DNA of 63,836 nt, counting the filler, from Sluysia triapertura (taxonomy: Eukaryota), in the NCBI GenBank assembly GCA_046118255.1. It is 5 parts of 5 records of this genome, joined end to end, with 100 filler letters (N's around TTAATTAATTAA, not from the genome) between each part and the next. Parts side by side here need not be neighbours in the genome. Positions count along the whole stretch, not along the records: positions 38,203 to 52,127 come from JBJNIA010014090.1; 4 more parts are not named here. One strand, given 5' to 3'. The notes below the pieces were generated by a model that was not told the DNA's origin, did not search any database, and saw nothing but the letters and a program-made list of their open reading frames with translations. Position 1 is the stretch's first letter; every line of letters begins with the position of its first letter. Positions 1 through 63,836 of this stretch are shown one piece after another. The position numbers were made by a program, and so were the translations under genes.

Positions 1-2435
1 AAAACTTATTTTTATTTTCATGGACAATAATAGATGAAACTTTGTGTTAGAAAAACTGCAAAGTTTTTATCTTCTCTTAATTTAAAGGTGCAAATCTTAT
101 GCTTAATAACTCTTATTCACTTCTAAATTATTTGTGGTAGAATTTTTTATTTGCAATAAAACTTTAACTTTAATTCTTTTAAAATTACTTAAATTTAACT
201 TTGACGTTAATTTATTTATAGTCTTTATTTGAAAATCGGAGTTTTATTCGTTTCTGATATTCGTGCAATTAATTAAATTTTAAATTTTCTTTGGAAGTCT
301 CAAGTTATAAATAAGCTTTTAACTATTAAAACTTTATTAATCAAACGAATAAATGTAGTTACAATTGTCAAATAAACTTTATTTAAGTTAAATATGTATT
401 TTACTTAAATATGCAATTAAACAGATATATCAATCAAATCAATCGAATTCAATAGTTTCACCAAATTAAGTAAATAATTTAAAATTTTTTGTTTAAAATT
501 TTAGAATGCATCTCCTTATATTCTAGCCCAAAATTTAATTAGTTTTCTTCTATGATAATTTCATCATTTCTATTATTTATCCAACTCTGTTCTATAATAA
601 AATGTATCATTTCAATTTTATTCTATATTTTTTTCCTTTTATTTGGTCAATTTCTTCCATATAATAGTTAATCACATTCCATAATATAATTCTGCTTATT
701 TATATCCGCCTTAATTACACAGTAATTTTCGATTTAGATTTTTCTATAATAAATTCTACATTATGATGAAATATATTTCATTTCATTTAATATTTAATTT
801 AATTTTTCCTTACAAATTTTTATTAAAACAATATCGTTTCAACTGTAAATAAAGATCTTCACTTGTTTCAAAACTTTTCACGAATTAGCTTAGCATTTTT
901 TTAATTATATTTACATGTGATAAAAATCAATTAAAACTAGATGCCTAACTGTACTATTTCTACAAAATGGTTCGAAGTTAATACTAATTTTAAGCATCAC
1001 ATTTTTTGAAGGTCATCTAAATTTTATTGTACGATTCTCTGAAAGTTGTTTATCATTAGGTGATTCAAGAAAAATAATTTCTTTCACTTTAACATTATTG
1101 AAAATAATTTTTAGAGTTTTCTCAGTGTTACACTGAAACTGACACTGAAATTTTTAATATGATATGCCTTTTTATAGTTCAATATTACAACTTCAGGTGG
1201 AGTTATATTGATTTTTGCATTGATTAAGTATGCATTATGATTAGATATGAGACATGTGAATTATTGTTTTCCGTGCTATCACGTGATATTTTAAAAAAAA
1301 TCATAATTTTTCCTGAATAACTTGGCTTTATTATTTATCGTTATTTTTCTAGTATTTAAAATTTTAGATATAGAACACATTAGTGTATTATACCTTTTAA
1401 TTTCGAAGTGAACTTAACTTTTGTATTGTGACAAATTTGTCGTTGTGTTCAACCAAAGTAGTCAATTGTAGTTATAATATTATATAATTCTCCTCCATTC
1501 AATATTTACTCTGATGTTAATTATATATTTGTAATTAAATGTTAGAAGAAATGACATTTATTATTTTTAAGGGAGTTTTACGAAATAATAATTTAATCTG
1601 AATATTTATTGATGGTTTTTATTTTTCTAAACTTATTTATATGAAGTTTCAGTTTTAAAATAGCTCTCTAAGCATAATTATTACCCATTTTCGCAAAATT
1701 ATTCGTACAATTACTAGTTTAGTATTTCTAAAGAAATTATAAAATGTGACAATATCTTTTTATTGTACATCATACTTAGAATATGTGAATGTATTTTTAT
1801 TCATATTAATTTTATCGATGAATTCTCGAGTATAAATTAAATGTTTCTGTTATTAAATTTTATTTTTTAAATTTACTGAGCTATCTTATCAATAATATAA
1901 CTTTTTAATAGCACTTCTACGTTTATGTAACATAAGAAATATTTAATCTATTATAAAAATAGTGTTCTATGTTTGTTTTTTTGTTTTAATGCTTCAATTG
2001 CTTGTTTAATTTAATTTAAAATTTTAATAAATAGAGAGTTTGAGAAATTATATTGCATGGTTTGTTTCGGCATTATTGGAGAAAATCCACTTAAATTATC
2101 TTTTTTAATTGTTTGCTCGATTTAATAAGGTCTAAAATCATATTTAAAATCCCGAAAATCATCTCATTTGTTTTACTTACATACAATTTTATATAAGTTT
2201 CAAAGAACTCATTGTACACTTGTCTTATTATTGATTTTGTTTAAATATTAATTTTATCGTTCTTAGTTGTTTGGTATTTGTGAGTAACCTACATGATAGC
2301 TTCTTATTATGAAATAAAGTGCATTGTACCGAATTGGATCCTCGATTTAAAAGATGACATTAAATTCATAGATTAAGTCAAAGAAATTTGATAGGGTACG
2401 ACTTTTACGATTAATAATTGTGTAATATCATATGT

Positions 2436-2648
2436 TTATATTGCAGTTACAGACACACAAACTGCATGTTTTAAGCTGTGTACTAAAACTGAACCATTCC
2501 AAATTTTATCTTGCTGGCAGTTAAATTTAAGGAAAACGATGCAGCAAATACACATCGTCAATATTGCTAACAAATAATGTATTGCCTTTCGCTTATACCA
2601 AAAGCCGAGAAAGGCGATATTTCTACTATTGTAAGAAATCTTTTTCAT
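2436..2648 (-). pseudogene. Possible P5-type ATPase (ATP13A-like) N-terminal fragment
   Basis: ORF RNIAFLGFWYKRKAIHYLLAILTMCICCIVF resembles the basic-then-hydrophobic N-terminal segment of ATP13A proteins. No DKTGT or TGES motif found downstream. Confidence 0.25.
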
Positions 2649-5600
2649 ACCTTGTTGATTATTAGTACAAAAAGTATGAAATGAAGAAAAGCCTTAAATT
2701 TGAGTATTTAAATTATTTTTTGGCTTTACTTTTTCAACGTTTTTAAAAAACCCATACTATATTTTAAAATAATTTTTATAATTATATATTACTGAAAATG
2801 AAGTAATAAAGATGTGAAATACACCGATTCGTTGAAACCGGAAATAGATTTAAATAAATCAAAATTTTTGCTTTAATTATTTCTCCTTGTTGTTTATTTC
2901 ATCTTTTTATTTATAATATTTAGAATTTAATTTATATTCAATATATCTACAGATATAACTTTTAATGAAACAGCACATGAACTTCGTATGTTTATAAAAT
3001 CCTATTTTCTGTTTCAAAATTTGAAGCATCTTCAAAAAGTTAAGAAACCATTAAAAATTCTCTTATTAAATTTCATTGTTCTTTCTGTATGTGAAGTTAT
3101 TTTCAAATTGCAAGACCAAATTTTATATAATATTGATTCTCTCCTATGTAGTTAATCGTACGCTTAATTGATAATTAATTGATATACACTTAAAATTACA
3201 GTAATTTTGAAAAAATAAATTCATTAAAACTAAACGCTTTTCAATTAACTTGCAAAGACATATTATAGTATATAAACGGGAGATATAATGTAAAACATAT
3301 TATTTGATCAAAATCATCCAATTAAGAATCAAGGAACTATTATTTAAACAATGAAAAAATACAATATCATATACATAAATTTAATTACCAAATTGTCATC
3401 AAATAAAGATATTAAAATATAAGGTAAATAAAAATCATTTTTAAGAACTAAGAAAAATGGAAACTAATCGTCATATAAAGACTAGGTTTACAGTAGAATT
3501 AACAATTGGTGAACTAAAAACTTCAATTGAAAAATTAGCAAGTTTGCTTTTGTTTTTTGTTTACACAAACATTTGATACGGTGGTAGTACTCTAAATTAT
3601 AATTTTAATAAATATTTTGTTGATGATCATGTCGGTCAAACCGAGGATAAGTAAAACGTTCTTAAAATTAAATTTGAGAATACAAAGTGAACGAGTGATT
3701 ATATGTACTTAGATCAGTTCTAATTTCTATATATTTAAAAACATTAATTAATTTGTTAGTTTGTCATCACAACCCTTAAAATTACAAAATTTCAAAAAAA
3801 TAGTAATTTGGGAACTCTACTTGATTGGCTGGTATAGATACTTGTTTCAATTGAAGAACCATTCACAATTTAGTGAATTATTTTATTAGTTACTTGAAAT
3901 TTTGGACAATTACATTCAATTTTACTGTGATTATAAAATTAGTAAGTTTAGAGTTTTTTTTAGATAGGTTCTACTCGAAAGAGTGAAATCGAAAAATCTA
4001 GGTAAAATGAATGGAAAAAAGGTAATCGCTAAAATTTGTAATTAATCAATCAATTATTTATAGGGATTGTAATTGTACAATCTTTACTATTTTATTATCT
4101 TATTGCTTCTACCATCCTTTAAATACTATCTACAAATTTTAACACAACACAAAATCATCAACTTCTAACTATTCAATACTTCCTTAGTACTCAGTTTAAT
4201 TCCATGCCATGTATCTTGTATTAGTACATTTCAGTGTGTAACATCGCTTTGGTGATATATTTTCAGTGCGTATTATTTTTTTACATTATATATTATGTTA
4301 TTTAAATCCGCTTTGCTAGTTGGTATTTGTTTACGTTTGTTACTATTCACTTTTTGGCGGATTTTTTAAATTTTTTAATAGTTCGATCTGTACTATCTTC
4401 TAAATGCTAATTTAGTGCTACGGATTCCTGCCTTCTTTCTTCACAGTTGTATATGGTTTCTAGTTTCTTAGTTATTTGAGGTATTTCTGGGTGCTTTTGG
4501 TGTTTATGAAGATGTTTTTTGAGGTTTTTCAACCCTTCTTTCAGTTGTAACATATGTATTCGTGGATATTAATATTCAAATGTAACAGATCTATCTATAA
4601 TTTTTTATTTTTAATTTATTTTTGAGATATTTTTAAAAAATTTACAATATGGATTGGTTTTCGCATTATTATTAAGTTCACTGTTATTTTGGATCCTTAA
4701 TACTATCGGTCTCGAAACTATAACTTTTATAAACATTCTATTAAAAAATCAATTAATTTATAAAATTTGGTAATATATTTAAACTTAATTTTCTTTTGAT
4801 TATTTTGTATCAAAAATAATTTAAATCTAATTACTCTTTATTTTACTTTTTGTATGTTTTAAACAGTATTTTTTGAAAATATTAATATAAGATTAATATA
4901 ACAATAAGAATATGAATATTGTAAATTTTGTATGAGCAAAATTTTTAAAATTAAGTTTATCAAAATGACTCTCAAAACGACTATAGATTAAGATTACCGT
5001 ATATATTTGTTTAGTGACAAACCTTAATAACCACTAAAATTTTATTGTAAACCAACATCATTTCCTTTTCATTTCATTACACCTCAACAGTTATGCATTC
5101 ATCTATTACACGCTCTTTAAAACTAAATTATTTTCACAATTCCACAACATCTAAATCACAATTATATTCAACACTGTCAATTCATATTAACTAATTCACC
5201 AGAAACATTACTCAACATTCGCAATAATCCAACAACAAACTCATTCGAAATAATCCATTTAATACTTTCGAACTCTTTAAGTTATACAACACTTTAACAA
5301 TTAATACCTAATAATTAATAACATTTATTCAATAGTTTATTTGCTCAAACAAAGTCACAATCATAAACTTATAACACACAAACCACAATTACATCTAATA
5401 TCATTCCATAACACCAATAAATCTATTCGAAACGCGTAAAATACCCACTTCACACCTTCGAATCAATTACAACATTTCAAATGCACTATTCGTCTATGCA
5501 CAATCATCATTAACATAGAACAACAACTCTAAAATCACCAAACAAAATGATTACACAAAACATAGTATAATAACATCTTAAATATACAAAGAGTTGTATT

Positions 5601-7899
5601 GCAATTGTTCTTAGATTCATTAAATTACAATCTTCCCAGCAAACCTTTTTATCCACGATATTTCAATACTTAAATCTTATTTTCAATTTTAGACTTCAAT
5701 CAATATTTAAGAACTTATTCTAACATTCTCTATTTCATTTTCGACTCAAATCATTTATTATATCTTCGAAGGTGAATTATACCTATCAATTCTTTCGAAA
5801 CAAATATTACTCAAAAATACAGTTTTAATTCATTTTAATATCTCAGAAATCATTAAGAAGTTTAGGAAAATCTAATACAGTTTTAAAGAATTCAATTTTA
5901 TACAATGAAATAACAACGACAACTCGAGCACATTGCATCCTGTTTCGTTGCTATTTCACTCAATTTTATCAATTTTTGTTTTATTTTTATTTTTCATGTA
6001 GGAAATAAAGAATTAGACAAGAAAAGATTGTGTAATATTTTTTAATGAAGATTTATGCATTATTTTATATTTTTTTGTTTTATTAATAATAATAATAACA
6101 AAATTGTTATTCTTATTATTATTATTATTATTATCAATTATTACATTAATTGTTATTTAAACTTTTATAATATAAAATGTTATAATAGTTGCTGCCTTCA
6201 CCAGTAACTTCTTATCACAATTTTCATTATTGTGTCAATACTGATGATGGCCAATCATCATCAATCATTAGTAATCATCATTATTACAATTCATTCTATC
6301 TTTTTAACTACCATCCAATCAGGGCTAATTCATTGAATCGTACATTTGCAAACCCTGATTGCATAACCAACTAGAAAACAATATTTTGCTGACACAAAAA
6401 AATTAACACGATCCAAAAAATCACATTTTTATTTGTACGAATTATAAAACAAATTTTGCAGAGAATAATTTTAAGAAAGTTATTTAAAAATCCGAATTTT
6501 GTGACAAAAAATTGTGACGCGAATTTATAATTTATTAGATTTAATGTCTCACATAAAACAGCTAACTTTTAATGAATTTCAGAACCTAGAGAATGCACGT
6601 ATTTGCAGATTTGCTACTTCCGATTGCCGTTTGGAATGTTTACGTAGTCTTTGTGAAAATATACAAATATGTTACAATCGTTTACATTCATTATCGAGTT
6701 TTTTACATAATAATTTAACTATTCAGGCGTATTTATTTCATTATCAGTTGAATTACGCCTATTATTTAGTTTTAATTCCATTAATCGCGCAATTAATAGT
6801 GAAATAACTGGTATACGACTTATTTCTTTCAGTCGTATCTTAAACAAATTGGCATCAGAAAGATCATTTTTGATTACGCAAAATGTTTATCTTGATTTTT
6901 TCAATCGACTCAATTGAAAGAAGAGAAGTTGACTAATGAACTATTCTATTAAGACGAAAGTGTTGCACTACCAATGAAAGACGATTCGCTGTTGATGAAT
7001 ACTTGAGATTAAAATATGAATTTACTTCAATTTTCTTAGACATTATTTCTCAGACTACTGAAATGCTGAAGGAATTCAGTAGTCAACATTTACAAAAACG
7101 AAAGTTTCGTAAAGGACTACAGTGGAGTGATCACAAGGATGTTGTATTGTGTCATCAAATGATTGATCGATATTTAAGTGTATTATGGACAATGTTAGAC
7201 AAAATGTTGTAACACTAGCGATGTGATGAAGATTTCCTGGTTATATCTTGGCTACTTTTGAATATCGAATGCCATTATGAATTAGGACAATTAATTAAAA
7301 AGATGGCTACATTAAGCTTACATCAATGGCGAATGAGGCAAGATTATCATGTTAATCCACAACTACATCCGTTATGTCATGGACTGTTAATGGTGTTTCA
7401 ATTTAGTTATACTTTAATATGGGCAAACAGATGCATCAAAACTCGTGTTGGGACAATATTTTCAGTAATTTTAAGTCGTTTGTTTATAATTAATGATTTT
7501 ATTATGTTATATTTTCCAGACTCGAAATGTGAAATATGGAATCTCGAAGTACCATGCAGTGCAGTGAAGAACTCGAAAATCCTGAATTTAAGAATTTATA
7601 AAAATTTCAAATGTATACATATATGCTATTTTATATCTAATAAAACTCATTGTTTTATCTATTCTAAAGTTTTTATTATTCATATAAATAAAGATAGAAT
7701 ATCTTTCGTAAATACAAGAAATATAAACAATAAATAAAGAGTCAAATAATGTATGTTGAATCATTTAACAATAAAATTAACATTTGTTTAATCATAAAGG
7801 TTTTTGTTTCTACGACGTTTAATCTTGAGCTTATATCAAATAAACGAACAAATTTTAAAATTCGACAAATTTATTTCAAAACCCCGTCAACCAACCACG

Positions 7900-8417
7900 C
7901 CCCCAAATCAGTTCAACCATATAATATTCTTTATCAATCACATTTTATACGTTACCCCATCTAAATTATAATTTCCCTCCGTGCAATATATCCGTATCTG
8001 CTTTCAACTTCCTGCAGCAAAATAATGATAGTACTTTATAACACCTTTTTACTCCAATTATTAAATCACTCGTTATCCTTATTTTTTTCCTTTTGAAAAG
8101 CTTCTAGGCAAGTCTCTGCGAACATTATTAACGGTATAAACTGTTCCATGTTGACCACCATACTATAACTTTACAGCTGGCTTCACTACACATTCTTTAA
8201 CCTCTGTGCATATTAGTCCACTTTCTTGGTATATATGAAATATTTCACTTCCTAAATTAAATAACCTTGTTGGTGTGGCCTCTGGGCAGTTCTCTGTGTC
8301 TACTAACGAGAAACTGCAGTCGTAAGCTACAATTGTGCCAGTTGGTTTAATTCCGCACAAAATTAAATTTATCATTAACAATCTTTGGAAATTTTGAGTT
8401 ATCGCTGTTTGATTCAT
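7900..8417 (-). pseudogene. Chuvirus-like envelope glycoprotein N-terminus (copy 1, degenerate)
   Basis: Hydrophobic leader, then IVAYDCSFSLVDTENCPE...IYQESGLICTEVKEC, and after frameshifts YCTEGNYNLDGVTYK/NVIDKEYYMVEL. Aligns with copy 2 (KAFDC...FSLLDTEDCPE...VYQEGNLVTTLVKEC; GTCERGSIEYEGK/YHNVVTQETYVVSL). Confidence 0.8.
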
Positions 8418-8420
8418 CTA

Positions 8421-8760
8421 CCCCTGCCGAGAACTTATTTCTATGTTTTCCTTGTTTATCTCCTCTATTAAGACTTTCCATCCTCCCTTCTGAATAATCC
8501 ATTGCGATAAATATTTATTTATTAACACATCTGCTTTTTGCAGGCGTTTTCTTGATATACGAATGTTCTATCATGTATCTGTATAGCCAAATGTGTCATT
8601 ATATTTATTATTTTACTATTCGTAATACCATCCATTATAGTTCGTCTAATTATCATTCCGTTTTCATAGTCTAGTATTGTATTGTGATGTAAAATTCTAA
8701 AAGATCCCCTTTTATTTGTGGTATTTTACCTTTAATTAGTTCTGCTAGCTGTATCTCCGT
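8421..8760 (-). pseudogene. Candidate Bcl-2-fold domain of a retroelement (copy 1)
   Basis: Manual translation across frameshifts gives IPQIKGDLLEF (BH3-like), IIRRTIMDGITNSKIINIM (BH1-like) and KYLSQWIIQKGGWKVL (BH2-like). In frame with the glycoprotein ORF, separated by a single TAG at 8418-8420. Confidence 0.6.
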
Positions 8761-9715
8761 TTCATTTGGATTTACTTTGAATTGGTAATATTTTCTAGGA
8801 TTTAACACTCTTCATTATACATAACATATTTACTTTGTCTTCTGGTTTCAACGATATTCTTTCAAGAAACGCTCCCATTTCTTGTAGTTGTCCTTCATAT
8901 TTCTGATTTCTGGCGTTAATATCATATTTCACTTTATTTCATTTTATAACTTCATCAGTAAATTGTAGATTTTTTGGTATCGACTTGTTTATTTGCCTTT
9001 TTGACGCCACTAGATCATTTATTATTTCATCTCTTTGTTCTCCTTATCGGTTTGAATCCAACAATTTATTTTCTTTGTTGTTTTGTCTTACTACGTGTCC
9101 AATCATTGATAGTTTGGTCTCATTGATTTTTCTTCATTCTCCTATTCTATTGTGCACGACTTTTATTACACTGTTTCATAATTAGCTGTGTTTCTAAGTT
9201 TATTAATGTATTTGTTTAAATTTGTTTAAATTATTTCATGCAGTGATGTAATTCTAATAGTCTGATATTTGTAACTTTAAAATATATATTCAATAATAAA
9301 ATTAATCAATTTCCCCTTGAGTAAATTTTTGGTAATTTATTAGTATAATGATGATTAACTAACAATTAAGTACGACAATAAATATAATAAAAGTGTCTAC
9401 ATCGGTAATAAAAATGATTAATTGCAAAATATTAATAAAAAGTGAGTATAATAATAAAAATTTTTATTAACATTGTGTTTAATGTCTTATATACAAAAAA
9501 TTATTGATATTTTATTAACATACAAAAGTCTATATTTTGTATTCGAAATATCATTGGAACTCATAATTTGATTGGATTTCTTTTCAAAGATTCAGGCTAC
9601 TATTTTTAGTTCCATACCAAGTAATAAGTTTTTCATCCTTACTTAAAGGAAGGATTAAAATCCAAGTAAAATAAGTAAACTTTTTCTAGTAGTGTCAAAA
9701 TCGTAATTAAACTTT

Positions 9716-9792
9716 GTGTTGGGTAAAGGCCTAAAATGCCATGTAGTACAATTGACTATAGTAATCTAAAAAATTGTTAGGTTGGGCTGATA
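9716..9792 (+). repeat. tRNA-derived repeat, copy A (leader plus first bases of the tRNA-like core)
   Basis: TTGGGTAAAGGCCTAAAATGCCAT...TTGACTATA...TTGTTAG...GGGCTGATA matches the leader of the copies at 19682 and 39572. Breaks off directly into LINE sequence. Confidence 0.75.
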
Positions 9793-11019
9793 TGACTATT
9801 GACCCCATCCTGGAGATTGAGATCCTCACTACTCTCAAATACTGCAAGCGCTCATCGCCAGGTCAGAACCGAATAACATTCGAGAATTTACAGGATGTCG
9901 ATCCCACTGGTAAACAGAATCCTACTTTTTAACAGAATTCTGGTCAACCAAAAGGTCCCGACTGTTTGGAAGAACTACAACACTTTACTGATAATCAAAC
10001 CCAATAAATATGACTCGGCACAAAACGTCGCTTCATGGAGATCTATAACTATAGTGGACTGCAGCTATAGAGTCTTTGCCAAGATCTTGAATGACCGCTT
10101 ACTGGCATAGGTCAAAAGTGGCAACCTCATCAGTACACATCAATCAGTACTCTCCAATCAGATGGATGCACCGAGCACAACTTTCTACTCTACTCACTTA
10201 GAGAAATAGTGGAGTCGATAAATCACAGGAAATCGCGCAAAATTGAATTACACATTGTCTTCCTCGACTTGGCGAATGCATTTGGTTCGGTGCCACACAA
10301 TCTGATATGGAATACTCTCAAGAATGGGACTCCAACAGCAAACCCTGAATATCCTGAAGGACCTATACCAAGACAGCAGTACCACCTACAAATGCAATGG
10401 CATTATAACCAAACCTGTACCGATCAAGTATGGAGTGAAAGAAGGCTGTTCATTGTCCATGACACTATTCTGTCTGGCAATAGACTATCTGTTCCGGCAG
10501 TTCACGTATGATGACTGCATCAAAATAACTGATGACCTGAAATTTCCTCAATACCTGGCATATGCTGACGACAGCCCTAATTAGTACTACCTTCGACAGA
10601 CTACAACAGATCGTCAACGGAGTTGTCCAAAATGCGAAATCAGCCAACCTCATATTCCGGCATACGAAATGCTTCTACTACAACAACATCCCCGACTCGA
10701 GATATTCACTACTAATCGAAAATACTCCGATTCCCCGTGTCACCAGTGAAAACCAAACTCTATATCTTGGCGTTCTATTTGGTGACTATAAGCGGCAAAG
10801 TATTAATGATTTATTAAACGAGAACATCAAATACACCGAACTGATATCGAAGTCAAAACTGGGTGCCCGGAATAAGTTCCTCATGTACAGGAACTTTGTG
10901 CAATCCAGACTTCCGTTCCATCTAAGGAACCTGAACATCAACGTACAATCCCTCAGCAACCGCCATCCTAAAAGCACACCCCAATCAGTGAGGTACGACG
11001 AAAAGATACAAGAACTGCT
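9793..11019 (+). mobile_element. Non-LTR retrotransposon RT fragment, R2/NeSL-Utopia-like (frameshifted, cut by scaffold end)
   Basis: RT motifs WRSITIVDCSYRVFAKIL, FLDLANAFGSVPH, GVKEGCSLS, LAYADD and YLGV spread over overlapping ORFs. GC content is higher than the flanks. Confidence 0.9.
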
Positions 11020-11119
11020 NNNNNNNNNNNNNNNNNNNNNNNNNNNNNNNNNNNNNNNNNNNNTTAATTAATTAANNNNNNNNNNNNNNNNNNNNNNNNN
11101 NNNNNNNNNNNNNNNNNNN
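11020..11119. other. Artificial scaffold-joining spacer
   Basis: N44-TTAATTAATTAA-N44 (six-frame stop linker). Confidence 0.97.
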
Positions 11120-11195
11120 GCCGTTTTGTTTCTATGGGATTATAAGAGAATAAATTGTTTAAATGTAGAGTAATAAAATTTATTTGAGAATTTAA

Positions 11196-11663
11196 CCTTT
11201 AAATGATCTTGTTATTAAAACCAACGTAAAAGCCTATTCCGGGTCTAGTCAGAATCGCGCTTAACTTAATTAGTTTAATGATAAATAAGAATATATTTTC
11301 AAAGAAAAATATTATGATTAATACAAGATATTTTCAGAATGCTTTATTTTAACAAATAATTTGAGCATGTAACAATTTGCTGCAATTTTCTATCCACTTC
11401 ACATACAAACGTTTTACAGTTTCTGCATGTTGTGTTCACTTTTTTATGATATTTTCGTGGACACTGATAACATCTGCCACGTTTTTAGGCAGATCGACTC
11501 ACTCAGGTTCATGTTCTATAAAATCATCACATTTAATAAACACTTGATGACAAGTCACAATTAATGTAACTACAAATACTTAGTGGAAATTTGCCGAAAT
11601 GTACAAAATAAACAATTTTTACAAAAATTGGTCCTCAAGAAACCCTGCTTGGCCATTTAAAGG
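11196..11663 (-). mobile_element. Internally deleted piggyBac element
   Basis: TTAA-CCTTTAAATG...CATTTAAAGG-TTAA ends. The minus strand at ~11365-11490 encodes KRGRCYQCPRKYHKKVNTTCRNCKTFVC, a piggyBac C-terminal cysteine-rich domain. Confidence 0.85.
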
Positions 11664-12231
11664 TTAAGGAATCGTAGACCATAAGAAATGCTATTATGCT
11701 TATTCAGCACTAAAACATCGGTATGGAAAGTATCATGAAATATTCGGCATTGTCTTTTCCTAATAAAAGATTGAAATTTTTTTGGTAAGTAGACGAGATT
11801 TTTTATAAAACTATAAGAATTAGAAGTCATGTCCCTCGAATAACATTAAGAATTATCCGTAAACAAGAAAACTAAAAGGGTACCTTCAAAAGTAAATAAT
11901 TTATTCAAGTCAAGTTGTATAAATTTTGTTTAGCGAGTAACTTCAATAATGTGTGTAATATTTTTTTACAATTCAATTAAATTGACTTTAGAAATTTTCC
12001 GAACAGTTATTACTTGAAACAACGATTTATATACTTATTTAAACTTTTCATTTACAATTAATTCAATGGTAAAATAAGTTAATCTTTGATTTTTAACACT
12101 TCTGGCAATTTATAATGGAAAATCAATATTTACATCTGGTTAATTAAATATAAATTTTCTTTGTATTCAGTTTATCTGTTATTTAGTGAAATTACTTCTT
12201 TCATTAGTGTTTGCAATATTTCTATAATAGC

Positions 12232-12232
<1 letters not shown>

Positions 12233-12308
<76 letters not shown>
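12233..12308. repeat. (AAT)n microsatellite
   Basis: Perfect AAT run. Source of the spurious poly-I and poly-Y ORFs. Confidence 0.95.
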
Positions 12309-12309
<1 letters not shown>

Positions 12310-13767
12310 GTATAATAATAATATAATAGTAATAGTAATTAAGTAATTTAAATAATTGATTATAAGAACCAAATGAATGTTTCAAAGAAATATTAAAATA
12401 TGTAAATACTAATACATAATTTAAGATTAATTTAATAGCACAATCAACATATAAATGATATTATTCTGTATGAAAAATAAAGTTTTAACTTTGATAATAT
12501 ATTAATAATATATAACGTTAATAATATATTAGCATCATTATATTATATTATAGTTATTGTTTTTCATTATTGTTAGCAAATTTTAATAAAATACGTAACT
12601 TTTAAACAAAAATTAAAAAATACACAAAAATAATCTAGTTAATATAATATAGTATACAATGTATTATAAAAATGATGAAGAAAAAAAATGAAATTACTGT
12701 GATAAAATATGTTTTTGCATGGATGAATTAATTAGTGTTGATTTTTATCATTACATAATTTTGAATTAAGATTTCTTAAAATACTTTTGTTAATTAAAAT
12801 TGCACTATATGCATTATTAGAATTTTTATGTTATATTTACTTTACTTTAAATTTACTTTTTTTACGTAAATTAATAAAACAATTGCAAAACGTTAAACAT
12901 TCTAATTGTAAACGATTAAACAATAACATCACACTGAACAAATTCACCATAAAAATCATCTAAAGACTTAATTTATATTCACATAACATTAAAACAGTAT
13001 TATCCAGGAATGTCTCAGACTCCTTAGAACACCAAATAACAATATTTCGAAGAAGAAAATTCATACTTTCATTCATCTTTTTCATTTTACAAACTCATTC
13101 TATAGATCACATACAATTCAAACAATTAAAATGCAAATGATCATATGGTAAGTTAAATAGTAATAAGAAAAGAAATAAAAGATATATGAATAAAAGAAGG
13201 ATTGACACAAAAGGAAGTCAACAGAAATTTAACCATCTTTTAAACGGTAAAACACTCAGAAAAATTTTCAGTGATAACCGTATTCAAAACATCTTGCACC
13301 TTTATCTTTTAATAACTCCAGACATCCTTTATCTAAATATTATATTTATGTAAAAAAATTGAAGAAAGAATTAATAAAATATTTTATTATATAATAATAA
13401 TAGTAATAATATTGCTAATATAATATTAAGCAGAGTTAATAAATTGATGTAATAGTTGATATGTTGTGTGGTCACATCACCTGTTACATCACATTAAGGA
13501 TACATTTAGATGTTGCATAATTATTGTTTGCATACAGTTATCTAATCATATTAGTAAAAGAAATGTGTGAAATCATAAAAGCAATCGTTTTTTGAGAAAA
13601 TACAATGTAAAAAAAGATTTGTTCAAAGCTGAAATTTAATTCTTTAATGTCATTTAGGTTTATCGTTTGTTTTTAGTCATGGTAAATAAAGCTATTTAAA
13701 TTTTTAATTTTCTTATTAAATTTAAATGCCTTATAATCGAAGAAGATTTCCTATAACAACCTTATCT

Positions 13768-13970
13768 ACATTCAAAGTACGAATAGGATATTACATAATC
13801 AGTGAAACAGTGGGAGTTGACGTGCACAAGTTAACTGGAATTCATGTTGCTGCAAAAATTGTGAATCTGGATAAGATTAAAGTACTTGATGTCTCTAGTA
13901 AAGTAAGGCGTGAAATACAAAATTTGTTTTTTGACATCTTCATATTATTAAATTAAAACAAATTATTGGC
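13768..13970 (+). pseudogene. PRKAA: AMP-activated protein kinase alpha (SNF1/PRKAA) N-lobe fragment
   Basis: KVRIGYYIISETVGV..DVHKLTGIHVAAKIVNLDKIKVLDVSSKVRREIQNL, then after a frameshift F*HLHIIKLKQII, versus canonical [71 protein letters not shown]. The Gly-rich loop is deleted. Confidence 0.85.
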
Positions 13971-14870
13971 TTTGAAGAAACGGTGCCATATTGCATCTCA
14001 TGAATACCTAATCAAATCTAGAAAAATTCAAAAAAACGTCACAGTTCACCAATAACAAAAATCTTACTTTAGTTAACCAATTCTAATCACATCGGTCCTC
14101 TAACATATCTGGTGGCTCACTCTTTTTACATTCGTTTTTTAATTACTGGCTACAGCTAATTGGATAAATTAATAATTGATTATTATTAGAGGCAAAATTT
14201 AGTTCATTACGAAAGATTTCTTATGATCATAAAATTACTAAGACTGAATTATTTTCTACTAGTGGCCCAATGTCCAGGTACACGGATTGAATAACCATAA
14301 GCTTCGTTATTTAACATTCAGTAACGATGCCGCATAATAAATAAACATTTTTATATTTTTATTAATCTTAGCTATTTTTGTTATGGTGAGATTTATTCTT
14401 CAAATATTAGCTCTGTTTATCTGATTCTCATCAATCCAGATGTTAAAATTACTGTAAAGTTAATCTGAATAAAATAATTATAAACAATGAAAACTGTAGT
14501 AGAAAGAATGGTAAAGGCATTATTAAATGATTTATGATCAAATATGATACCAGATGAAACAACAAATATAAATAGTTCTATCAATAATGCTTATTTAGTA
14601 AGACTTAACTTGAAAACACAATTAAACATCAATAAAGTTTCATAACTCCGGCAGTTATACTTAACATTAAAGTAAGTCATCTTGACAATATCATAAATAT
14701 AAAGTACTTCAACAAATCATGCTATCTTACTCAAAAGGCCATCCTTGTAATAAGCATACAAAAATCATTTTTGCATTGTCTTATTTTTATTATTATTCAT
14801 TAAATATATTTAATTTAATTATTAAAATTGTTTCTGCTAAAATTTAATTAATTTTTTATATGTTCTGTGA

Positions 14871-14928
<58 letters not shown>

Positions 14929-14950
14929 ATTATTATTATTATTATTATTT
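14871..14950. repeat. (ATT)n microsatellite
   Basis: Near-perfect ATT run. Confidence 0.95.
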
Positions 14951-16050
14951 AATTATTATATTTGTAGGTTATCCCTTTCTAAGTACATTAGCGTTAGTAA
15001 GCATGTTTCTTTATATAAGTATCCAGTCTGCAGATCAATTAGATCAATTGCCAGCAGTAGTTAGACAGATTAAGTTAAAAAATATTGTTTGGACAAAAGG
15101 ATTTAATTTCTTTTAATATGCATTAAATTTATTTAAATTTATGAAATATTTTTTGATGCAACGAATGCAAAAATTATTAAATTTTCTATATAAATTTCGG
15201 CGAAATTTAGATTTTTGAATTTTAAAGCATTGTGAAAGATTTCTTGTTTCTAATAAAATTGTTTAACTTTTGGAGAACAAAATATATAATTTATCTTTTA
15301 CTATTTCTATTATTAATAACACTTTTGAAAAGTATGATGTCTTGCTCAAATACATAATAAAAATTCATGTTTTAATTTTTCCATACTTAATTTCAAATTT
15401 ACTAAATTCAGAATTATAATTTATATAATTTACTAGTATATTTTATAATTATATTTTAATTGTAATATTTAAAATTATATCATGTTAAAATCATATTTAT
15501 TATTTTTATTAATGATATACGATAATTTTTGAAGGTTGGATTCCAAATATTAAGATTAAACTTTAGCTTAAAATGAAGATCCTGTGCTATCAGAGCCACT
15601 TACATAAAATTCATTCACAAACATATTCTATACTTCATCAACCCATCACATTCAATTCACATCTTAAAATCTATGATAAAATCATTAATATACAAATAGT
15701 AACACCAACATTGCCTCCTTCATTTTGTTTTATTTTATATTCTTGTCAACATCAAAATTTATTTTATCCCTTATCCAACATATGAAAAGATAATTTCATT
15801 CTCAAGCCTTATTGTAAACCAGTATACGTCACACGCCACCAAAATTAATCAAATGTAATGAAACAATCAATAATCATTACAAGAATTATAATTACTATGA
15901 TAGCGATCATAACATAACAATATCAATTACTAATTGGTATTTTATTACCATAATTTAAAATGTGAATCATACAAGCTTTGTTTTGACATTTATCAACGGA
16001 AGCAGCTTCGATAGTGAAGAATTATCCCTTCATCTCACAATGATGATTGA

Positions 16051-16590
16051 AAACTGCCTGCTGATCCTGGTCCTGGTACAGAAGAAATCCAGGAGTGGTT
16101 TAATTAAGTACCAGGTTTTTTTTAGGTAAGAGAAACTTAAAAGTGATCGCTCGGTTGTGTGGAAAAACAAAATGTCAAAACTTTATTGAAAGAGAACACA
16201 AATGTCGTGGTAGTTCATATAAAATACAACCTAATATTCCGGGAAAATATTGGTAATATTATAATGATAAAAAATGTAATATTAAATAAAGCTACCTGTT
16301 TGCATGAATCAGATTTTTATACTAATTTAACAGAACGTAATAAAAATTGTATTTTAGAATCAGAAGTAATCATATTTAATATCAATGTCGGATAAGTCTG
16401 TATGCTAAATCAAAATGTAATATGTTTCGAAATCATTTTTTATCCACTTTGTACAAAAAGTGGCAAGGCTCTTCGACGATATTTTTATAATTCTAATGAT
16501 CACACTTGCGAATTTTTTTATAGTGGAGTGGGTGATTTCGGAAACCGATTTAGTATTTTTATGAGTGCAAAGAATTATGTGAAAATTATG
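16051..16590 (+). pseudogene. Kunitz/BPTI multi-domain protease-inhibitor remnant
   Basis: KLPADPGPGTEEIQEWF (16051-16101) and KALRRYFYNSNDHTCEFFYSGVGDFGNRF (~16464-16550). Several Cys lost; stops and frameshifts present. Confidence 0.65.
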
Positions 16591-16924
16591 ATATTAAAGT
16601 ACACAATTATAAAAGGGAACTAAAAAGTTTAATTCACAAAGTTTCACATAAAGACAAAAATAAATGCCCTTTGTCAGTTGAAAATATTTGTACAAATGAT
16701 GAAGCTTATATTTGGATATATAATAATGATTGTATTATTTTATTAATTTATTGCTTCAAAATTAAAAAATTTTTAAAAATTAAATAGACGAGGGTTTCAC
16801 AAAGCTAGCACTTTACATTCAAGTTTCATAATGAATCAAACTATAAAGAGAATACTGTGGTTGTTAGTGTTGTGATAGATGATATATAGTCATATTTTAC
16901 GAATAATTTTTGAGATAAATTAAC

Positions 16925-17377
16925 GATTTGAACATGTAATTTAAAAGTTTTAGTTGTCTTTGCGGGCTTTTAAATATTGTTATAAGGTTTCATATTTACA
17001 TTTTTTATAGTATTAATGTATTTAAGTAAAGGACTTATTGGAGAACTGGATACTTTAAAGTTTAGTTTGAGTTCATGAGTAATAAATATAGTTGCGGGCA
17101 AAATTGAAGTCAAAACATTAGATTTTACTATAGATCTCTTTAAGTATTCGAACTCATTAAATTTTAAGATTTTATAAACTTTATGAAGTAATTTTAATGA
17201 TACAATAAAATTCAATTTGATCTCTATTACAATATCTCTAAGCAATTTTGATAATTTTACCTTAAGAAAACAATTTATCAATATATAAAAACTATCATTA
17301 AATTTTATTATATAACTAAAAACAAAAGTTGTAAATATATGTTTCAGAAATATATCGATGATAACTCTCATGTCCAT
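16925..17377 (-). pseudogene. KDM1B-like second half of SWIRM and remnant of the amine-oxidase start
   Basis: KVYKILKFNEFEYLKRSIVKSNVL resembles EVERILYFMTRKGLINTGVL. After the stop, KPARQLKLLNY resembles LAAARQLHNFG, but the preceding GxGxxG is absent. Confidence 0.5.
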
Positions 17378-17572
17378 AATTTTGTTCCTACACTATTCTA
17401 TTCGTTGCATTTCTGGAATCCGGCATAATGGTTTGTTGTCTGAAATAAAGTCATGTAAAATCATAAAGTTAAAATTAAGAAAAACAAACTAAATCGACAA
17501 ATTTAGTCACTAGATTTTTAACTTTACTGGATAACTTTAAGTCGTCAGGATCGCTTAAGATATCAGCATTCA

Positions 17573-18685
17573 TCAGGAATAAAAGATGATGAAGTATCTT
17601 GAATTGATAAACATCGTTTGTTGGTTGTTTACAATTTGTTTTAACCGATTCATAAGACGTAAGTACACATGTAATACTAACTGCGTATTTTTGTCAATTA
17701 GAATAGTCTTTCTCATAAACGTTGCAACTAAATTGTTGTATTCCTTTCTATGAAAGAAAATCATGCATGTTCTGTCGACAGTAACATATCTCTCTAAAGC
17801 ATCTATGTTCAATTTTGACTTCTCACTTGTTTTTAAGCTGTTATCGGGGTTCGAAATTAAAATCTTAGAATCTGATACGCATAAAAATGACATATGATTT
17901 AGAATAACAAAATATAAATATTTCTGATTAACTTTAAATTGTGGATATATACTTCTTTCATATCTATTCATAACCACAGGATAGTTAGTTCCTGCAACAT
18001 AGTTAACATTTGGCATCTTTTTGAAAGGATGGAAATTTCGAATAAATTCTTTACCGGCTACAGGTAAAGAAAAATGCACTACAGTTGTGGTTGGATTTAT
18101 TACAACGATATTTAAAGCTGAATTACTGAAACATTCTAAATTACTTGAAGATTCTAACGGCAATTCGTAAACCAAAGAATACAAAATTTCTTCTAAATTA
18201 GATTTTATATACTTAATTCTCTTATCTTCAACCACTTTACAAGGATCTTTGGTATATTTCATTATAAAACTACATGAGAAGTTATCTAATTTTGTAGGCA
18301 TTAATTTTACGGACAGACTAAATTTTCTCCATTTTTTACACTGAAAACATCGACACCAAATAAACAACAATTTATTAGAAATGAATTCATTAACCGAACT
18401 GTTATGATGTGACTTGACAATCCATTCCTTTTGCAAATTCATTATTTCTTGATACTGTATATCATACTTAAAGGATGTTGATATTTTATTCATACGAATA
18501 TTACAAATATGTTTAACATTTAAAATATGATACCATTTCGGATTTGAATCAGAACATTCTTTGATAGTATGTAAGAAACACATTGGAAAGTTTGGACAAC
18601 ATTTGTTTTCACTACATTGATGAACTAATTTCTTTTTCATGAGTTCTACACCTTTAAAATTGAAATTTCTAAGTAAATTATCCAT
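17573..18685 (-). CDS. KDM1B: Lysine-specific demethylase 1B (LSD2)-like N-terminal part: zinc finger, zf-CW and start of SWIRM; no catalytic domain
   Basis: 370-aa ORF. CCPNFPMCF...KWYHILNVKHICN (LSD2 zinc finger), WCRCFQCKKWRK...FSC...DPCKVVEDKR (zf-CW), FHPF...VMNRYERSIYPQF...LYFVILNHM (SWIRM start). May be a pseudogene. Confidence 0.75.
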   Translation of the reverse strand: MDNLLRNFNFKGVELMKKKLVHQCSENKCCPNFPMCFLHTIKECSDSNPKWYHILNVKHICNIRMNKISTSFKYDIQYQEIMNLQKEWIVKSHHNSSVNEFISNKLLFIWCRCFQCKKWRKFSLSVKLMPTKLDNFSCSFIMKYTKDPCKVVEDKRIKYIKSNLEEILYSLVYELPLESSSNLECFSNSALNIVVINPTTTVVHFSLPVAGKEFIRNFHPFKKMPNVNYVAGTNYPVVMNRYERSIYPQFKVNQKYLYFVILNHMSFLCVSDSKILISNPDNSLKTSEKSKLNIDALERYVTVDRTCMIFFHRKEYNNLVATFMRKTILIDKNTQLVLHVYLRLMNRLKQIVNNQQTMFINSRYFIIFYS

Positions 18686-19470
18686 GATATCATTAACTAA
18701 AAAATTTTAAGTGTATAGACCAAAATTTTTAATTGTGAATTGTATATTGATTTAATTTTCTCATTCTATTTTTGATTGCCCAATCAGAGTATTAAGAAAT
18801 AAGTTTGCAAAGAATATTGAGGTCATTATAACAATTATGCAAATTGTGGTGTGTTTGTAACAAATAACTCTCATTGTGTAATGGAATTTTATGTTTAACA
18901 TGACATTGTTAATATTTTTTTAAAAATATTGCAATACAATTTGTAATCTATAACTTATGATAGGTAATCTGTAATATTCTAGCTTTAGTTTTATGCTCTA
19001 AATGGTGATTTATAGATTTCTGGTTTATAATTTTGACTTATTATTTACGATTTATGATTCATGATTTATGTGGGGTGACCAACATTAATTTCAAAATCTT
19101 ATGATCATTTATATTTATTTTATAGTTGATTTTGAATTTTCTTTTATGGTGTCACTTATAAATTACATTTGGTGCATTTGTTTTGTTAAATATGTGATAT
19201 AAAATTTCATAAATTATTAAAATTGCAAATATTTATTATTATGTTATTAACTAGATAATTTAAGATAATTTTGGTGTATTTTAAATTGTTTCACAATTAT
19301 GTTACCTAATAAACTCATCATAATGTTAATGCTTGTTATTTTGATTTATATGATAAATTTGACGTCTGTTAATTTGTATCAAATATTTTACTAAAATAAT
19401 ATGTTTTAACAAAAATTAACATTGAATCGGTTTTTGTGTTAAATATTAATATATTGTTATTTATACATAA

Positions 19471-19472
<2 letters not shown>

Positions 19473-19528
<56 letters not shown>
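19473..19528. repeat. (ATT)n microsatellite
   Basis: Perfect ATT run. Confidence 0.9.
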
Positions 19529-19531
<3 letters not shown>

Positions 19532-19681
19532 ATTAATATTCGTTATTAATGTATTAATGTTTATTGTGCTCATATAAGTACTCAAAAGCGTTAAATAATT
19601 TTATTTAAAACACAAAAGAATTTTTTTAAATATCATAAGGATAAATTGCAAATTTTAGTTTTTTATTATTATTATTGTTAT

Positions 19682-19835
19682 TATTGGGGTAAAAAGGCCA
19701 AAAGTGCCATTTGGTAAAATTGACTATAATAAAGTAGAATCGTTAGACGGGGCTGATAGCTCAGTGGTAGAGCATCGACTGCGCAGACAGGTCCCGGGTT
19801 CGATCTCCGGTCAGTCCATTTAACGAAGTCTAACA
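19682..19835 (+). repeat. tRNA-derived repeat, copy B (best preserved); pseudo-tRNA core 19750-19818, Cys/Ala-like
   Basis: Acceptor stem GGGCTGA/TCAGTCC, D arm GCTC-AGTGGTA-GAGC (A box), T arm CCGGG-TTCGATC-TCCGG (B box). The anticodon arm does not fold. Flanked by GTTAGAC...GTCTAAC and followed by an N gap. Confidence 0.85.
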
Positions 19836-20878
19836 NNNNNNNNNNNNNNNNNNNNNNNNNNNNNNNNNNNNNNNNNNNNNNNNNNNNNNNNNNNNNNNNN
19901 NNNNNNNNNNNNNNNNNNNNNNNNNNNNNNNNNNNNNNNNNNNNNNNNNNNNNNNNNNNNNNNNNNNNNATGCTCAAAGGCATTTAAAAATCATTCATTA
20001 TGGTATTTCTGAAACAAAAGGAATAATATTTTATAAACTTATAATATAATAACATTTTATTATTATTAGTAATAGTAATAATATTATTATTCTTAATTAT
20101 TCTTAATCATTCACTATTATATTTCTGAAACAGAGATATTTCATGATATTCCAGTAATTTGACACTATATCTCATATTTATTAAAATGAATATAACGAAT
20201 ACTATTAAAATATTAAAAACAATAAAAATTCTTTTAAAAAAACTAATTTTATTTTAAATTTTTATTTTTGTAATGAATGTCATTTAAAATGTGGTAAAAG
20301 ATCGAAATTAGATTTGGAAATATTAGTTGATCTAATATTGTTCATGTGTGAATTTTTGTTGTGTTACTAAAATAGTATGAAACTTTAAAAATAATTTTAT
20401 TAATCCTATTTTATTTCCATTGAATCCTCTACAGGTCCTATTTAATTCTAGCGAAAGCACAAAATGGAGTACTCAAAAAAATATACTCAAATCGAATTAA
20501 AATTATTTATTAATTAATTTAATTACGTTTATGCTATATTCAACGTGCAAATTGAAATGTTGGGGCTGCCCGACAGTGGACCGCGGAGTGTCATTGAAAA
20601 TTTTCGTTTAAAAACATTTATTTTAATTATTAATTGTTTTTTGGATATAATATACAAGAATTTCTTGATTAATTTTGTTATTTAAAATGAAATTGAATTA
20701 GAAATAGGTTCATAATTTTAAATCCATTCAGATATTAATTTGTAGCTGATAATTCGGCAAAACATAATTTCCTGTGACGGGAAATTAAGCTGCTTTGGAT
20801 TTATTTGTACATAAGTATACATATATATATGCAGCATACTATTACATTTTATAAATATGTATTTTTATAAAATTAACG

Positions 20879-21606
20879 ATGATGCCAAATGAGTCTTATA
20901 ATTCTTTACTTTCATCAATGATTTTCAGAAATAATGTTCACGAATCAAGTCCAGATACGGATAATATTAGTATCGTTTCTGATTATTCAGAAATGGGTTA
21001 TCAAATTAAAAGATCTATTAGATTTAATTATGTCACTATGAGTACATTTGCGGATTTAAAAAATTCAAATAAATCAGTCATGAAGTTAACTATCGAAGAT
21101 CCAGGAAATAATGAGGAAAATGATATTCGAAAATATAATATGTTAAGTTTAGCAATGAAATTTGCACGTTGGAAAGAAAATCAAGGAAATGTAGATTCAA
21201 CTCTTGGTGATTCTATTTCAGAAGAACAGTCCAATGCCGTAGTTAGTGGTAGTGACTCAATTTGGTCTGTTGAAGATGACGTACCAGATAAGTCCAATAT
21301 GTTTCTAGAAATGGGTTAATATTATAAAATAGTAAATTAACAATTTTAGATAACCAAAATAAATTAGACGATATAAATACGTTTTTCTCGGAATCTCCAG
21401 GTGATAGTCCATTACAAATGCATGCGGATTTGAAATTTGAAAAGAACTTTGGAAATGATTTAGAACAAGAACGGGACAATGAAGATATTTGTGAGGTTGG
21501 TACTAAAAAACTTTCTGCTCCGATCTGGGCTCGAATATTAAGACAGAAACAAATTATGGATAAGATGCCTATTGCTGTTCAAAAGAAGGTTAATAATTTA
21601 ATTTGA
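20879..21606 (+). CDS. Hypothetical acidic protein, spliced (intron 21315-21349)
   Basis: Removing a 35-nt GT..AG intron joins ORF 20879-21319 in frame with ORF 21418-21606 (..LEM/D-NQNKLDDINTFFSESPGDSPLQMHADL..). No family recognised. Confidence 0.6.
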
Positions 21607-24600
21607 GTCTTTGACGCAATATTTAATAATAAGATAATCATATAACATTGAAATAAGAAAGAATAACTTTGGAATTATTTGGCTATACATTAAAATTGTT
21701 GATATGTTTTATGAGTTTTAATTCTTTGAAATTTACTAAATTCGTTTGGATTTGAAGGTTATAAATTATTAGTGATTAGTTAAATAATCCGGAATCATTC
21801 ACAGTAGAAATATAATTTATGTTTTAATGTTAAGTAGATCTCATTTAATCTGTTTAGTTAATCATCTATTAGGTGGTTTAATTTATTCAACGTTTTGCAT
21901 TCTTAATTTTGTATTCTTAATTTAATATTAATATTTATTATTTACTTTTAATGTTCGTCTTTTTATTCACAAGGTCTCCAGTATAAATGAATCTACAGAA
22001 GAATCTGACTAAATAAATATTTACACTAGAATTTATGGCACATTTATAAAATAATATTTAACCACTATTATTTATATTATTATCAATCATGAAAATAATA
22101 CGATTCATAATTCGTTGCGGTACTGTTATTAATAAATTATCATTTGCATAATATTTTTAAATTTAATATTTTAAAAATAATATTACAATTATTCTTGTGT
22201 TATTAATGATGTTAAAGATAACTTCGCCAGAAAAACTAAATCGTACATTATGGAGTTAGGTACCACATTAGCCTCTTTTGAAGTTTTTGATCTGTTTTGA
22301 TCTTTTTTTGTTATTTGGTTGTGAAAAATGGAATCTTTGTTTGTGAATAGGATCTTTTGATTTTCCAATTGGTGACCAACGCATTGAGTTTAGTTTGATT
22401 GTTTTTGTGTTACTTCGATTCGACTGTTTATTTCTGAATATAGTTGTTGATTTGTCATGGTCGAACTTCACTTATTGGTTTTTGTAACAGTTTTATTTTG
22501 TTGGCTCCAAGGCACATTTATTTTTGAACCCGTTCCTACATGCCTGCGCATAAGTTTTGACAGGGGTGGACAAATACTTGTTTTATATCAAGGTAAATTA
22601 TGATTTTGTTTTATTTTAGCGTTTAATCTCGAGCCCGATATTTTTTGACATAAATCATATGTAACACTCTCGCGTATAAAGAGTAAGGATCCTTGGGTGG
22701 CAAATCCATGGCCTACTATTTCATTCGTTTTATATGAAGGGGTGCTCCATGTGCATATTTTATCGTCTTTGTAAAATTGATTAAATTTTTCTCGTGACAG
22801 TTTTTGAAAGAACGATTTGATATTTTGATTGTTTTGAATTTGTCGGTTTGTTTGTTATTGGAATTTTCTGGAGTACTCCTTTTTATAATACTATTTTTTT
22901 TGTTGTTTTGTCTGCCTGGAAATAAGAGATTATTATGTACTTTTGATGAAGTGCTTTGATTTTTGTAAAGATCTTTGAAGTGACGGAGATCATCGAATGA
23001 TTAATTGGTGTTATTGAATTTTTTTGTAAAATAGTATTGATTTTATGAATACCACCTCATCTGTTTTGAAAATTTATTTTTGCTTCCGTTAGTATGGGAT
23101 CACTTTTTTCTCTGATATTTTTAGTGATGTAATATCTTCATGCAGCGTTGGTGGGAAGTTGTATATGTTATTCAAATGATATGGAGGGATAGAATGTTTG
23201 GTTTTTTGTGTTACTGTTGACGTTTATCTTACTCTTTAAGTTTTGCGTGGGTGCTTTATATTTAGTGTTTTCGCTTTTTTGTTTTTTACCCGTTGTTAAT
23301 AACTATGTTTAGTGTTTAATCATTATCTGCACTGTTGATTTTACATTATTAGTTTTATGAGAATTATTTAACTTAAAGTCAGAATTGTAAATGTTAATGC
23401 TGAATTTTATTGATATTGGAGTATCATTAGGCTGAACAAAAGTGTTATTTTAAGTGAAAAATATTTCATTTAGCGTTGGAGTTTGTTTACATATATTTCA
23501 GTGGAAAGTGAGTCAAATGCTTGATGAGATGTTGAGAAACAATTGATTTTGCAGTATGTGATCTTTTGTATGATTTCGCTATTTTTGATGATTAGTTTTA
23601 TGTTTTTATGTTTATAATGCTTTTATGAAGGACGAATTCATCAAAAAGAATGATATTTGAATGTCTTTTTTTGTATACAATCTTAGTATTTTGTTACATT
23701 ATTATGGTTTTAATAATTTATGTCATTATTATAATTAATGATAAAATTGTTAGGATAAAAATAGTGTAAAAGTATAAAATAGTGATCTTAGTGTAACGAG
23801 TAGATCACTTTCTCTTTGTTTTTGAATGTTGGAACGCTTTAAATTGATTTAAAATACTCCTGACACCATCTTTTTGAGAAAGGATCTATAGGATCTATAG
23901 ACCAGGAATAGTATATTCGACTGAAAAAATTATAAAATATCAATTCTAAATTGGAAGCGAGAATCTTATACAGTATGATTTTAATTAGATAATGACATAA
24001 ATTCGAGCTACAAGTTAACACATTGTCAGAATGGAGACTTGGTGTTAGGTCATCTTTATTAGTGGAAGCATAGACTAGTTCTTACTAAATTTACAATCTA
24101 CATTGTGTTTAAATTGTTCTAGTAGTTTGCAACACAATAATAAGAATAAAGATTATTACTATTGCATCAATAAGATAAAATTTTCAATTTACAATAGAAT
24201 ATGCATAGAGTAAAAAAACATACTAAAATAATTAACCGAAATTTAATAATAAAAAATAATAATAATATTGAGTCTAAAGTAAGCATACATAAACTTACCA
24301 TCATATAAATATGATTTAATAGCAGATTTAATTGAATCAAGTTAAAGTATATATATTAAAACACTCACTATGATTCAATTTCTTAAGAATATAATGATAA
24401 ATTTCAATTTCTCGTTAAATAGAACAATTACGTTCATTGGCACATAAACAACTAATGTAATACTTGAAACAACTGATAAACAATGAACTTATCATTTAAC
24501 AGTGATCTATTTAATTTCGACTGTTATTGGATCAACTAATTTACCTAACAAAATCAGGTCATTACCATTTTCACAATCTAATTTGACAATTTCATTAAAC

Positions 24601-24897
24601 TTCTACTGATAGAATTCAACTGCTTTATCGTAGAACAATTTATTACATTCCGTTGCTTTAATAAAAGACTATTTACAATTTTTACTAAAAAATCAAAATA
24701 GGTAGAGTCTATTTTTGTGCATACCGAGTAAATCACTCATCAAAGTACTTAATTTATATCAGTAAGTGTCGACAAAATCGTTAACTATGATTTTCACATA
24801 AAATAACAAATTTTTAAGCATATGTAAAAAATAAATATCTAATAGCTTGTCAAAGTGTAATAAATTTCTTTCTTAAATGTTCGTTTCCTCACTGTTT

Positions 24898-24997
24898 NNN
24901 NNNNNNNNNNNNNNNNNNNNNNNNNNNNNNNNNNNNNNNNNTTAATTAATTAANNNNNNNNNNNNNNNNNNNNNNNNNNNNNNNNNNNNNNNNNNNN
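24898..24997. other. Artificial scaffold-joining spacer
   Basis: N44-TTAATTAATTAA-N44. Confidence 0.97.
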
Positions 24998-25117
24998 GAA
25001 TTGGGTAATGATTGTAGTTGTGAGTATTGTTGTTTTATGTGATGAATTTTACTTATTTTAAGTTAAGGGGTTGGTCACTACACACATAATAGATTTTTGA
25101 GTGATTCCAAATAAATT

Positions 25118-25700
25118 TCAACTTAATGTTAAACATAATAAATTCTTAAGTCCGTAAGATATTACATAGCATATTGACATTTTCAAGCAATTCTTACATC
25201 GACGACTGAAAGTTATTTCGTTTCTCTTCATTGATTTTTTAATTTTATCATGGCAATTTTTAATTAATATTAATTTTTTTACATTCAGAATAATTTCGAC
25301 TTTGTCCATCAAAGCATTGTCAGAATTCTTTTCTTGGTTCATCTGAGCAAATGGAATAGTATACAAATTTAACGAAATACAATTTTTATTAAATATTAAA
25401 TATTGTAGTGACATTTTTTCACAGTTTGTCAGAGAACTGAATAAACGAAAAATTTCCCCTAATTAATTTTCCAATATTCAGGTTTTTATTCAATTTTCAA
25501 TAACAATTTCATATTGTCAATAACTTTTTTCAATTTCTTTTGAATTACGACATACAATGTTTAATAATGTATCACATGACCATCGACATAGTGGAACAAC
25601 TTTGAAATTAACTAATGATTGCTTTTCAATTCATATGACGGATAAATTGTGACACGCTAAACACATAAAGTGATCAACACAATTTTCTTCGTTAAATAGT
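25118..25700 (-). pseudogene. Possible RBR (RING-IBR-RING) E3 ligase remnant
   Basis: Successive Cys clusters in different frames, CVDHFMCLAC...LCRWSC, then CEKCHY, then RRCKNC, in RING1-IBR-RING2-like order. Many stops. Confidence 0.35.
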
Positions 25701-27178
25701 TTGATTAAATTGGTGTCTTCTAAATCTTTTTGTAACTCAAATAAATTCTTGTATTTCGTTATTTAGACGCTGAATACGTTTAAATTAATCTGCAATAAAA
25801 AAGTGTTAATACTTCTATTACACTATTTTTGAAGAAATTTCTTTGTGTCACTCGCTTCATGTTCTACTGCATATCGTATGTAGGCTACTGTAGCTAAAAT
25901 TTCATTTCTTGATTTTAATACACATTCAATTTCTGTATCAACTGTTATATTAATTTGTGAATTCTGAATCTTCGTATCATTGACGTAAAACTCACGCGTT
26001 AAATCTGTTATATCATCACCTCCAGAAATACATTTAATTTCACACAAAGAATGTAATGATACAGTTTTATCTTTTAAGAGGTTATATAATGGGTTATATA
26101 ATACTGAGCCAGTATTGCACATAATTAATTATTTATTTGACTCTCGATTAAATTAAGTTGTATATTTGTGCTATTAAATAACGTTAGAAACCCATTATCA
26201 TTAATTTTGTAAGTTAATTTATCATTAGTTTTTCCGTAATTATCATACCATTCAACTTTATCTGCTTTTCCATCGCTTTATTTCTTCAACATATTCTAAT
26301 TCATTCTCAATAATTGTCAATGTTAATGTTCAGATTTACTCAATTTTGGTCCAGATTCTTGTAACAAGGCTGTTAGAATGGCAACATCAATATCCGCAGT
26401 GTTTTATTTCACTATATATATTGTCATTAATTTTCTTCTCTTTAAGCATGATTTCATTTCTTTATGGAAAACACACAATCAATCTGTAAACGTGATCTTT
26501 AATATGGTGTGATAAGTCTTCGTATATTAATTGTTAAATGTATTATTTGATATACTTTTCCTTCGAAAGAGGAAAGTAAATGTGACAATGACAACAGTTA
26601 TTGTAACATTAATAGAAAATTAGAACAATGAGTGAATTATTATAACGGTTTATTATTACTGTGAAAATTAGTATGAGTAATTATTATTGTTTAAGTAATT
26701 ATTATAACAATAACTATAAATTTATGGTAATTATAAATTATAACTGTGTTTATGTTTTTAATGTATAGAGTAACTTCTTTAGCATTTTACTCTATTTAAC
26801 ATTTAACAGTTTTTAATTATTAAAATAATTTATCATTTTTAATAAAATAAATTCATTTTTAATATTGTTTAAAAAGTATTAAAAGTATAATGCTTTAGTA
26901 TCAATTTAAAATGAGATTACATAGAGTCAAGAAAAATTTAAAATTTAATAATAAATAACAATTAAATTCAAAATGAAAATGTAGAAATGATTATTTTAAA
27001 GTTAGATTCTATAAAGTTAATATGAAATTAGAATTTATTAATATTAAATCTTACTATTATAGTCAAAAAATTATCCTAAAATGAGAATTAATAATAACAG
27101 TATGAAATCAAATTTTAAGAGCATAAAACTCGATCAAAATTAACTTAAAGTAAAGATTCATATGTAAAATTGGCCAAA

Positions 27179-27183
<5 letters not shown>

Positions 27184-27244
<61 letters not shown>
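27184..27244. repeat. (AAT)n microsatellite
   Basis: Perfect AAT run. Confidence 0.95.
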
Positions 27245-28896
27245 GTTATTTGTGTGTTTTAAATATATTACATATTTATTATTGTATAATAACTGAATAT
27301 TTATTGGAACTATGGTATATAAAATATTAACAAAATATTTATATATTTACATTGAAATTACTTATTACAATTATTATTGGAATTATTTTATATACTGATT
27401 AATTATATGGAATATTTATTATTTGAATTATTTAACCAGTTACTATAAAAGGCGATTATAATTAATGATTGAAATAACTACGAATTTTGATTACAACTTT
27501 AAGAAGACTACAATATTTTGATTACAATTTTTCTGTAAGCGAATTACGATATCCTGAATAGAGGTTATATTTGTTAACTTTTTGGCAAATTTACGTGTTG
27601 GTAAAATATTTTCTTTTGAATTTAATTTACAAAGTATAATTATACTGTTGCTACATAAATTTGTAATTTACATAATTTAATTGTGAATATATAGTTTTGA
27701 ATTTAATTTATTTTCTTTTGTTGAATAAAAATTGGGGTTGGAAATTAAGCTGTTAAAAGAGATAGAGCTTGATAATTATTAAACCGAGAAGTTTTAGATT
27801 AGCTTTAGGTTAAATATGAACTTCAAAAATTGAGTTAGATAAATTTAATTCTATAAGTTAAAGTAAAATTTTTCAAACATATATTCGAACTTGGATAAAT
27901 AAACTTTAGAGAATTGTAATTTTGTTAAATACTTCTATCCTGAACAAAAAGGACAAATATATTAATCCATACCTGCAGTTAAGTTTAATATAAAGTGATA
28001 ACATTAATAGAGATGTTCAGAATATTATAAGAATCCATAAAGAGAACAATAGTTTCTTTTATGTACGTACAAAATTTATAAAGTGTAAAACAGTATTCAG
28101 AAGTTTAAATTTAACGAAAGTTTAATAAAGTAAAGGCAAGGAAATAACGCATAAATTTTAAAGACTTAACAGAAGCAAAAAATATAATATATATAATATA
28201 AAATATAATACACCCCATTTCAATAATTTTTTATTTCTCCTATTTGGAGCAGAAATATTTTGTTAATGCCATTTTACATCATCCATTTCTTAAGTAACTC
28301 TGTCTTCTAAAAACATTGTTTTCTAAATTTTTTGGGTAAAATATGAATTACTTTTATTACTCCAATTTATTTAGCAATCAAGCGTGAGTTGTCTTTATCC
28401 TACTAACATAAATTAAATTAATTTAAAAGTTCAGTGAGTTCGCCTGTGATCCAAGACTTACTCAATTAAGGGCTTGTCCACAGGATTTTTAAGGGAAAGT
28501 GTAATAGTAAAAGTTAAGACCAATTATTTATTCCTCAAACTGATTCAACTGCTTTATTAATAATTATTAAGACCTTTAATGGTTATTATATTAGAGTTTA
28601 AAAATTATTTGATGAAGATAAGTCATAAGTTATAGGAATATTTAAAATGCGGCTAGAGAATCAGGAGAGAATATGTCAGATAATTAAGGAAGAGGAATGA
28701 TTTAAGAATTTGATAAAGCTGGTAATGGTTCAATTACTTGGAAAAATTTATTTCTATAATGTCGTGCATATATCCATTTCTATTTATTATAAAATTGAAT
28801 TGTATTTGAAATTATCACTATCGCTGAAATTATAAAGTAAAAGATATATATAATTAATAAAAATCAATACTATAGTAATGAAAACATCGAACTTAA

Positions 28897-29122
28897 CCTT
28901 TATCGTACGAATGGTTAACCACTGTTTGTACTCGTTGTTTGCCGAATGGTCTATATATTAACCACGCTGTATTTATACATAATTCAAGCACTGTCGCTGT
29001 CTAGTGTAAATAGTACGTGAGCTATGTTATTTTAAGTGAATATTTGCACCTGATCACACCTTTTGTAAATTAATTCCGTCCGGCAGGTAATACAAATCAA
29101 TATAAATAGCGTACGATAAAGG
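28897..29122. mobile_element. piggyBac-type MITE (226 bp)
   Basis: Perfect 13-bp TIRs CCTTTATCGTACG/CGTACGATAAAGG, each flanked by TTAA. Confidence 0.9.
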
Positions 29123-32100
29123 TTAATTCCTAATATTATAAAATTATCTTCTTATTTAATATTGGTGTTATCCTCTTAAATAATAGTAACATCTTCACTC
29201 TCTGAAGATGAAGGTACAAAAGTCGTGATGAAGTATTAAACGAAGTAAATAATTGTGATGAAAGTTCTGTTATGATAAATATAAGATAAATATTATGTTT
29301 TATTCTAGCTAGAATTTTTAAATAAAACTATTGTTAATTTTGTTAACATTTTTGCTCGATGTATAAAATTGATATTCAATTTTGTTTTCATTTGCAAGGT
29401 TCAATTCCCGCGAGAAAATCATCAAAGGTCATGGCAGGCCTTAAGCCAGCTTTAAATTATAACCAAAAATTTTTATAAAAACGATAAATTTAATAAAAAA
29501 AACCGCAAAAAATGATTAATCATACTTTTATTTTTGTATTTTTATTATTTACAAAAGTATGTAACACAAATGGAATAGAGTAATTTTGGCAATTTTAGTG
29601 AAGGCGTTATTTTTATCATAAAATCAACCGAAAATTTATGACGAAACATTAATGAAATTTTACTATTTAAGCTTTTTAAAATAGATTTTAATTGTATAAA
29701 CATGTTAATAACTTTTAAATATTTTAGACTCAATTCTAAAATTTTTTAAACAAAATACTAAACAAATCAACGTATTTATATTAAGGTTAATAACAAGAAA
29801 AATATATAATATAAAACATATACAATTATGTCCATTTGTTTTATATTATATTTTGCACTAGACGTTCATAATTTGATGATCGTATATTTTCTGAGCTATA
29901 CTTTTCAATAGAAACAAGTGCAATAGTGTCATGCTTTAATTTCGTTTTCAATATTCCTTCGGGTTCTAGCATCATGAGAACGAGACCTTTTTACTTTAGG
30001 TTCAAGAGTACACTTAGTACAACTAGAATGATGGTATTTAATTGGTGGCTGTGATTGGAAGTTTGAACGTTGTCGATTAAACATAAATTTATTAAATTTA
30101 TTAAATTGTCGTAAATGATACTTTTAAATATTTTTAGAAGGCATATCGATTTTTAAAAAAAATATAATCTTAACAACTAATTAATATTAATTTTTTTGTA
30201 TTTTATTTTACATTTTCAGGTGATCGAGTTGTTGAAATCTAGATATTGTGGATTATTTGTAATAACTTAAGTAATTCATGAGCGGACCATTTACTAATAT
30301 TTTGATTAAATTCACTTTCATTAAAAGATTTAATGAACTCTGTTATATTGCTAGATTTATTTGAATTTAGTAAAAGCCATATGGGTTTATTTAACCTCGT
30401 TTCAGAAGACTTTGGAATACTGATTTTCACCAAAGATTGATTGTTGAAGTAAAACTTTTATAAAAGCATAATTGATAGCAGATTTAATTGTTAAAGTACT
30501 TTTTATTCTCTTATAAAGCGATTGGTTGCAGAACTATACCAATTAGTAACTATAATTCTTAATATAACGAATAAAGAAAGGCAGAAACATATTTTGAAAA
30601 TGGTTATATTCATATAACTGAAACAATTGCTATATACTACAAAAACATTAAAAAGAATGATGTTCGCGTTTCATGAATGTTCATAAATAAACACATTTTT
30701 GGACCATAATTACATATACATGCTTTAAGACTGAATCAATTTAAAAACATAACAAATATTACTAACACGTGATGGATGATAATAACAGTGTCAGATTTGG
30801 TAGGCTATGATTTAACAAAAGAGTATTGATCAATTCAATTTAACAAAACTTTAAGTATAACTTTTTCGACAGTGAAATTTTGTTTATGATTTTGTAATTT
30901 TCTAGCTTTTACCAGGTTCAATAAAAGCATGCATCGATTTTTTTTACATGAATAGTAATAAATATACGATAATAATAAGTAATAAAAGTGATAAAATGTA
31001 AAAAAAAGTGAAGAGGAATAAACATGCATACAAACAAGAAGAATGAGAAAAGATAAGGTAAAGTGATTTTGAGAATAATAAAAATTATAATGATAACAAT
31101 TATGAGAAAAATTTAATTCGACTGTTATGTAGTTTAATGTGATAATGTTGATGGAGTTACGATGATATGAGATTACCACGAAAGTTATTATTGTGATAGA
31201 GGTTATGATAACAATAAATATAACTAATGATAATTATATATAATGACTATGTTTATGTTTTGAATGACTCGAATAATTTACTTAGTTTATGTAAGAAATC
31301 TTCATATGTGATGAAATGTGGAGTTACCTACAATAATAATTTTCAATTTAATATAAAATGCAATGTCATTAAAAAGTTAGCAAAACGAATATTTATTGAT
31401 ACACATTACATTTAATCCGAAATATGAACTTACATATGAATAGTAGTGGCAGCGTAGTTGAGAATATGCTGAGAATATATATAAGCGACTCTATGATGCG
31501 ATTAGCAATAAATAAGATATAATATTAGCACTCCAAAGTACTGCTACTATTATTATTATTATTTAGTGAAAATTCTATAATTATTTCTCGTTAATTCTAG
31601 CGTATTTTAATAAAAGGAAAACCAATTTCAAAGGAATTTCAACTACAGTATTATTTGACAGAATTCAAGTCAAAACATCAATTATAATATATTTTGTTTT
31701 GACATTTAATGTTTGATTCTTTTTGATTGTTTACTTTTATTTATTTTAAAATGTATTGTTTCGGTTATAAATTTATTTTGGATAAAACTAATTTAATTCT
31801 GGTAATAAAAAATAATTATTAAAAAATAATTAAAAATAATTAAATAAATTTAATTATTTAATATTACTTGAATTATATTCAAAAAATAGAATGAAAATGT
31901 TGATTTTTTAAATATTTTAATGACTATTTAGAACAATATATTAAAAACGTCTCATAACTAAATTTTTTGCAAGAAAAAGTAATATTTTTTTGGTATACCT
32001 CTTTACTAGTTAGTACCAATCCAAATATAAAGTTATTGATAAATTAAATTATATACTAGAAAATACTTTTACTTACAACTATTTTACGTAAATACTCGTT

Positions 32101-34039
32101 TTAAAATAAAAGTAATTGACAGAGAAAAATAACCACAATAATAACAATAATAATCATAATAATAATAATAAAAACTATCTGAAATGAACTTAGAATAATT
32201 AAAGAACAAGAAATTGTTTCTATTAATTCATAAAAATAAGTGACACACTAATTAGTGAAAGAGATATTAAGTATTAGTGAAAAAAATTTACAGAGCATTA
32301 TCAATAAAAACTAAATTAAAAAAATTTAATATTTTATCTACTAATTAACTATATGTATTATATTTTTAGGAAAAACTAATATGAACTTTTCACTTAAAGA
32401 AACAAAAAAAATATTATCCACAACGTAATTCATCATTTTATTTTATTATATAAAAAAATTAATTCATCTTTAATTTTAATTCTATTCAAAATAAAATGAG
32501 CACTTGAATATGGAGGCATTATAAAATCAGTAAATGCCATATAAATATGATATTTTGTAATAAAATGTTAACTAAGACATGAGAGAAAATCAGTTTAGTG
32601 AACTATTGAAATTCCAGATAATGAAAATTAGTCACAAAGAAATAAGACGTAAAATTTATTGAAGAACTCAATAATAATTCAGTCGATACACATGCTACTG
32701 TGTTAAGATAATAAATTGAGTCATATAATTTTGTCTTACATTTATGACATTAAATTTATTAATATTAATAAATTATTATTAATAAATATTAATAAAATTA
32801 TGAATATTAATAAAATAAATTAATGCTAATTATTACATGATGATAATTGATATTAATCTAAAAGATCAAAAATTCTTTAGTAATACAAGATACCAACAGA
32901 CTAAAATGGTTAATGAATTGACTGTTACGTCGAAAATCAGATATCTTAAAGTTCACAATTCGTATCTAATGAAAAGACAAGGTGAATGAATCATATTCAA
33001 CTATATTTAACCAGTCTTCATGAGTAAAAGAATTTGGTTATTTATTTGTTAAAGTTCCAATACTGGAAGTAAATAATCTGCTAGCAGATCTGCGCGATTT
33101 GTTCAAAGGTAATGTTAATCTAAAGTTACAATAAATTGACATTCAAAACGATATCATAAAATTATTCAATAAAAAGTTCATTCCAATCCTGCTATTTATT
33201 ACCAGACTCTACAAGTTAGGTTTCAGAATATTTTAGTACTTATTATATGCTAGATAAATAACTAGCTACTGCAAAGTTATTACTTTAAATTTCATGGTAT
33301 TTCTAATGTAAACTATCTCTTTTGTTATTATTTTGATATTAAAGGGACCGATCTTTCTCCTAAAAAATTGAAATATAAAGTGTTGTGCCCAGTTTATTGC
33401 TCTAATAAGAGAAACTCTAAATTTTATAAATTAGATAATTTAATAAAGACGATAATTATACGATAATAAGTGCAAATTATCACCACTGAGAATATCACCT
33501 TAAATCAATCAGTGTTGATTCTACTTTGTGTCAGCAATGTGATCATAAATATAAGATTAATTCTGACCATTTCATAATTTATGATTATTATAATTTCGTT
33601 GCAATNNNNNNNNNNNNNNNNNNNNNNNNNNNNNNNNNNNNNNNNNNNNNNNNNNNNNNNNNNNNNNNNNNNNNNNNNNNNNNNNNNNNNNNNNNNNNNN
33701 NNNNNNNNNNNNNNNNNNNNNNNNNNNNNNNNNNNNNNNNNNNNNNNTCTGGTTAAAACAAAAATACATGTTTTTTAAAGTACAATTTTTATTATAATTC
33801 ATATGTGATACCCATTTAAATTTTAAATGTTTAATCACAATTATGGTACAAATACAAAAGTGAACTAGCGTACATCACAAAGAAAATACCTGTAAGAAAG
33901 AAGGAAAATTAATAGATAAATACCTAATAAAGTGACTAAGACAGAGAAGGTCGAAAAAAAATATTAAAAATAATTCACATAAGAGAAAAGCAAATATACT
34001 AATAATTAGTTAAAATTTTCAAAGGATATTAAACTAAAT

Positions 34040-36400
34040 ATTGAGGATACTGGCTGACATGAGGACACTGTAAAATGTATCCAAATGCCCAGGAATATTA
34101 CCACTTCATCCCGAGACATTACATGAAAAGATTTGAATCTGGCTTGAACTACCTAGGTTACACGAACCGTAGTATCCAACTGGTGATACAGAGGTCAAGG
34201 CAATAACGATCAACAAACCAGTAAAAGAAAGAAAGAACAGGCACAGAAGAAAATCTCGCCAAAAGATGCCTGAATCCAAACTCAAAGCCAGAGAGACACT
34301 TGGAACTCAAACTGACGACCTGCCTGAGCAACCCATATTGAAGGATCAGCTTGAACCTCAGAAGAGTGCCAGGAAGAGAACCCATAGGACCAAGCCCTGA
34401 AATATCCTAAGGAAAATGTAGATAGTGGTAGTGGTTAAGATACTGGGACTCAGTCCTAATAAACCACCAGCCAAAAAACAGGGAATTAGGGACTCCCTCA
34501 AAATTAGGGACTCCTGTCCCTCAAAAAATGTAACAGGAGTACTTCTCCCGGCAACACCGGTCGTTCAGAAAAGCCCTGTTACAGCAAAAGCTGGGGTCAA
34601 CTCACCTAACCTAGAAGAATATTGTGATCTATTTAGCAAATCGGTCAGAGCCTCTTTACCGCATTGTCTAATGACCTTTTTGCCTCGGCGAAGCTGGCTA
34701 CACCCGCTCTTGCTCAGTCGATTGACACAATATTCTCTGAGTTGTCGGTAACAACTCTTGAAATCTTCCAATTACTACCAACTACTGTTGGACAAGGATA
34801 GCAGATTCATCTGTGCTTAGGATAATGAGTGCCCATCGACCTTTCGAATAAAACACGATACCGACGGAGATAACATATCTAAGCACATGCGTAACATTCA
34901 TGATGCAGTGATGACGTACTATAAGCTGAACGTCATATATTCCTGTGGTAAAATCATTAAATGCACGAGTTGACTGAGCAACACGTGGACCACAATCCAC
35001 ACTGTATCGGACCTTGAATAACCCAAGTGTGACAGGACCCAGTAATGGAAAAGTCAAGGAATGCAATGAAGAGGATATCAGTTATTCAATTGTGGACTCT
35101 TCTACGATAAAACGCAACCACTGCCCCAAGACGTACAAATACATCGTAAAAAATAATGATACGGTGTGACGTCATCTCAGAAATGCAAATGACTTCACGA
35201 AGTCTCTCCTGGTTAAGAGCATATGTGGGCCAATGTTTAACAAAATCAGTGCTCTGAATGTCCATCTTGTGAAAATGATGATATCGATTCATCAGAATGA
35301 CTATTTAGGAAGGCAATAGAAGCTTTCTTTAGGGCGTGCGTCACAGAGAGTGACAATGCGATTCTGCACACTGAACTATTTAGTTATGCCACAAGGCGGA
35401 CTGCCAAGCCTTGCTCAATAACATTCCGCTGTATAAATTGATCAAGTTCCAGCACTTTTATTGGGTCATTAACATGTGTGATGTTAATTGTCAACAATGT
35501 TCGGAAACAGTATCTGTTTATTGACCCAAAATTATAAAGGGATTCATGTTACTAGCATTGCATCCACAAAACAAACCTCTTACGCCTAGCGATGTAGTTT
35601 TTCCGAAGCAAGTGGTCCAACGGATTGTGGACCACAAATCTGCAACATCGCTCTTCAATGCAAGCGATTTACATCATCTGGAGGACTGGAATTTGACTCG
35701 GAATCCCGATACCAATTCGTGGAGCCGGATATAATGTGGACCCGACCACTCCATGCAACCTAATAAATGGGCTGGTACCGATGCAAAGGCCTAAACAACC
35801 ACACCCAACAGTGACATGAATCAGAGCGATTACAGACGGGGCAAATATAGCCAAATGAAGCATTCAACATGTTTTGTGACCCGATATACCAGGGAAGGAT
35901 CAGGATATACACAATATCTTGAACAAATGCAATAATGCCCGGGAGTCACAGTAAGAAGACTTTAGATGATATTAATCTTAATAGAATAAACATGTCGGAC
36001 ATGGCCAAAGCCTTCCAACTGATAACCAGTTCGAGAACTCCAGATGAGACTGACGGATCAGCATTATTGTGGCCCACTATAACAGTGTGCAAGTGCCACA
36101 ATTTGACCCATTGTTGATGTCCCAATTACCATATTTCTCGGACATCATTATAGAAAAGATGGTGATATCGCAGGAAGTCCGTCTTGTTAAGGATGTGTGT
36201 CCGAATTCAACATCTGGACAAAACAAGATTACAATAAATGATGTTCGAAGAATGGACCCGAAAGACGAATTTATCGCCTCTCTTTTCAACAGAATTCTTG
36301 AAACAGAGTAAATAACACGCTGTTGGAAATTCACCACAATCCTGCTCATAAAACCAGGAAAGGTAGACTAAGGTCGGAAACCATCCAATTGGTGACCTAT
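34040..36400 (+). mobile_element. Degenerate 5' portion of an R2/NeSL-type non-LTR retrotransposon
   Basis: GC-richer block with C2H2 finger remnants (CA*DNECPSTF...KHMRNIH; ICGPMFNKISALNVHL). Ends in MDPKDEFIASLFNRILETE*ITRCWKFTTILLIKPGK, homologous to LFNRILVNQKVPTVWKNYNTLLIIKPNK of the 9.8-kb LINE. Confidence 0.75.
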
Positions 36401-37019
36401 TGCTGCATTCATTAATCAAGAAAGGATATTTTGTTTTAATATTCACAATATAGCAAATTAATGATATTGTAGCACAAAATAAAAAGTAAATTTTTTACAT
36501 CATTGTATCGATAAAATTCCCTAATCGAACAATATAAAAGTTTTACCATTCGAAGTTTTGTTAATATTAAAATTGTCACGGTAAGCTTAATTTCTCGTTT
36601 GTAAAAATTATATATAGCGCTTACTATTATTGTATACGTAATTCGCAATTTTTCGACATTTTCATTTGAACAAAAAAGTTTTAAAATTTGAATAGATTTC
36701 TAAAATTGTTACACTTTTATCTTCAACTAACAGAAATGAACTAAAAGAATTCACGAAACTACTTTTTACATTAATTTGAAAGTATAGGTTATTTAACTTA
36801 TTTAATTATTTAACTTAAAAATTAAACTTAAACTAATGTTTAGAAAGAATTTTAATATTAAAACTTCGAATCTAAGTTAGAATTGATAAAACTATAGTGG
36901 TTTATAGGGTTATAATAATAAAATTTATAAGTCTAAGTAATAAGTACAACATTAATAAAATACTATTATAATAAATATAATAATATTTAAAATAATAAAA
37001 GTAAATTAATAATAGTATT

Positions 37020-37043
37020 AATAATAATAATAATAATGTAAAC

Positions 37044-37079
<36 letters not shown>
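37020..37079. repeat. (AAT)n microsatellite, interrupted
   Basis: Two AAT runs separated by GTAAAC. Confidence 0.85.
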
Positions 37080-38102
37080 GTACTTTAAAATTATAAGACA
37101 GCAGATGCGCTAAATAATATGACGTGATATTAATACACCTGCATTTAAAAATAGTATTGAATTAATTAATTTTTAGTCGAATTTTACAAAATAAATCCAT
37201 CCATTTAAAACAGAAATTTTTTGTAGTTTTCAGCAAGAAATTTCTGGTTACTCCAACCAGTGAATGGATGTAAAGAGCTTACTAGTATATGTCAGTTTAC
37301 TGGCTTCTAAGTTTGTTGAGTCAATTCAAAACAAATTTAAATTTTTAATTTATTTTTCATCAGGTATTTTAATTAGCTGTTTAAAATTTATAATCGTAAT
37401 TTATTCTATTTCATTAAAGATAAAAAATATTTTAATTATAAAATTCTTCTATATTTATTCTTTTTTGTTTTGCTCTGTGATATATTTTTATTATAAAAAT
37501 ATATTTAGTCGATAGTCTCCTTTTTGCTAAATACTTATCTGAATTATTTATATACAAAAATTAAAAAATTAAGATTCATATGATATGAGTAAAGATTAAA
37601 CCTTGTCAATAATAAAATCTGAGTCCGCTAATAAATTAATAAACAAAATATCATGTATAAAAGCCTACGTCCAATTATAAGACTTTGACTACAGGCGACC
37701 CAATAACAGCATTTATTCTTGTAAGTAAGCAAAAGAAAATATTCCACATCATAAAGTGACAAACACCATAGCATTTAAAACAAAATAATATCTCATCAGT
37801 AATAAGCAATATTTTTTATTACACATAATTTGAATTTAGATGAAAGATGATTAATTACTATTGTTTCAAATAAGTGTTACTTGTAAACTTTGTACTAAAC
37901 CGATATATCGGATTGTAGACTAATATTAAATATAATGTGTGTAATAATATAATAATAATATAATATTGTAATAAAAACTTTTTGGTTTATTACTTCACAA
38001 ATAATTTATTATTTTTATAGTTTCACTACTTATACACTTATGTGAAAATCTATCTCAATCTTTAACCTTTATTTCTTTATATAAATTCGATTATATCTGT
38101 AA

Positions 38103-38202
38103 NNNNNNNNNNNNNNNNNNNNNNNNNNNNNNNNNNNNNNNNNNNNTTAATTAATTAANNNNNNNNNNNNNNNNNNNNNNNNNNNNNNNNNNNNNNNNNN
38201 NN
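38103..38202. other. Artificial scaffold-joining spacer
   Basis: N44-TTAATTAATTAA-N44. Confidence 0.97.
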
Positions 38203-39571
38203 TGGTAATTTTTTATAATATACAATTTTAAATAAATTTTATAATATTTTTATAAATTTAAAAATTAAAAATTTTTTTTTAAAAAATACAAATAAAAATT
38301 TATAAAATTATGTACATTCTTACATTTTAATTAATATAAACTTAAACAATGAAGTTTAGTAAGTTACCTAATTAAACGATAACTACAAAAATAAAATTTC
38401 TTGATTTTAATGAAAGATTTTGCTCTGCAACATTAAATAATTGCTATGAACCACATTCAAATAAAACTAACGAATTCTTTAAGATTAAAATTTCTTCTTT
38501 CCTGAAAAATGGTTTTTTCAAAATTAGGAGTTTCAACTGTATTATATGTCAGTTTATATAATAAAATTATATTGACCTTGATATGATTTCATTAAAACAA
38601 AATTAAATTTTATTTTTAGTTTTAAAAATTATTTTTTTAATTTAGCAATTTTATTTAACCAATAATTTAAAATCAAAATAACTTACAGAAAATTAATTCC
38701 AAATTAATAATTCACATAAGTAAATATAAAGTAATCTAAGTTCATTAATTCACATAAATAAAATCAATGATTTTTGTCTTTAAACATACACATAATAAAA
38801 CTAATATATGTACTTTGATACTGACGATAGTTATTAAATCCAATATAAATAACTGATTTTACGACATTGTTTTACGAATTTTTTATTTTATATATTTCTT
38901 ACGGATATTTACTTAATTTTAGTACAACTAACAAATTGTTAGATACAACTTTTGAACCACTGATTTTTTGGCAAATGTCATTTAAATCTATTTGATTAAT
39001 TCAAGTTTAAATTTACACTTAAACTCCTTTTAAATTAATACAGTAATTTAATAAATTACACTAATTTCACAAGTAAAATAAATTTGTTATATTAAGTGTT
39101 TACTTTTTATATTTATACGAGTATTCATTATATTTTCTTATTGATTTATTCGTAATAATGTTTGTTATAACTATATATTTGAAAGTAATTTATTGCAGGT
39201 TCAGCAAAAATTATAGAAGTTATTGATAAGTTGAAATACTAATTCGTAAAAGAAATAGCATCCAATAAGAAGCTCGAAAACCTTAACAAAACTCATTTAA
39301 ATAAGCTCAACTAATCTACATATATCTACTATAGACGGACCCGTAAATTCTAATTTTATTTTTATACTTATTACTTATAAACATTACATTATTCTTCCAT
39401 TCTTAATTTTCATTTATCTTTTACGTAAACTTATATTTTACTTATAAAAAGAAATTCTTTCTTTTAAATAAGAAGAAATTATAAAATGCACTTTAACTTT
39501 CAAAAAATGGGAAAATTCTTTAAAAAAATAGTTTTTTAATTTTCTTAGAAATGTGGCATTTATTATTATAG

Positions 39572-39716
39572 TGTTAGATTTCGTAAAATGGACTGACCGG
39601 GACCTTCGCTGAGCAGTTCGAATGCTCTACCACTGATCTATCAGCCCTGTCTAACAATTTTATATTTCTATAGTCCATTATATTACATGGCACTTTAGGC
39701 CTTCTTACCCCAACAA
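39572..39716 (-). repeat. tRNA-derived repeat, copy C
   Basis: Reverse complement TTGGGGTAAGAAGGCCTAAAGTGCCAT...TTGTTAGACAGGGCTGATAGATCAGTGGTAGAGCATTCGAACTGC...GGTCCCGGTCAGTCCA...TCTAACA. The B box is deleted between the two CCGG. Confidence 0.85.
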
Positions 39717-41009
39717 TAGTAAAATAAAAGTAACTTCTTGCTCTTCATAGAAGGTAAATAACACAAGTTATTAGTATTTGTTACTGTATACATGCGAATG
39801 TGTCTTTATCTGATTGGTTAACCGTGTAGTAATTATACTCAAAAAATTAATTATCTGAAATTATGGATATATTACTATTGTGCTAGTCATACAGTCCAAA
39901 AACTTCACTAAAAAGAAAAAAAGAAAGATGGCACTAAGTTAAAAAAACCTTCACACTATATGATTTGCCAAAATGGGTACGAGACACGGAAACCAAAAGA
40001 TACGCCAAATACATATTAACACTTTTATATCATAATTTTCATATTTTCGGCAACGTTTTTTTATTTTTTTTCAAATTCTCCCATTTTTGAAAATCCTTCG
40101 CCATTTTGATTTTTAATAATTTATTACTAATATAATTTCTGTTGAATTTTTGTGAATCTTGTGAGTAAAAAGTTTTTAATAACATTATGACATCTTTATA
40201 ACTTAATGAATGAAAAGTGCATATAATTTTAATAGATAAGGTAAACGTATTTTTACGAAATGATTCGGGCTTGGGTATGAAATTGAATAGACAAGTTATG
40301 ATGAGCCTGGTCTAAGACATTCTTTTGACTATTGAACAAATAACTTAAACTGAAATATTTTCTACTGAAAACTTAACATAAAATAAATCAATCTTCCTCC
40401 AAATAGCTACTATATAATACATTAATCATCGATTTAGTCAATACTAAATATTATATTAAACGCATTCTCAACATAATGATTAATTTATTACTACTCATGC
40501 ATATGAAAAAAGAGTTGAGTTTCAATACAAATTAAAAATAAAATTGCAATGTTCACACTGCAGCCTTTTTTGACAACTAAGTAACTATATAAATACACTT
40601 AAAATCAGTACATTGTTAAAAGCCGAAAGTCCTTTTTTATTCATCTCAGTTATAATTATTCAGCAATAGTTAACTGATGTAAAAGAAAACTAACTGCAAT
40701 ATAGAAACTACTGGTACTAAAACGTTCATGCTTCATTGCTAAGAAATAAGTAATTCAGTACCATATATTACAAATGTTTGTTATCTTAAATTCATATACA
40801 CCACTCCGATGTGTATATTATGTTATTAATGACATTAATTTAACACATTTATAAACAACTTATGATCTGACAATATTATAAGTATGGCGCCAGCAAAAAA
40901 AACTTCTTCAATACATTTAATTTTAAAATATTTAATTTAGTACCATAATTTCAGTTTTTAATTTTACATTATACCTTTGTTAAATTATTTTCTAAAGTAA
41001 TTTTACTCA

Positions 41010-41472
41010 ATGAAATTATATTATACATTTTTATTAATTATTTGTTTGTATCATCAGTTAATAATAATTAATTGCTGTTTTGAATTATTGAATAAAAAAT
41101 GGTCGCCATTATCACTCAGTGAACGAATTGAACGATCTGAAATAGTATTAATTGGAAAAGTAATACAGCGATTTTTGGTTAAAAATAAAAGATGGTATTC
41201 TGTTGAATTTCAGTTGGTAGATGTAGTAAAAGGCATTGGAAGTAGTCAGACAGCTGATGTCAAATTAATTAATAAGAAACTAAATCCAACTGTTCTTATT
41301 GATGGTTTTGGTAGTACCATTGATTGTTTATCAGATGTAAAACCCGGATATGTTTATATTATATTTGGTATTGTTAAAGTTGATGGTAATATTTGGGCTC
41401 ACTATTTAACAAGTTTCGGTGCTGCTGAATTATTAACTAATTCTAATTATAACGTCGTACTCAATACTTTGG
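41010..41472 (+). CDS. Secreted NtA-domain (agrin N-terminal-like) protein, first coding exon
   Basis: Signal peptide MKLYYTFLLIICLY, then LSERIERSEIVLIGKV...YSVEFQLVDVVKG...VLIDGFGSTIDCLSDVKPGYVYIIF, matching the NtA pattern (LERREEEANVVLTGTV...YLKG...VVISGFGDPLICDNQV). Likely phase-1 donor G/GT at 41472/41473. Confidence 0.8.
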
Positions 41473-41951
41473 GTTGGTTTATTTAATTTATATTTAATAC
41501 TAAAATTGAATATTTAAAATTTTGGATATTAATGTATTATATCAATTTATATTGACCTAGTATCTAAAATAAGTAAAATATCTAATATACATCATAATAT
41601 TTCTGAAAGAGAAAGAACTTTGCCTTTTAAATATTTCATAAATATTTAATGCAATTAATGTTTCCTTCCATGTTCATTTCCGAATCTATACAGTAGCTTA
41701 TATTTCGTGCTTTTTAGTTAATTTCTAATATTTCTATTATTAACTTCGATTCGTTTATTTTAGTATTGTGGCTACTTTTATTACTGACAATTATAAATTC
41801 TGATTTTTCCTCATTAATTTTCAAACCATCTTATCAATTGAGTTACCAGTTATTCTGTTATATGAATAGTATATTCTATAATATATCTACATACATCACC
41901 ATATATGTGGTATTTATAATCTATTATACTTGATTCGATTTTACTTCATTA

Positions 41952-42056
41952 ACTGGACTGACCGGGACTCGAACCCAAACTTCTTACCTTCGATGCTCTG
42001 ACCACTAAGCTCTCAGCCCCGCCTAACAATTTTAATTTATTGTGGTCAATTTTACT
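41952..42056 (-). repeat. tRNA-derived repeat, copy D
   Basis: Reverse complement AAAATTGACCACAAT...TTGTTAGGCGGGGCTGAGAGCTTAGTGGTCAGAGCATCGA...GGGTTCGAGTCCCGGTCAGTCCA. Confidence 0.8.
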
Positions 42057-42070
42057 ATTATTACTCTAAA

Positions 42071-42071
<1 letters not shown>

Positions 42072-42111
<40 letters not shown>
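42072..42111. repeat. (TA)n microsatellite
   Basis: Perfect TA run. Confidence 0.95.
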
Positions 42112-42114
<3 letters not shown>

Positions 42115-43679
42115 ATCCTTGAGGAAATCTATTCTTCACATATTCATCATTTGACTTCACATAACTCAATAAAAATGTTGTTTTCTTTCTAAACAAAACA
42201 CAATTATGATTTGAAACTCTAAAAATATTACAGAATTTATTCTTAAAATAGCTGTTTCTGTTAAGTGATCATTATAAAAATGTGTTTAGACAGAAACTTT
42301 GACAATCGTTGTAAAAGTGCTTTTTCAATCACTTTTGAAAGCTAAGTTTCATGATAATTGTGTCCAATTTATAATCAGTACCAACAAGAACAACAACAAC
42401 AATAATAATATATTACCGCGATACATAAGTGTTATCACATTTTGAAAAAAATTTATTTTAAGCACATAAATTTCAGCCAGAATTGTATTTAAAATGTATG
42501 TGAATTTCTCGAACAAATATAATTAATAAATTTTGTTTTAATTATATTTCTTATATGATTTTAAGGAAAAATTTGATAACTTTGAAAAACCTATGCAACC
42601 AATGGAATCACATTATTAAATAGATTTTGATGCCAATAAATAACATTGTAGAAAGCAGAATAATAGCTGGATATGAGCAAACTAGGGCATCAGGGATTTA
42701 TTTATCTCCTACATTAATTTTTAAGCATAAAACTATACCCAGACTATGCCATGGAAACGATTACATGATACTATGTTGGAATTTTGGATTGATGAATGTT
42801 TCTGTTCTTTTAATTTACTGTCTTTATTATTACCTGGCAGATGACAAAGCTTCTTCGATTACCGTAAAAGAATTACTTCAAAGTCCGGAAAGTTCAGATG
42901 TAGCTAACTGGAGTTTAATCGTGAAATGATGTAAAATAATAATTTTTAAATATGCAAAAATATTTTACATGTATGGACTAGTAAGTGATAGTAAATCATC
43001 TTAATGAAGCAATTGTTTTATTCAGAATATAATAAATAATTTAAAGTTTGCTCAAAGATAAAACTGATGTTTCTGATTTAGTTTAGGTTTAGTGTTTTTA
43101 AATTACAAGTAAAGACAATAAAATTTCTTTTTGTAAATATATTTATAAAATACATCAAACCTTCTACATAATGCTTGGTTTAATAGTAAAGGTTCAATTA
43201 TTAACTTTACTTTTTTTGCTAAAAGTTTATTATAAGATTTCTCAATAATGCTTTTTGTACAGTTTTTTTTGCATTTATTTCTATGTGTTTATTCTGTTTA
43301 AATGTGTTATATCATAAAAACATTGCATTTTTTTATTATTTTCAAGATATTCAAGATTTTTCAATACGAATAATCATAAACAAGCACAATTATTTTAAAA
43401 TATACTTTTGTTTTTATTGGTAGCCAATTTATAATATCCTCTTTGTACTTGAAACATTATTCTCATCGATTGATTCAGTTCTTGTTGTAAATTTTGCATT
43501 TTTTGAATACTCTGCATTAAGTTTTACTATATCTTTATTGATAAATTACAACAAACATCAATATTATGTACAAAGGTGTTATAAAATTGTTCATAACTCT
43601 AATAATAATATTTAAAAAAATTATGTGATTTTTCAATAATTAAATAATAATTATTTTAATTGATTAAATAATGTAAATG

Positions 43680-44290
43680 AAACTATATGTCCTGCCCATA
43701 CACATTTAGTTGGTTTAATTTTTAATCTTGCTACTTCAAGCCTTTTAAGTGTATTATCTATATCTACTACATGAGTATCAAAATCTTTTGAAAATATAAT
43801 TATATCATCAAGGTAGACCAGATAATACGAAATTCAATCATCTTTGAAATATAGCCGGTGCGCCTGTTAATCCAAATGGCATTTGTTCACATTCATATAA
43901 TTCATTTCCGCATGAAAATGCTGTTTTCTCGGCTATCCTTCTCGGCTATTTCAGTTTGCCAGTAACCACTTTGTAGATCCAATGTTGTTAAATATTTGGA
44001 ATTTCCTAATTTATCTAACATTTCATCAATTCTTGGTAATAGAAATACGTATTTTCTTGTAATTTTATTTAATTCTCTAAAATCGATGCAAAATCTCATA
44101 GTACCATCTTTTTTCTTAACTAATAATACTGGTGATGAGAATGGAGAAAAGCTTGGTCTAATTATTCCAGCCTTTTTCATTGTATCTATTTGATCTTTCA
44201 TTTCTTGTTGGTTGCATAGTGGAATTCTGTAAGGCTTCTTTCTAATTACTTTATCTTCTATTAATGGAATTTCATGTTTTATTATGATGG
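43680..44290 (-). pseudogene. pol: Ty3/Gypsy reverse transcriptase
   Basis: KPYRIP, GIIRPSFSPFSSPVLLVKKKDGTMRFCIDFRELNK, LDLQSGYWQ, MPFGL, VYLDDIIIFS, LKIKPTKC. Frameshifted. Confidence 0.95.
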
Positions 44291-44519
44291 AATCTCCAAT
44301 ATCTATTTATTTCTTGCAATTTCCCAGGGATATCTATAGATAACTTTATATGATATCTCTTTTTGATGTTTAGTTAGATTCTTATTCTTTATTTGTATTT
44401 CTTCATAGTCTTCTTCATCTTCGATATTTCTTTGTAGTTTTGTGTTTTTATTTCTTGGCGTATCATCTGATATCATGTTTATTGGTGTTTGTAATTTATA
44501 ATTAACTATTTCTCCCAAT

Positions 44520-45110
44520 TTTGTACCTGCATAAAGCCATTTGTTTTCATCTATGTAATTTATAATTCTTATTGGTATATTTCCTTCGTTGGTATATATT
44601 TCCTACATATTGAATTCCTATATTTAATTTCTCTTGATATTTTTTTGAGGCTATAAACATTATTGGGCCATTTCTTAAACTGTTTGTTTTTCCTGGTATT
44701 ATGCATTATGTTCTTTTTAACAACCAACGTGGTTCTTCTAATATAACATCATCTTCATCAATTGGTCTATCTGTATATGTATCCATTAATTTTGCTTTGC
44801 TAAAATCTAATGAGACTCCTTTTAATTGGAATAATACATCCATGACTAATATCATATCCTCTGGACATTTTCTCATTACCCTACATTTTATTTCAATCTT
44901 GTTTTGTCCGATTTCACATAATATTTTTAATACTCCTAGTATTTCGATTTCATCTCCAGTTATTCCTGTTAGATATGAATGTTGTTTGGCTAAATTATTC
45001 AATTCTTTAGTAGTTAATAATGTTTCACTTATTAATGAAGCAACAGCTCCTGTATCAACTAATGCAGATAACATTCTTCCATTAACTCTCATATCCACCA
45101 TAGGTCTTCG
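44520..45110 (-). pseudogene. Retroviral-type aspartic protease plus Gypsy PR-RT spacer
   Basis: RPMVDMRVNGRMLSALVDTGAVASLIS...GITG...DMILVMDVL, followed by GNIPIRIINY...LYAGTKLGEI. Confidence 0.92.
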
Positions 45111-45289
45111 TGCACTATTATAATTATTATTAGCACATATCATATAAACTAGATTTCTTGGTGGTGGTTGATATAGACTTTGTTTTTCTTCAATAACTGG
45201 TTCAATATTTATTGTTTGTAATGCGATATCTTCAGTTTGTTTTTTCTCTTTCTTTAAAGCATTTAATTGAGCATGTGCATGATGATGTA

Positions 45290-47092
45290 ACAAGAACTTA
45301 GCTAAAAATGGAAAACAACCGATTATTAATTTCCATGTAAAACCTGATATTTTATAAATACCTACAACTGAAAATATTTGAGAGATTATAAGTGCTATGA
45401 CTTTAATTAATACATATATTCCTATTAAACCTGAAAAAGCTTGCCCTATAACTAAGAAATTTCCCCAAATTTATTTTAAATATTATGTGCTGCTAATAGT
45501 AATTCAAAATTTATCTTTCCATCTTTTTCTACTATTGCTTTATAAACTATATCAGTAAGTACCTTAGATCTTTTAATTGGGAATAAGATTTCATGCCAGG
45601 CCGCTTGAATGTCTTCATTTGAATAGATTCCTGATCTTGGAATGTTTTTTGTACCTGAAAATTTCAGTTTTGTTTTCACCTCTGTTAATCCTATAATTTC
45701 TGGAGTTTTGACTTGACTCCTATGTGGTAAAGATATCCAAAGATTATCGTCGATTTTATATTATGGAGCCATCACATTAGAGCAGTGTAGTGTTTTAGGT
45801 TTCACTTTATTTGTTGGCATAATTATTCTTGTAACTGGTTCTAAATAAGTATTTTGATTTTTATATATATTACTGGTAATTCGTTGGTGCATTTGCTTTC
45901 TTGTCTTATTGGTACTTCTAATTTTTTACACTTGTATGTATATAGAACTTCACCCATTAATCTACCAAATACTCCTTCTTCTAGTGGAAGTAACGGTGCT
46001 ACTAAGTCTGGGTTTGTTATTGCTACAGCTAATTTAGTTCTTAATATTTCTTTATTAAGAAATCTCTAGCTATAATGGCTTGATAAACTTTTTCTAATGA
46101 CATAAGTCCTAAGTGATAATAAAAGTCAATTTTGTTATTAAAGTAAGTGTTTAATTGTAGATTCTTTGTGTCTATTCCTTTTTTAGCCTGAAGTATCGTC
46201 TTTTCTGATAAATATATTCCTTGGTAGTTAGTTTCCGTGATTTATTGTCCACATCTAATTACTAATTTCTTTGATACGAATATTAATCCATCTTCTACTT
46301 TGTTAGCCATTAAAATTGTCGGAGTTTCAATTTCATGAAGTCTTTTTCTTTCAGTTATATCTAAATTATCCTTATAAATTTGTTTTTTATTTATTTCTTC
46401 TACTGCTAACTCATCTTCATTTTGATACATAAATCCTGAAATTAAATTAAACTTAATTTGTTTTAAGAATATTAACAGACACTGGTATTTTTCCAATTCG
46501 TATATTAATATAGATTCGCCAGTATCACAACTTCTTTGGTCTGGACATCATAGTACCTTTATCTAAATTGAAACTTCCATTAAAAGATTTCAGACTTACT
46601 ACGTATGTTTCTTGAGTTACAACATTATGATAAATTTTTCCTTCATATTCTATTGATCCTCTTTCACAAGTACCGTCAATTAATACGTTACCAGATTTTC
46701 TAATATTATAAATTATTTTCTCATTATTTTTAATTCTTAAGAATATATCCCTTGTTTAAGCTTATGTATCCAGTTATTCGGTGATATTTTAAAAGGTTTT
46801 AATATATTCGATATATTAATAATTGAAGAGTGACTATGATGTCCACAATACCATACTACTACAGATCTTTTAAGCATTCTTTTACTAAAGTCGTAACCAA
46901 ATTTCCTTCTTGGTACACATTTAATATTTTAATATCTTTTATTTTGACTCTATTTGTTCTAGATTCCGGACAGTCTTCGGTATCTAATAAAGAAAACTTT
47001 CTTCCAATTTGGGGTTGGTTACAATCAAAAGCTTTTATAGCATTAGTTTTATTAATTCCGATTAATGCAAATAAAACAATTATAAATAACAT
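45290..47092 (-). pseudogene. env: Chuvirus-like envelope glycoprotein (copy 2, essentially full length, frameshifted)
   Basis: Signal MLFIIVLFALIG, AFDC...SLLDTEDC, WYCGHHSHSS, DGTCERG, CGQ, NPDLVAPLLPLEEGVFGRLMGEVLYTYKC...CTNELPV, LEPVTRII...HCSNVMAP, GIYSNEDIQAAWHEILFP, and membrane region IWGNFLVIGQAFSGLIGIYVLIKVIALII...GFTWKLIIGCF. This is the motif series of Chuviridae-type G proteins. Confidence 0.88.
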
Positions 47093-47208
47093 ATTATTTA
47101 TTGAAGTTCCAAATTGTGGAAATGATCCATTTGAATTTCCTTTATTATTATTATTAGTCGGGATATTGTATTAAGTGGTTCATTTAAATATTCTTTCCTT
47201 CTTTTTCT

Positions 47209-47560
47209 TTATCCTTTTTTTATATTTTCCCATCCTCCGAATTGTTCAATTAAAGTACCTAATTTTTTATCAGTAAAGTTTATAACCTTATCTATTTTTT
47301 ATTTAGTTAACAGTGTCGCTTTATTACATTGGAATATTATGTAAGCCATTACTATCTTAAGTCTATATTAAGCATAATCTGTTTATTTATTATCTTAATT
47401 AATGCAGCTTTGTATTCCTTTAATTCAGGTAATAATGTTTTATACTTATCAAAGTTAGAAAATTTATTAGACAGTAGAGCGTCAATTATAGTTTTAGTAC
47501 TTAAAGTCTCTTCTATATTCTTATGGATAATTTTAGTCAAATCAGCAGGTTTTCTATGTA
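47209..47560 (-). pseudogene. Candidate Bcl-2-fold domain (copy 2)
   Basis: End of ORF 47352-47924 plus frameshifted continuation: IINKQIMLNIDL/KIVMAYIIFQC...KIDKVINFTDKKLGTLIEQFGGWENI. BH2-like GGW at 47230-47238. Confidence 0.55.
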
Positions 47561-48720
47561 TTGGGGTTGATAATATTGTCTCGTTATCATTATTCTTTTT
47601 AGGCATACCTGGTCTTCTTTTAAAAGTATTTGTTTCTTTATCTTCAGTTTCAATATGTGGATTTTTATTTAAATCTATTATATAGTCGGGTTTGCCTTCA
47701 GTATAATCATCATTCTCATTTGTAATATCTATAATTTTACTTTCATTATGATTATATATAACTTTATTAATATTATTTTCCTTATAATTATCTTCCATTA
47801 ATTCTTCTAGTAGTGTACGTGGGGTTTTATCTAAGTCAACATCATTGTCATCATTTATTAGTTCATCCAATTTTCTTAAATCATCAGAAGGCTTAGTATA
47901 TGCCATTATAACTGCGGAAGTCATTGATGTTTCCTCATGGTTTATTTATTTTATCATTAGTGGCTATTATTATTGATTCAATCTCTTCTGTGGCACTGTA
48001 ATAGGTATCTTCCTCTTCTATTTCCATTTCTTCCGCTTGTATTTCTTCATCATCCGTTTCTTTAATGTTATATATATTTTCTGTATCTGTTTCTACTTCT
48101 TGATCATCACTTAGTTCTGAGTTATTTTGTTGATTTTCTTCTTGCTTTAATTCTTCTTCTGTTGAACTTGATTCTTCTGTTGGAATTGATTCTGTATTTG
48201 ATTCTTTTTCTATTTCATCATTACTTTCAACTGACTTATTTAATTCTAGTTTCTTCGTCTTTCTTTCCCATTTGTCAATTATTTCTTGAATCCCTTTTCT
48301 TTTATCTTCATTTGATATCACTTTCTTTATCTCCTTTATTTGCTCAATGCTTTCTTCCAAAGGTTGGTCTAATAATTTTCGAATTCTAACCTGAATTGTT
48401 GAATTGTTTTTTTTCTCGTTGTTCCCTTCTTTGTTTATCCTTTTGAAATTCCAGGTATCTGTCATTCATGTAACTCATAAAGATTTCTTGTTTGTTCTTA
48501 AATCTTTTCTTGTCACAATCCAATCCAGTAATATAGAATTCCCGTATCATTGCATTCTTTTCTTCATCTGAAATTAACTTAAGATATTTATCATCTTCAT
48601 CACTACTCATTTCTCTTCTTCTTGGTTGTCTTCTAATTCTATTTCTTTCTCTTTTATACTGATGTTCTTCATATTCGCATTCATTTTCGTAATCTTTTTA
48701 GCTTCTATAATTACAATTTA
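47561..48720 (-). pseudogene. Acidic, low-complexity linker of the retroelement polyprotein
   Basis: Consecutive E/D/K/N-rich ORFs (48386-48610, 47935-48465, 47352-47924) offset by frameshifts, lying between the Gag knuckle and the Bcl-2-like region. Confidence 0.7.
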
Positions 48721-48759
48721 CCTGTCCTTTATTATTCTTATTATTATTATCATTAAACC

Positions 48760-49830
48760 TTACTTTCCTATTCGGGCTTTGGTATCGTCCCTTACCTTAT
48801 TAAAATCCTGAGTAAATACATTTTGTCTTAACTTCCTACAATCTCTTGAACAATGCCCCTTTTTATTACAGTTGTCACAGATTAATTTTCCATCACTATT
48901 AGTTTGAGTCTTATTATTTTCATATTTTGTTGGACTCTTGCTTCTATTCCTATTAAAATTGGAGCTTTGTGGTCATCTCGGTGCTAGTCTTTGTTCATAA
49001 TTAGAGGCACCATAGTTACTTGTTCTATTATTTTGAAATCCTCTATTATTATTTCTTCTATAATTATAATTATTTGAGTTACCCCTGTAATTGTTTGAAC
49101 TGCTTCTGTAATTATTTGAGTTACTTATCCAATTATTTGAATTTCCTCTAAAATTATGTCTGAAATTAATTGAATTATAATTGCCTCTACGTGGGCTATT
49201 ATATCGTCATAATTGTAATTACTGTCGTTATATTCTTCATAATTAAATTTATTGTTATCATAATTATTCGTATTTCTTGTTAATCTTGGGCTTTTATCTT
49301 CTTTTTCCTCATTATCACTTATATAATCAATATCATTCTTATTCTTATTCTTAATTTAGCGTTTTATACTTCTTAGTTTCTTAATTACTTCTTAAAAGGG
49401 TTTTCCTTCTATTAAGGTAACATAAGTTATTAATTCAGGTCGTAATCCAGTTTTTAATTTATCTATTAGTGTTATTTCCGTTTTATCTCAGGAATTTTGG
49501 CTCTAGCAACAAGGCTTTTAAGAGCGCAAGCATATTCATATGCAGATTCATTAGGTTTTTGTATTCTAGTATTGAGCATTTTAGCATAATATTTAACCAT
49601 ATCATCAAGAGCAATTTGTTCTGTATATGTATTAACAAATTCATTACATGTTTGTTTATCATTATTGCTTATTTCTTTATATGTCTGCATAGCCACTCTA
49701 GTTAGATAATTTTGGATCCGTTATATTTTTTCGGCTTCATTCCAGCCATTTTCTTCTGCTACGGTTTCATATTCAAATCGCAGAGATCTTCCTTTGCTCC
49801 GTCAAATTTTTTCATTTCAGGTAAAAACAT
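48760..49830 (-). pseudogene. gag: Gag (capsid-like domain, R/G/N-rich segment, CCHC zinc knuckle)
   Basis: KKFDGAKED../FEYETVAEENGWNE, RIQKPNESAYEYACALKSL (MHR-like), CDNCNKKGHCSRDC (C-X2-C-X4-H-X4-C) at ~48838-48879. Confidence 0.9.
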
Positions 49831-50255
49831 TATTGTGCCATATATTCCTTAAATTCATTAGGTAAAGCCATATAATACCTTAATTTTGATCTGTAATCTT
49901 CGTATAATACTATTTGCTTATTTATTTTTCTTTAACTTACTTAATCTATTAATAATCAGCATAGGGAGTAATAATTTTGCTTAAATTTATCTTATACTTA
50001 ACGAAATCTTGATACAATTATTCTAAAAATGCTTAAATCTTAGTATTAACTCTCAAATTCTTCTTTAATTCAATATTAATCCTTGAATTCTTCTGAAATA
50101 CTTAATTCTTATATCAATTCTATTCCAAAAATCTTCTTAATTACTTAATCTTTAAATTTATTCTTTTTAAAAATCTTTTATCTTTAATACTTGTCCTTAA
50201 ATTCTTCTAAAAATCTTATATCTTATGTTCATTTATATTATTGTATCAATACTGG

Positions 50256-50273
50256 TCCTCACTCTGGGCACCA
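50256..50273 (-). promoter_or_regulatory. Primer-binding site, most similar to the elongator tRNA-Met 3' end
   Basis: TGGTGCCCAGAGTGAGGA about 430 nt upstream of gag. 16/18 to the complement of the vertebrate elongator tRNA-Met 3' end as recalled (TGGTGCCCCGTGTGAGGA). Confidence 0.7.
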
Positions 50274-51250
50274 GTTTATTCTATGTAGAAATGTTTACTT
50301 AGAATGAAATAAAAGCTTAAAGTGAGTTCACGAACGTACTGGGATTACCAGCTAGGGCCTGCCATTGGATTTCTTAAAAGAAAGTCTCAAAAAATTTAAT
50401 GTGCACTAAAGGACTCTTAACTGTGTATTAAAAAATGCTTAGTCTTCTGGAGGCAATTAAATTTTAAAAGAATTTAACAATAATCAAATTTACAAACAGA
50501 TTTTACGTCGACTCCTTTACACGGAATCTTTAAAGATGATTTTACGTAGCTAGAAGTTAATTCAAAACATAAAACAAAACGATAGATTTTATAGTTAAAT
50601 CTATATAATTCGTAATAAAAGTCTGAAAAAGTTCACGTAATTTATTCTAAGAAAAGCGTTACAATAATATATTGATAGTAAAATATATTTTTCGTAAATT
50701 AACTATTTAAGTTAATTTCTTGCTAATAGATAATAAAAAACAATAATTTACGCATGGATCTATGAAAAGATACAATAATTATATATAGAAGTTTAAGTTG
50801 ATTTTACCTTTGATACTTTACAGTATCTCCCTTAAAAATAATTAAACTAACGTGATCAAGATAATAACAATCTTTTAATCGTCTAATTGTCTTAATTCGC
50901 GAATGCGTATTCCACCATAAATTTACAATTGTACAAATGAAATTGTGAATTTATTTCTACAATTTGCTTTTTTCTATAGTATCAATTCGGCCTTGACCGA
51001 ATTGAAACAAAATTAATAATTTTATTAAATCATTAAAATCTTTAAAATTAAGGTATTTCTGATCACGTTAATTTAACTTATAATTTAAATTTCAATTAAA
51101 AATTTCTTTTAAAAATAAAATTGCAAATTAAAAAATTTCTTTAATAAAATTCGAAAATTCCAAATAAAATTCAAAAATTCCAAGTAAAATTCTATAAAAG
51201 TCAATAAAATTCAGTAATTCAATAAATATACCACAAATTACAAATGATCA
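50274..51250 (-). repeat. Probable 5' LTR region (outer boundary unknown)
   Basis: Immediately upstream of the PBS. Candidate end ...CTACA at 50284, or ...AAACT overlapping the PBS. No second LTR in the window to confirm. Confidence 0.45.
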
Positions 51251-52127
51251 ATAAATATTCGCTAAATAAAAATCAATAGATGATTGTGTATAATCAATTC
51301 ATAATCACTATAAATGTATATGTGTATTTGGTGTATTAATTATCATTTTTTGTATAAACAAAGATTTTTCGGATGAAAAATATAACATGAGTTTTGACCT
51401 CGTTGATGTCTTTATTAATGAAAATAACTAAAGAATTACATATTACGTATGAGGACAATTACGAATAAGTAGTGTACTAGTACTACCAATTAAATGTAAT
51501 GTATTGAACGAAATAGCTAAAACAATAAACAAATGTTTAATGAAACGCGCGCATCAATTACTGTTACACGGAGGAAAGAAAAATTTCTGTACAGTCCCTG
51601 CTACAAGAAATATGAAATTAAGCAAACTCCATTCCATATATTCAATATAAAAAGTATGGGATGTAAAAATAGTAATAAAATGACGTACAACAGATATAAG
51701 AGTATCAAAAAATTGTACGGGTATCTCTAATTTATATTAATATAATTAATTAATAATAAACTTTAATTTCATAAAATCATGTTATAAACGCCCTCAAACA
51801 ATTCGATGTTATGTTAAACTCCATCCTAACATAAAAATTAAATATCAATACATTCAAATGTTCATTATTTTCTGGCTCCGCGTACACAACGTCACACCTT
51901 TAAAAACGATTTACCTTAACTATTTTTACCAATTCCAGAAATAATGTCACTATCATCAATAGACAGTTAATTAATTAAACTATTACTATTACTTTGTATA
52001 TGTTTATTTATACTACATGCTGCTGGGTTCTTTTTTATCCTAAAGACTTGCCTACAGCAAAATAATTAATATTTATGAGTCCGTTTACAGTATACGACTT
52101 ACCTATGGCGTACCTGTAAAAATCACG

Positions 52128-52227
52128 NNNNNNNNNNNNNNNNNNNNNNNNNNNNNNNNNNNNNNNNNNNNTTAATTAATTAANNNNNNNNNNNNNNNNN
52201 NNNNNNNNNNNNNNNNNNNNNNNNNNN
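52128..52227. other. Artificial scaffold-joining spacer
   Basis: N44-TTAATTAATTAA-N44. Confidence 0.97.
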
Positions 52228-52260
52228 TAATATTAAGAAATAAAATAATAGATAATATTA

Positions 52261-52291
<31 letters not shown>

Positions 52292-52305
<14 letters not shown>

Positions 52306-53015
52306 ATTTAAGAAAATTTCGTCTACCACGGTTACAGAAAACGTACCTCAAAAATGTACTCCCATTCAAGAAGAAAAACAACAGGAAAACAAAGAGACAG
52401 AAGAGGAAGAAAATGATGAAATAAAGTCAGATAAATACAATTTATCTCCTCAAGTAATTATCTTCCGAGTGACTAAATCAATATTATTTATATTTAAATT
52501 ATTATTTTACTTAACCACTTAACAGTCTGATTTTTATGAGAAAAGGGGTAAAAAATTGTCACTTTATTATTTATTGACTACATTGTTTAATACAATTAAT
52601 TAATTACAATAAATTTACTCCACAAGTTACTACAAAACTTGCCCGAACGAAACTCGGGATCATTAGTGTCAGGAAAATGTCACACCCGAGTGCAGTTCGG
52701 GCAAAACTGTGAAGTGGTTAGTGACAAGAATAACATAAAATACGACACAATAATATCAACTACATAACACAATAATGAATAATGATTATGTTATAATAAT
52801 AATAATAGTTATATATATCATTTAAGAAAAGTTTGTCTACTGCGGTTATAGAAAATCGACCTCAAAAATGTACTCTCATTGATGAAGAAAAACAACAGCA
52901 AAACGAAGAAACTGAAGAGGAAGATATCTCGAAAAATGATCCTTTATTTGATTTAAATACGGATGTATACAAATTATCTCAAGTAATTATTTTATGTTTT
53001 GAGTGACTAAATCAT
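52292..53015 (+). repeat. Diverged direct duplication of an exon-like unit (~52292-52480 and ~52811-53015)
   Basis: Both units read TCATTTAAGAAAA...CCTCAAAAATGTACTC...GAAGAAAAACAACAG...GAAGAGGAAGA...CTCAAGTAATTAT...GAGTGACTAAATCA. Confidence 0.85.
52515..52717. mobile_element. piggyBac-type MITE (203 bp) with subterminal inverted repeat
   Basis: TTAA-CCACTTAACAGT...ACTGTGAAGTGG-TTAG (11/12 TIR). Internal inverted repeat TTGCCCGAACGAAACTCGGG / CCCGAGTGCAGTTCGGGCAA. Confidence 0.75.
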
Positions 53016-53718
53016 TCAATAAAAAGAGTGTGAATTGCGTGATGCGTCCAATAATTCGTGAGTCTAAAAAATGACTCGTCTAATGAAAGTTATTTTATAT
53101 ATAAGAACTAGTTATGTTGACATTTTTCAAAATAATATACTCTTTCAGAATGCTTTTTTATAAAAATTGATAGACTGTTGATTTAAATATAAATTGATTG
53201 CGCTAATCTTTTGTGATTCCTTATTGTTTTCTTAGGTTGACAAAATCATTAAAATCTGATGGAAGTAAATCATGATTATAGAAAGAATGTGAACTCTTCA
53301 AACCGTGTGATCTGAATTGTCATAGTTGGATGTTCACTTGTGCTAATGGAGGCATTATTATGACACGAGATAATAATTTGGTAAATTGTAAATAAACATA
53401 TACAATGTAATCACACAATGAATAATAAACATCTATTTATAATTGAAGGAAGATAAATTCAACACACGGAGAAATTTAACGAACTATTCAAACTATAATC
53501 AAAATATGTTTAGTGATTCTGGTTCTGATAGGAAAAGTAATATCATGACACGAATTTCACAGAAAAAGAATTTCCAGCCAATACGAATATAAGGCAAATA
53601 ATAGAAAATGGATTTATTATGTTAAACATGCACACTAATCATATTTGAATTTAAATTCTGTAGGGTTTAACAGTATATAGGTCTTATATGTGTTTTTGAA
53701 AAATATTGATCAAATGAA

Positions 53719-53830
53719 TACAGGGTGTCCCAAAAAATATGTACACATCAAAAATAATTGTAAACATGGCATTTATTAGAATTTTATTGATTTAAAAGTG
53801 TAAAAATATTTACAAGTATCATTTATTTCT
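53719..53830. mobile_element. Single Tc1/mariner-type terminal inverted repeat
   Basis: TA-CAGGGTGTCCCAAAAAA, a typical Tc1/mariner end. Partner end not found. Confidence 0.55.
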
Positions 53831-56439
53831 TTTGTTCACTGTCTGTTGACTTTATAAACTCAAACTAGATCCATAAGTAATAACATTCTAGCACTTGCAG
53901 ATTTTCTTGTAACACCATACACATAGTTATTCTCAGTACGAATACATGCACATATTGACACTCAAATCTTTTAATCTTATATTTCTAAATCATGTGGACA
54001 AACTTCTAAGCGTATAAGACTTAGATCACAGGTGAACTCACTAATTTAAAATTTACTCTTATGAATGTAGCTAAAGCATTTTGTAAGTAAAACCACATCA
54101 TTAATTCCAAAATCACTGATCATTGTTTACTTATTTATCATTATTTTTAGTCAATAAATGAAAGTATTGTTTCTGTAATTATGTCCTTGAAGGAATTCCG
54201 AAAATTATTAAATGAAGAAGAATTTGCCTATACAAGAGCCAGAGACGATCCGCTTTTAAAAGGTTTGTTTTGTAAAAAATTATTACAATCACGTTTCAAA
54301 AAATTAATGTCTAATAATCATCAAATTAAGTTTATCGATTAAGTTTTTGGTTGCGGTTATTTCTAATACTTCGAGTTTGAGATGCCTAATCAAAATGCAA
54401 TAATTGTAGATTTAAAAAGTGGAAAATTTTTTCAAATATACGAGTAGTCACTAAAGAGAGCAAGTTGAACAGTTATTTCAAAAGGTTTGTGCATCTCAAA
54501 TTTTTAATAGTGAATGCAGATAAATGAAATTCAGAAAAAATAGCTCGTCTTAATAATCTGAAGTTGGAAATAAATGTCACAAATTAGAAAATATCTCAGA
54601 TTAGACATAAAAAACAGAGAACAGACTTAGTTCGTAACTCATCATATTTAATAACAGTAGAGAGGACAACGAAGTAAACGGAATAATACAAATGTGACTT
54701 TAATAAATTAGAAATGAAAAAACAAATACAAATTAACATAAAACTACTAAATGAAAAAATAAATAAATTTTAATATTATAGGAAAAACTTGGCCATATTA
54801 TTTTTAAAATGCACATATTAGAATCCCATACATAATATTAACTGAAGAAAGAAATTTGCTATATAATAGGAATTAACTATGAAAAAATTACTAACGAATG
54901 GAATTCAACATTTTATTTGATATGGTATAATATCAATGGCAAATAGTACGTAAGGCAGAGTTGTCCACTAAAAATATAATCACAATTACTTGAAAGGTTA
55001 CTGTAACTATTAATAAGTAACAATCGCTACTTCTTGATATTTTATTAACGACTATTAATCAATCATAATACAATTATTTGAATTTTCACGAGTTTCGAGT
55101 TAGTACATTATTTAAATTTATTTAAAATCACATTAATTTATCAAGGATGAAATTTGTAGTTAATAATATTGCCAACTTTATCAGCTTAATATTTGACATA
55201 TCTCGTATGTTTAAAGAAATCATTGTAAGCTCTAAAATTATTAACAACTTTTTAGAAATTAATTTTGTTGAAAATTGAATGGTAGGAATTTCACAGACCG
55301 CGCGATACATTAATAGTGTTACTATGTAGCATACAGTATCAAATTGTTCGCCTAATTTCGTACAAGTAACTTTGACCTCACAAATGACCAACGCGGTCAC
55401 TCGAAATTAAAGGTCAATAATGACGTCGAATCTGACCTTTAACTTATTAAACTAATATCGGTAAAGTTTGAATAAGTTGTTCAATGAAAAATAAAAACCA
55501 AAGCGTTTGGAAGCTTGTTTGATGTTGCTTTCTCGCCACAAATCTGATCTATTTTCGAATCGAGTTGTGATGATAAATGGATCCAACATGACAATCTCAA
55601 ACGTTCAATGCAGTTCTGGACAAGAAAGAATTATTGTGGCTCCGTGGTGAATATTGATATTGTATGTGGTCTTTTGCAACTTCCATTTAACAATGGTTTA
55701 CCAGGTTGGTATCTTAGATTGTTGAAGAGTAAGGATTTGAATTGATGGCTCATTGTCATCCCTTGCAAGTTATTTTGGCTTTTAATTTTAGATAATTCCT
55801 TTTTGTATCAGTTTATCCCTTAGTTGATTTAGGATAAGTGAACATGCATGTCTTACAACGTTTCAAAACTTTATTTGACACCATGTGAGGAGTGAATCTC
55901 AATTTACTTGTTTTACGAATTCCAAATAATTCTTTTATTTTTCGTATGCATGAGTATTATCAGCTCATGTTTCTTTCAGCATGAATACCGGTTTGAGCAA
56001 TTCGATCATCCAAAAGAAATACTTCTTTTAATTTATCCTGTATCTTAGTAATTGCAGCGCACTTTAGAATTTCGAACTTAGGGAAATGAATTACCCTAGT
56101 AAAAACAAAATTAAAGCATAAAAGTATAAAAAGAATCAATTTCTTACATCAAATTGTCTTATGTTCACTTGTAAGTAGATTTCGCTACTCTTATAAAAGA
56201 TATGGTCATTGTATGTCTCGATTCCTTCATTAGACTGCATATCTTTAAATTTGTTAAATAACGCATTGGAATTTTCGGACGAATTCGTTATGTTGAAGTT
56301 GCTAAAATCATCTAACTTTACTTCGAATCAGCATTAATTGACTTTATTTGATGATAGTTTAACTCGAAATTAGCCAACTTTACTTCAAAGCTCTTTACAC
56401 ATAACTCATCATCATCATCATCATCTAATTTTAGCTTAC

Positions 56440-56692
56440 AATCATTTAAATTGTTTTTGTGGATATTTACACTAATCTGGGCATCGACTTTATTGGTATT
56501 TTCATTAATATATTTTTCATGAATATATTTACATTAAACTGAACATCATCTAAATTGACTTCAGGAATATTTAGTCAAGCTTAGCATTATCTAAATTGAC
56601 TTCATTGATTTCTACATTAAGTTGAGCTTCTTCCAGATTGTCTTAGTGAATATTTATAACAAGCTTAATATCTTCTAATTTGACTTCATCTA
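56440..56692 (-). repeat. Degenerate 42-bp (14-aa) coding tandem repeat
   Basis: EVKLEDIKLVINIH / *DNLEEAQLNVEIN / EVNLDNAKLD-NIP / EVNLDDVQFNVNIH / ..VDAQISVNIH. Confidence 0.6.
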
Positions 56693-57335
56693 AAAACATT
56701 AACATTGCCGATTCTTTTTCTGGAATTCAACCAAACTTGTTATAAAAGTTTTTATCACTTGAATTTTTAACTTTATTTTTGGCACTGAAGTAGCCAAATT
56801 CACATTTGATTGATTCCAACACTAAATTAACAAAGACGTACTGCTTAATTTTAGTATTGTTAAATTAGTTGAAATTAAATTATTGTTAGTATTATTATTA
56901 TTATGCAATGGTAATAATAATAATTACTATTATTATCATTACTTCATAATGTATGTAGGTAAAAAGTCCATGTGGATGAAAATTTAAAAACGTCATAATA
57001 TTGAATTTTGCAATGATTATCACTTTTATAATAAAGCAGAGTTACTTTAGATATTACGTATTGCATATTATTTGATTTTTAGAATCTTCTAACGATTCAT
57101 TTGTTTATGGATAAGAATATTTCTTGATTATTTTCAATACTTTTTTCTGATGTTTTAATATATCATAGTTAATTTTCCATTTTAGTAGTAAAATATGAAA
57201 CTATCGATTCGATGTTGTTAGGAAATGACTTTATGCTTTGAATCTCTTTTAATATAACCAACTTCTTTCGATTATAAAGAAATATGTGTATCATTTCAGG
57301 ATTACTTATTAAATTAAATTTAAGAGAGATGTTAA

Positions 57336-57881
57336 TTATTTGCAACACGGTTTGCAGAGTTTTTCAATAATTTGTATTTCATTTTTCTTATCTGAGTTAT
57401 CTTTCAAAGAATGTATTAAAGAATTTCTTTTCCTTTGTAGTAGCATTTGTTCAGCAGCTTGTCCATATAGTTTGATAAATTTTGATGGCATATTTGCCAA
57501 AGGTGCTAAGCACTTAGTCTGTGTATATCTATTCGCTTTAATTTGTAAGTTACTTTGAATTACACATAACATAAGATGTTGGGAAAATAATTTTTCTTTA
57601 ATCCAAGGAGCATCTTTTACGACATCCCGATATACATCTGACGACAATATCAAGAGATATCAATACGTACATTATTTATCTTAGTTTCAGTATGTTATAC
57701 AAATATTTAAAGTAGACAATCTTGTAAAACTAAAAGATTCTTTCCTGAAAAAATTATTTATGAAACTAATATTATCTCTATGTATTAAAATATAAAATAT
57801 ATGCATATAATGTTTTTCGGAAAAATGTTTCTCGATTAAATCATACATTTGTTTAAAAGAAGTTACGGCACTATAGATCAC
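57336..57881 (-). pseudogene. Unidentified coding remnant (two adjacent ORFs)
   Basis: ORFs of 64 and 105 aa with protein-like composition. No recognisable motif. Confidence 0.25.
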
Positions 57882-58074
57882 GCTTATAGATGATATGAAG
57901 TTTCAGTATCATAATAATTGAGTTTTGTAATATGAAAGTTAACTTGAAATTGTAAAGTTAGATATTGTGGTGCTAATTATGAGAAAAGCTGTTGAGTGTT
58001 TTAATTTTATGTGGTGTAAATAAAATTTTGTTTATTGTGTTATTTAAAAAAATGTAACGTATTGAATTGGACCA

Positions 58075-58360
58075 CCACAATATTCATCAAAAGAAACTGA
58101 TTGTGTGTGTTTGGTATGAGTGAGTCTAGCACAGGTTTGGTCCATCGATCACAGCAGCCACCTGGATGAAATGATGCAAAATCGCAACAGATCGACTCCT
58201 ATCTTACTGCACGGTAACACTACGTCACACAGTACTAAAACAACTGGGAAAACTGCAGGATTTGGAATTGAAACTTCTCACCAGACCTAGTTCCCACTGA
58301 CTACAACTTCCGCAATTTTAATAGGAATTCATTGACTCTCGTCCGCCAGGGTTTCCTACC
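58075..58360 (+). mobile_element. Mariner transposase remnant
   Basis: NIHQKKLIVCVW, NRSTPILLHGN..SH, KLQDLEL, SPDLVPTDYNF, DSRPPGF. These are decayed LLHDNARPH and YSPDLAPTDY motifs. Confidence 0.88.
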
Positions 58361-58718
58361 ACTGACCAGAACAACCTGTCGCTTTTTTTCAATTTTTGAA
58401 AGTTATCAACCAACTTTGCCTTTTTTCTACAAATTTCATCCTTGACCACTTAATAATTAATGTCTTCTATGTAAAATATCATTTGAAATATATCCATGAC
58501 ATTTCTAAATTAAGCTAAAATTTCATTGTTCAAAAATTTGCTACATAAAATCTACATTGTTATGTCTGTTCTGTTATGAAATAAGATGTTTTATAATTTA
58601 TTCATTTATTTATTTTGTAGAATTGATTGAAGCGTCAAAAGATGTTAACTCAGTGAAATTACAATGTATGAATAAACAGTTTTTAAAGTAAATTTGATTT
58701 GTGAATTTCATTCTTTAA

Positions 58719-58836
58719 CTTTCCGTCTACCAAAAAAGTTAATTTTTTCATTAAACAGATATATTTAAAACAATTTTCATTTAACATATTACTATAAAAT
58801 AACTCGGTATCATTGGACCTACTGGTTGGCGGAAGG
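58719..58836. mobile_element. Small piggyBac-type MITE (118 bp)
   Basis: TTAA-CTTTCCGTCTACCA...TGGTTGGCGGAAGG-TTAA (11/14 TIR). Confidence 0.6.
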
Positions 58837-58884
58837 TTAATATCTTATATAAGCAATATTGGATTTACTAAAGATGCTGAAGTT

Positions 58885-59005
58885 GTGGTTTCATTTACTA
58901 AAATAATAAGACCTAACTTAGAATATGCATCGCCGATTTGATATAACCGTTCTAAAACAAACTTACAAAAACTAATCAATATTCGACCTAAACGTGCACT
59001 GTTAT
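58885..59005 (+). mobile_element. LINE (CR1/Jockey-type) post-RT remnant
   Basis: FTKIIRPNLEYASPI*Y...NLQKL, matching the IRPxLEYASPVW motif. Confidence 0.65.
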
Positions 59006-62000
59006 CTGCTAGTATAACTTATGTTGATTTAAATTAAATCAAACTTTATCTAAAGACCGTTCTGGAGATGAAATATTGAATGGATTCAATACTTAGGAAT
59101 CAAAAAAATTATAAGAAACATTTCAAAATATGAATTAAATTTGGATACAGTTAAAACGATAAATAATTAAGATAATTGAAATAAAATGAAGGAACCACAA
59201 AAATATTAAAAAGAATCGGAACAAGAAAATAAAGAATTAGAGAAATTATAGAAATGGATTATAAGATAATAATCTTAATAATGGAGGAAATTGAATATAT
59301 ATAAATCTTAGCAATGACACCTTCGAAGATATCTCACATTGTGGATATAGAGATGAGTAAGAAGCTCGGAAACAAATCAAATTTCTAATTATATGAACAG
59401 TCAAAGAAACAAAAATGATAATACAATCAAAAATATTTACGTGGAACCTTTTAATACTGGATTCTCATGAATCATAAAAACGATACTATAATTATTTACA
59501 TTAAAATGCAAAACATAACTAATTAGTAATTCTGGAAAAAATTATAATTTAAGTATTGTTTGTGAATGAAGTATTACGAAGAAAAGGAATGAGTCCACTC
59601 GCGCAGATGAAACTAAACTTATGTAAATAGATGCTACTGGAAATAAACAGTTTACTCTTTTTCATATTAAAACTAATTATAGAAATTACTCATTTGAATT
59701 AACAAAATAGAAAATAAAAAATTAATGTCGAATAATTATTTGATATATTGGGATAAATCTAAATTTCTTAAAAGGTCGACACTTCTTCCTTTCATGTAAA
59801 GAAATTCTGAATAAAGCTATTAGTTGAAATTGTTTATATTTCCTGAAAAGAATATTATTATTATCATTATATTATTATTATTATTAATGAAAGTTTTAAT
59901 TTCAGATGTAGTTGGTGTACCACTTTCAGTGATTATATCTCTTTTATTATGAATTTGTGCAACAAGTATACCATTTAAATAATTAATTTACTAAATTATA
60001 TAACATTTAAGAAAACAAGATATGATAGGTTATTTAGTTTGAATTTAATTAAAACGATTTCTTTTTATTTTTATTTGTTAAATTTGGATTTAGTAATTTA
60101 TTCGAACATTGTTTTTATACTTTTGCTTATTTATAAAATTTTATTTATTTGTTATTTGAATTGTTAATCGATTTTTGTCTCTACAAATTTAGAATCACTC
60201 AATTTTTATTTGCTTTGTCATCAATTAAACTTTATCTCCATCATAATATTCCATCTGGAATGCAAAATTAATTCTAAAATTCTAAAAATTCTTATTATTA
60301 TATTTGCAGTTTACAAAAATTTACAATTTCACAGAAATTACCTTTTTGAGTATAAACTGTTTGATTATTTAATCAGGGGCTCTCCGATCTCCAATTCCAC
60401 AATTAAGCTCGTAAATATTAAAAAACTAGTTTTATATTCATTTGACGAGTACACTCACATCAAATAATGAGCACTAGAAAACAGCAGCTTTCGCAAATAT
60501 TTTTCTGCTTTACTCTTTTATCACACAGCATCTTAATTATAATTGTGGAGTGTCAATTTCAGCAACTAATAGACAAAATTCGTAAAGAAAATTTCCAACA
60601 TAATCATCTACATTATCTCCTCGTTCTTTTTTAAATAATCTAACATTATATATTACAGATCAATAATTAATAATAAAACAAAACTAAATTTGTTAAATTT
60701 TCTCTATTAAATTTTTTACATTATAAAGTAAGTGCAATGCAATTTTGTTAATGTTTAAAATAGGATTCTATCATTACTATTCGTTTTGATATCATTATTC
60801 CCTTGTTTACGTTGTGCTCTTTTATGTTCTTTAATTTTGTTCAATGTCGCATGTTTTGACACATTGAGGATGGATGACATGATTTTACGTTACTTGGAAT
60901 TTGAAGCAACATTGTATAAAACTGCAATTATGAGTAAATAAAACATTACAAGTGCTGCGTCGTACTAAATTATATCAGCAAATATAAACTTAATAACTTA
61001 GAGGTTCGCCTGTAGTCTGTGATTTATATCCTACTGAAGACGCAGCTATGATTTGAATAAAAGGAAAATTTCTACGAGAAAGTAATTGCCTTACTTCTGA
61101 AATGTCAGTAATAAATGTAAGAAATGTTTTCTCAATTTTTCTCTCTAAATAACCCATAGCACTCTTCCTTTTAAAATGTGTAATTTAAAAGTTAAGAAGT
61201 TTTCTTAATAAACTAACTAATACGATATAAAACTATTAACAATAAAAATTTCAATTAAATAAGAAAAAACTGATCCAATAATAATTACAATTAAAATTAA
61301 GGTTATTATTTTAGTAAAATATTGTGGCAAGACTCATTTTTGATTATGTTATAACATTTTACGTAGAATATTAACTCTGCGATAATCGTAGAGAATAACT
61401 TATAAAACATAAACTCAAACTACATGGATTTTGAAGTAGCCAAAAAAATATGTATTCCTAGTGAGTGATTTATGAATCTCTGAACTGAAAGAGTCAAGCT
61501 ATAAATATTTAATCTTGCAGTAAATCTTGAACTATTAGATAAAGAAAAATTTTCATCGTTTGAGCGTGTTAAATAAAAATATAAATTGAATCTTTTGAGG
61601 TTTTTATAAATAATGAACTACTGATATATTGTAATAATTTGAAGTAACAAATAAACAAATTGTTTGTAACACTATTATTATTGTAATTATAATTATATTC
61701 TTGCTCAGTAAAAACTTTCAACGATTTCTGTGCTGTGGATAGAAACTGAAAGAAAGTTTACTAAAGTCTCTTTTGAGATGATTCGCGAAATGATAAATTT
61801 CATTCTTCTTTATTACCAACAGTTCTTCGAACGTTTGAGATGTGTTAAAAGTACCTAAGATTTCTGAAACACATTAAATATATCAAGAATTAAAATTTAA
61901 ACATTTACTTCTCACCAATTATTTCAAATAATTAAATTTATTTAATATAAATTATCATTATTCCAGATTTATTCTATAGTGATTATATTCGACCTATCAA

Positions 62001-63229
62001 ATGTAAGGTGTGTAATCATTCGACGAATAAAAATGTGAGAAGAAAATATATTTACATTGACACGCCAAAAGTATTAGATTTGTTTAAAATACAATTGGTG
62101 ATATAACATTTTAGGATAATGATTTCAATATTGAAGAACTAATTCAATCTGGACTTTGTAAAACACAAATATCAGTAAGTATGAATAATCATCTTTCAAT
62201 GTTTCATAATAGTTCCATTTATCTTAGAGACGAATTGCATGAGCGAATCATAGATTCATGACATAAACATTGACAATTTTAAAATTTTGATTATGGAAAA
62301 AGATTATAACTACGAATTATTATAATTATAATTATATTACCAACATTTAAATTGCTTGAAGTAATCACGAATTTATTTATTTAATGAATATTTCTTTTTA
62401 TTAAATATGTTTAACTGTAAATTTTCTTTTATTCTACATATTCGGTTCGTAAATCTAACCATTCAGACTAATTTATAACTGTTGTCGTGCAGTTCGTCTT
62501 TAAACGCAAATTGCAGTAATTAATTTTAATTAAAATGTCCAGCTTTCTATACTCAGTAAATGTGTTATTGTGTAGAAAATATAATTTTTCAGTTCCATTT
62601 TATAATAAACATAGTATATTTAATTTATGTATTTAGTCAATTTCGGATTGTGGTGGCTCAAAACTAAACTTATAATTTTATTAACATCCATAACACAAAA
62701 CATTCGAAATCACTCAATTAAATCATTTACAATTTTAAACATACACACTTCTTTCAACTGTGTATTCTATACATTTCAATATCATGTTACATTCTTCTTA
62801 CTATGTCCTAACACTGTACGAATGAAACCGTACTTGGAGGTGAATCTAGACTATATTCCGTACAATCTTATAATCACGTATTTCAGAACTGTTAAGATAT
62901 TTCTTTACAGTTATCGCAAAATTATTAACGTGTGTCAGTTTATTTCATTTTAATAATTAATTATTAATATTAATTATTAATAATTATTATAATATTTCTA
63001 AATTAAAAAGAATTTTAATTTGCTTTAAATAATTCTTTAATAATAATATTAAATAAATTACTTAAATTTATTAAAGTAATAATTTAAATAATAATTTAAA
63101 TTTATATTATTATTTAATAATAATATATTAATTTATGTTGCAAAATAAGTACTCAAAATCCCTTAAAATAAATCATTCATTATTAAATTTCTGATGCAGA
63201 AAGAACTTTGCTTTTTTCTTAAATATTTC

Positions 63230-63836
63230 ATAATTTGACATTCACTGGTAGTTGGTTGTATATTTTTGAAACATAAACGACACCTATCTTATTATAACTG
63301 CGGATTTTGTATAAACTATTATGTCTCAATGAATATTCATCTTGGTTTCCATCTTTTTATTATTCCTAAGAAATATTCAGGACTTTAGTAATGTAGCCAT
63401 TTGTAAATTATTGTCATGATTTTGAATTCTACTCTTGCTTTTATTGACAACAAATGTAATTCCTTAAGATTAGGTTTTACATGAGATCTTCTTTCAACTT
63501 CGAAATTTATTTTGCTCCTTGATTGATTATTAATTATCAATTTCTATATGAAATTGAGTGCAATATGTCATTGTTAAAATCTGTGTTATTAGTTATCTAA
63601 TAATGAACAATTAGTTTAGCTGTTTCTTTATTAATAAATTTTCGAATATTTTTTTAAATTGATATTTACACTTTTTAACAATATAATTCATATTTTATCA
63701 ACACAAACCATTTTATCAGTTCAGATACTATTTCTTCTGTTCTTTGAATACTATGTTCTATGTTGTTCACTTCAAATTCAGTATACATTTGCACGTCATC
63801 AGCATACATATGGTATTTAAAACCATATGATTCTAT
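63230..63836 (-). mobile_element. L2-clade LINE RT 3' fragment, running off the window end
   Basis: YGFKYHMYADDVQMY at the window end, and SHVKPNLKELHLLSIKARVEFKI (HITPxLxxLHWLPVxxRIxFK motif) at ~63420-63490. Confidence 0.85.

Follow-up and report, generated by a model that had tools for sequence, protein, structure and literature searches.

The minus-strand locus at 43680..50273 of the window (the whole stretch of DNA analysed, 63,836 nucleotides from Sluysia triapertura assembly GCA_046118255.1) raises the question of whether an envelope gene found between gag and pol is a genuine part of a retroelement, and whether it was expressed in one polyprotein with them. The locus is a broken, cut-short copy of a gag-env-pol Ty3/gypsy retroelement with a gB-like envelope gene between gag and pol, and the layout is real. 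On the minus strand, where all features described below lie, a PBS-like site is followed by Gag remnants, a region X, a Monjiviricetes/chuvirus-type glycoprotein (G), a protease (PR) and a Ty3/gypsy reverse transcriptase (RT). This order and its coordinates, proposed in an earlier note on this DNA, were borne out by PF24664, RVP and RVT_1 matches and the PBS-like site, the Gag part being weaker. Many stops and frameshifts are spread over all of the element including RT, and the copy ends inside RT at about 43680; RNase H, integrase and a 3' LTR were absent from the window, and tblastn with relatives stopped at 43675. The copy is dead and yields no functional product. With a probability of about 0.88, it is a decayed, 3'-truncated copy from a Ty3/gypsy (Metaviridae-like) family that is multicopy in an AT-rich animal genome and has the known GAG-ENV-POL layout, with one long frame in the working element.

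A stop-free frame of 254 codons at 44709-45470 holds both the G anchor and the protease, as the earlier note had claimed. The C-terminus of PF24664 was matched at residues 1-86 of this frame (E of 9e-11; 40.8 bits against a cut-off of 27), and a retropepsin at residues 121-217 (RVP, E of 4e-8). PF24664 matched six of the nine stop-free pieces between 47170 and 44709, three of the six passing the cut-off singly, and the pieces were colinear with the profile (3-75, 128-192, 277-337, 340-404, 435-517 and 540-622 of 653). The gB-type (Monjiviricetes/chuvirus-like) ectodomain at 45479..47038 is broken into pieces in three frames and showed colinear tblastn matches to relatives (25-81% per piece). 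It is preceded by an internal signal-peptide-like hydrophobic stretch at 47039..47092, the same place being hydrophobic in relatives, and followed by the membrane anchor and tail helix at 45246..45470 (PF24664 540-622) in the same frame as the protease. The anchor model contained two long helices (2-42 and 45-85), and hydropathy showed one peak (residues 4-43, maximum 2.45), with at most 1.47 for the second helix. When G of the database relative P0010, which is 36-60% identical to the window G per aligned piece, was modelled, all 36 listed PDB matches were herpesvirus gB (best E of 1e-13, TM about 0.3). Judged by PF24664 on the window and by this fold model of a relative's G, the window envelope protein is of the gB (class III) type.

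The retropepsin (44820..45110) carries a DTG motif, and its model matched Ddi1 and retroviral proteases (E of 1e-7). The spacer between PR and RT (44306..44705) is kept in relatives (tblastn to P0114, P0004, P0019 and P0116); it had no Pfam match, and an atlas look-up of a relative's spacer returned no dUTPase family. RT is broken and lies at 43675..44306, with RVT_1 profile matches at 43905-44306 and 43654-43833. Its best solved relative was Ty3 RT (E of 1.5e-25, the next being 9e-11 or weaker) and its named neighbours were Ty3/gypsy proteins; by sequence comparison it belongs to Ty3/gypsy (Metaviridae). Of the Ty3/gypsy order PR-RT-RH-IN, the window retains PR-RT, and the nearest relatives show the full order.

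An exhaustive protein search with the G-PR frame gave 111 matches; a word-based search among longer proteins gave none in 2142 candidates, and none of 24 pattern matches in viral contigs was confirmed. The G tail was followed by PR in 21 of 114 database proteins (18 clusters when three pairs from shared clusters are each counted once), in constant order and 40-300 residues apart, compared with 46 in the window. Because the same tail precedes a protease in these 21 proteins, the G-PR fusion is, at the sequence level, a family trait and not an artefact. The tail occurred without PR in another 21 of the 114. Most of these end within 100 residues, possibly as fragments, but P0060 and P0102 have the appearance of stand-alone G genes. 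In tblastn, the alignment of relatives with the window ran colinearly through G, PR, spacer and RT. It is highly improbable that nested insertion or chimeric assembly placed a G gene or other element within an otherwise ordinary gag-pol gypsy copy, with the shared frame a product of chance, and for the G-PR joint this is already largely refuted. The heavy breakage of the copy, the unassigned region X, scaffold gaps elsewhere and a joint bridged by none of the contig pieces listed (32 of about 31,000) would suit such an origin. However, the joint recurs in proteins of independent source, the relatives are colinear over it, no N gap lies within 38203-52127, and self-comparison of the window found no LTR pair or internal duplication, which agrees with the earlier statement that no LTR or long non-coding gap separates the modules. 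None of the 15 contig joints listed (of 327) made a clean jump between Gag and PR; two joints of flank with element were disregarded, having only 21 letters on one side.

The element is multicopy in its host, as shown by the depth in run X1 and by another G fragment, related to this one, at 8090-8543 (tblastn). Summed contig depth in run X1 was 1.3-2.8e5 over G and 2.1-2.7e5 over RT, with G equal to RT, and it was high over region X, like the rest of the element. Depth over the element was about 1000-fold over the flank (25,570 contig pieces placed), a figure that is not a copy number. The flank showed a depth of 39-84 at 42500-43462, and the repeat depth dropped to this level below 43463. Runs X2-X4 showed the same variants at 0.2-0.5% of the X1 depth and may not be independent.

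A single Gag-to-Pol frame could not be read in the copy, with its stops and frame changes throughout. The relatives were more informative: P0010 carries zinc knuckle-G-PR-RT-RH-IN in one frame of 2627 residues, P0002, P0013, P0017 and P0098 have Gag or knuckle joined in frame to G and PR, and several relatives run from Gag or G through integrase in one frame. The earlier claim of one polyprotein is supported by intact single-frame relatives and the gB-type fold, the window copy itself showing one frame for the G anchor and PR. In a short, quick and preliminary RT tree (118 columns; 68 rows from 134 RT matches, namely the best 30, all those bearing G and every third of the others), the window fell in a 13-row group with a support of 93, together with five G-PR-RT proteins. 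G-less members of this group are possible, because G is missing from the individual records of 7 of its 13 rows, which are fragments or frames starting at or after PR. G also precedes PR in the Caenorhabditis proteins P0037 and P0057, and the RT of Caenorhabditis nigoni (P0037) is far from that of the window, with 31% identity and a long branch outside its group. The nematode ERVs of Sacco et al. 2022 are said to have one continuous gag-env-pro-pol frame.

The PBS-like site at 50256..50273 starts with TGG, and its first 12 bases, compared by eye, had two mismatches to the Met-CAU entry and to the Phe/His entries of a published tRNA table (PMC13524379, supplement 1); no tRNA gene to match it was found in the window. 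The adjoining segment at 50274..50524 is a candidate 3' part of the 5' LTR, its outer limit not being fixed; it had no self-match and no partner LTR in the window, and depth in run X1 was 3e4 at 50204-50524 and about 1e3 at 50525-51166. A broken capsid-like remnant of Gag at 49475..49774 was recognised by tblastn (49774-49481 to the N-terminal residues 48-144 of P0013, 32% identity, E of 1.7e-8), and no window piece had a Pfam capsid or Gag match. The nucleocapsid region at 48763..49206 contains Asn/Arg-rich repeats, a 21-base tandem array at 49067-49157 and one CCHC knuckle (48832-48879; zf-CCHC E of 0.006, below cut-off), and its composition resembles that of P0013 by eye. Region X (about 47200..48700) consists of acidic, low-complexity coding remnants with open stretches of 103, 176 and 197 codons, for which we found no convincing Pfam family and no matching relative. 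By eye, a GGW motif was seen near 47230 in region X, near 8470 and in two relatives; that near 47230 may resemble the Bcl-2 BH2 motif.

Gag could also have had a separate frame, ended ahead of X or G by a stop or a programmed frameshift; only G-Pol would then have formed one polyprotein, and more Gag than Pol could be made. We consider this unlikely. The copy does shift frame immediately downstream of the zinc knuckle and a second time within X, and the called proteins of the G-Pol relatives P0004, P0114, P0116 and P0039 have no CCHC knuckle. However, knuckle and G share one frame in P0002, P0010, P0013, P0017 and P0098, and frame changes occur all over the copy, including RT, as decay predicts. 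One frame from Gag onward is the preferred reading.

The layout has already been published. GAG-ENV-POL errantiviruses with HSV/gB-type ENV are described from Platyhelminthes, Nematoda and Bryozoa (Chary and Hayashi, eLife 2026, PMC13524379), and nine flatworm elements are tabulated there, six of them from Schmidtea mediterranea with 1-215 copies. Compared by description, the window element is like these in its Ty3/gypsy Pol, its gB-type env between gag and pol and its multicopy state; the portion of that text available to us makes no statement on env and pol sharing one frame, whereas G and PR are in frame in the window. The same source cites non-canonical nematode ERVs (Sacco et al. 2022) for a flipped env/pol order. 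Mosquito BEL/Pao elements carry chuvirus G (Dezordi et al. 2020, as cited in PMC13524379 and PMC12440569) and thus have the glycoprotein class of the window, but their RT is BEL/Pao rather than Ty3/gypsy. Troyka, as presented in the accessible part of PMC12440569, is not relevant to the window element.

In the giant gypsy elements Burro/GYPSM1 of planarians, env is reported to lie within a single polyprotein, in frame with gag before it and pol after it (Arkhipova and Yushenova 2019, PMC6431247). Their frame of 4,873-5,140 residues includes BIR, MATH, ankyrin, Smc and BCL2-like domains, the BCL2-like motif preceding env, and PR is separated from RT by a dUTPase-like domain (PMC6431247); the accessible text of PMC8532177 covers Burro expression only. 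Burro env matches mononegavirus fusion glycoproteins, and PMC6431247, which also likens it to gypsy/baculovirus Env, does not give its fusogen class as gB. Burro was thus a sound precedent for the earlier note to invoke, with both the in-frame env and accessory domains before env on record. The note's general statement that env is a separate 3' ORF holds, with published exceptions (PMC6431247, PMC13524379). Novelty of the order, which it had made conditional on no such description for Burro-like elements, has to be given up, the order being published for Burro and for gB-type GAG-ENV-POL elements. True membership in the Burro family, with accessory domains lost or never shown, is doubtful. By description, the two share an env in frame with pol, a region before env and an extra stretch between PR and RT, and a very high copy number also speaks for it; the GGW motif ahead of the signal and the conserved spacer after PR may be compared to the Burro BCL2-like motif and dUTPase-like domain (PMC6431247), although the BCL2 and dUTPase identity of the window parts is putative. 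The window element is, however, compact, with only about 5.1 kb or about 1,700 codons from Gag to PR end and one knuckle instead of two or three, and its three long X pieces gave no BIR, MATH, ankyrin or Smc match (Pfam, E up to 1).

A working element would encode Gag-X-signal-G-anchor-PR-spacer-RT-RH-IN in one long frame. The internal signal would direct G into the ER, where signal peptidase would free its N-terminus, and Gag would stay on the cytosolic side. A single membrane pass, as judged from hydropathy only, would return the chain to the cytosol, and PR could then release itself, together with Pol, from the tail of G. Trimerisation of G could assist dimerisation of the tethered proteases and draw capsid assembly towards membrane rich in G, resulting in enveloped particles that move between host cells; both signal-peptidase processing and infectivity are conjectural. 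Alternatively, G may no longer be a fusogen for cell-to-cell spread and may act as a membrane anchor for intracellular assembly, which would fit a fusion to Pol that limits G to one copy per polyprotein. This is rather improbable: the whole ectodomain and its cysteines are kept over divergent relatives, and an anchor alone needs neither.

With the layout in print, the window copy adds little, being one more, dead member. Of interest are how a polyprotein with a mid-chain envelope protein is threaded, cut and balanced (Gag/Env/Pol), and whether particles move between cells; for these questions the intact relatives, which have repeated proteases and a further membrane protein following integrase, are more suitable than the window. 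It is possible, though less likely than not, that the window family belongs to a gypsy clade whose single polyprotein crosses the membrane several times and gives two envelope proteins: a gB-type fusogen ahead of PR and, beyond integrase, an unnamed membrane protein of type I. The protease would often be multiplied two- to sevenfold. By analogy to herpesviruses, in which gB needs an attachment or fusion-trigger partner, the second membrane protein could possibly play that role. The tandem proteases and membrane-anchored tail, seen in relatives, may be new (the window copy stops short of integrase and carries a single protease); a literature search did not find this trait in print, which is weak evidence, with Burro, NERV and Repbase descriptions covered in part. 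Most of the tails cannot be aligned with one another, and they gave weak fibronectin-III-like leads only (atlas, 0.75-0.80). A hydrophobic segment after integrase was present in 8 of 9 integrase-bearing RT-group proteins versus 3 of 61 others, and two or more such segments in 6 of the 9. In this count, P0117 was assigned to the group because of its cluster, and P0113 was scored outside the group though it shares a cluster with P0114. P0113 and P0039 are two of the three positives outside the group, and P0039 carries G. Of the 21 G-PR proteins, 9 had at least two protease domains.

We translated the minus strand of 43680-50273 in three frames and scanned 19 stop-free pieces against Pfam. The Monjiviricetes fusion protein family (PF24664) matched six of the nine stop-free pieces at 47170-44709, colinearly with the profile (positions 3 to 622 of 653), and three of the matching pieces passed the cut-off individually. 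The last one is a single 254-codon frame (44709-45470, minus strand), in which Pfam assigned residues 1-86 to the C-terminus of the glycoprotein (G) and residues 121-217 to a retropepsin (PR). The RT follows at 44306-43675 on the same strand. These results bear out the earlier note, which had placed G between Gag and PR and its C-terminus in one frame with PR. Upstream of G, also on the minus strand, lie region X (about 47200-48700), which had no convincing match in Pfam or among the relatives, a weakly scoring zinc knuckle (48832-48879), a remnant of capsid type that matches the relative P0013, and a PBS-like site at 50273. The copy is broken along its whole length and ends within the RT; no RNase H, integrase or second LTR was found for it in the window. 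None of the four gaps (11020-11119, 24898-24997, 38103-38202 and 52128-52227), each consisting of two N runs flanking a 12-base all-frame-stop linker, falls inside the element.

An exhaustive protein search with the 254-residue G-PR frame gave 111 hits, which together with three cluster members made a census of 114 proteins. The G tail was followed by PR in 21 of them (18 clusters), never in reversed order and with a spacing of 40-300 residues; the others had the tail only (21), PR only (71) or neither (1). Pfam placed a full G ahead of PR-RT-RH-IN in P0004, P0010, P0039, P0098, P0114 and P0116. A knuckle or Gag domain preceded G in P0002, P0010, P0013, P0017 and P0098 (Pfam). These G-bearing relatives aligned colinearly with the window across G, PR, spacer and RT. 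Counting against the joint, the tail-only P0060 and P0102 resemble stand-alone G genes. The layout with the joint is real. It seems unlikely that Gag occupies a separate frame within the window's family.

The window frame was modelled as a retropepsin plus a pair of long helices and a flexible linker. The G model of P0010 (pLDDT 72.7) matched herpesvirus gB in all listed rows; the TM-scores were low, around 0.3, which is what the elongated shape of a monomer would lead one to expect. Hydropathy of the G tail, with one strong segment plus a weaker second helix, is consistent with a single membrane pass and a cytosolic PR. Most likely, one polyprotein would be made from the element: signal peptidase would cleave at an internal signal ahead of G, the chain would cross back once to the cytosol, the tethered protease would autoprocess Pol, and assembly and budding would occur at membranes bearing G. 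The element may have formed particles, possibly infectious ones.

Sacco et al. in 2022 reportedly gave the earlier account behind gB-type GAG-ENV-POL elements. PMC13524379, in its accessible text, describes such elements in Nematoda, Bryozoa and Platyhelminthes, and the family of the window element may be among those of that study. An in-frame env between gag and pol has also been described for Burro, the giant gypsy elements of planarians (PMC6431247). The layout had therefore been published before, and its novelty falls by the test that the earlier note proposed. The window element would function like these elements. It did not show the giant frame of Burro. A quick tree of the one RT piece free of breaks (118 residues) paired the window RT with the fragment P0119 (70% identity, support 98), inside a 13-row group (support 93) including five G-PR-RT proteins. 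G was absent from the records of seven other rows of this group, which look like fragments or downstream frames. The G-bearing P0037 (Caenorhabditis nigoni), P0039 and P0098 fell outside this group, which agrees with the published statement that the GAG-ENV-POL layout is not monophyletic.

Tandem proteases occurred in 9 of the 21 G-tail-then-PR relatives, with up to seven domains in P0116. Polyproteins with two to seven PR domains were P0002, P0003/P0114, P0004, P0008, P0014/P0116, P0017/P0118 and P0032; one domain in P0004 and two in P0116 lay past the integrase, and P0032, which lacks G, showed five protease matches besides its zinc knuckle. A hydrophobic tail past the integrase was present in eight of nine proteins of the window's RT group versus 3 of 61 others. 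P0010, P0019, P0114, P0121, P0122, P0124, P0004, P0116 and P0039 extended 450-1650 residues past the integrase, and their C-termini contained signal-like and transmembrane segments. This tail suggests a second type I membrane protein in the relatives; the truncated window copy ends before the region where it would lie. No Pfam name was found for these C-termini (fibronectin-III-like leads were weak), and our literature search found no published description of tandem proteases or the post-integrase tail. Although P0010 is a retroelement polyprotein of animal type, NCBI lists it within a Flavobacteriaceae bin; its contig is probably eukaryotic and misbinned. The pre-G region of P0002, P0114 and P0067 has a stretch that appears ubiquitin-like by eye (no Pfam hit) and recalls the Ubi2/SUMO-like domain of Burro.

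Contigs of four coded sequencing runs (X1-X4) were aligned to 42500-52100. The summed depth of X1, which may be the source of the window and whose depth is not copy number, was 7e3-3e5 in all bins of 43463-50524, similar for G and RT, and 39-84 in the flank below 43463. The majority of X1 pieces were 90-99% alike to the window, so the window copy represents a divergent member of a large family, and region X is part of that family. X2-X4 reached 0.2-0.5% of the X1 depth with variants identical to those of X1, possibly by carry-over. None of the contig pieces listed spanned G and PR. Another very high-depth repeat occupies 51809-52100, just before the gap at 52128.

A second decayed fragment, from a related element, lies at 8090-8543 (minus strand), perhaps reaching about 9200. 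It carries the N-terminus of a glycoprotein of the same family as G, together with the signal and the region ahead of it (tblastn E down to 1e-14), is cut near 8090, and had no blastn similarity to the main copy. The RT remnant at 9877-11070 (plus strand) is broken, of non-LTR type and richer in GC, and it matched RVT_1 weakly. Host coding pieces, namely an agrin NtA-like exon (41001-41486, plus strand; E 3e-4, below cut-off), a Kunitz domain (16396-16620, plus strand; E 5e-5) and a frame of 377 codons in which a CW zinc finger matched weakly (17576-18706, minus strand), indicate an animal. A GC-rich 2-kb block at 34001-36000 had no Pfam match. A short dispersed repeat, perhaps a SINE or MITE end, occurs in both orientations at 19679-19775, 39622-39718 and 42001-42057, its copies being 75-84% alike.

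Follow-up and report, generated by a model that had tools for sequence, protein, structure and literature searches.

The closest described relatives of the element analysed here are the giant gypsy-like Burro retroelements of planarians (GYPSM1; Grohme et al. 2018), which we know through section 7 of Arkhipova & Yushenova 2019 (PMC6431247). As described there, Burro elements encode Gag, a Ubi2/SUMO-like domain, a BCL2-like domain, an in-frame mononegavirus-like envelope protein (env), a protease, a dUTPase-like segment and reverse transcriptase (RT), and they also carry BIR, MATH/TRAF and ankyrin domains. The same section mentions that copies in Dugesia japonica are decaying and puts forward that the elements interfere with apoptosis. 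GAG-ENV-POL errantiviruses with an HSV/gB-type env were described in Nematoda, Bryozoa and Platyhelminthes (Chary & Hayashi 2026, PMC13524379); they share gene order and envelope class with our element, and the main text of that paper contains zero occurrences of 'bcl'. Large DNA viruses are known to encode Bcl-2 proteins of their own (PMC11209288). A literature search on Bcl-2 in retroelements returned just the domain label on Burro, and no structural or functional study was found in the accessible texts; the extended data of Grohme 2018 and the supplements of PMC13524379 may cover compact elements. The accessible portions of PMC12440569, PMC8532177 and PMC11410931 held no additional Bcl-2 information.

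The window, i.e. the whole stretch of 63,836 nucleotides from Sluysia triapertura that was analysed, is AT-rich eukaryotic sequence with a GC content mostly between 0.20 and 0.30. On its minus strand it contains a decayed Ty3/gypsy copy with the order gag, spacer, Bcl-2-like domain, chuvirus-type env, protease and RT; this copy is a dead fossil. A primer-binding-site-like TGG motif, which we take to resemble the 3′ end of elongator tRNA-Met, lies upstream of gag (50256–50273). The broken Gag (48814–49777) consists of a capsid-like region and one CCHC knuckle (tblastn with Gag of the relatives described below, E 2e-10 to 2e-4; zf-CCHC E 0.006). Between gag and the Bcl-2-like ORF lies an acidic low-complexity spacer (47938–48697), for which we found no credible Pfam match, no ubiquitin-like domain and no match to the spacers of relatives. 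Translation of 47595–47621 yields a basic motif resembling GRP[KR], presumably AT-hook-like; GRP[KR] also stands before env in relatives L006, P0006, P0008, P0012 and P0015. The broken Bcl-2-like domain occupies 47212–47600, the 5′ limit being approximate. The hydrophobic env leader at 47051–47095 (mean hydropathy 2.37 over 15 aa) starts 21 aa before AFDC, and relatives have a similar segment; it is a predicted internal signal peptide and a possible tail anchor for the Bcl-2-like domain.

The chuvirus-type (class III/gB-like) envelope glycoprotein itself (45230–47032) is spread over several broken frames, five pieces of which match PF24664 (E 7e-5 to 2e-12). It shares up to 81% identity over 63 aa with relative P0003 and, in the env tree comparison, exceeds 45% identity with none of the relatives. 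The aspartic protease (44820–45110) shares its open frame with the env C-terminus (ORF 45470–44706: PF24664 E 9e-11, RVP E 4e-8) and is followed by a linker and RT (43675–44602, RVT_1 E 1.4e-7). The linker aligns with L005 and L007, occupies the place of Burro's dUTPase-like segment and gave no Pfam match at E 10. The element is truncated inside RT, at 43675, where the tblastn alignment to P0004 and P0008 stops; because the window copy is cut there, no LTR pair can be shown for it.

Compared with Burro as described in PMC6431247, the parts and their order are the same: Gag with CCHC, a BCL2-like domain, a mononegavirus-like env in frame between gag and pol, protease and RT. The likeness extends to a ubiquitin-like domain located after Gag and ahead of the Bcl-2-like domain in relatives L006 (1960–2220, Pfam E 5e-5), L007 and P0012. 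The elements differ in size: here, gag to mid-RT spans about 6 kb, and L007 has a frame of 3,291 codons, which runs from Gag to integrase in the order PR-RT-RH-IN, versus 4,873–5,140 aa and more than 30 kb in Burro. Furthermore, the window copy has one CCHC knuckle, and no ubiquitin-like, MATH, BIR or ankyrin domain was detected in it. As Burro is known to us by description, homology of its BCL2-like domain with the domain studied here is inferred from position. The layout BCL2-env-protease is already published for Burro, and the window element is a compact Burro-like member rather than a new system; the novelty implied by the original prediction, which had placed a captured Bcl-2-like domain directly before the envelope protein, is not supported. 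New are the fold-level support, the compact relatives from metagenomes, the family-wide replacement of NWGR, the coming and going of the domain and a testable model of its anchoring.

The family of the main element is abundant in sequencing run X1 (11,458 contigs, 30/30 bins covered); runs X2–X4 show the X1 pattern at far lower depth and were not counted as independent. Summed contig depth was lower in the Bcl-2-like bins than in the env bins, a measure that cannot rank the parts. In X1 and X4, several contigs fuse the end of gag to the start of env (window 48750 to 47140) and lack the spacer and the Bcl-2-like region, which hints at a sister subfamily or a deletion form with the layout of relative P0013.

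Six-frame translation located the peptides on which the original prediction was built, all on the minus strand, at two sites. At the main site (copy 2), ORF 47945–47352 terminates in IINKQIMLNIDLR, and a frameshift near 47360, in the BH1-equivalent segment, leads to KIVMAYIIF...KKLGTLIEQFGGWENI at 47361–47212. This piece contains an in-frame stop (47301–47299) and the BH2-like GGW (47238–47230), so that both lesions proposed to hide the domain from the ORF track are present; an additional frameshift, absent from the earlier description, separates the Bcl-2-like segment from the env leader. The second, distant site (copy 1; 8090–8725, minus strand) is a fragment of about 640 nt comprising the BH1/BH2 half of the domain and the env N-terminus; it reads from 8725 to 8525, then changes frame and reaches GGW at 8486. 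Translated in all six frames, the 63.8-kb window contains GGW just twice, both times 53–69 codons before the env [YF]DC motif. The two sites had been aligned with each other as copies. Their X-joined segments do align, with a score of 45 that was equalled in 33 of 5000 shuffles and is modest alone, but they are not copies of one family: the env N-termini share 34% protein identity, and blastn found no match between copy 1 and copy 2. Judged from these comparisons, the two are members of different families.

Membership of the window sites was assessed with a profile built solely from relatives L005–L007, which is free of circularity because these three were found by an env-only query. Copy 1 scored 30.9 bits, and the C-terminal piece and the X-joined form of copy 2 scored 17.0 and 14.0 bits, respectively (0/2000 shuffles in each case); the two sites filled ranks 1–9 of 8,490 window tiles. 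In a separate comparison of the parts upstream of BH2, copy 1 reached 13.7 bits (1/2000 shuffles), and copy 2 was not above chance (800/2000); the N-terminal piece of copy 2 was likewise not significant on the L005–L007 profile (2.7 bits, 520/2000). With an earlier profile of eight sequences, the score of copy 2 was just 6.1 bits (25/2000 shuffles). In a profile comparison, the family profile matched the C-terminal piece of copy 2 with a probability of 38% and the long upstream ORF with 0.8%. Word-index protein searches with ORF 47945–47355 and with alignment A1 gave no matches, and neither the window ORF nor the L006 domain had a usable match in the ESM Atlas. From these scores, we class copy 2 as a divergent member on the strength of its position and of the profile score of its final helices; the predicted fold comes from relatives. 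We regard it as very likely that the window segment belongs to the Bcl-2-like family.

A first search with a profile of the BH2-like and env N-terminal pieces of the window, which was biased towards GGW, returned 32 relatives from 1.84 billion representatives. The env-only query added three more, L005, L006 and L007, and the domain was present in all three. A word-index protein search with the family alignment returned only P0020, P0023 and, weakly, P0034; candidates L001–L004 were set aside, their match covering just 18 aa (E 5e-4). Several additional locus scans found nothing. The env start could be located in 34 of 37 proteins, and P0022, P0030 and P0034 were dropped. Among the 17 relatives with at least 140 residues before env, nine carry the domain (leave-one-out scores of 12–92 bits) and eight do not (at most 4.6 bits); in P0013, which lacks it, Gag runs straight into the leader. 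A single reading frame was found in L005, L007, P0003, P0012 and P0017. The domain stands directly before the envelope in the intact relatives, as it had been placed in the window: in L005 and L007 it shares one frame with env and pol, and in L006 one stop separates it from env. Relatives that carry it come from lineages only 18–31% identical to each other and have kept it in frame, the domain of L007 being degenerate, including BH2. On an unrooted env tree of 16 rows, from which P0002, P0020 and copy 1 were omitted as too short, its distribution implies a minimum of three gains or losses; the deep branches of this tree are weakly supported.

Three further observations concern these relatives. 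Aspartic-protease domains are repeated after env, with three in L005 and two or more in L007, P0006, P0008 and P0015, whereas the window element shows one. P0004, a gag-env-pol retroelement polyprotein, is on record as a hypothetical protein from a Flavobacteriaceae MAG, into which a eukaryotic contig was likely binned by mistake. P0024, one of the eight relatives without the domain, looks chimeric: it joins mitochondrial ribosomal protein L47 to an env fragment, which probably reflects either a host-gene insertion or a gene call that is itself chimeric.

The assignment to the Bcl-2 family was examined at the levels of sequence and structure. The proposed HMMER comparison with PF00452 was borne out in part: the model (positions 35–100 or part of them) matched directly before PF24664 in 5 of the 19 relatives scanned (E 7.7e-5 to 0.012), but none of the 19 reached the curated cut-off of 31.4 bits, the best score being 23.6 bits (P0020), and neither the window's own pieces nor the L005 and L007 domains alone gave a Pfam Bcl-2 match. 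In a search of family profiles against 177,635 PDB sequences, the best 60 rows were all Bcl-2 family members (best E 0.002 and 5e-4 for two profiles); BH1 and BH2 of Bcl-xL were aligned, and the similarity is to Bcl-xL, A1 and A179L. The structure model of the L006 domain (pLDDT 82.8, pTM 0.78) consists of seven helices. Foldseek, the suggested structural check, retrieved for this model only Bcl-2 family members among the matches listed, with probabilities of 0.99–1.00 and a best E of 3e-3, none being below 0.001.

With VIA-align, Bcl-2 folds occupied ranks 1–28 of 48,161 chains (Z 9.5–6.8), and the first unrelated row had Z 6.7 over 70 residues. The best superpositions covered 119–120 of 139 residues with an rmsd of 3.5–3.7 and Z 9.5, which is below the level of about 13 that VIA-align calls safe for helical bundles. 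Against a viral library, the named rows among the best 18 were mostly vBcl-2 proteins (best E 0.03). A first model, of P0002 with the env start, was too poor (pLDDT 54); for it, Foldseek placed Bcl-xL at the top (E 0.08), and in the VIA-align ranking Bcl-2 was interspersed with helical repeat proteins and did not come first. Each fold score is middling for a helical bundle, and it is the convergence of sequence and structure searches that carries the case. The domain of the intact relatives is predicted to adopt a seven-helix Bcl-2 fold, and there is little doubt in our judgement that the family is Bcl-2-derived; the original call is supported by sub-threshold Pfam matches, by the PDB profile search and by structure prediction for intact relatives. 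As cellular and viral Bcl-2 proteins tie, the donor cannot be named. With Bcl-xL, A1/Bfl-1, the Bcl-2 proteins of Hydra and Trichoplax and the viral KsBcl-2, BHRF1 and A179L, the domain shares the predicted helical fold, the start of BH1, GGW of BH2 and a hydrophobic segment after BH2. It differs from them by the absence of Asn-Trp-Gly, by an identity of about 10–20%, by being embedded in a retroelement polyprotein and by a hydrophobic segment that is the env leader.

NWGR had been described as not conserved in the window, and this holds throughout the family. The corresponding positions read TNSK, EDTK, TDSK, SRNK, DKSR and similar; Gly is found in 0/11 rows, and the BH3-contacting Arg position of BH1 is Lys or Arg in 9/11. 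The frameshift of copy 2 falls at the NWGR position. According to the aligned rows, loss of NWGR is a family-wide trait and not decay. The BH2 motif (WIxxxGGW) is better preserved: GGW, which was expected to recur in further relatives, is kept in 9/12 rows, and its first Trp is present in 8/12, replaced by Tyr in three and by Ala in one. In copy 2, as in L005, GGW is present but the first Trp is missing. A hydrophobic stretch begins 24–64 aa downstream of BH2 in every one of the 13 motif-bearing rows. This stretch is the env leader, and because it is present with or without the domain, the leader is first of all the signal of env. In characterised proteins, the BH1 Arg pairs with the BH3 Asp, and Gly and Arg both matter for binding; ORFV125, which has SPGR, shows about 250-fold weaker Puma binding linked to this sequence (both as given in the accessible text of PMC9027176). 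Deerpox DPV022 is described as binding Bak, Bax and Bim without recognisable BH motifs (PMC11209288). Given a basic BH1 residue that is kept, a Gly that is lost and the precedents of ORFV125 and DPV022, BH3 binding by the family domain seems possible and would probably be narrow.

Taken as a whole, the reading we favour, with moderate confidence, is that of a broken gag-env-pol Ty3/gypsy copy in whose intact relatives the predicted Bcl-2-fold domain before env is a likely membrane-anchored inhibitor of host cell death; to the death-blocking role itself we give slightly less than an even chance. In such a mechanism, the env leader would thread env into the ER and signal peptidase would cut before the [YF]DC motif. 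The Gag-spacer-Bcl-2 part would remain cytosolic, with the leader holding it like a Bcl-2 tail anchor, until the element's protease releases the Bcl-2-like domain. Its groove, with the basic BH1 residue kept and the glycine lost, may bind only a few kinds of BH3 partner, pro-death or autophagy-related, and this binding would put off the death of the producing cell. With domains as small and naturally intact as that of L006, the apoptosis-interference suggestion in section 7 of PMC6431247 becomes directly testable. More speculatively, and to our mind rather doubtful, a broad clade of compact gag-env-pol retroelements, possibly extending beyond planarians, might make a working glycine-less Bcl-2 anchored by the env signal peptide, so that one cut of a polyprotein would yield both a fusogen and an ER-anchored death blocker.

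Vaccinia A52, B14 and A46 are Bcl-2-fold proteins which block innate immune or stress signalling without recourse to the BH3 groove. A similar function of the present domain, its groove being unused, would agree with the replaced NWGR, with the ubiquitin-like domains (E 5e-5) of relatives and with the MATH/TRAF domains described for Burro. However, the L006 model is nearer to BH3-binding members (Z 8–9.5) than to A52, A46 and B14 (Z 6.8, 5.8 and 5.5, respectively), and the similarity in sequence is to Bcl-xL, A1 and A179L, which makes such a signalling inhibitor unlikely. Alternatively, a genuine Bcl-2 fold could serve particle assembly and have no cell-death role: held by the leader, it would act like a matrix domain and fasten the Gag precursor to membranes that bear env. 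The position between Gag and leader in one frame forces such a topology, and the BH1 glycine is lost throughout; the domain is nevertheless dispensed with in 8/17 relatives, including P0013, and BH2 and the basic BH1 residue are retained, so we consider an assembly tether improbable. A further, quite unlikely reading has an old captured Bcl-2 gene now drifting as a passenger that the element can do without, in the lineage of the window's main element if not more widely. The repeated gains or losses on the env tree, the degenerate BH2 of L007, the weak N-terminal match of copy 2 and the contigs joining gag end to env start would fit such drift, but an in-frame domain with a confidently predicted fold has been kept across the divergent lineages described above. 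A chance helical segment with GGW and no relation to Bcl-2, as the sub-threshold Pfam scores and the Z values middling for a helical bundle might suggest, is highly improbable because sequence-profile and structure searches converge on one family, the agreement extending over BH1 as well as BH2 and over roughly 120 of 139 residues.

Outside the domain-bearing loci, the window contains several minor features. A decayed non-LTR retrotransposon RT fragment (9877–11071, plus strand; RVT_1 E 0.003) lies in a GC-richer stretch, and a 377-codon open frame at 17573–18706 (minus strand) with a weak CW zinc-finger match (E 0.02) is a possible host gene. Host-like pieces on the plus strand comprise an Agrin NtA domain at 41001–41486 (E 3e-4), a Kunitz domain at 16396–16623 (E 5e-5) and, at 13726–13956, one degenerate fragment without Pfam match, which we take to resemble the AMPK-alpha N-terminus. 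A short dispersed repeat of about 80–170 nt with 76–85% identity occurs at 9717–9792, 19663–19835, 39572–39733 and 41943–42055; it is SINE- or MITE-like, and ARAGORN detected no tRNA in it. Finally, a GC-rich island (up to 0.42) with short open frames extends from 34000 to 36500.
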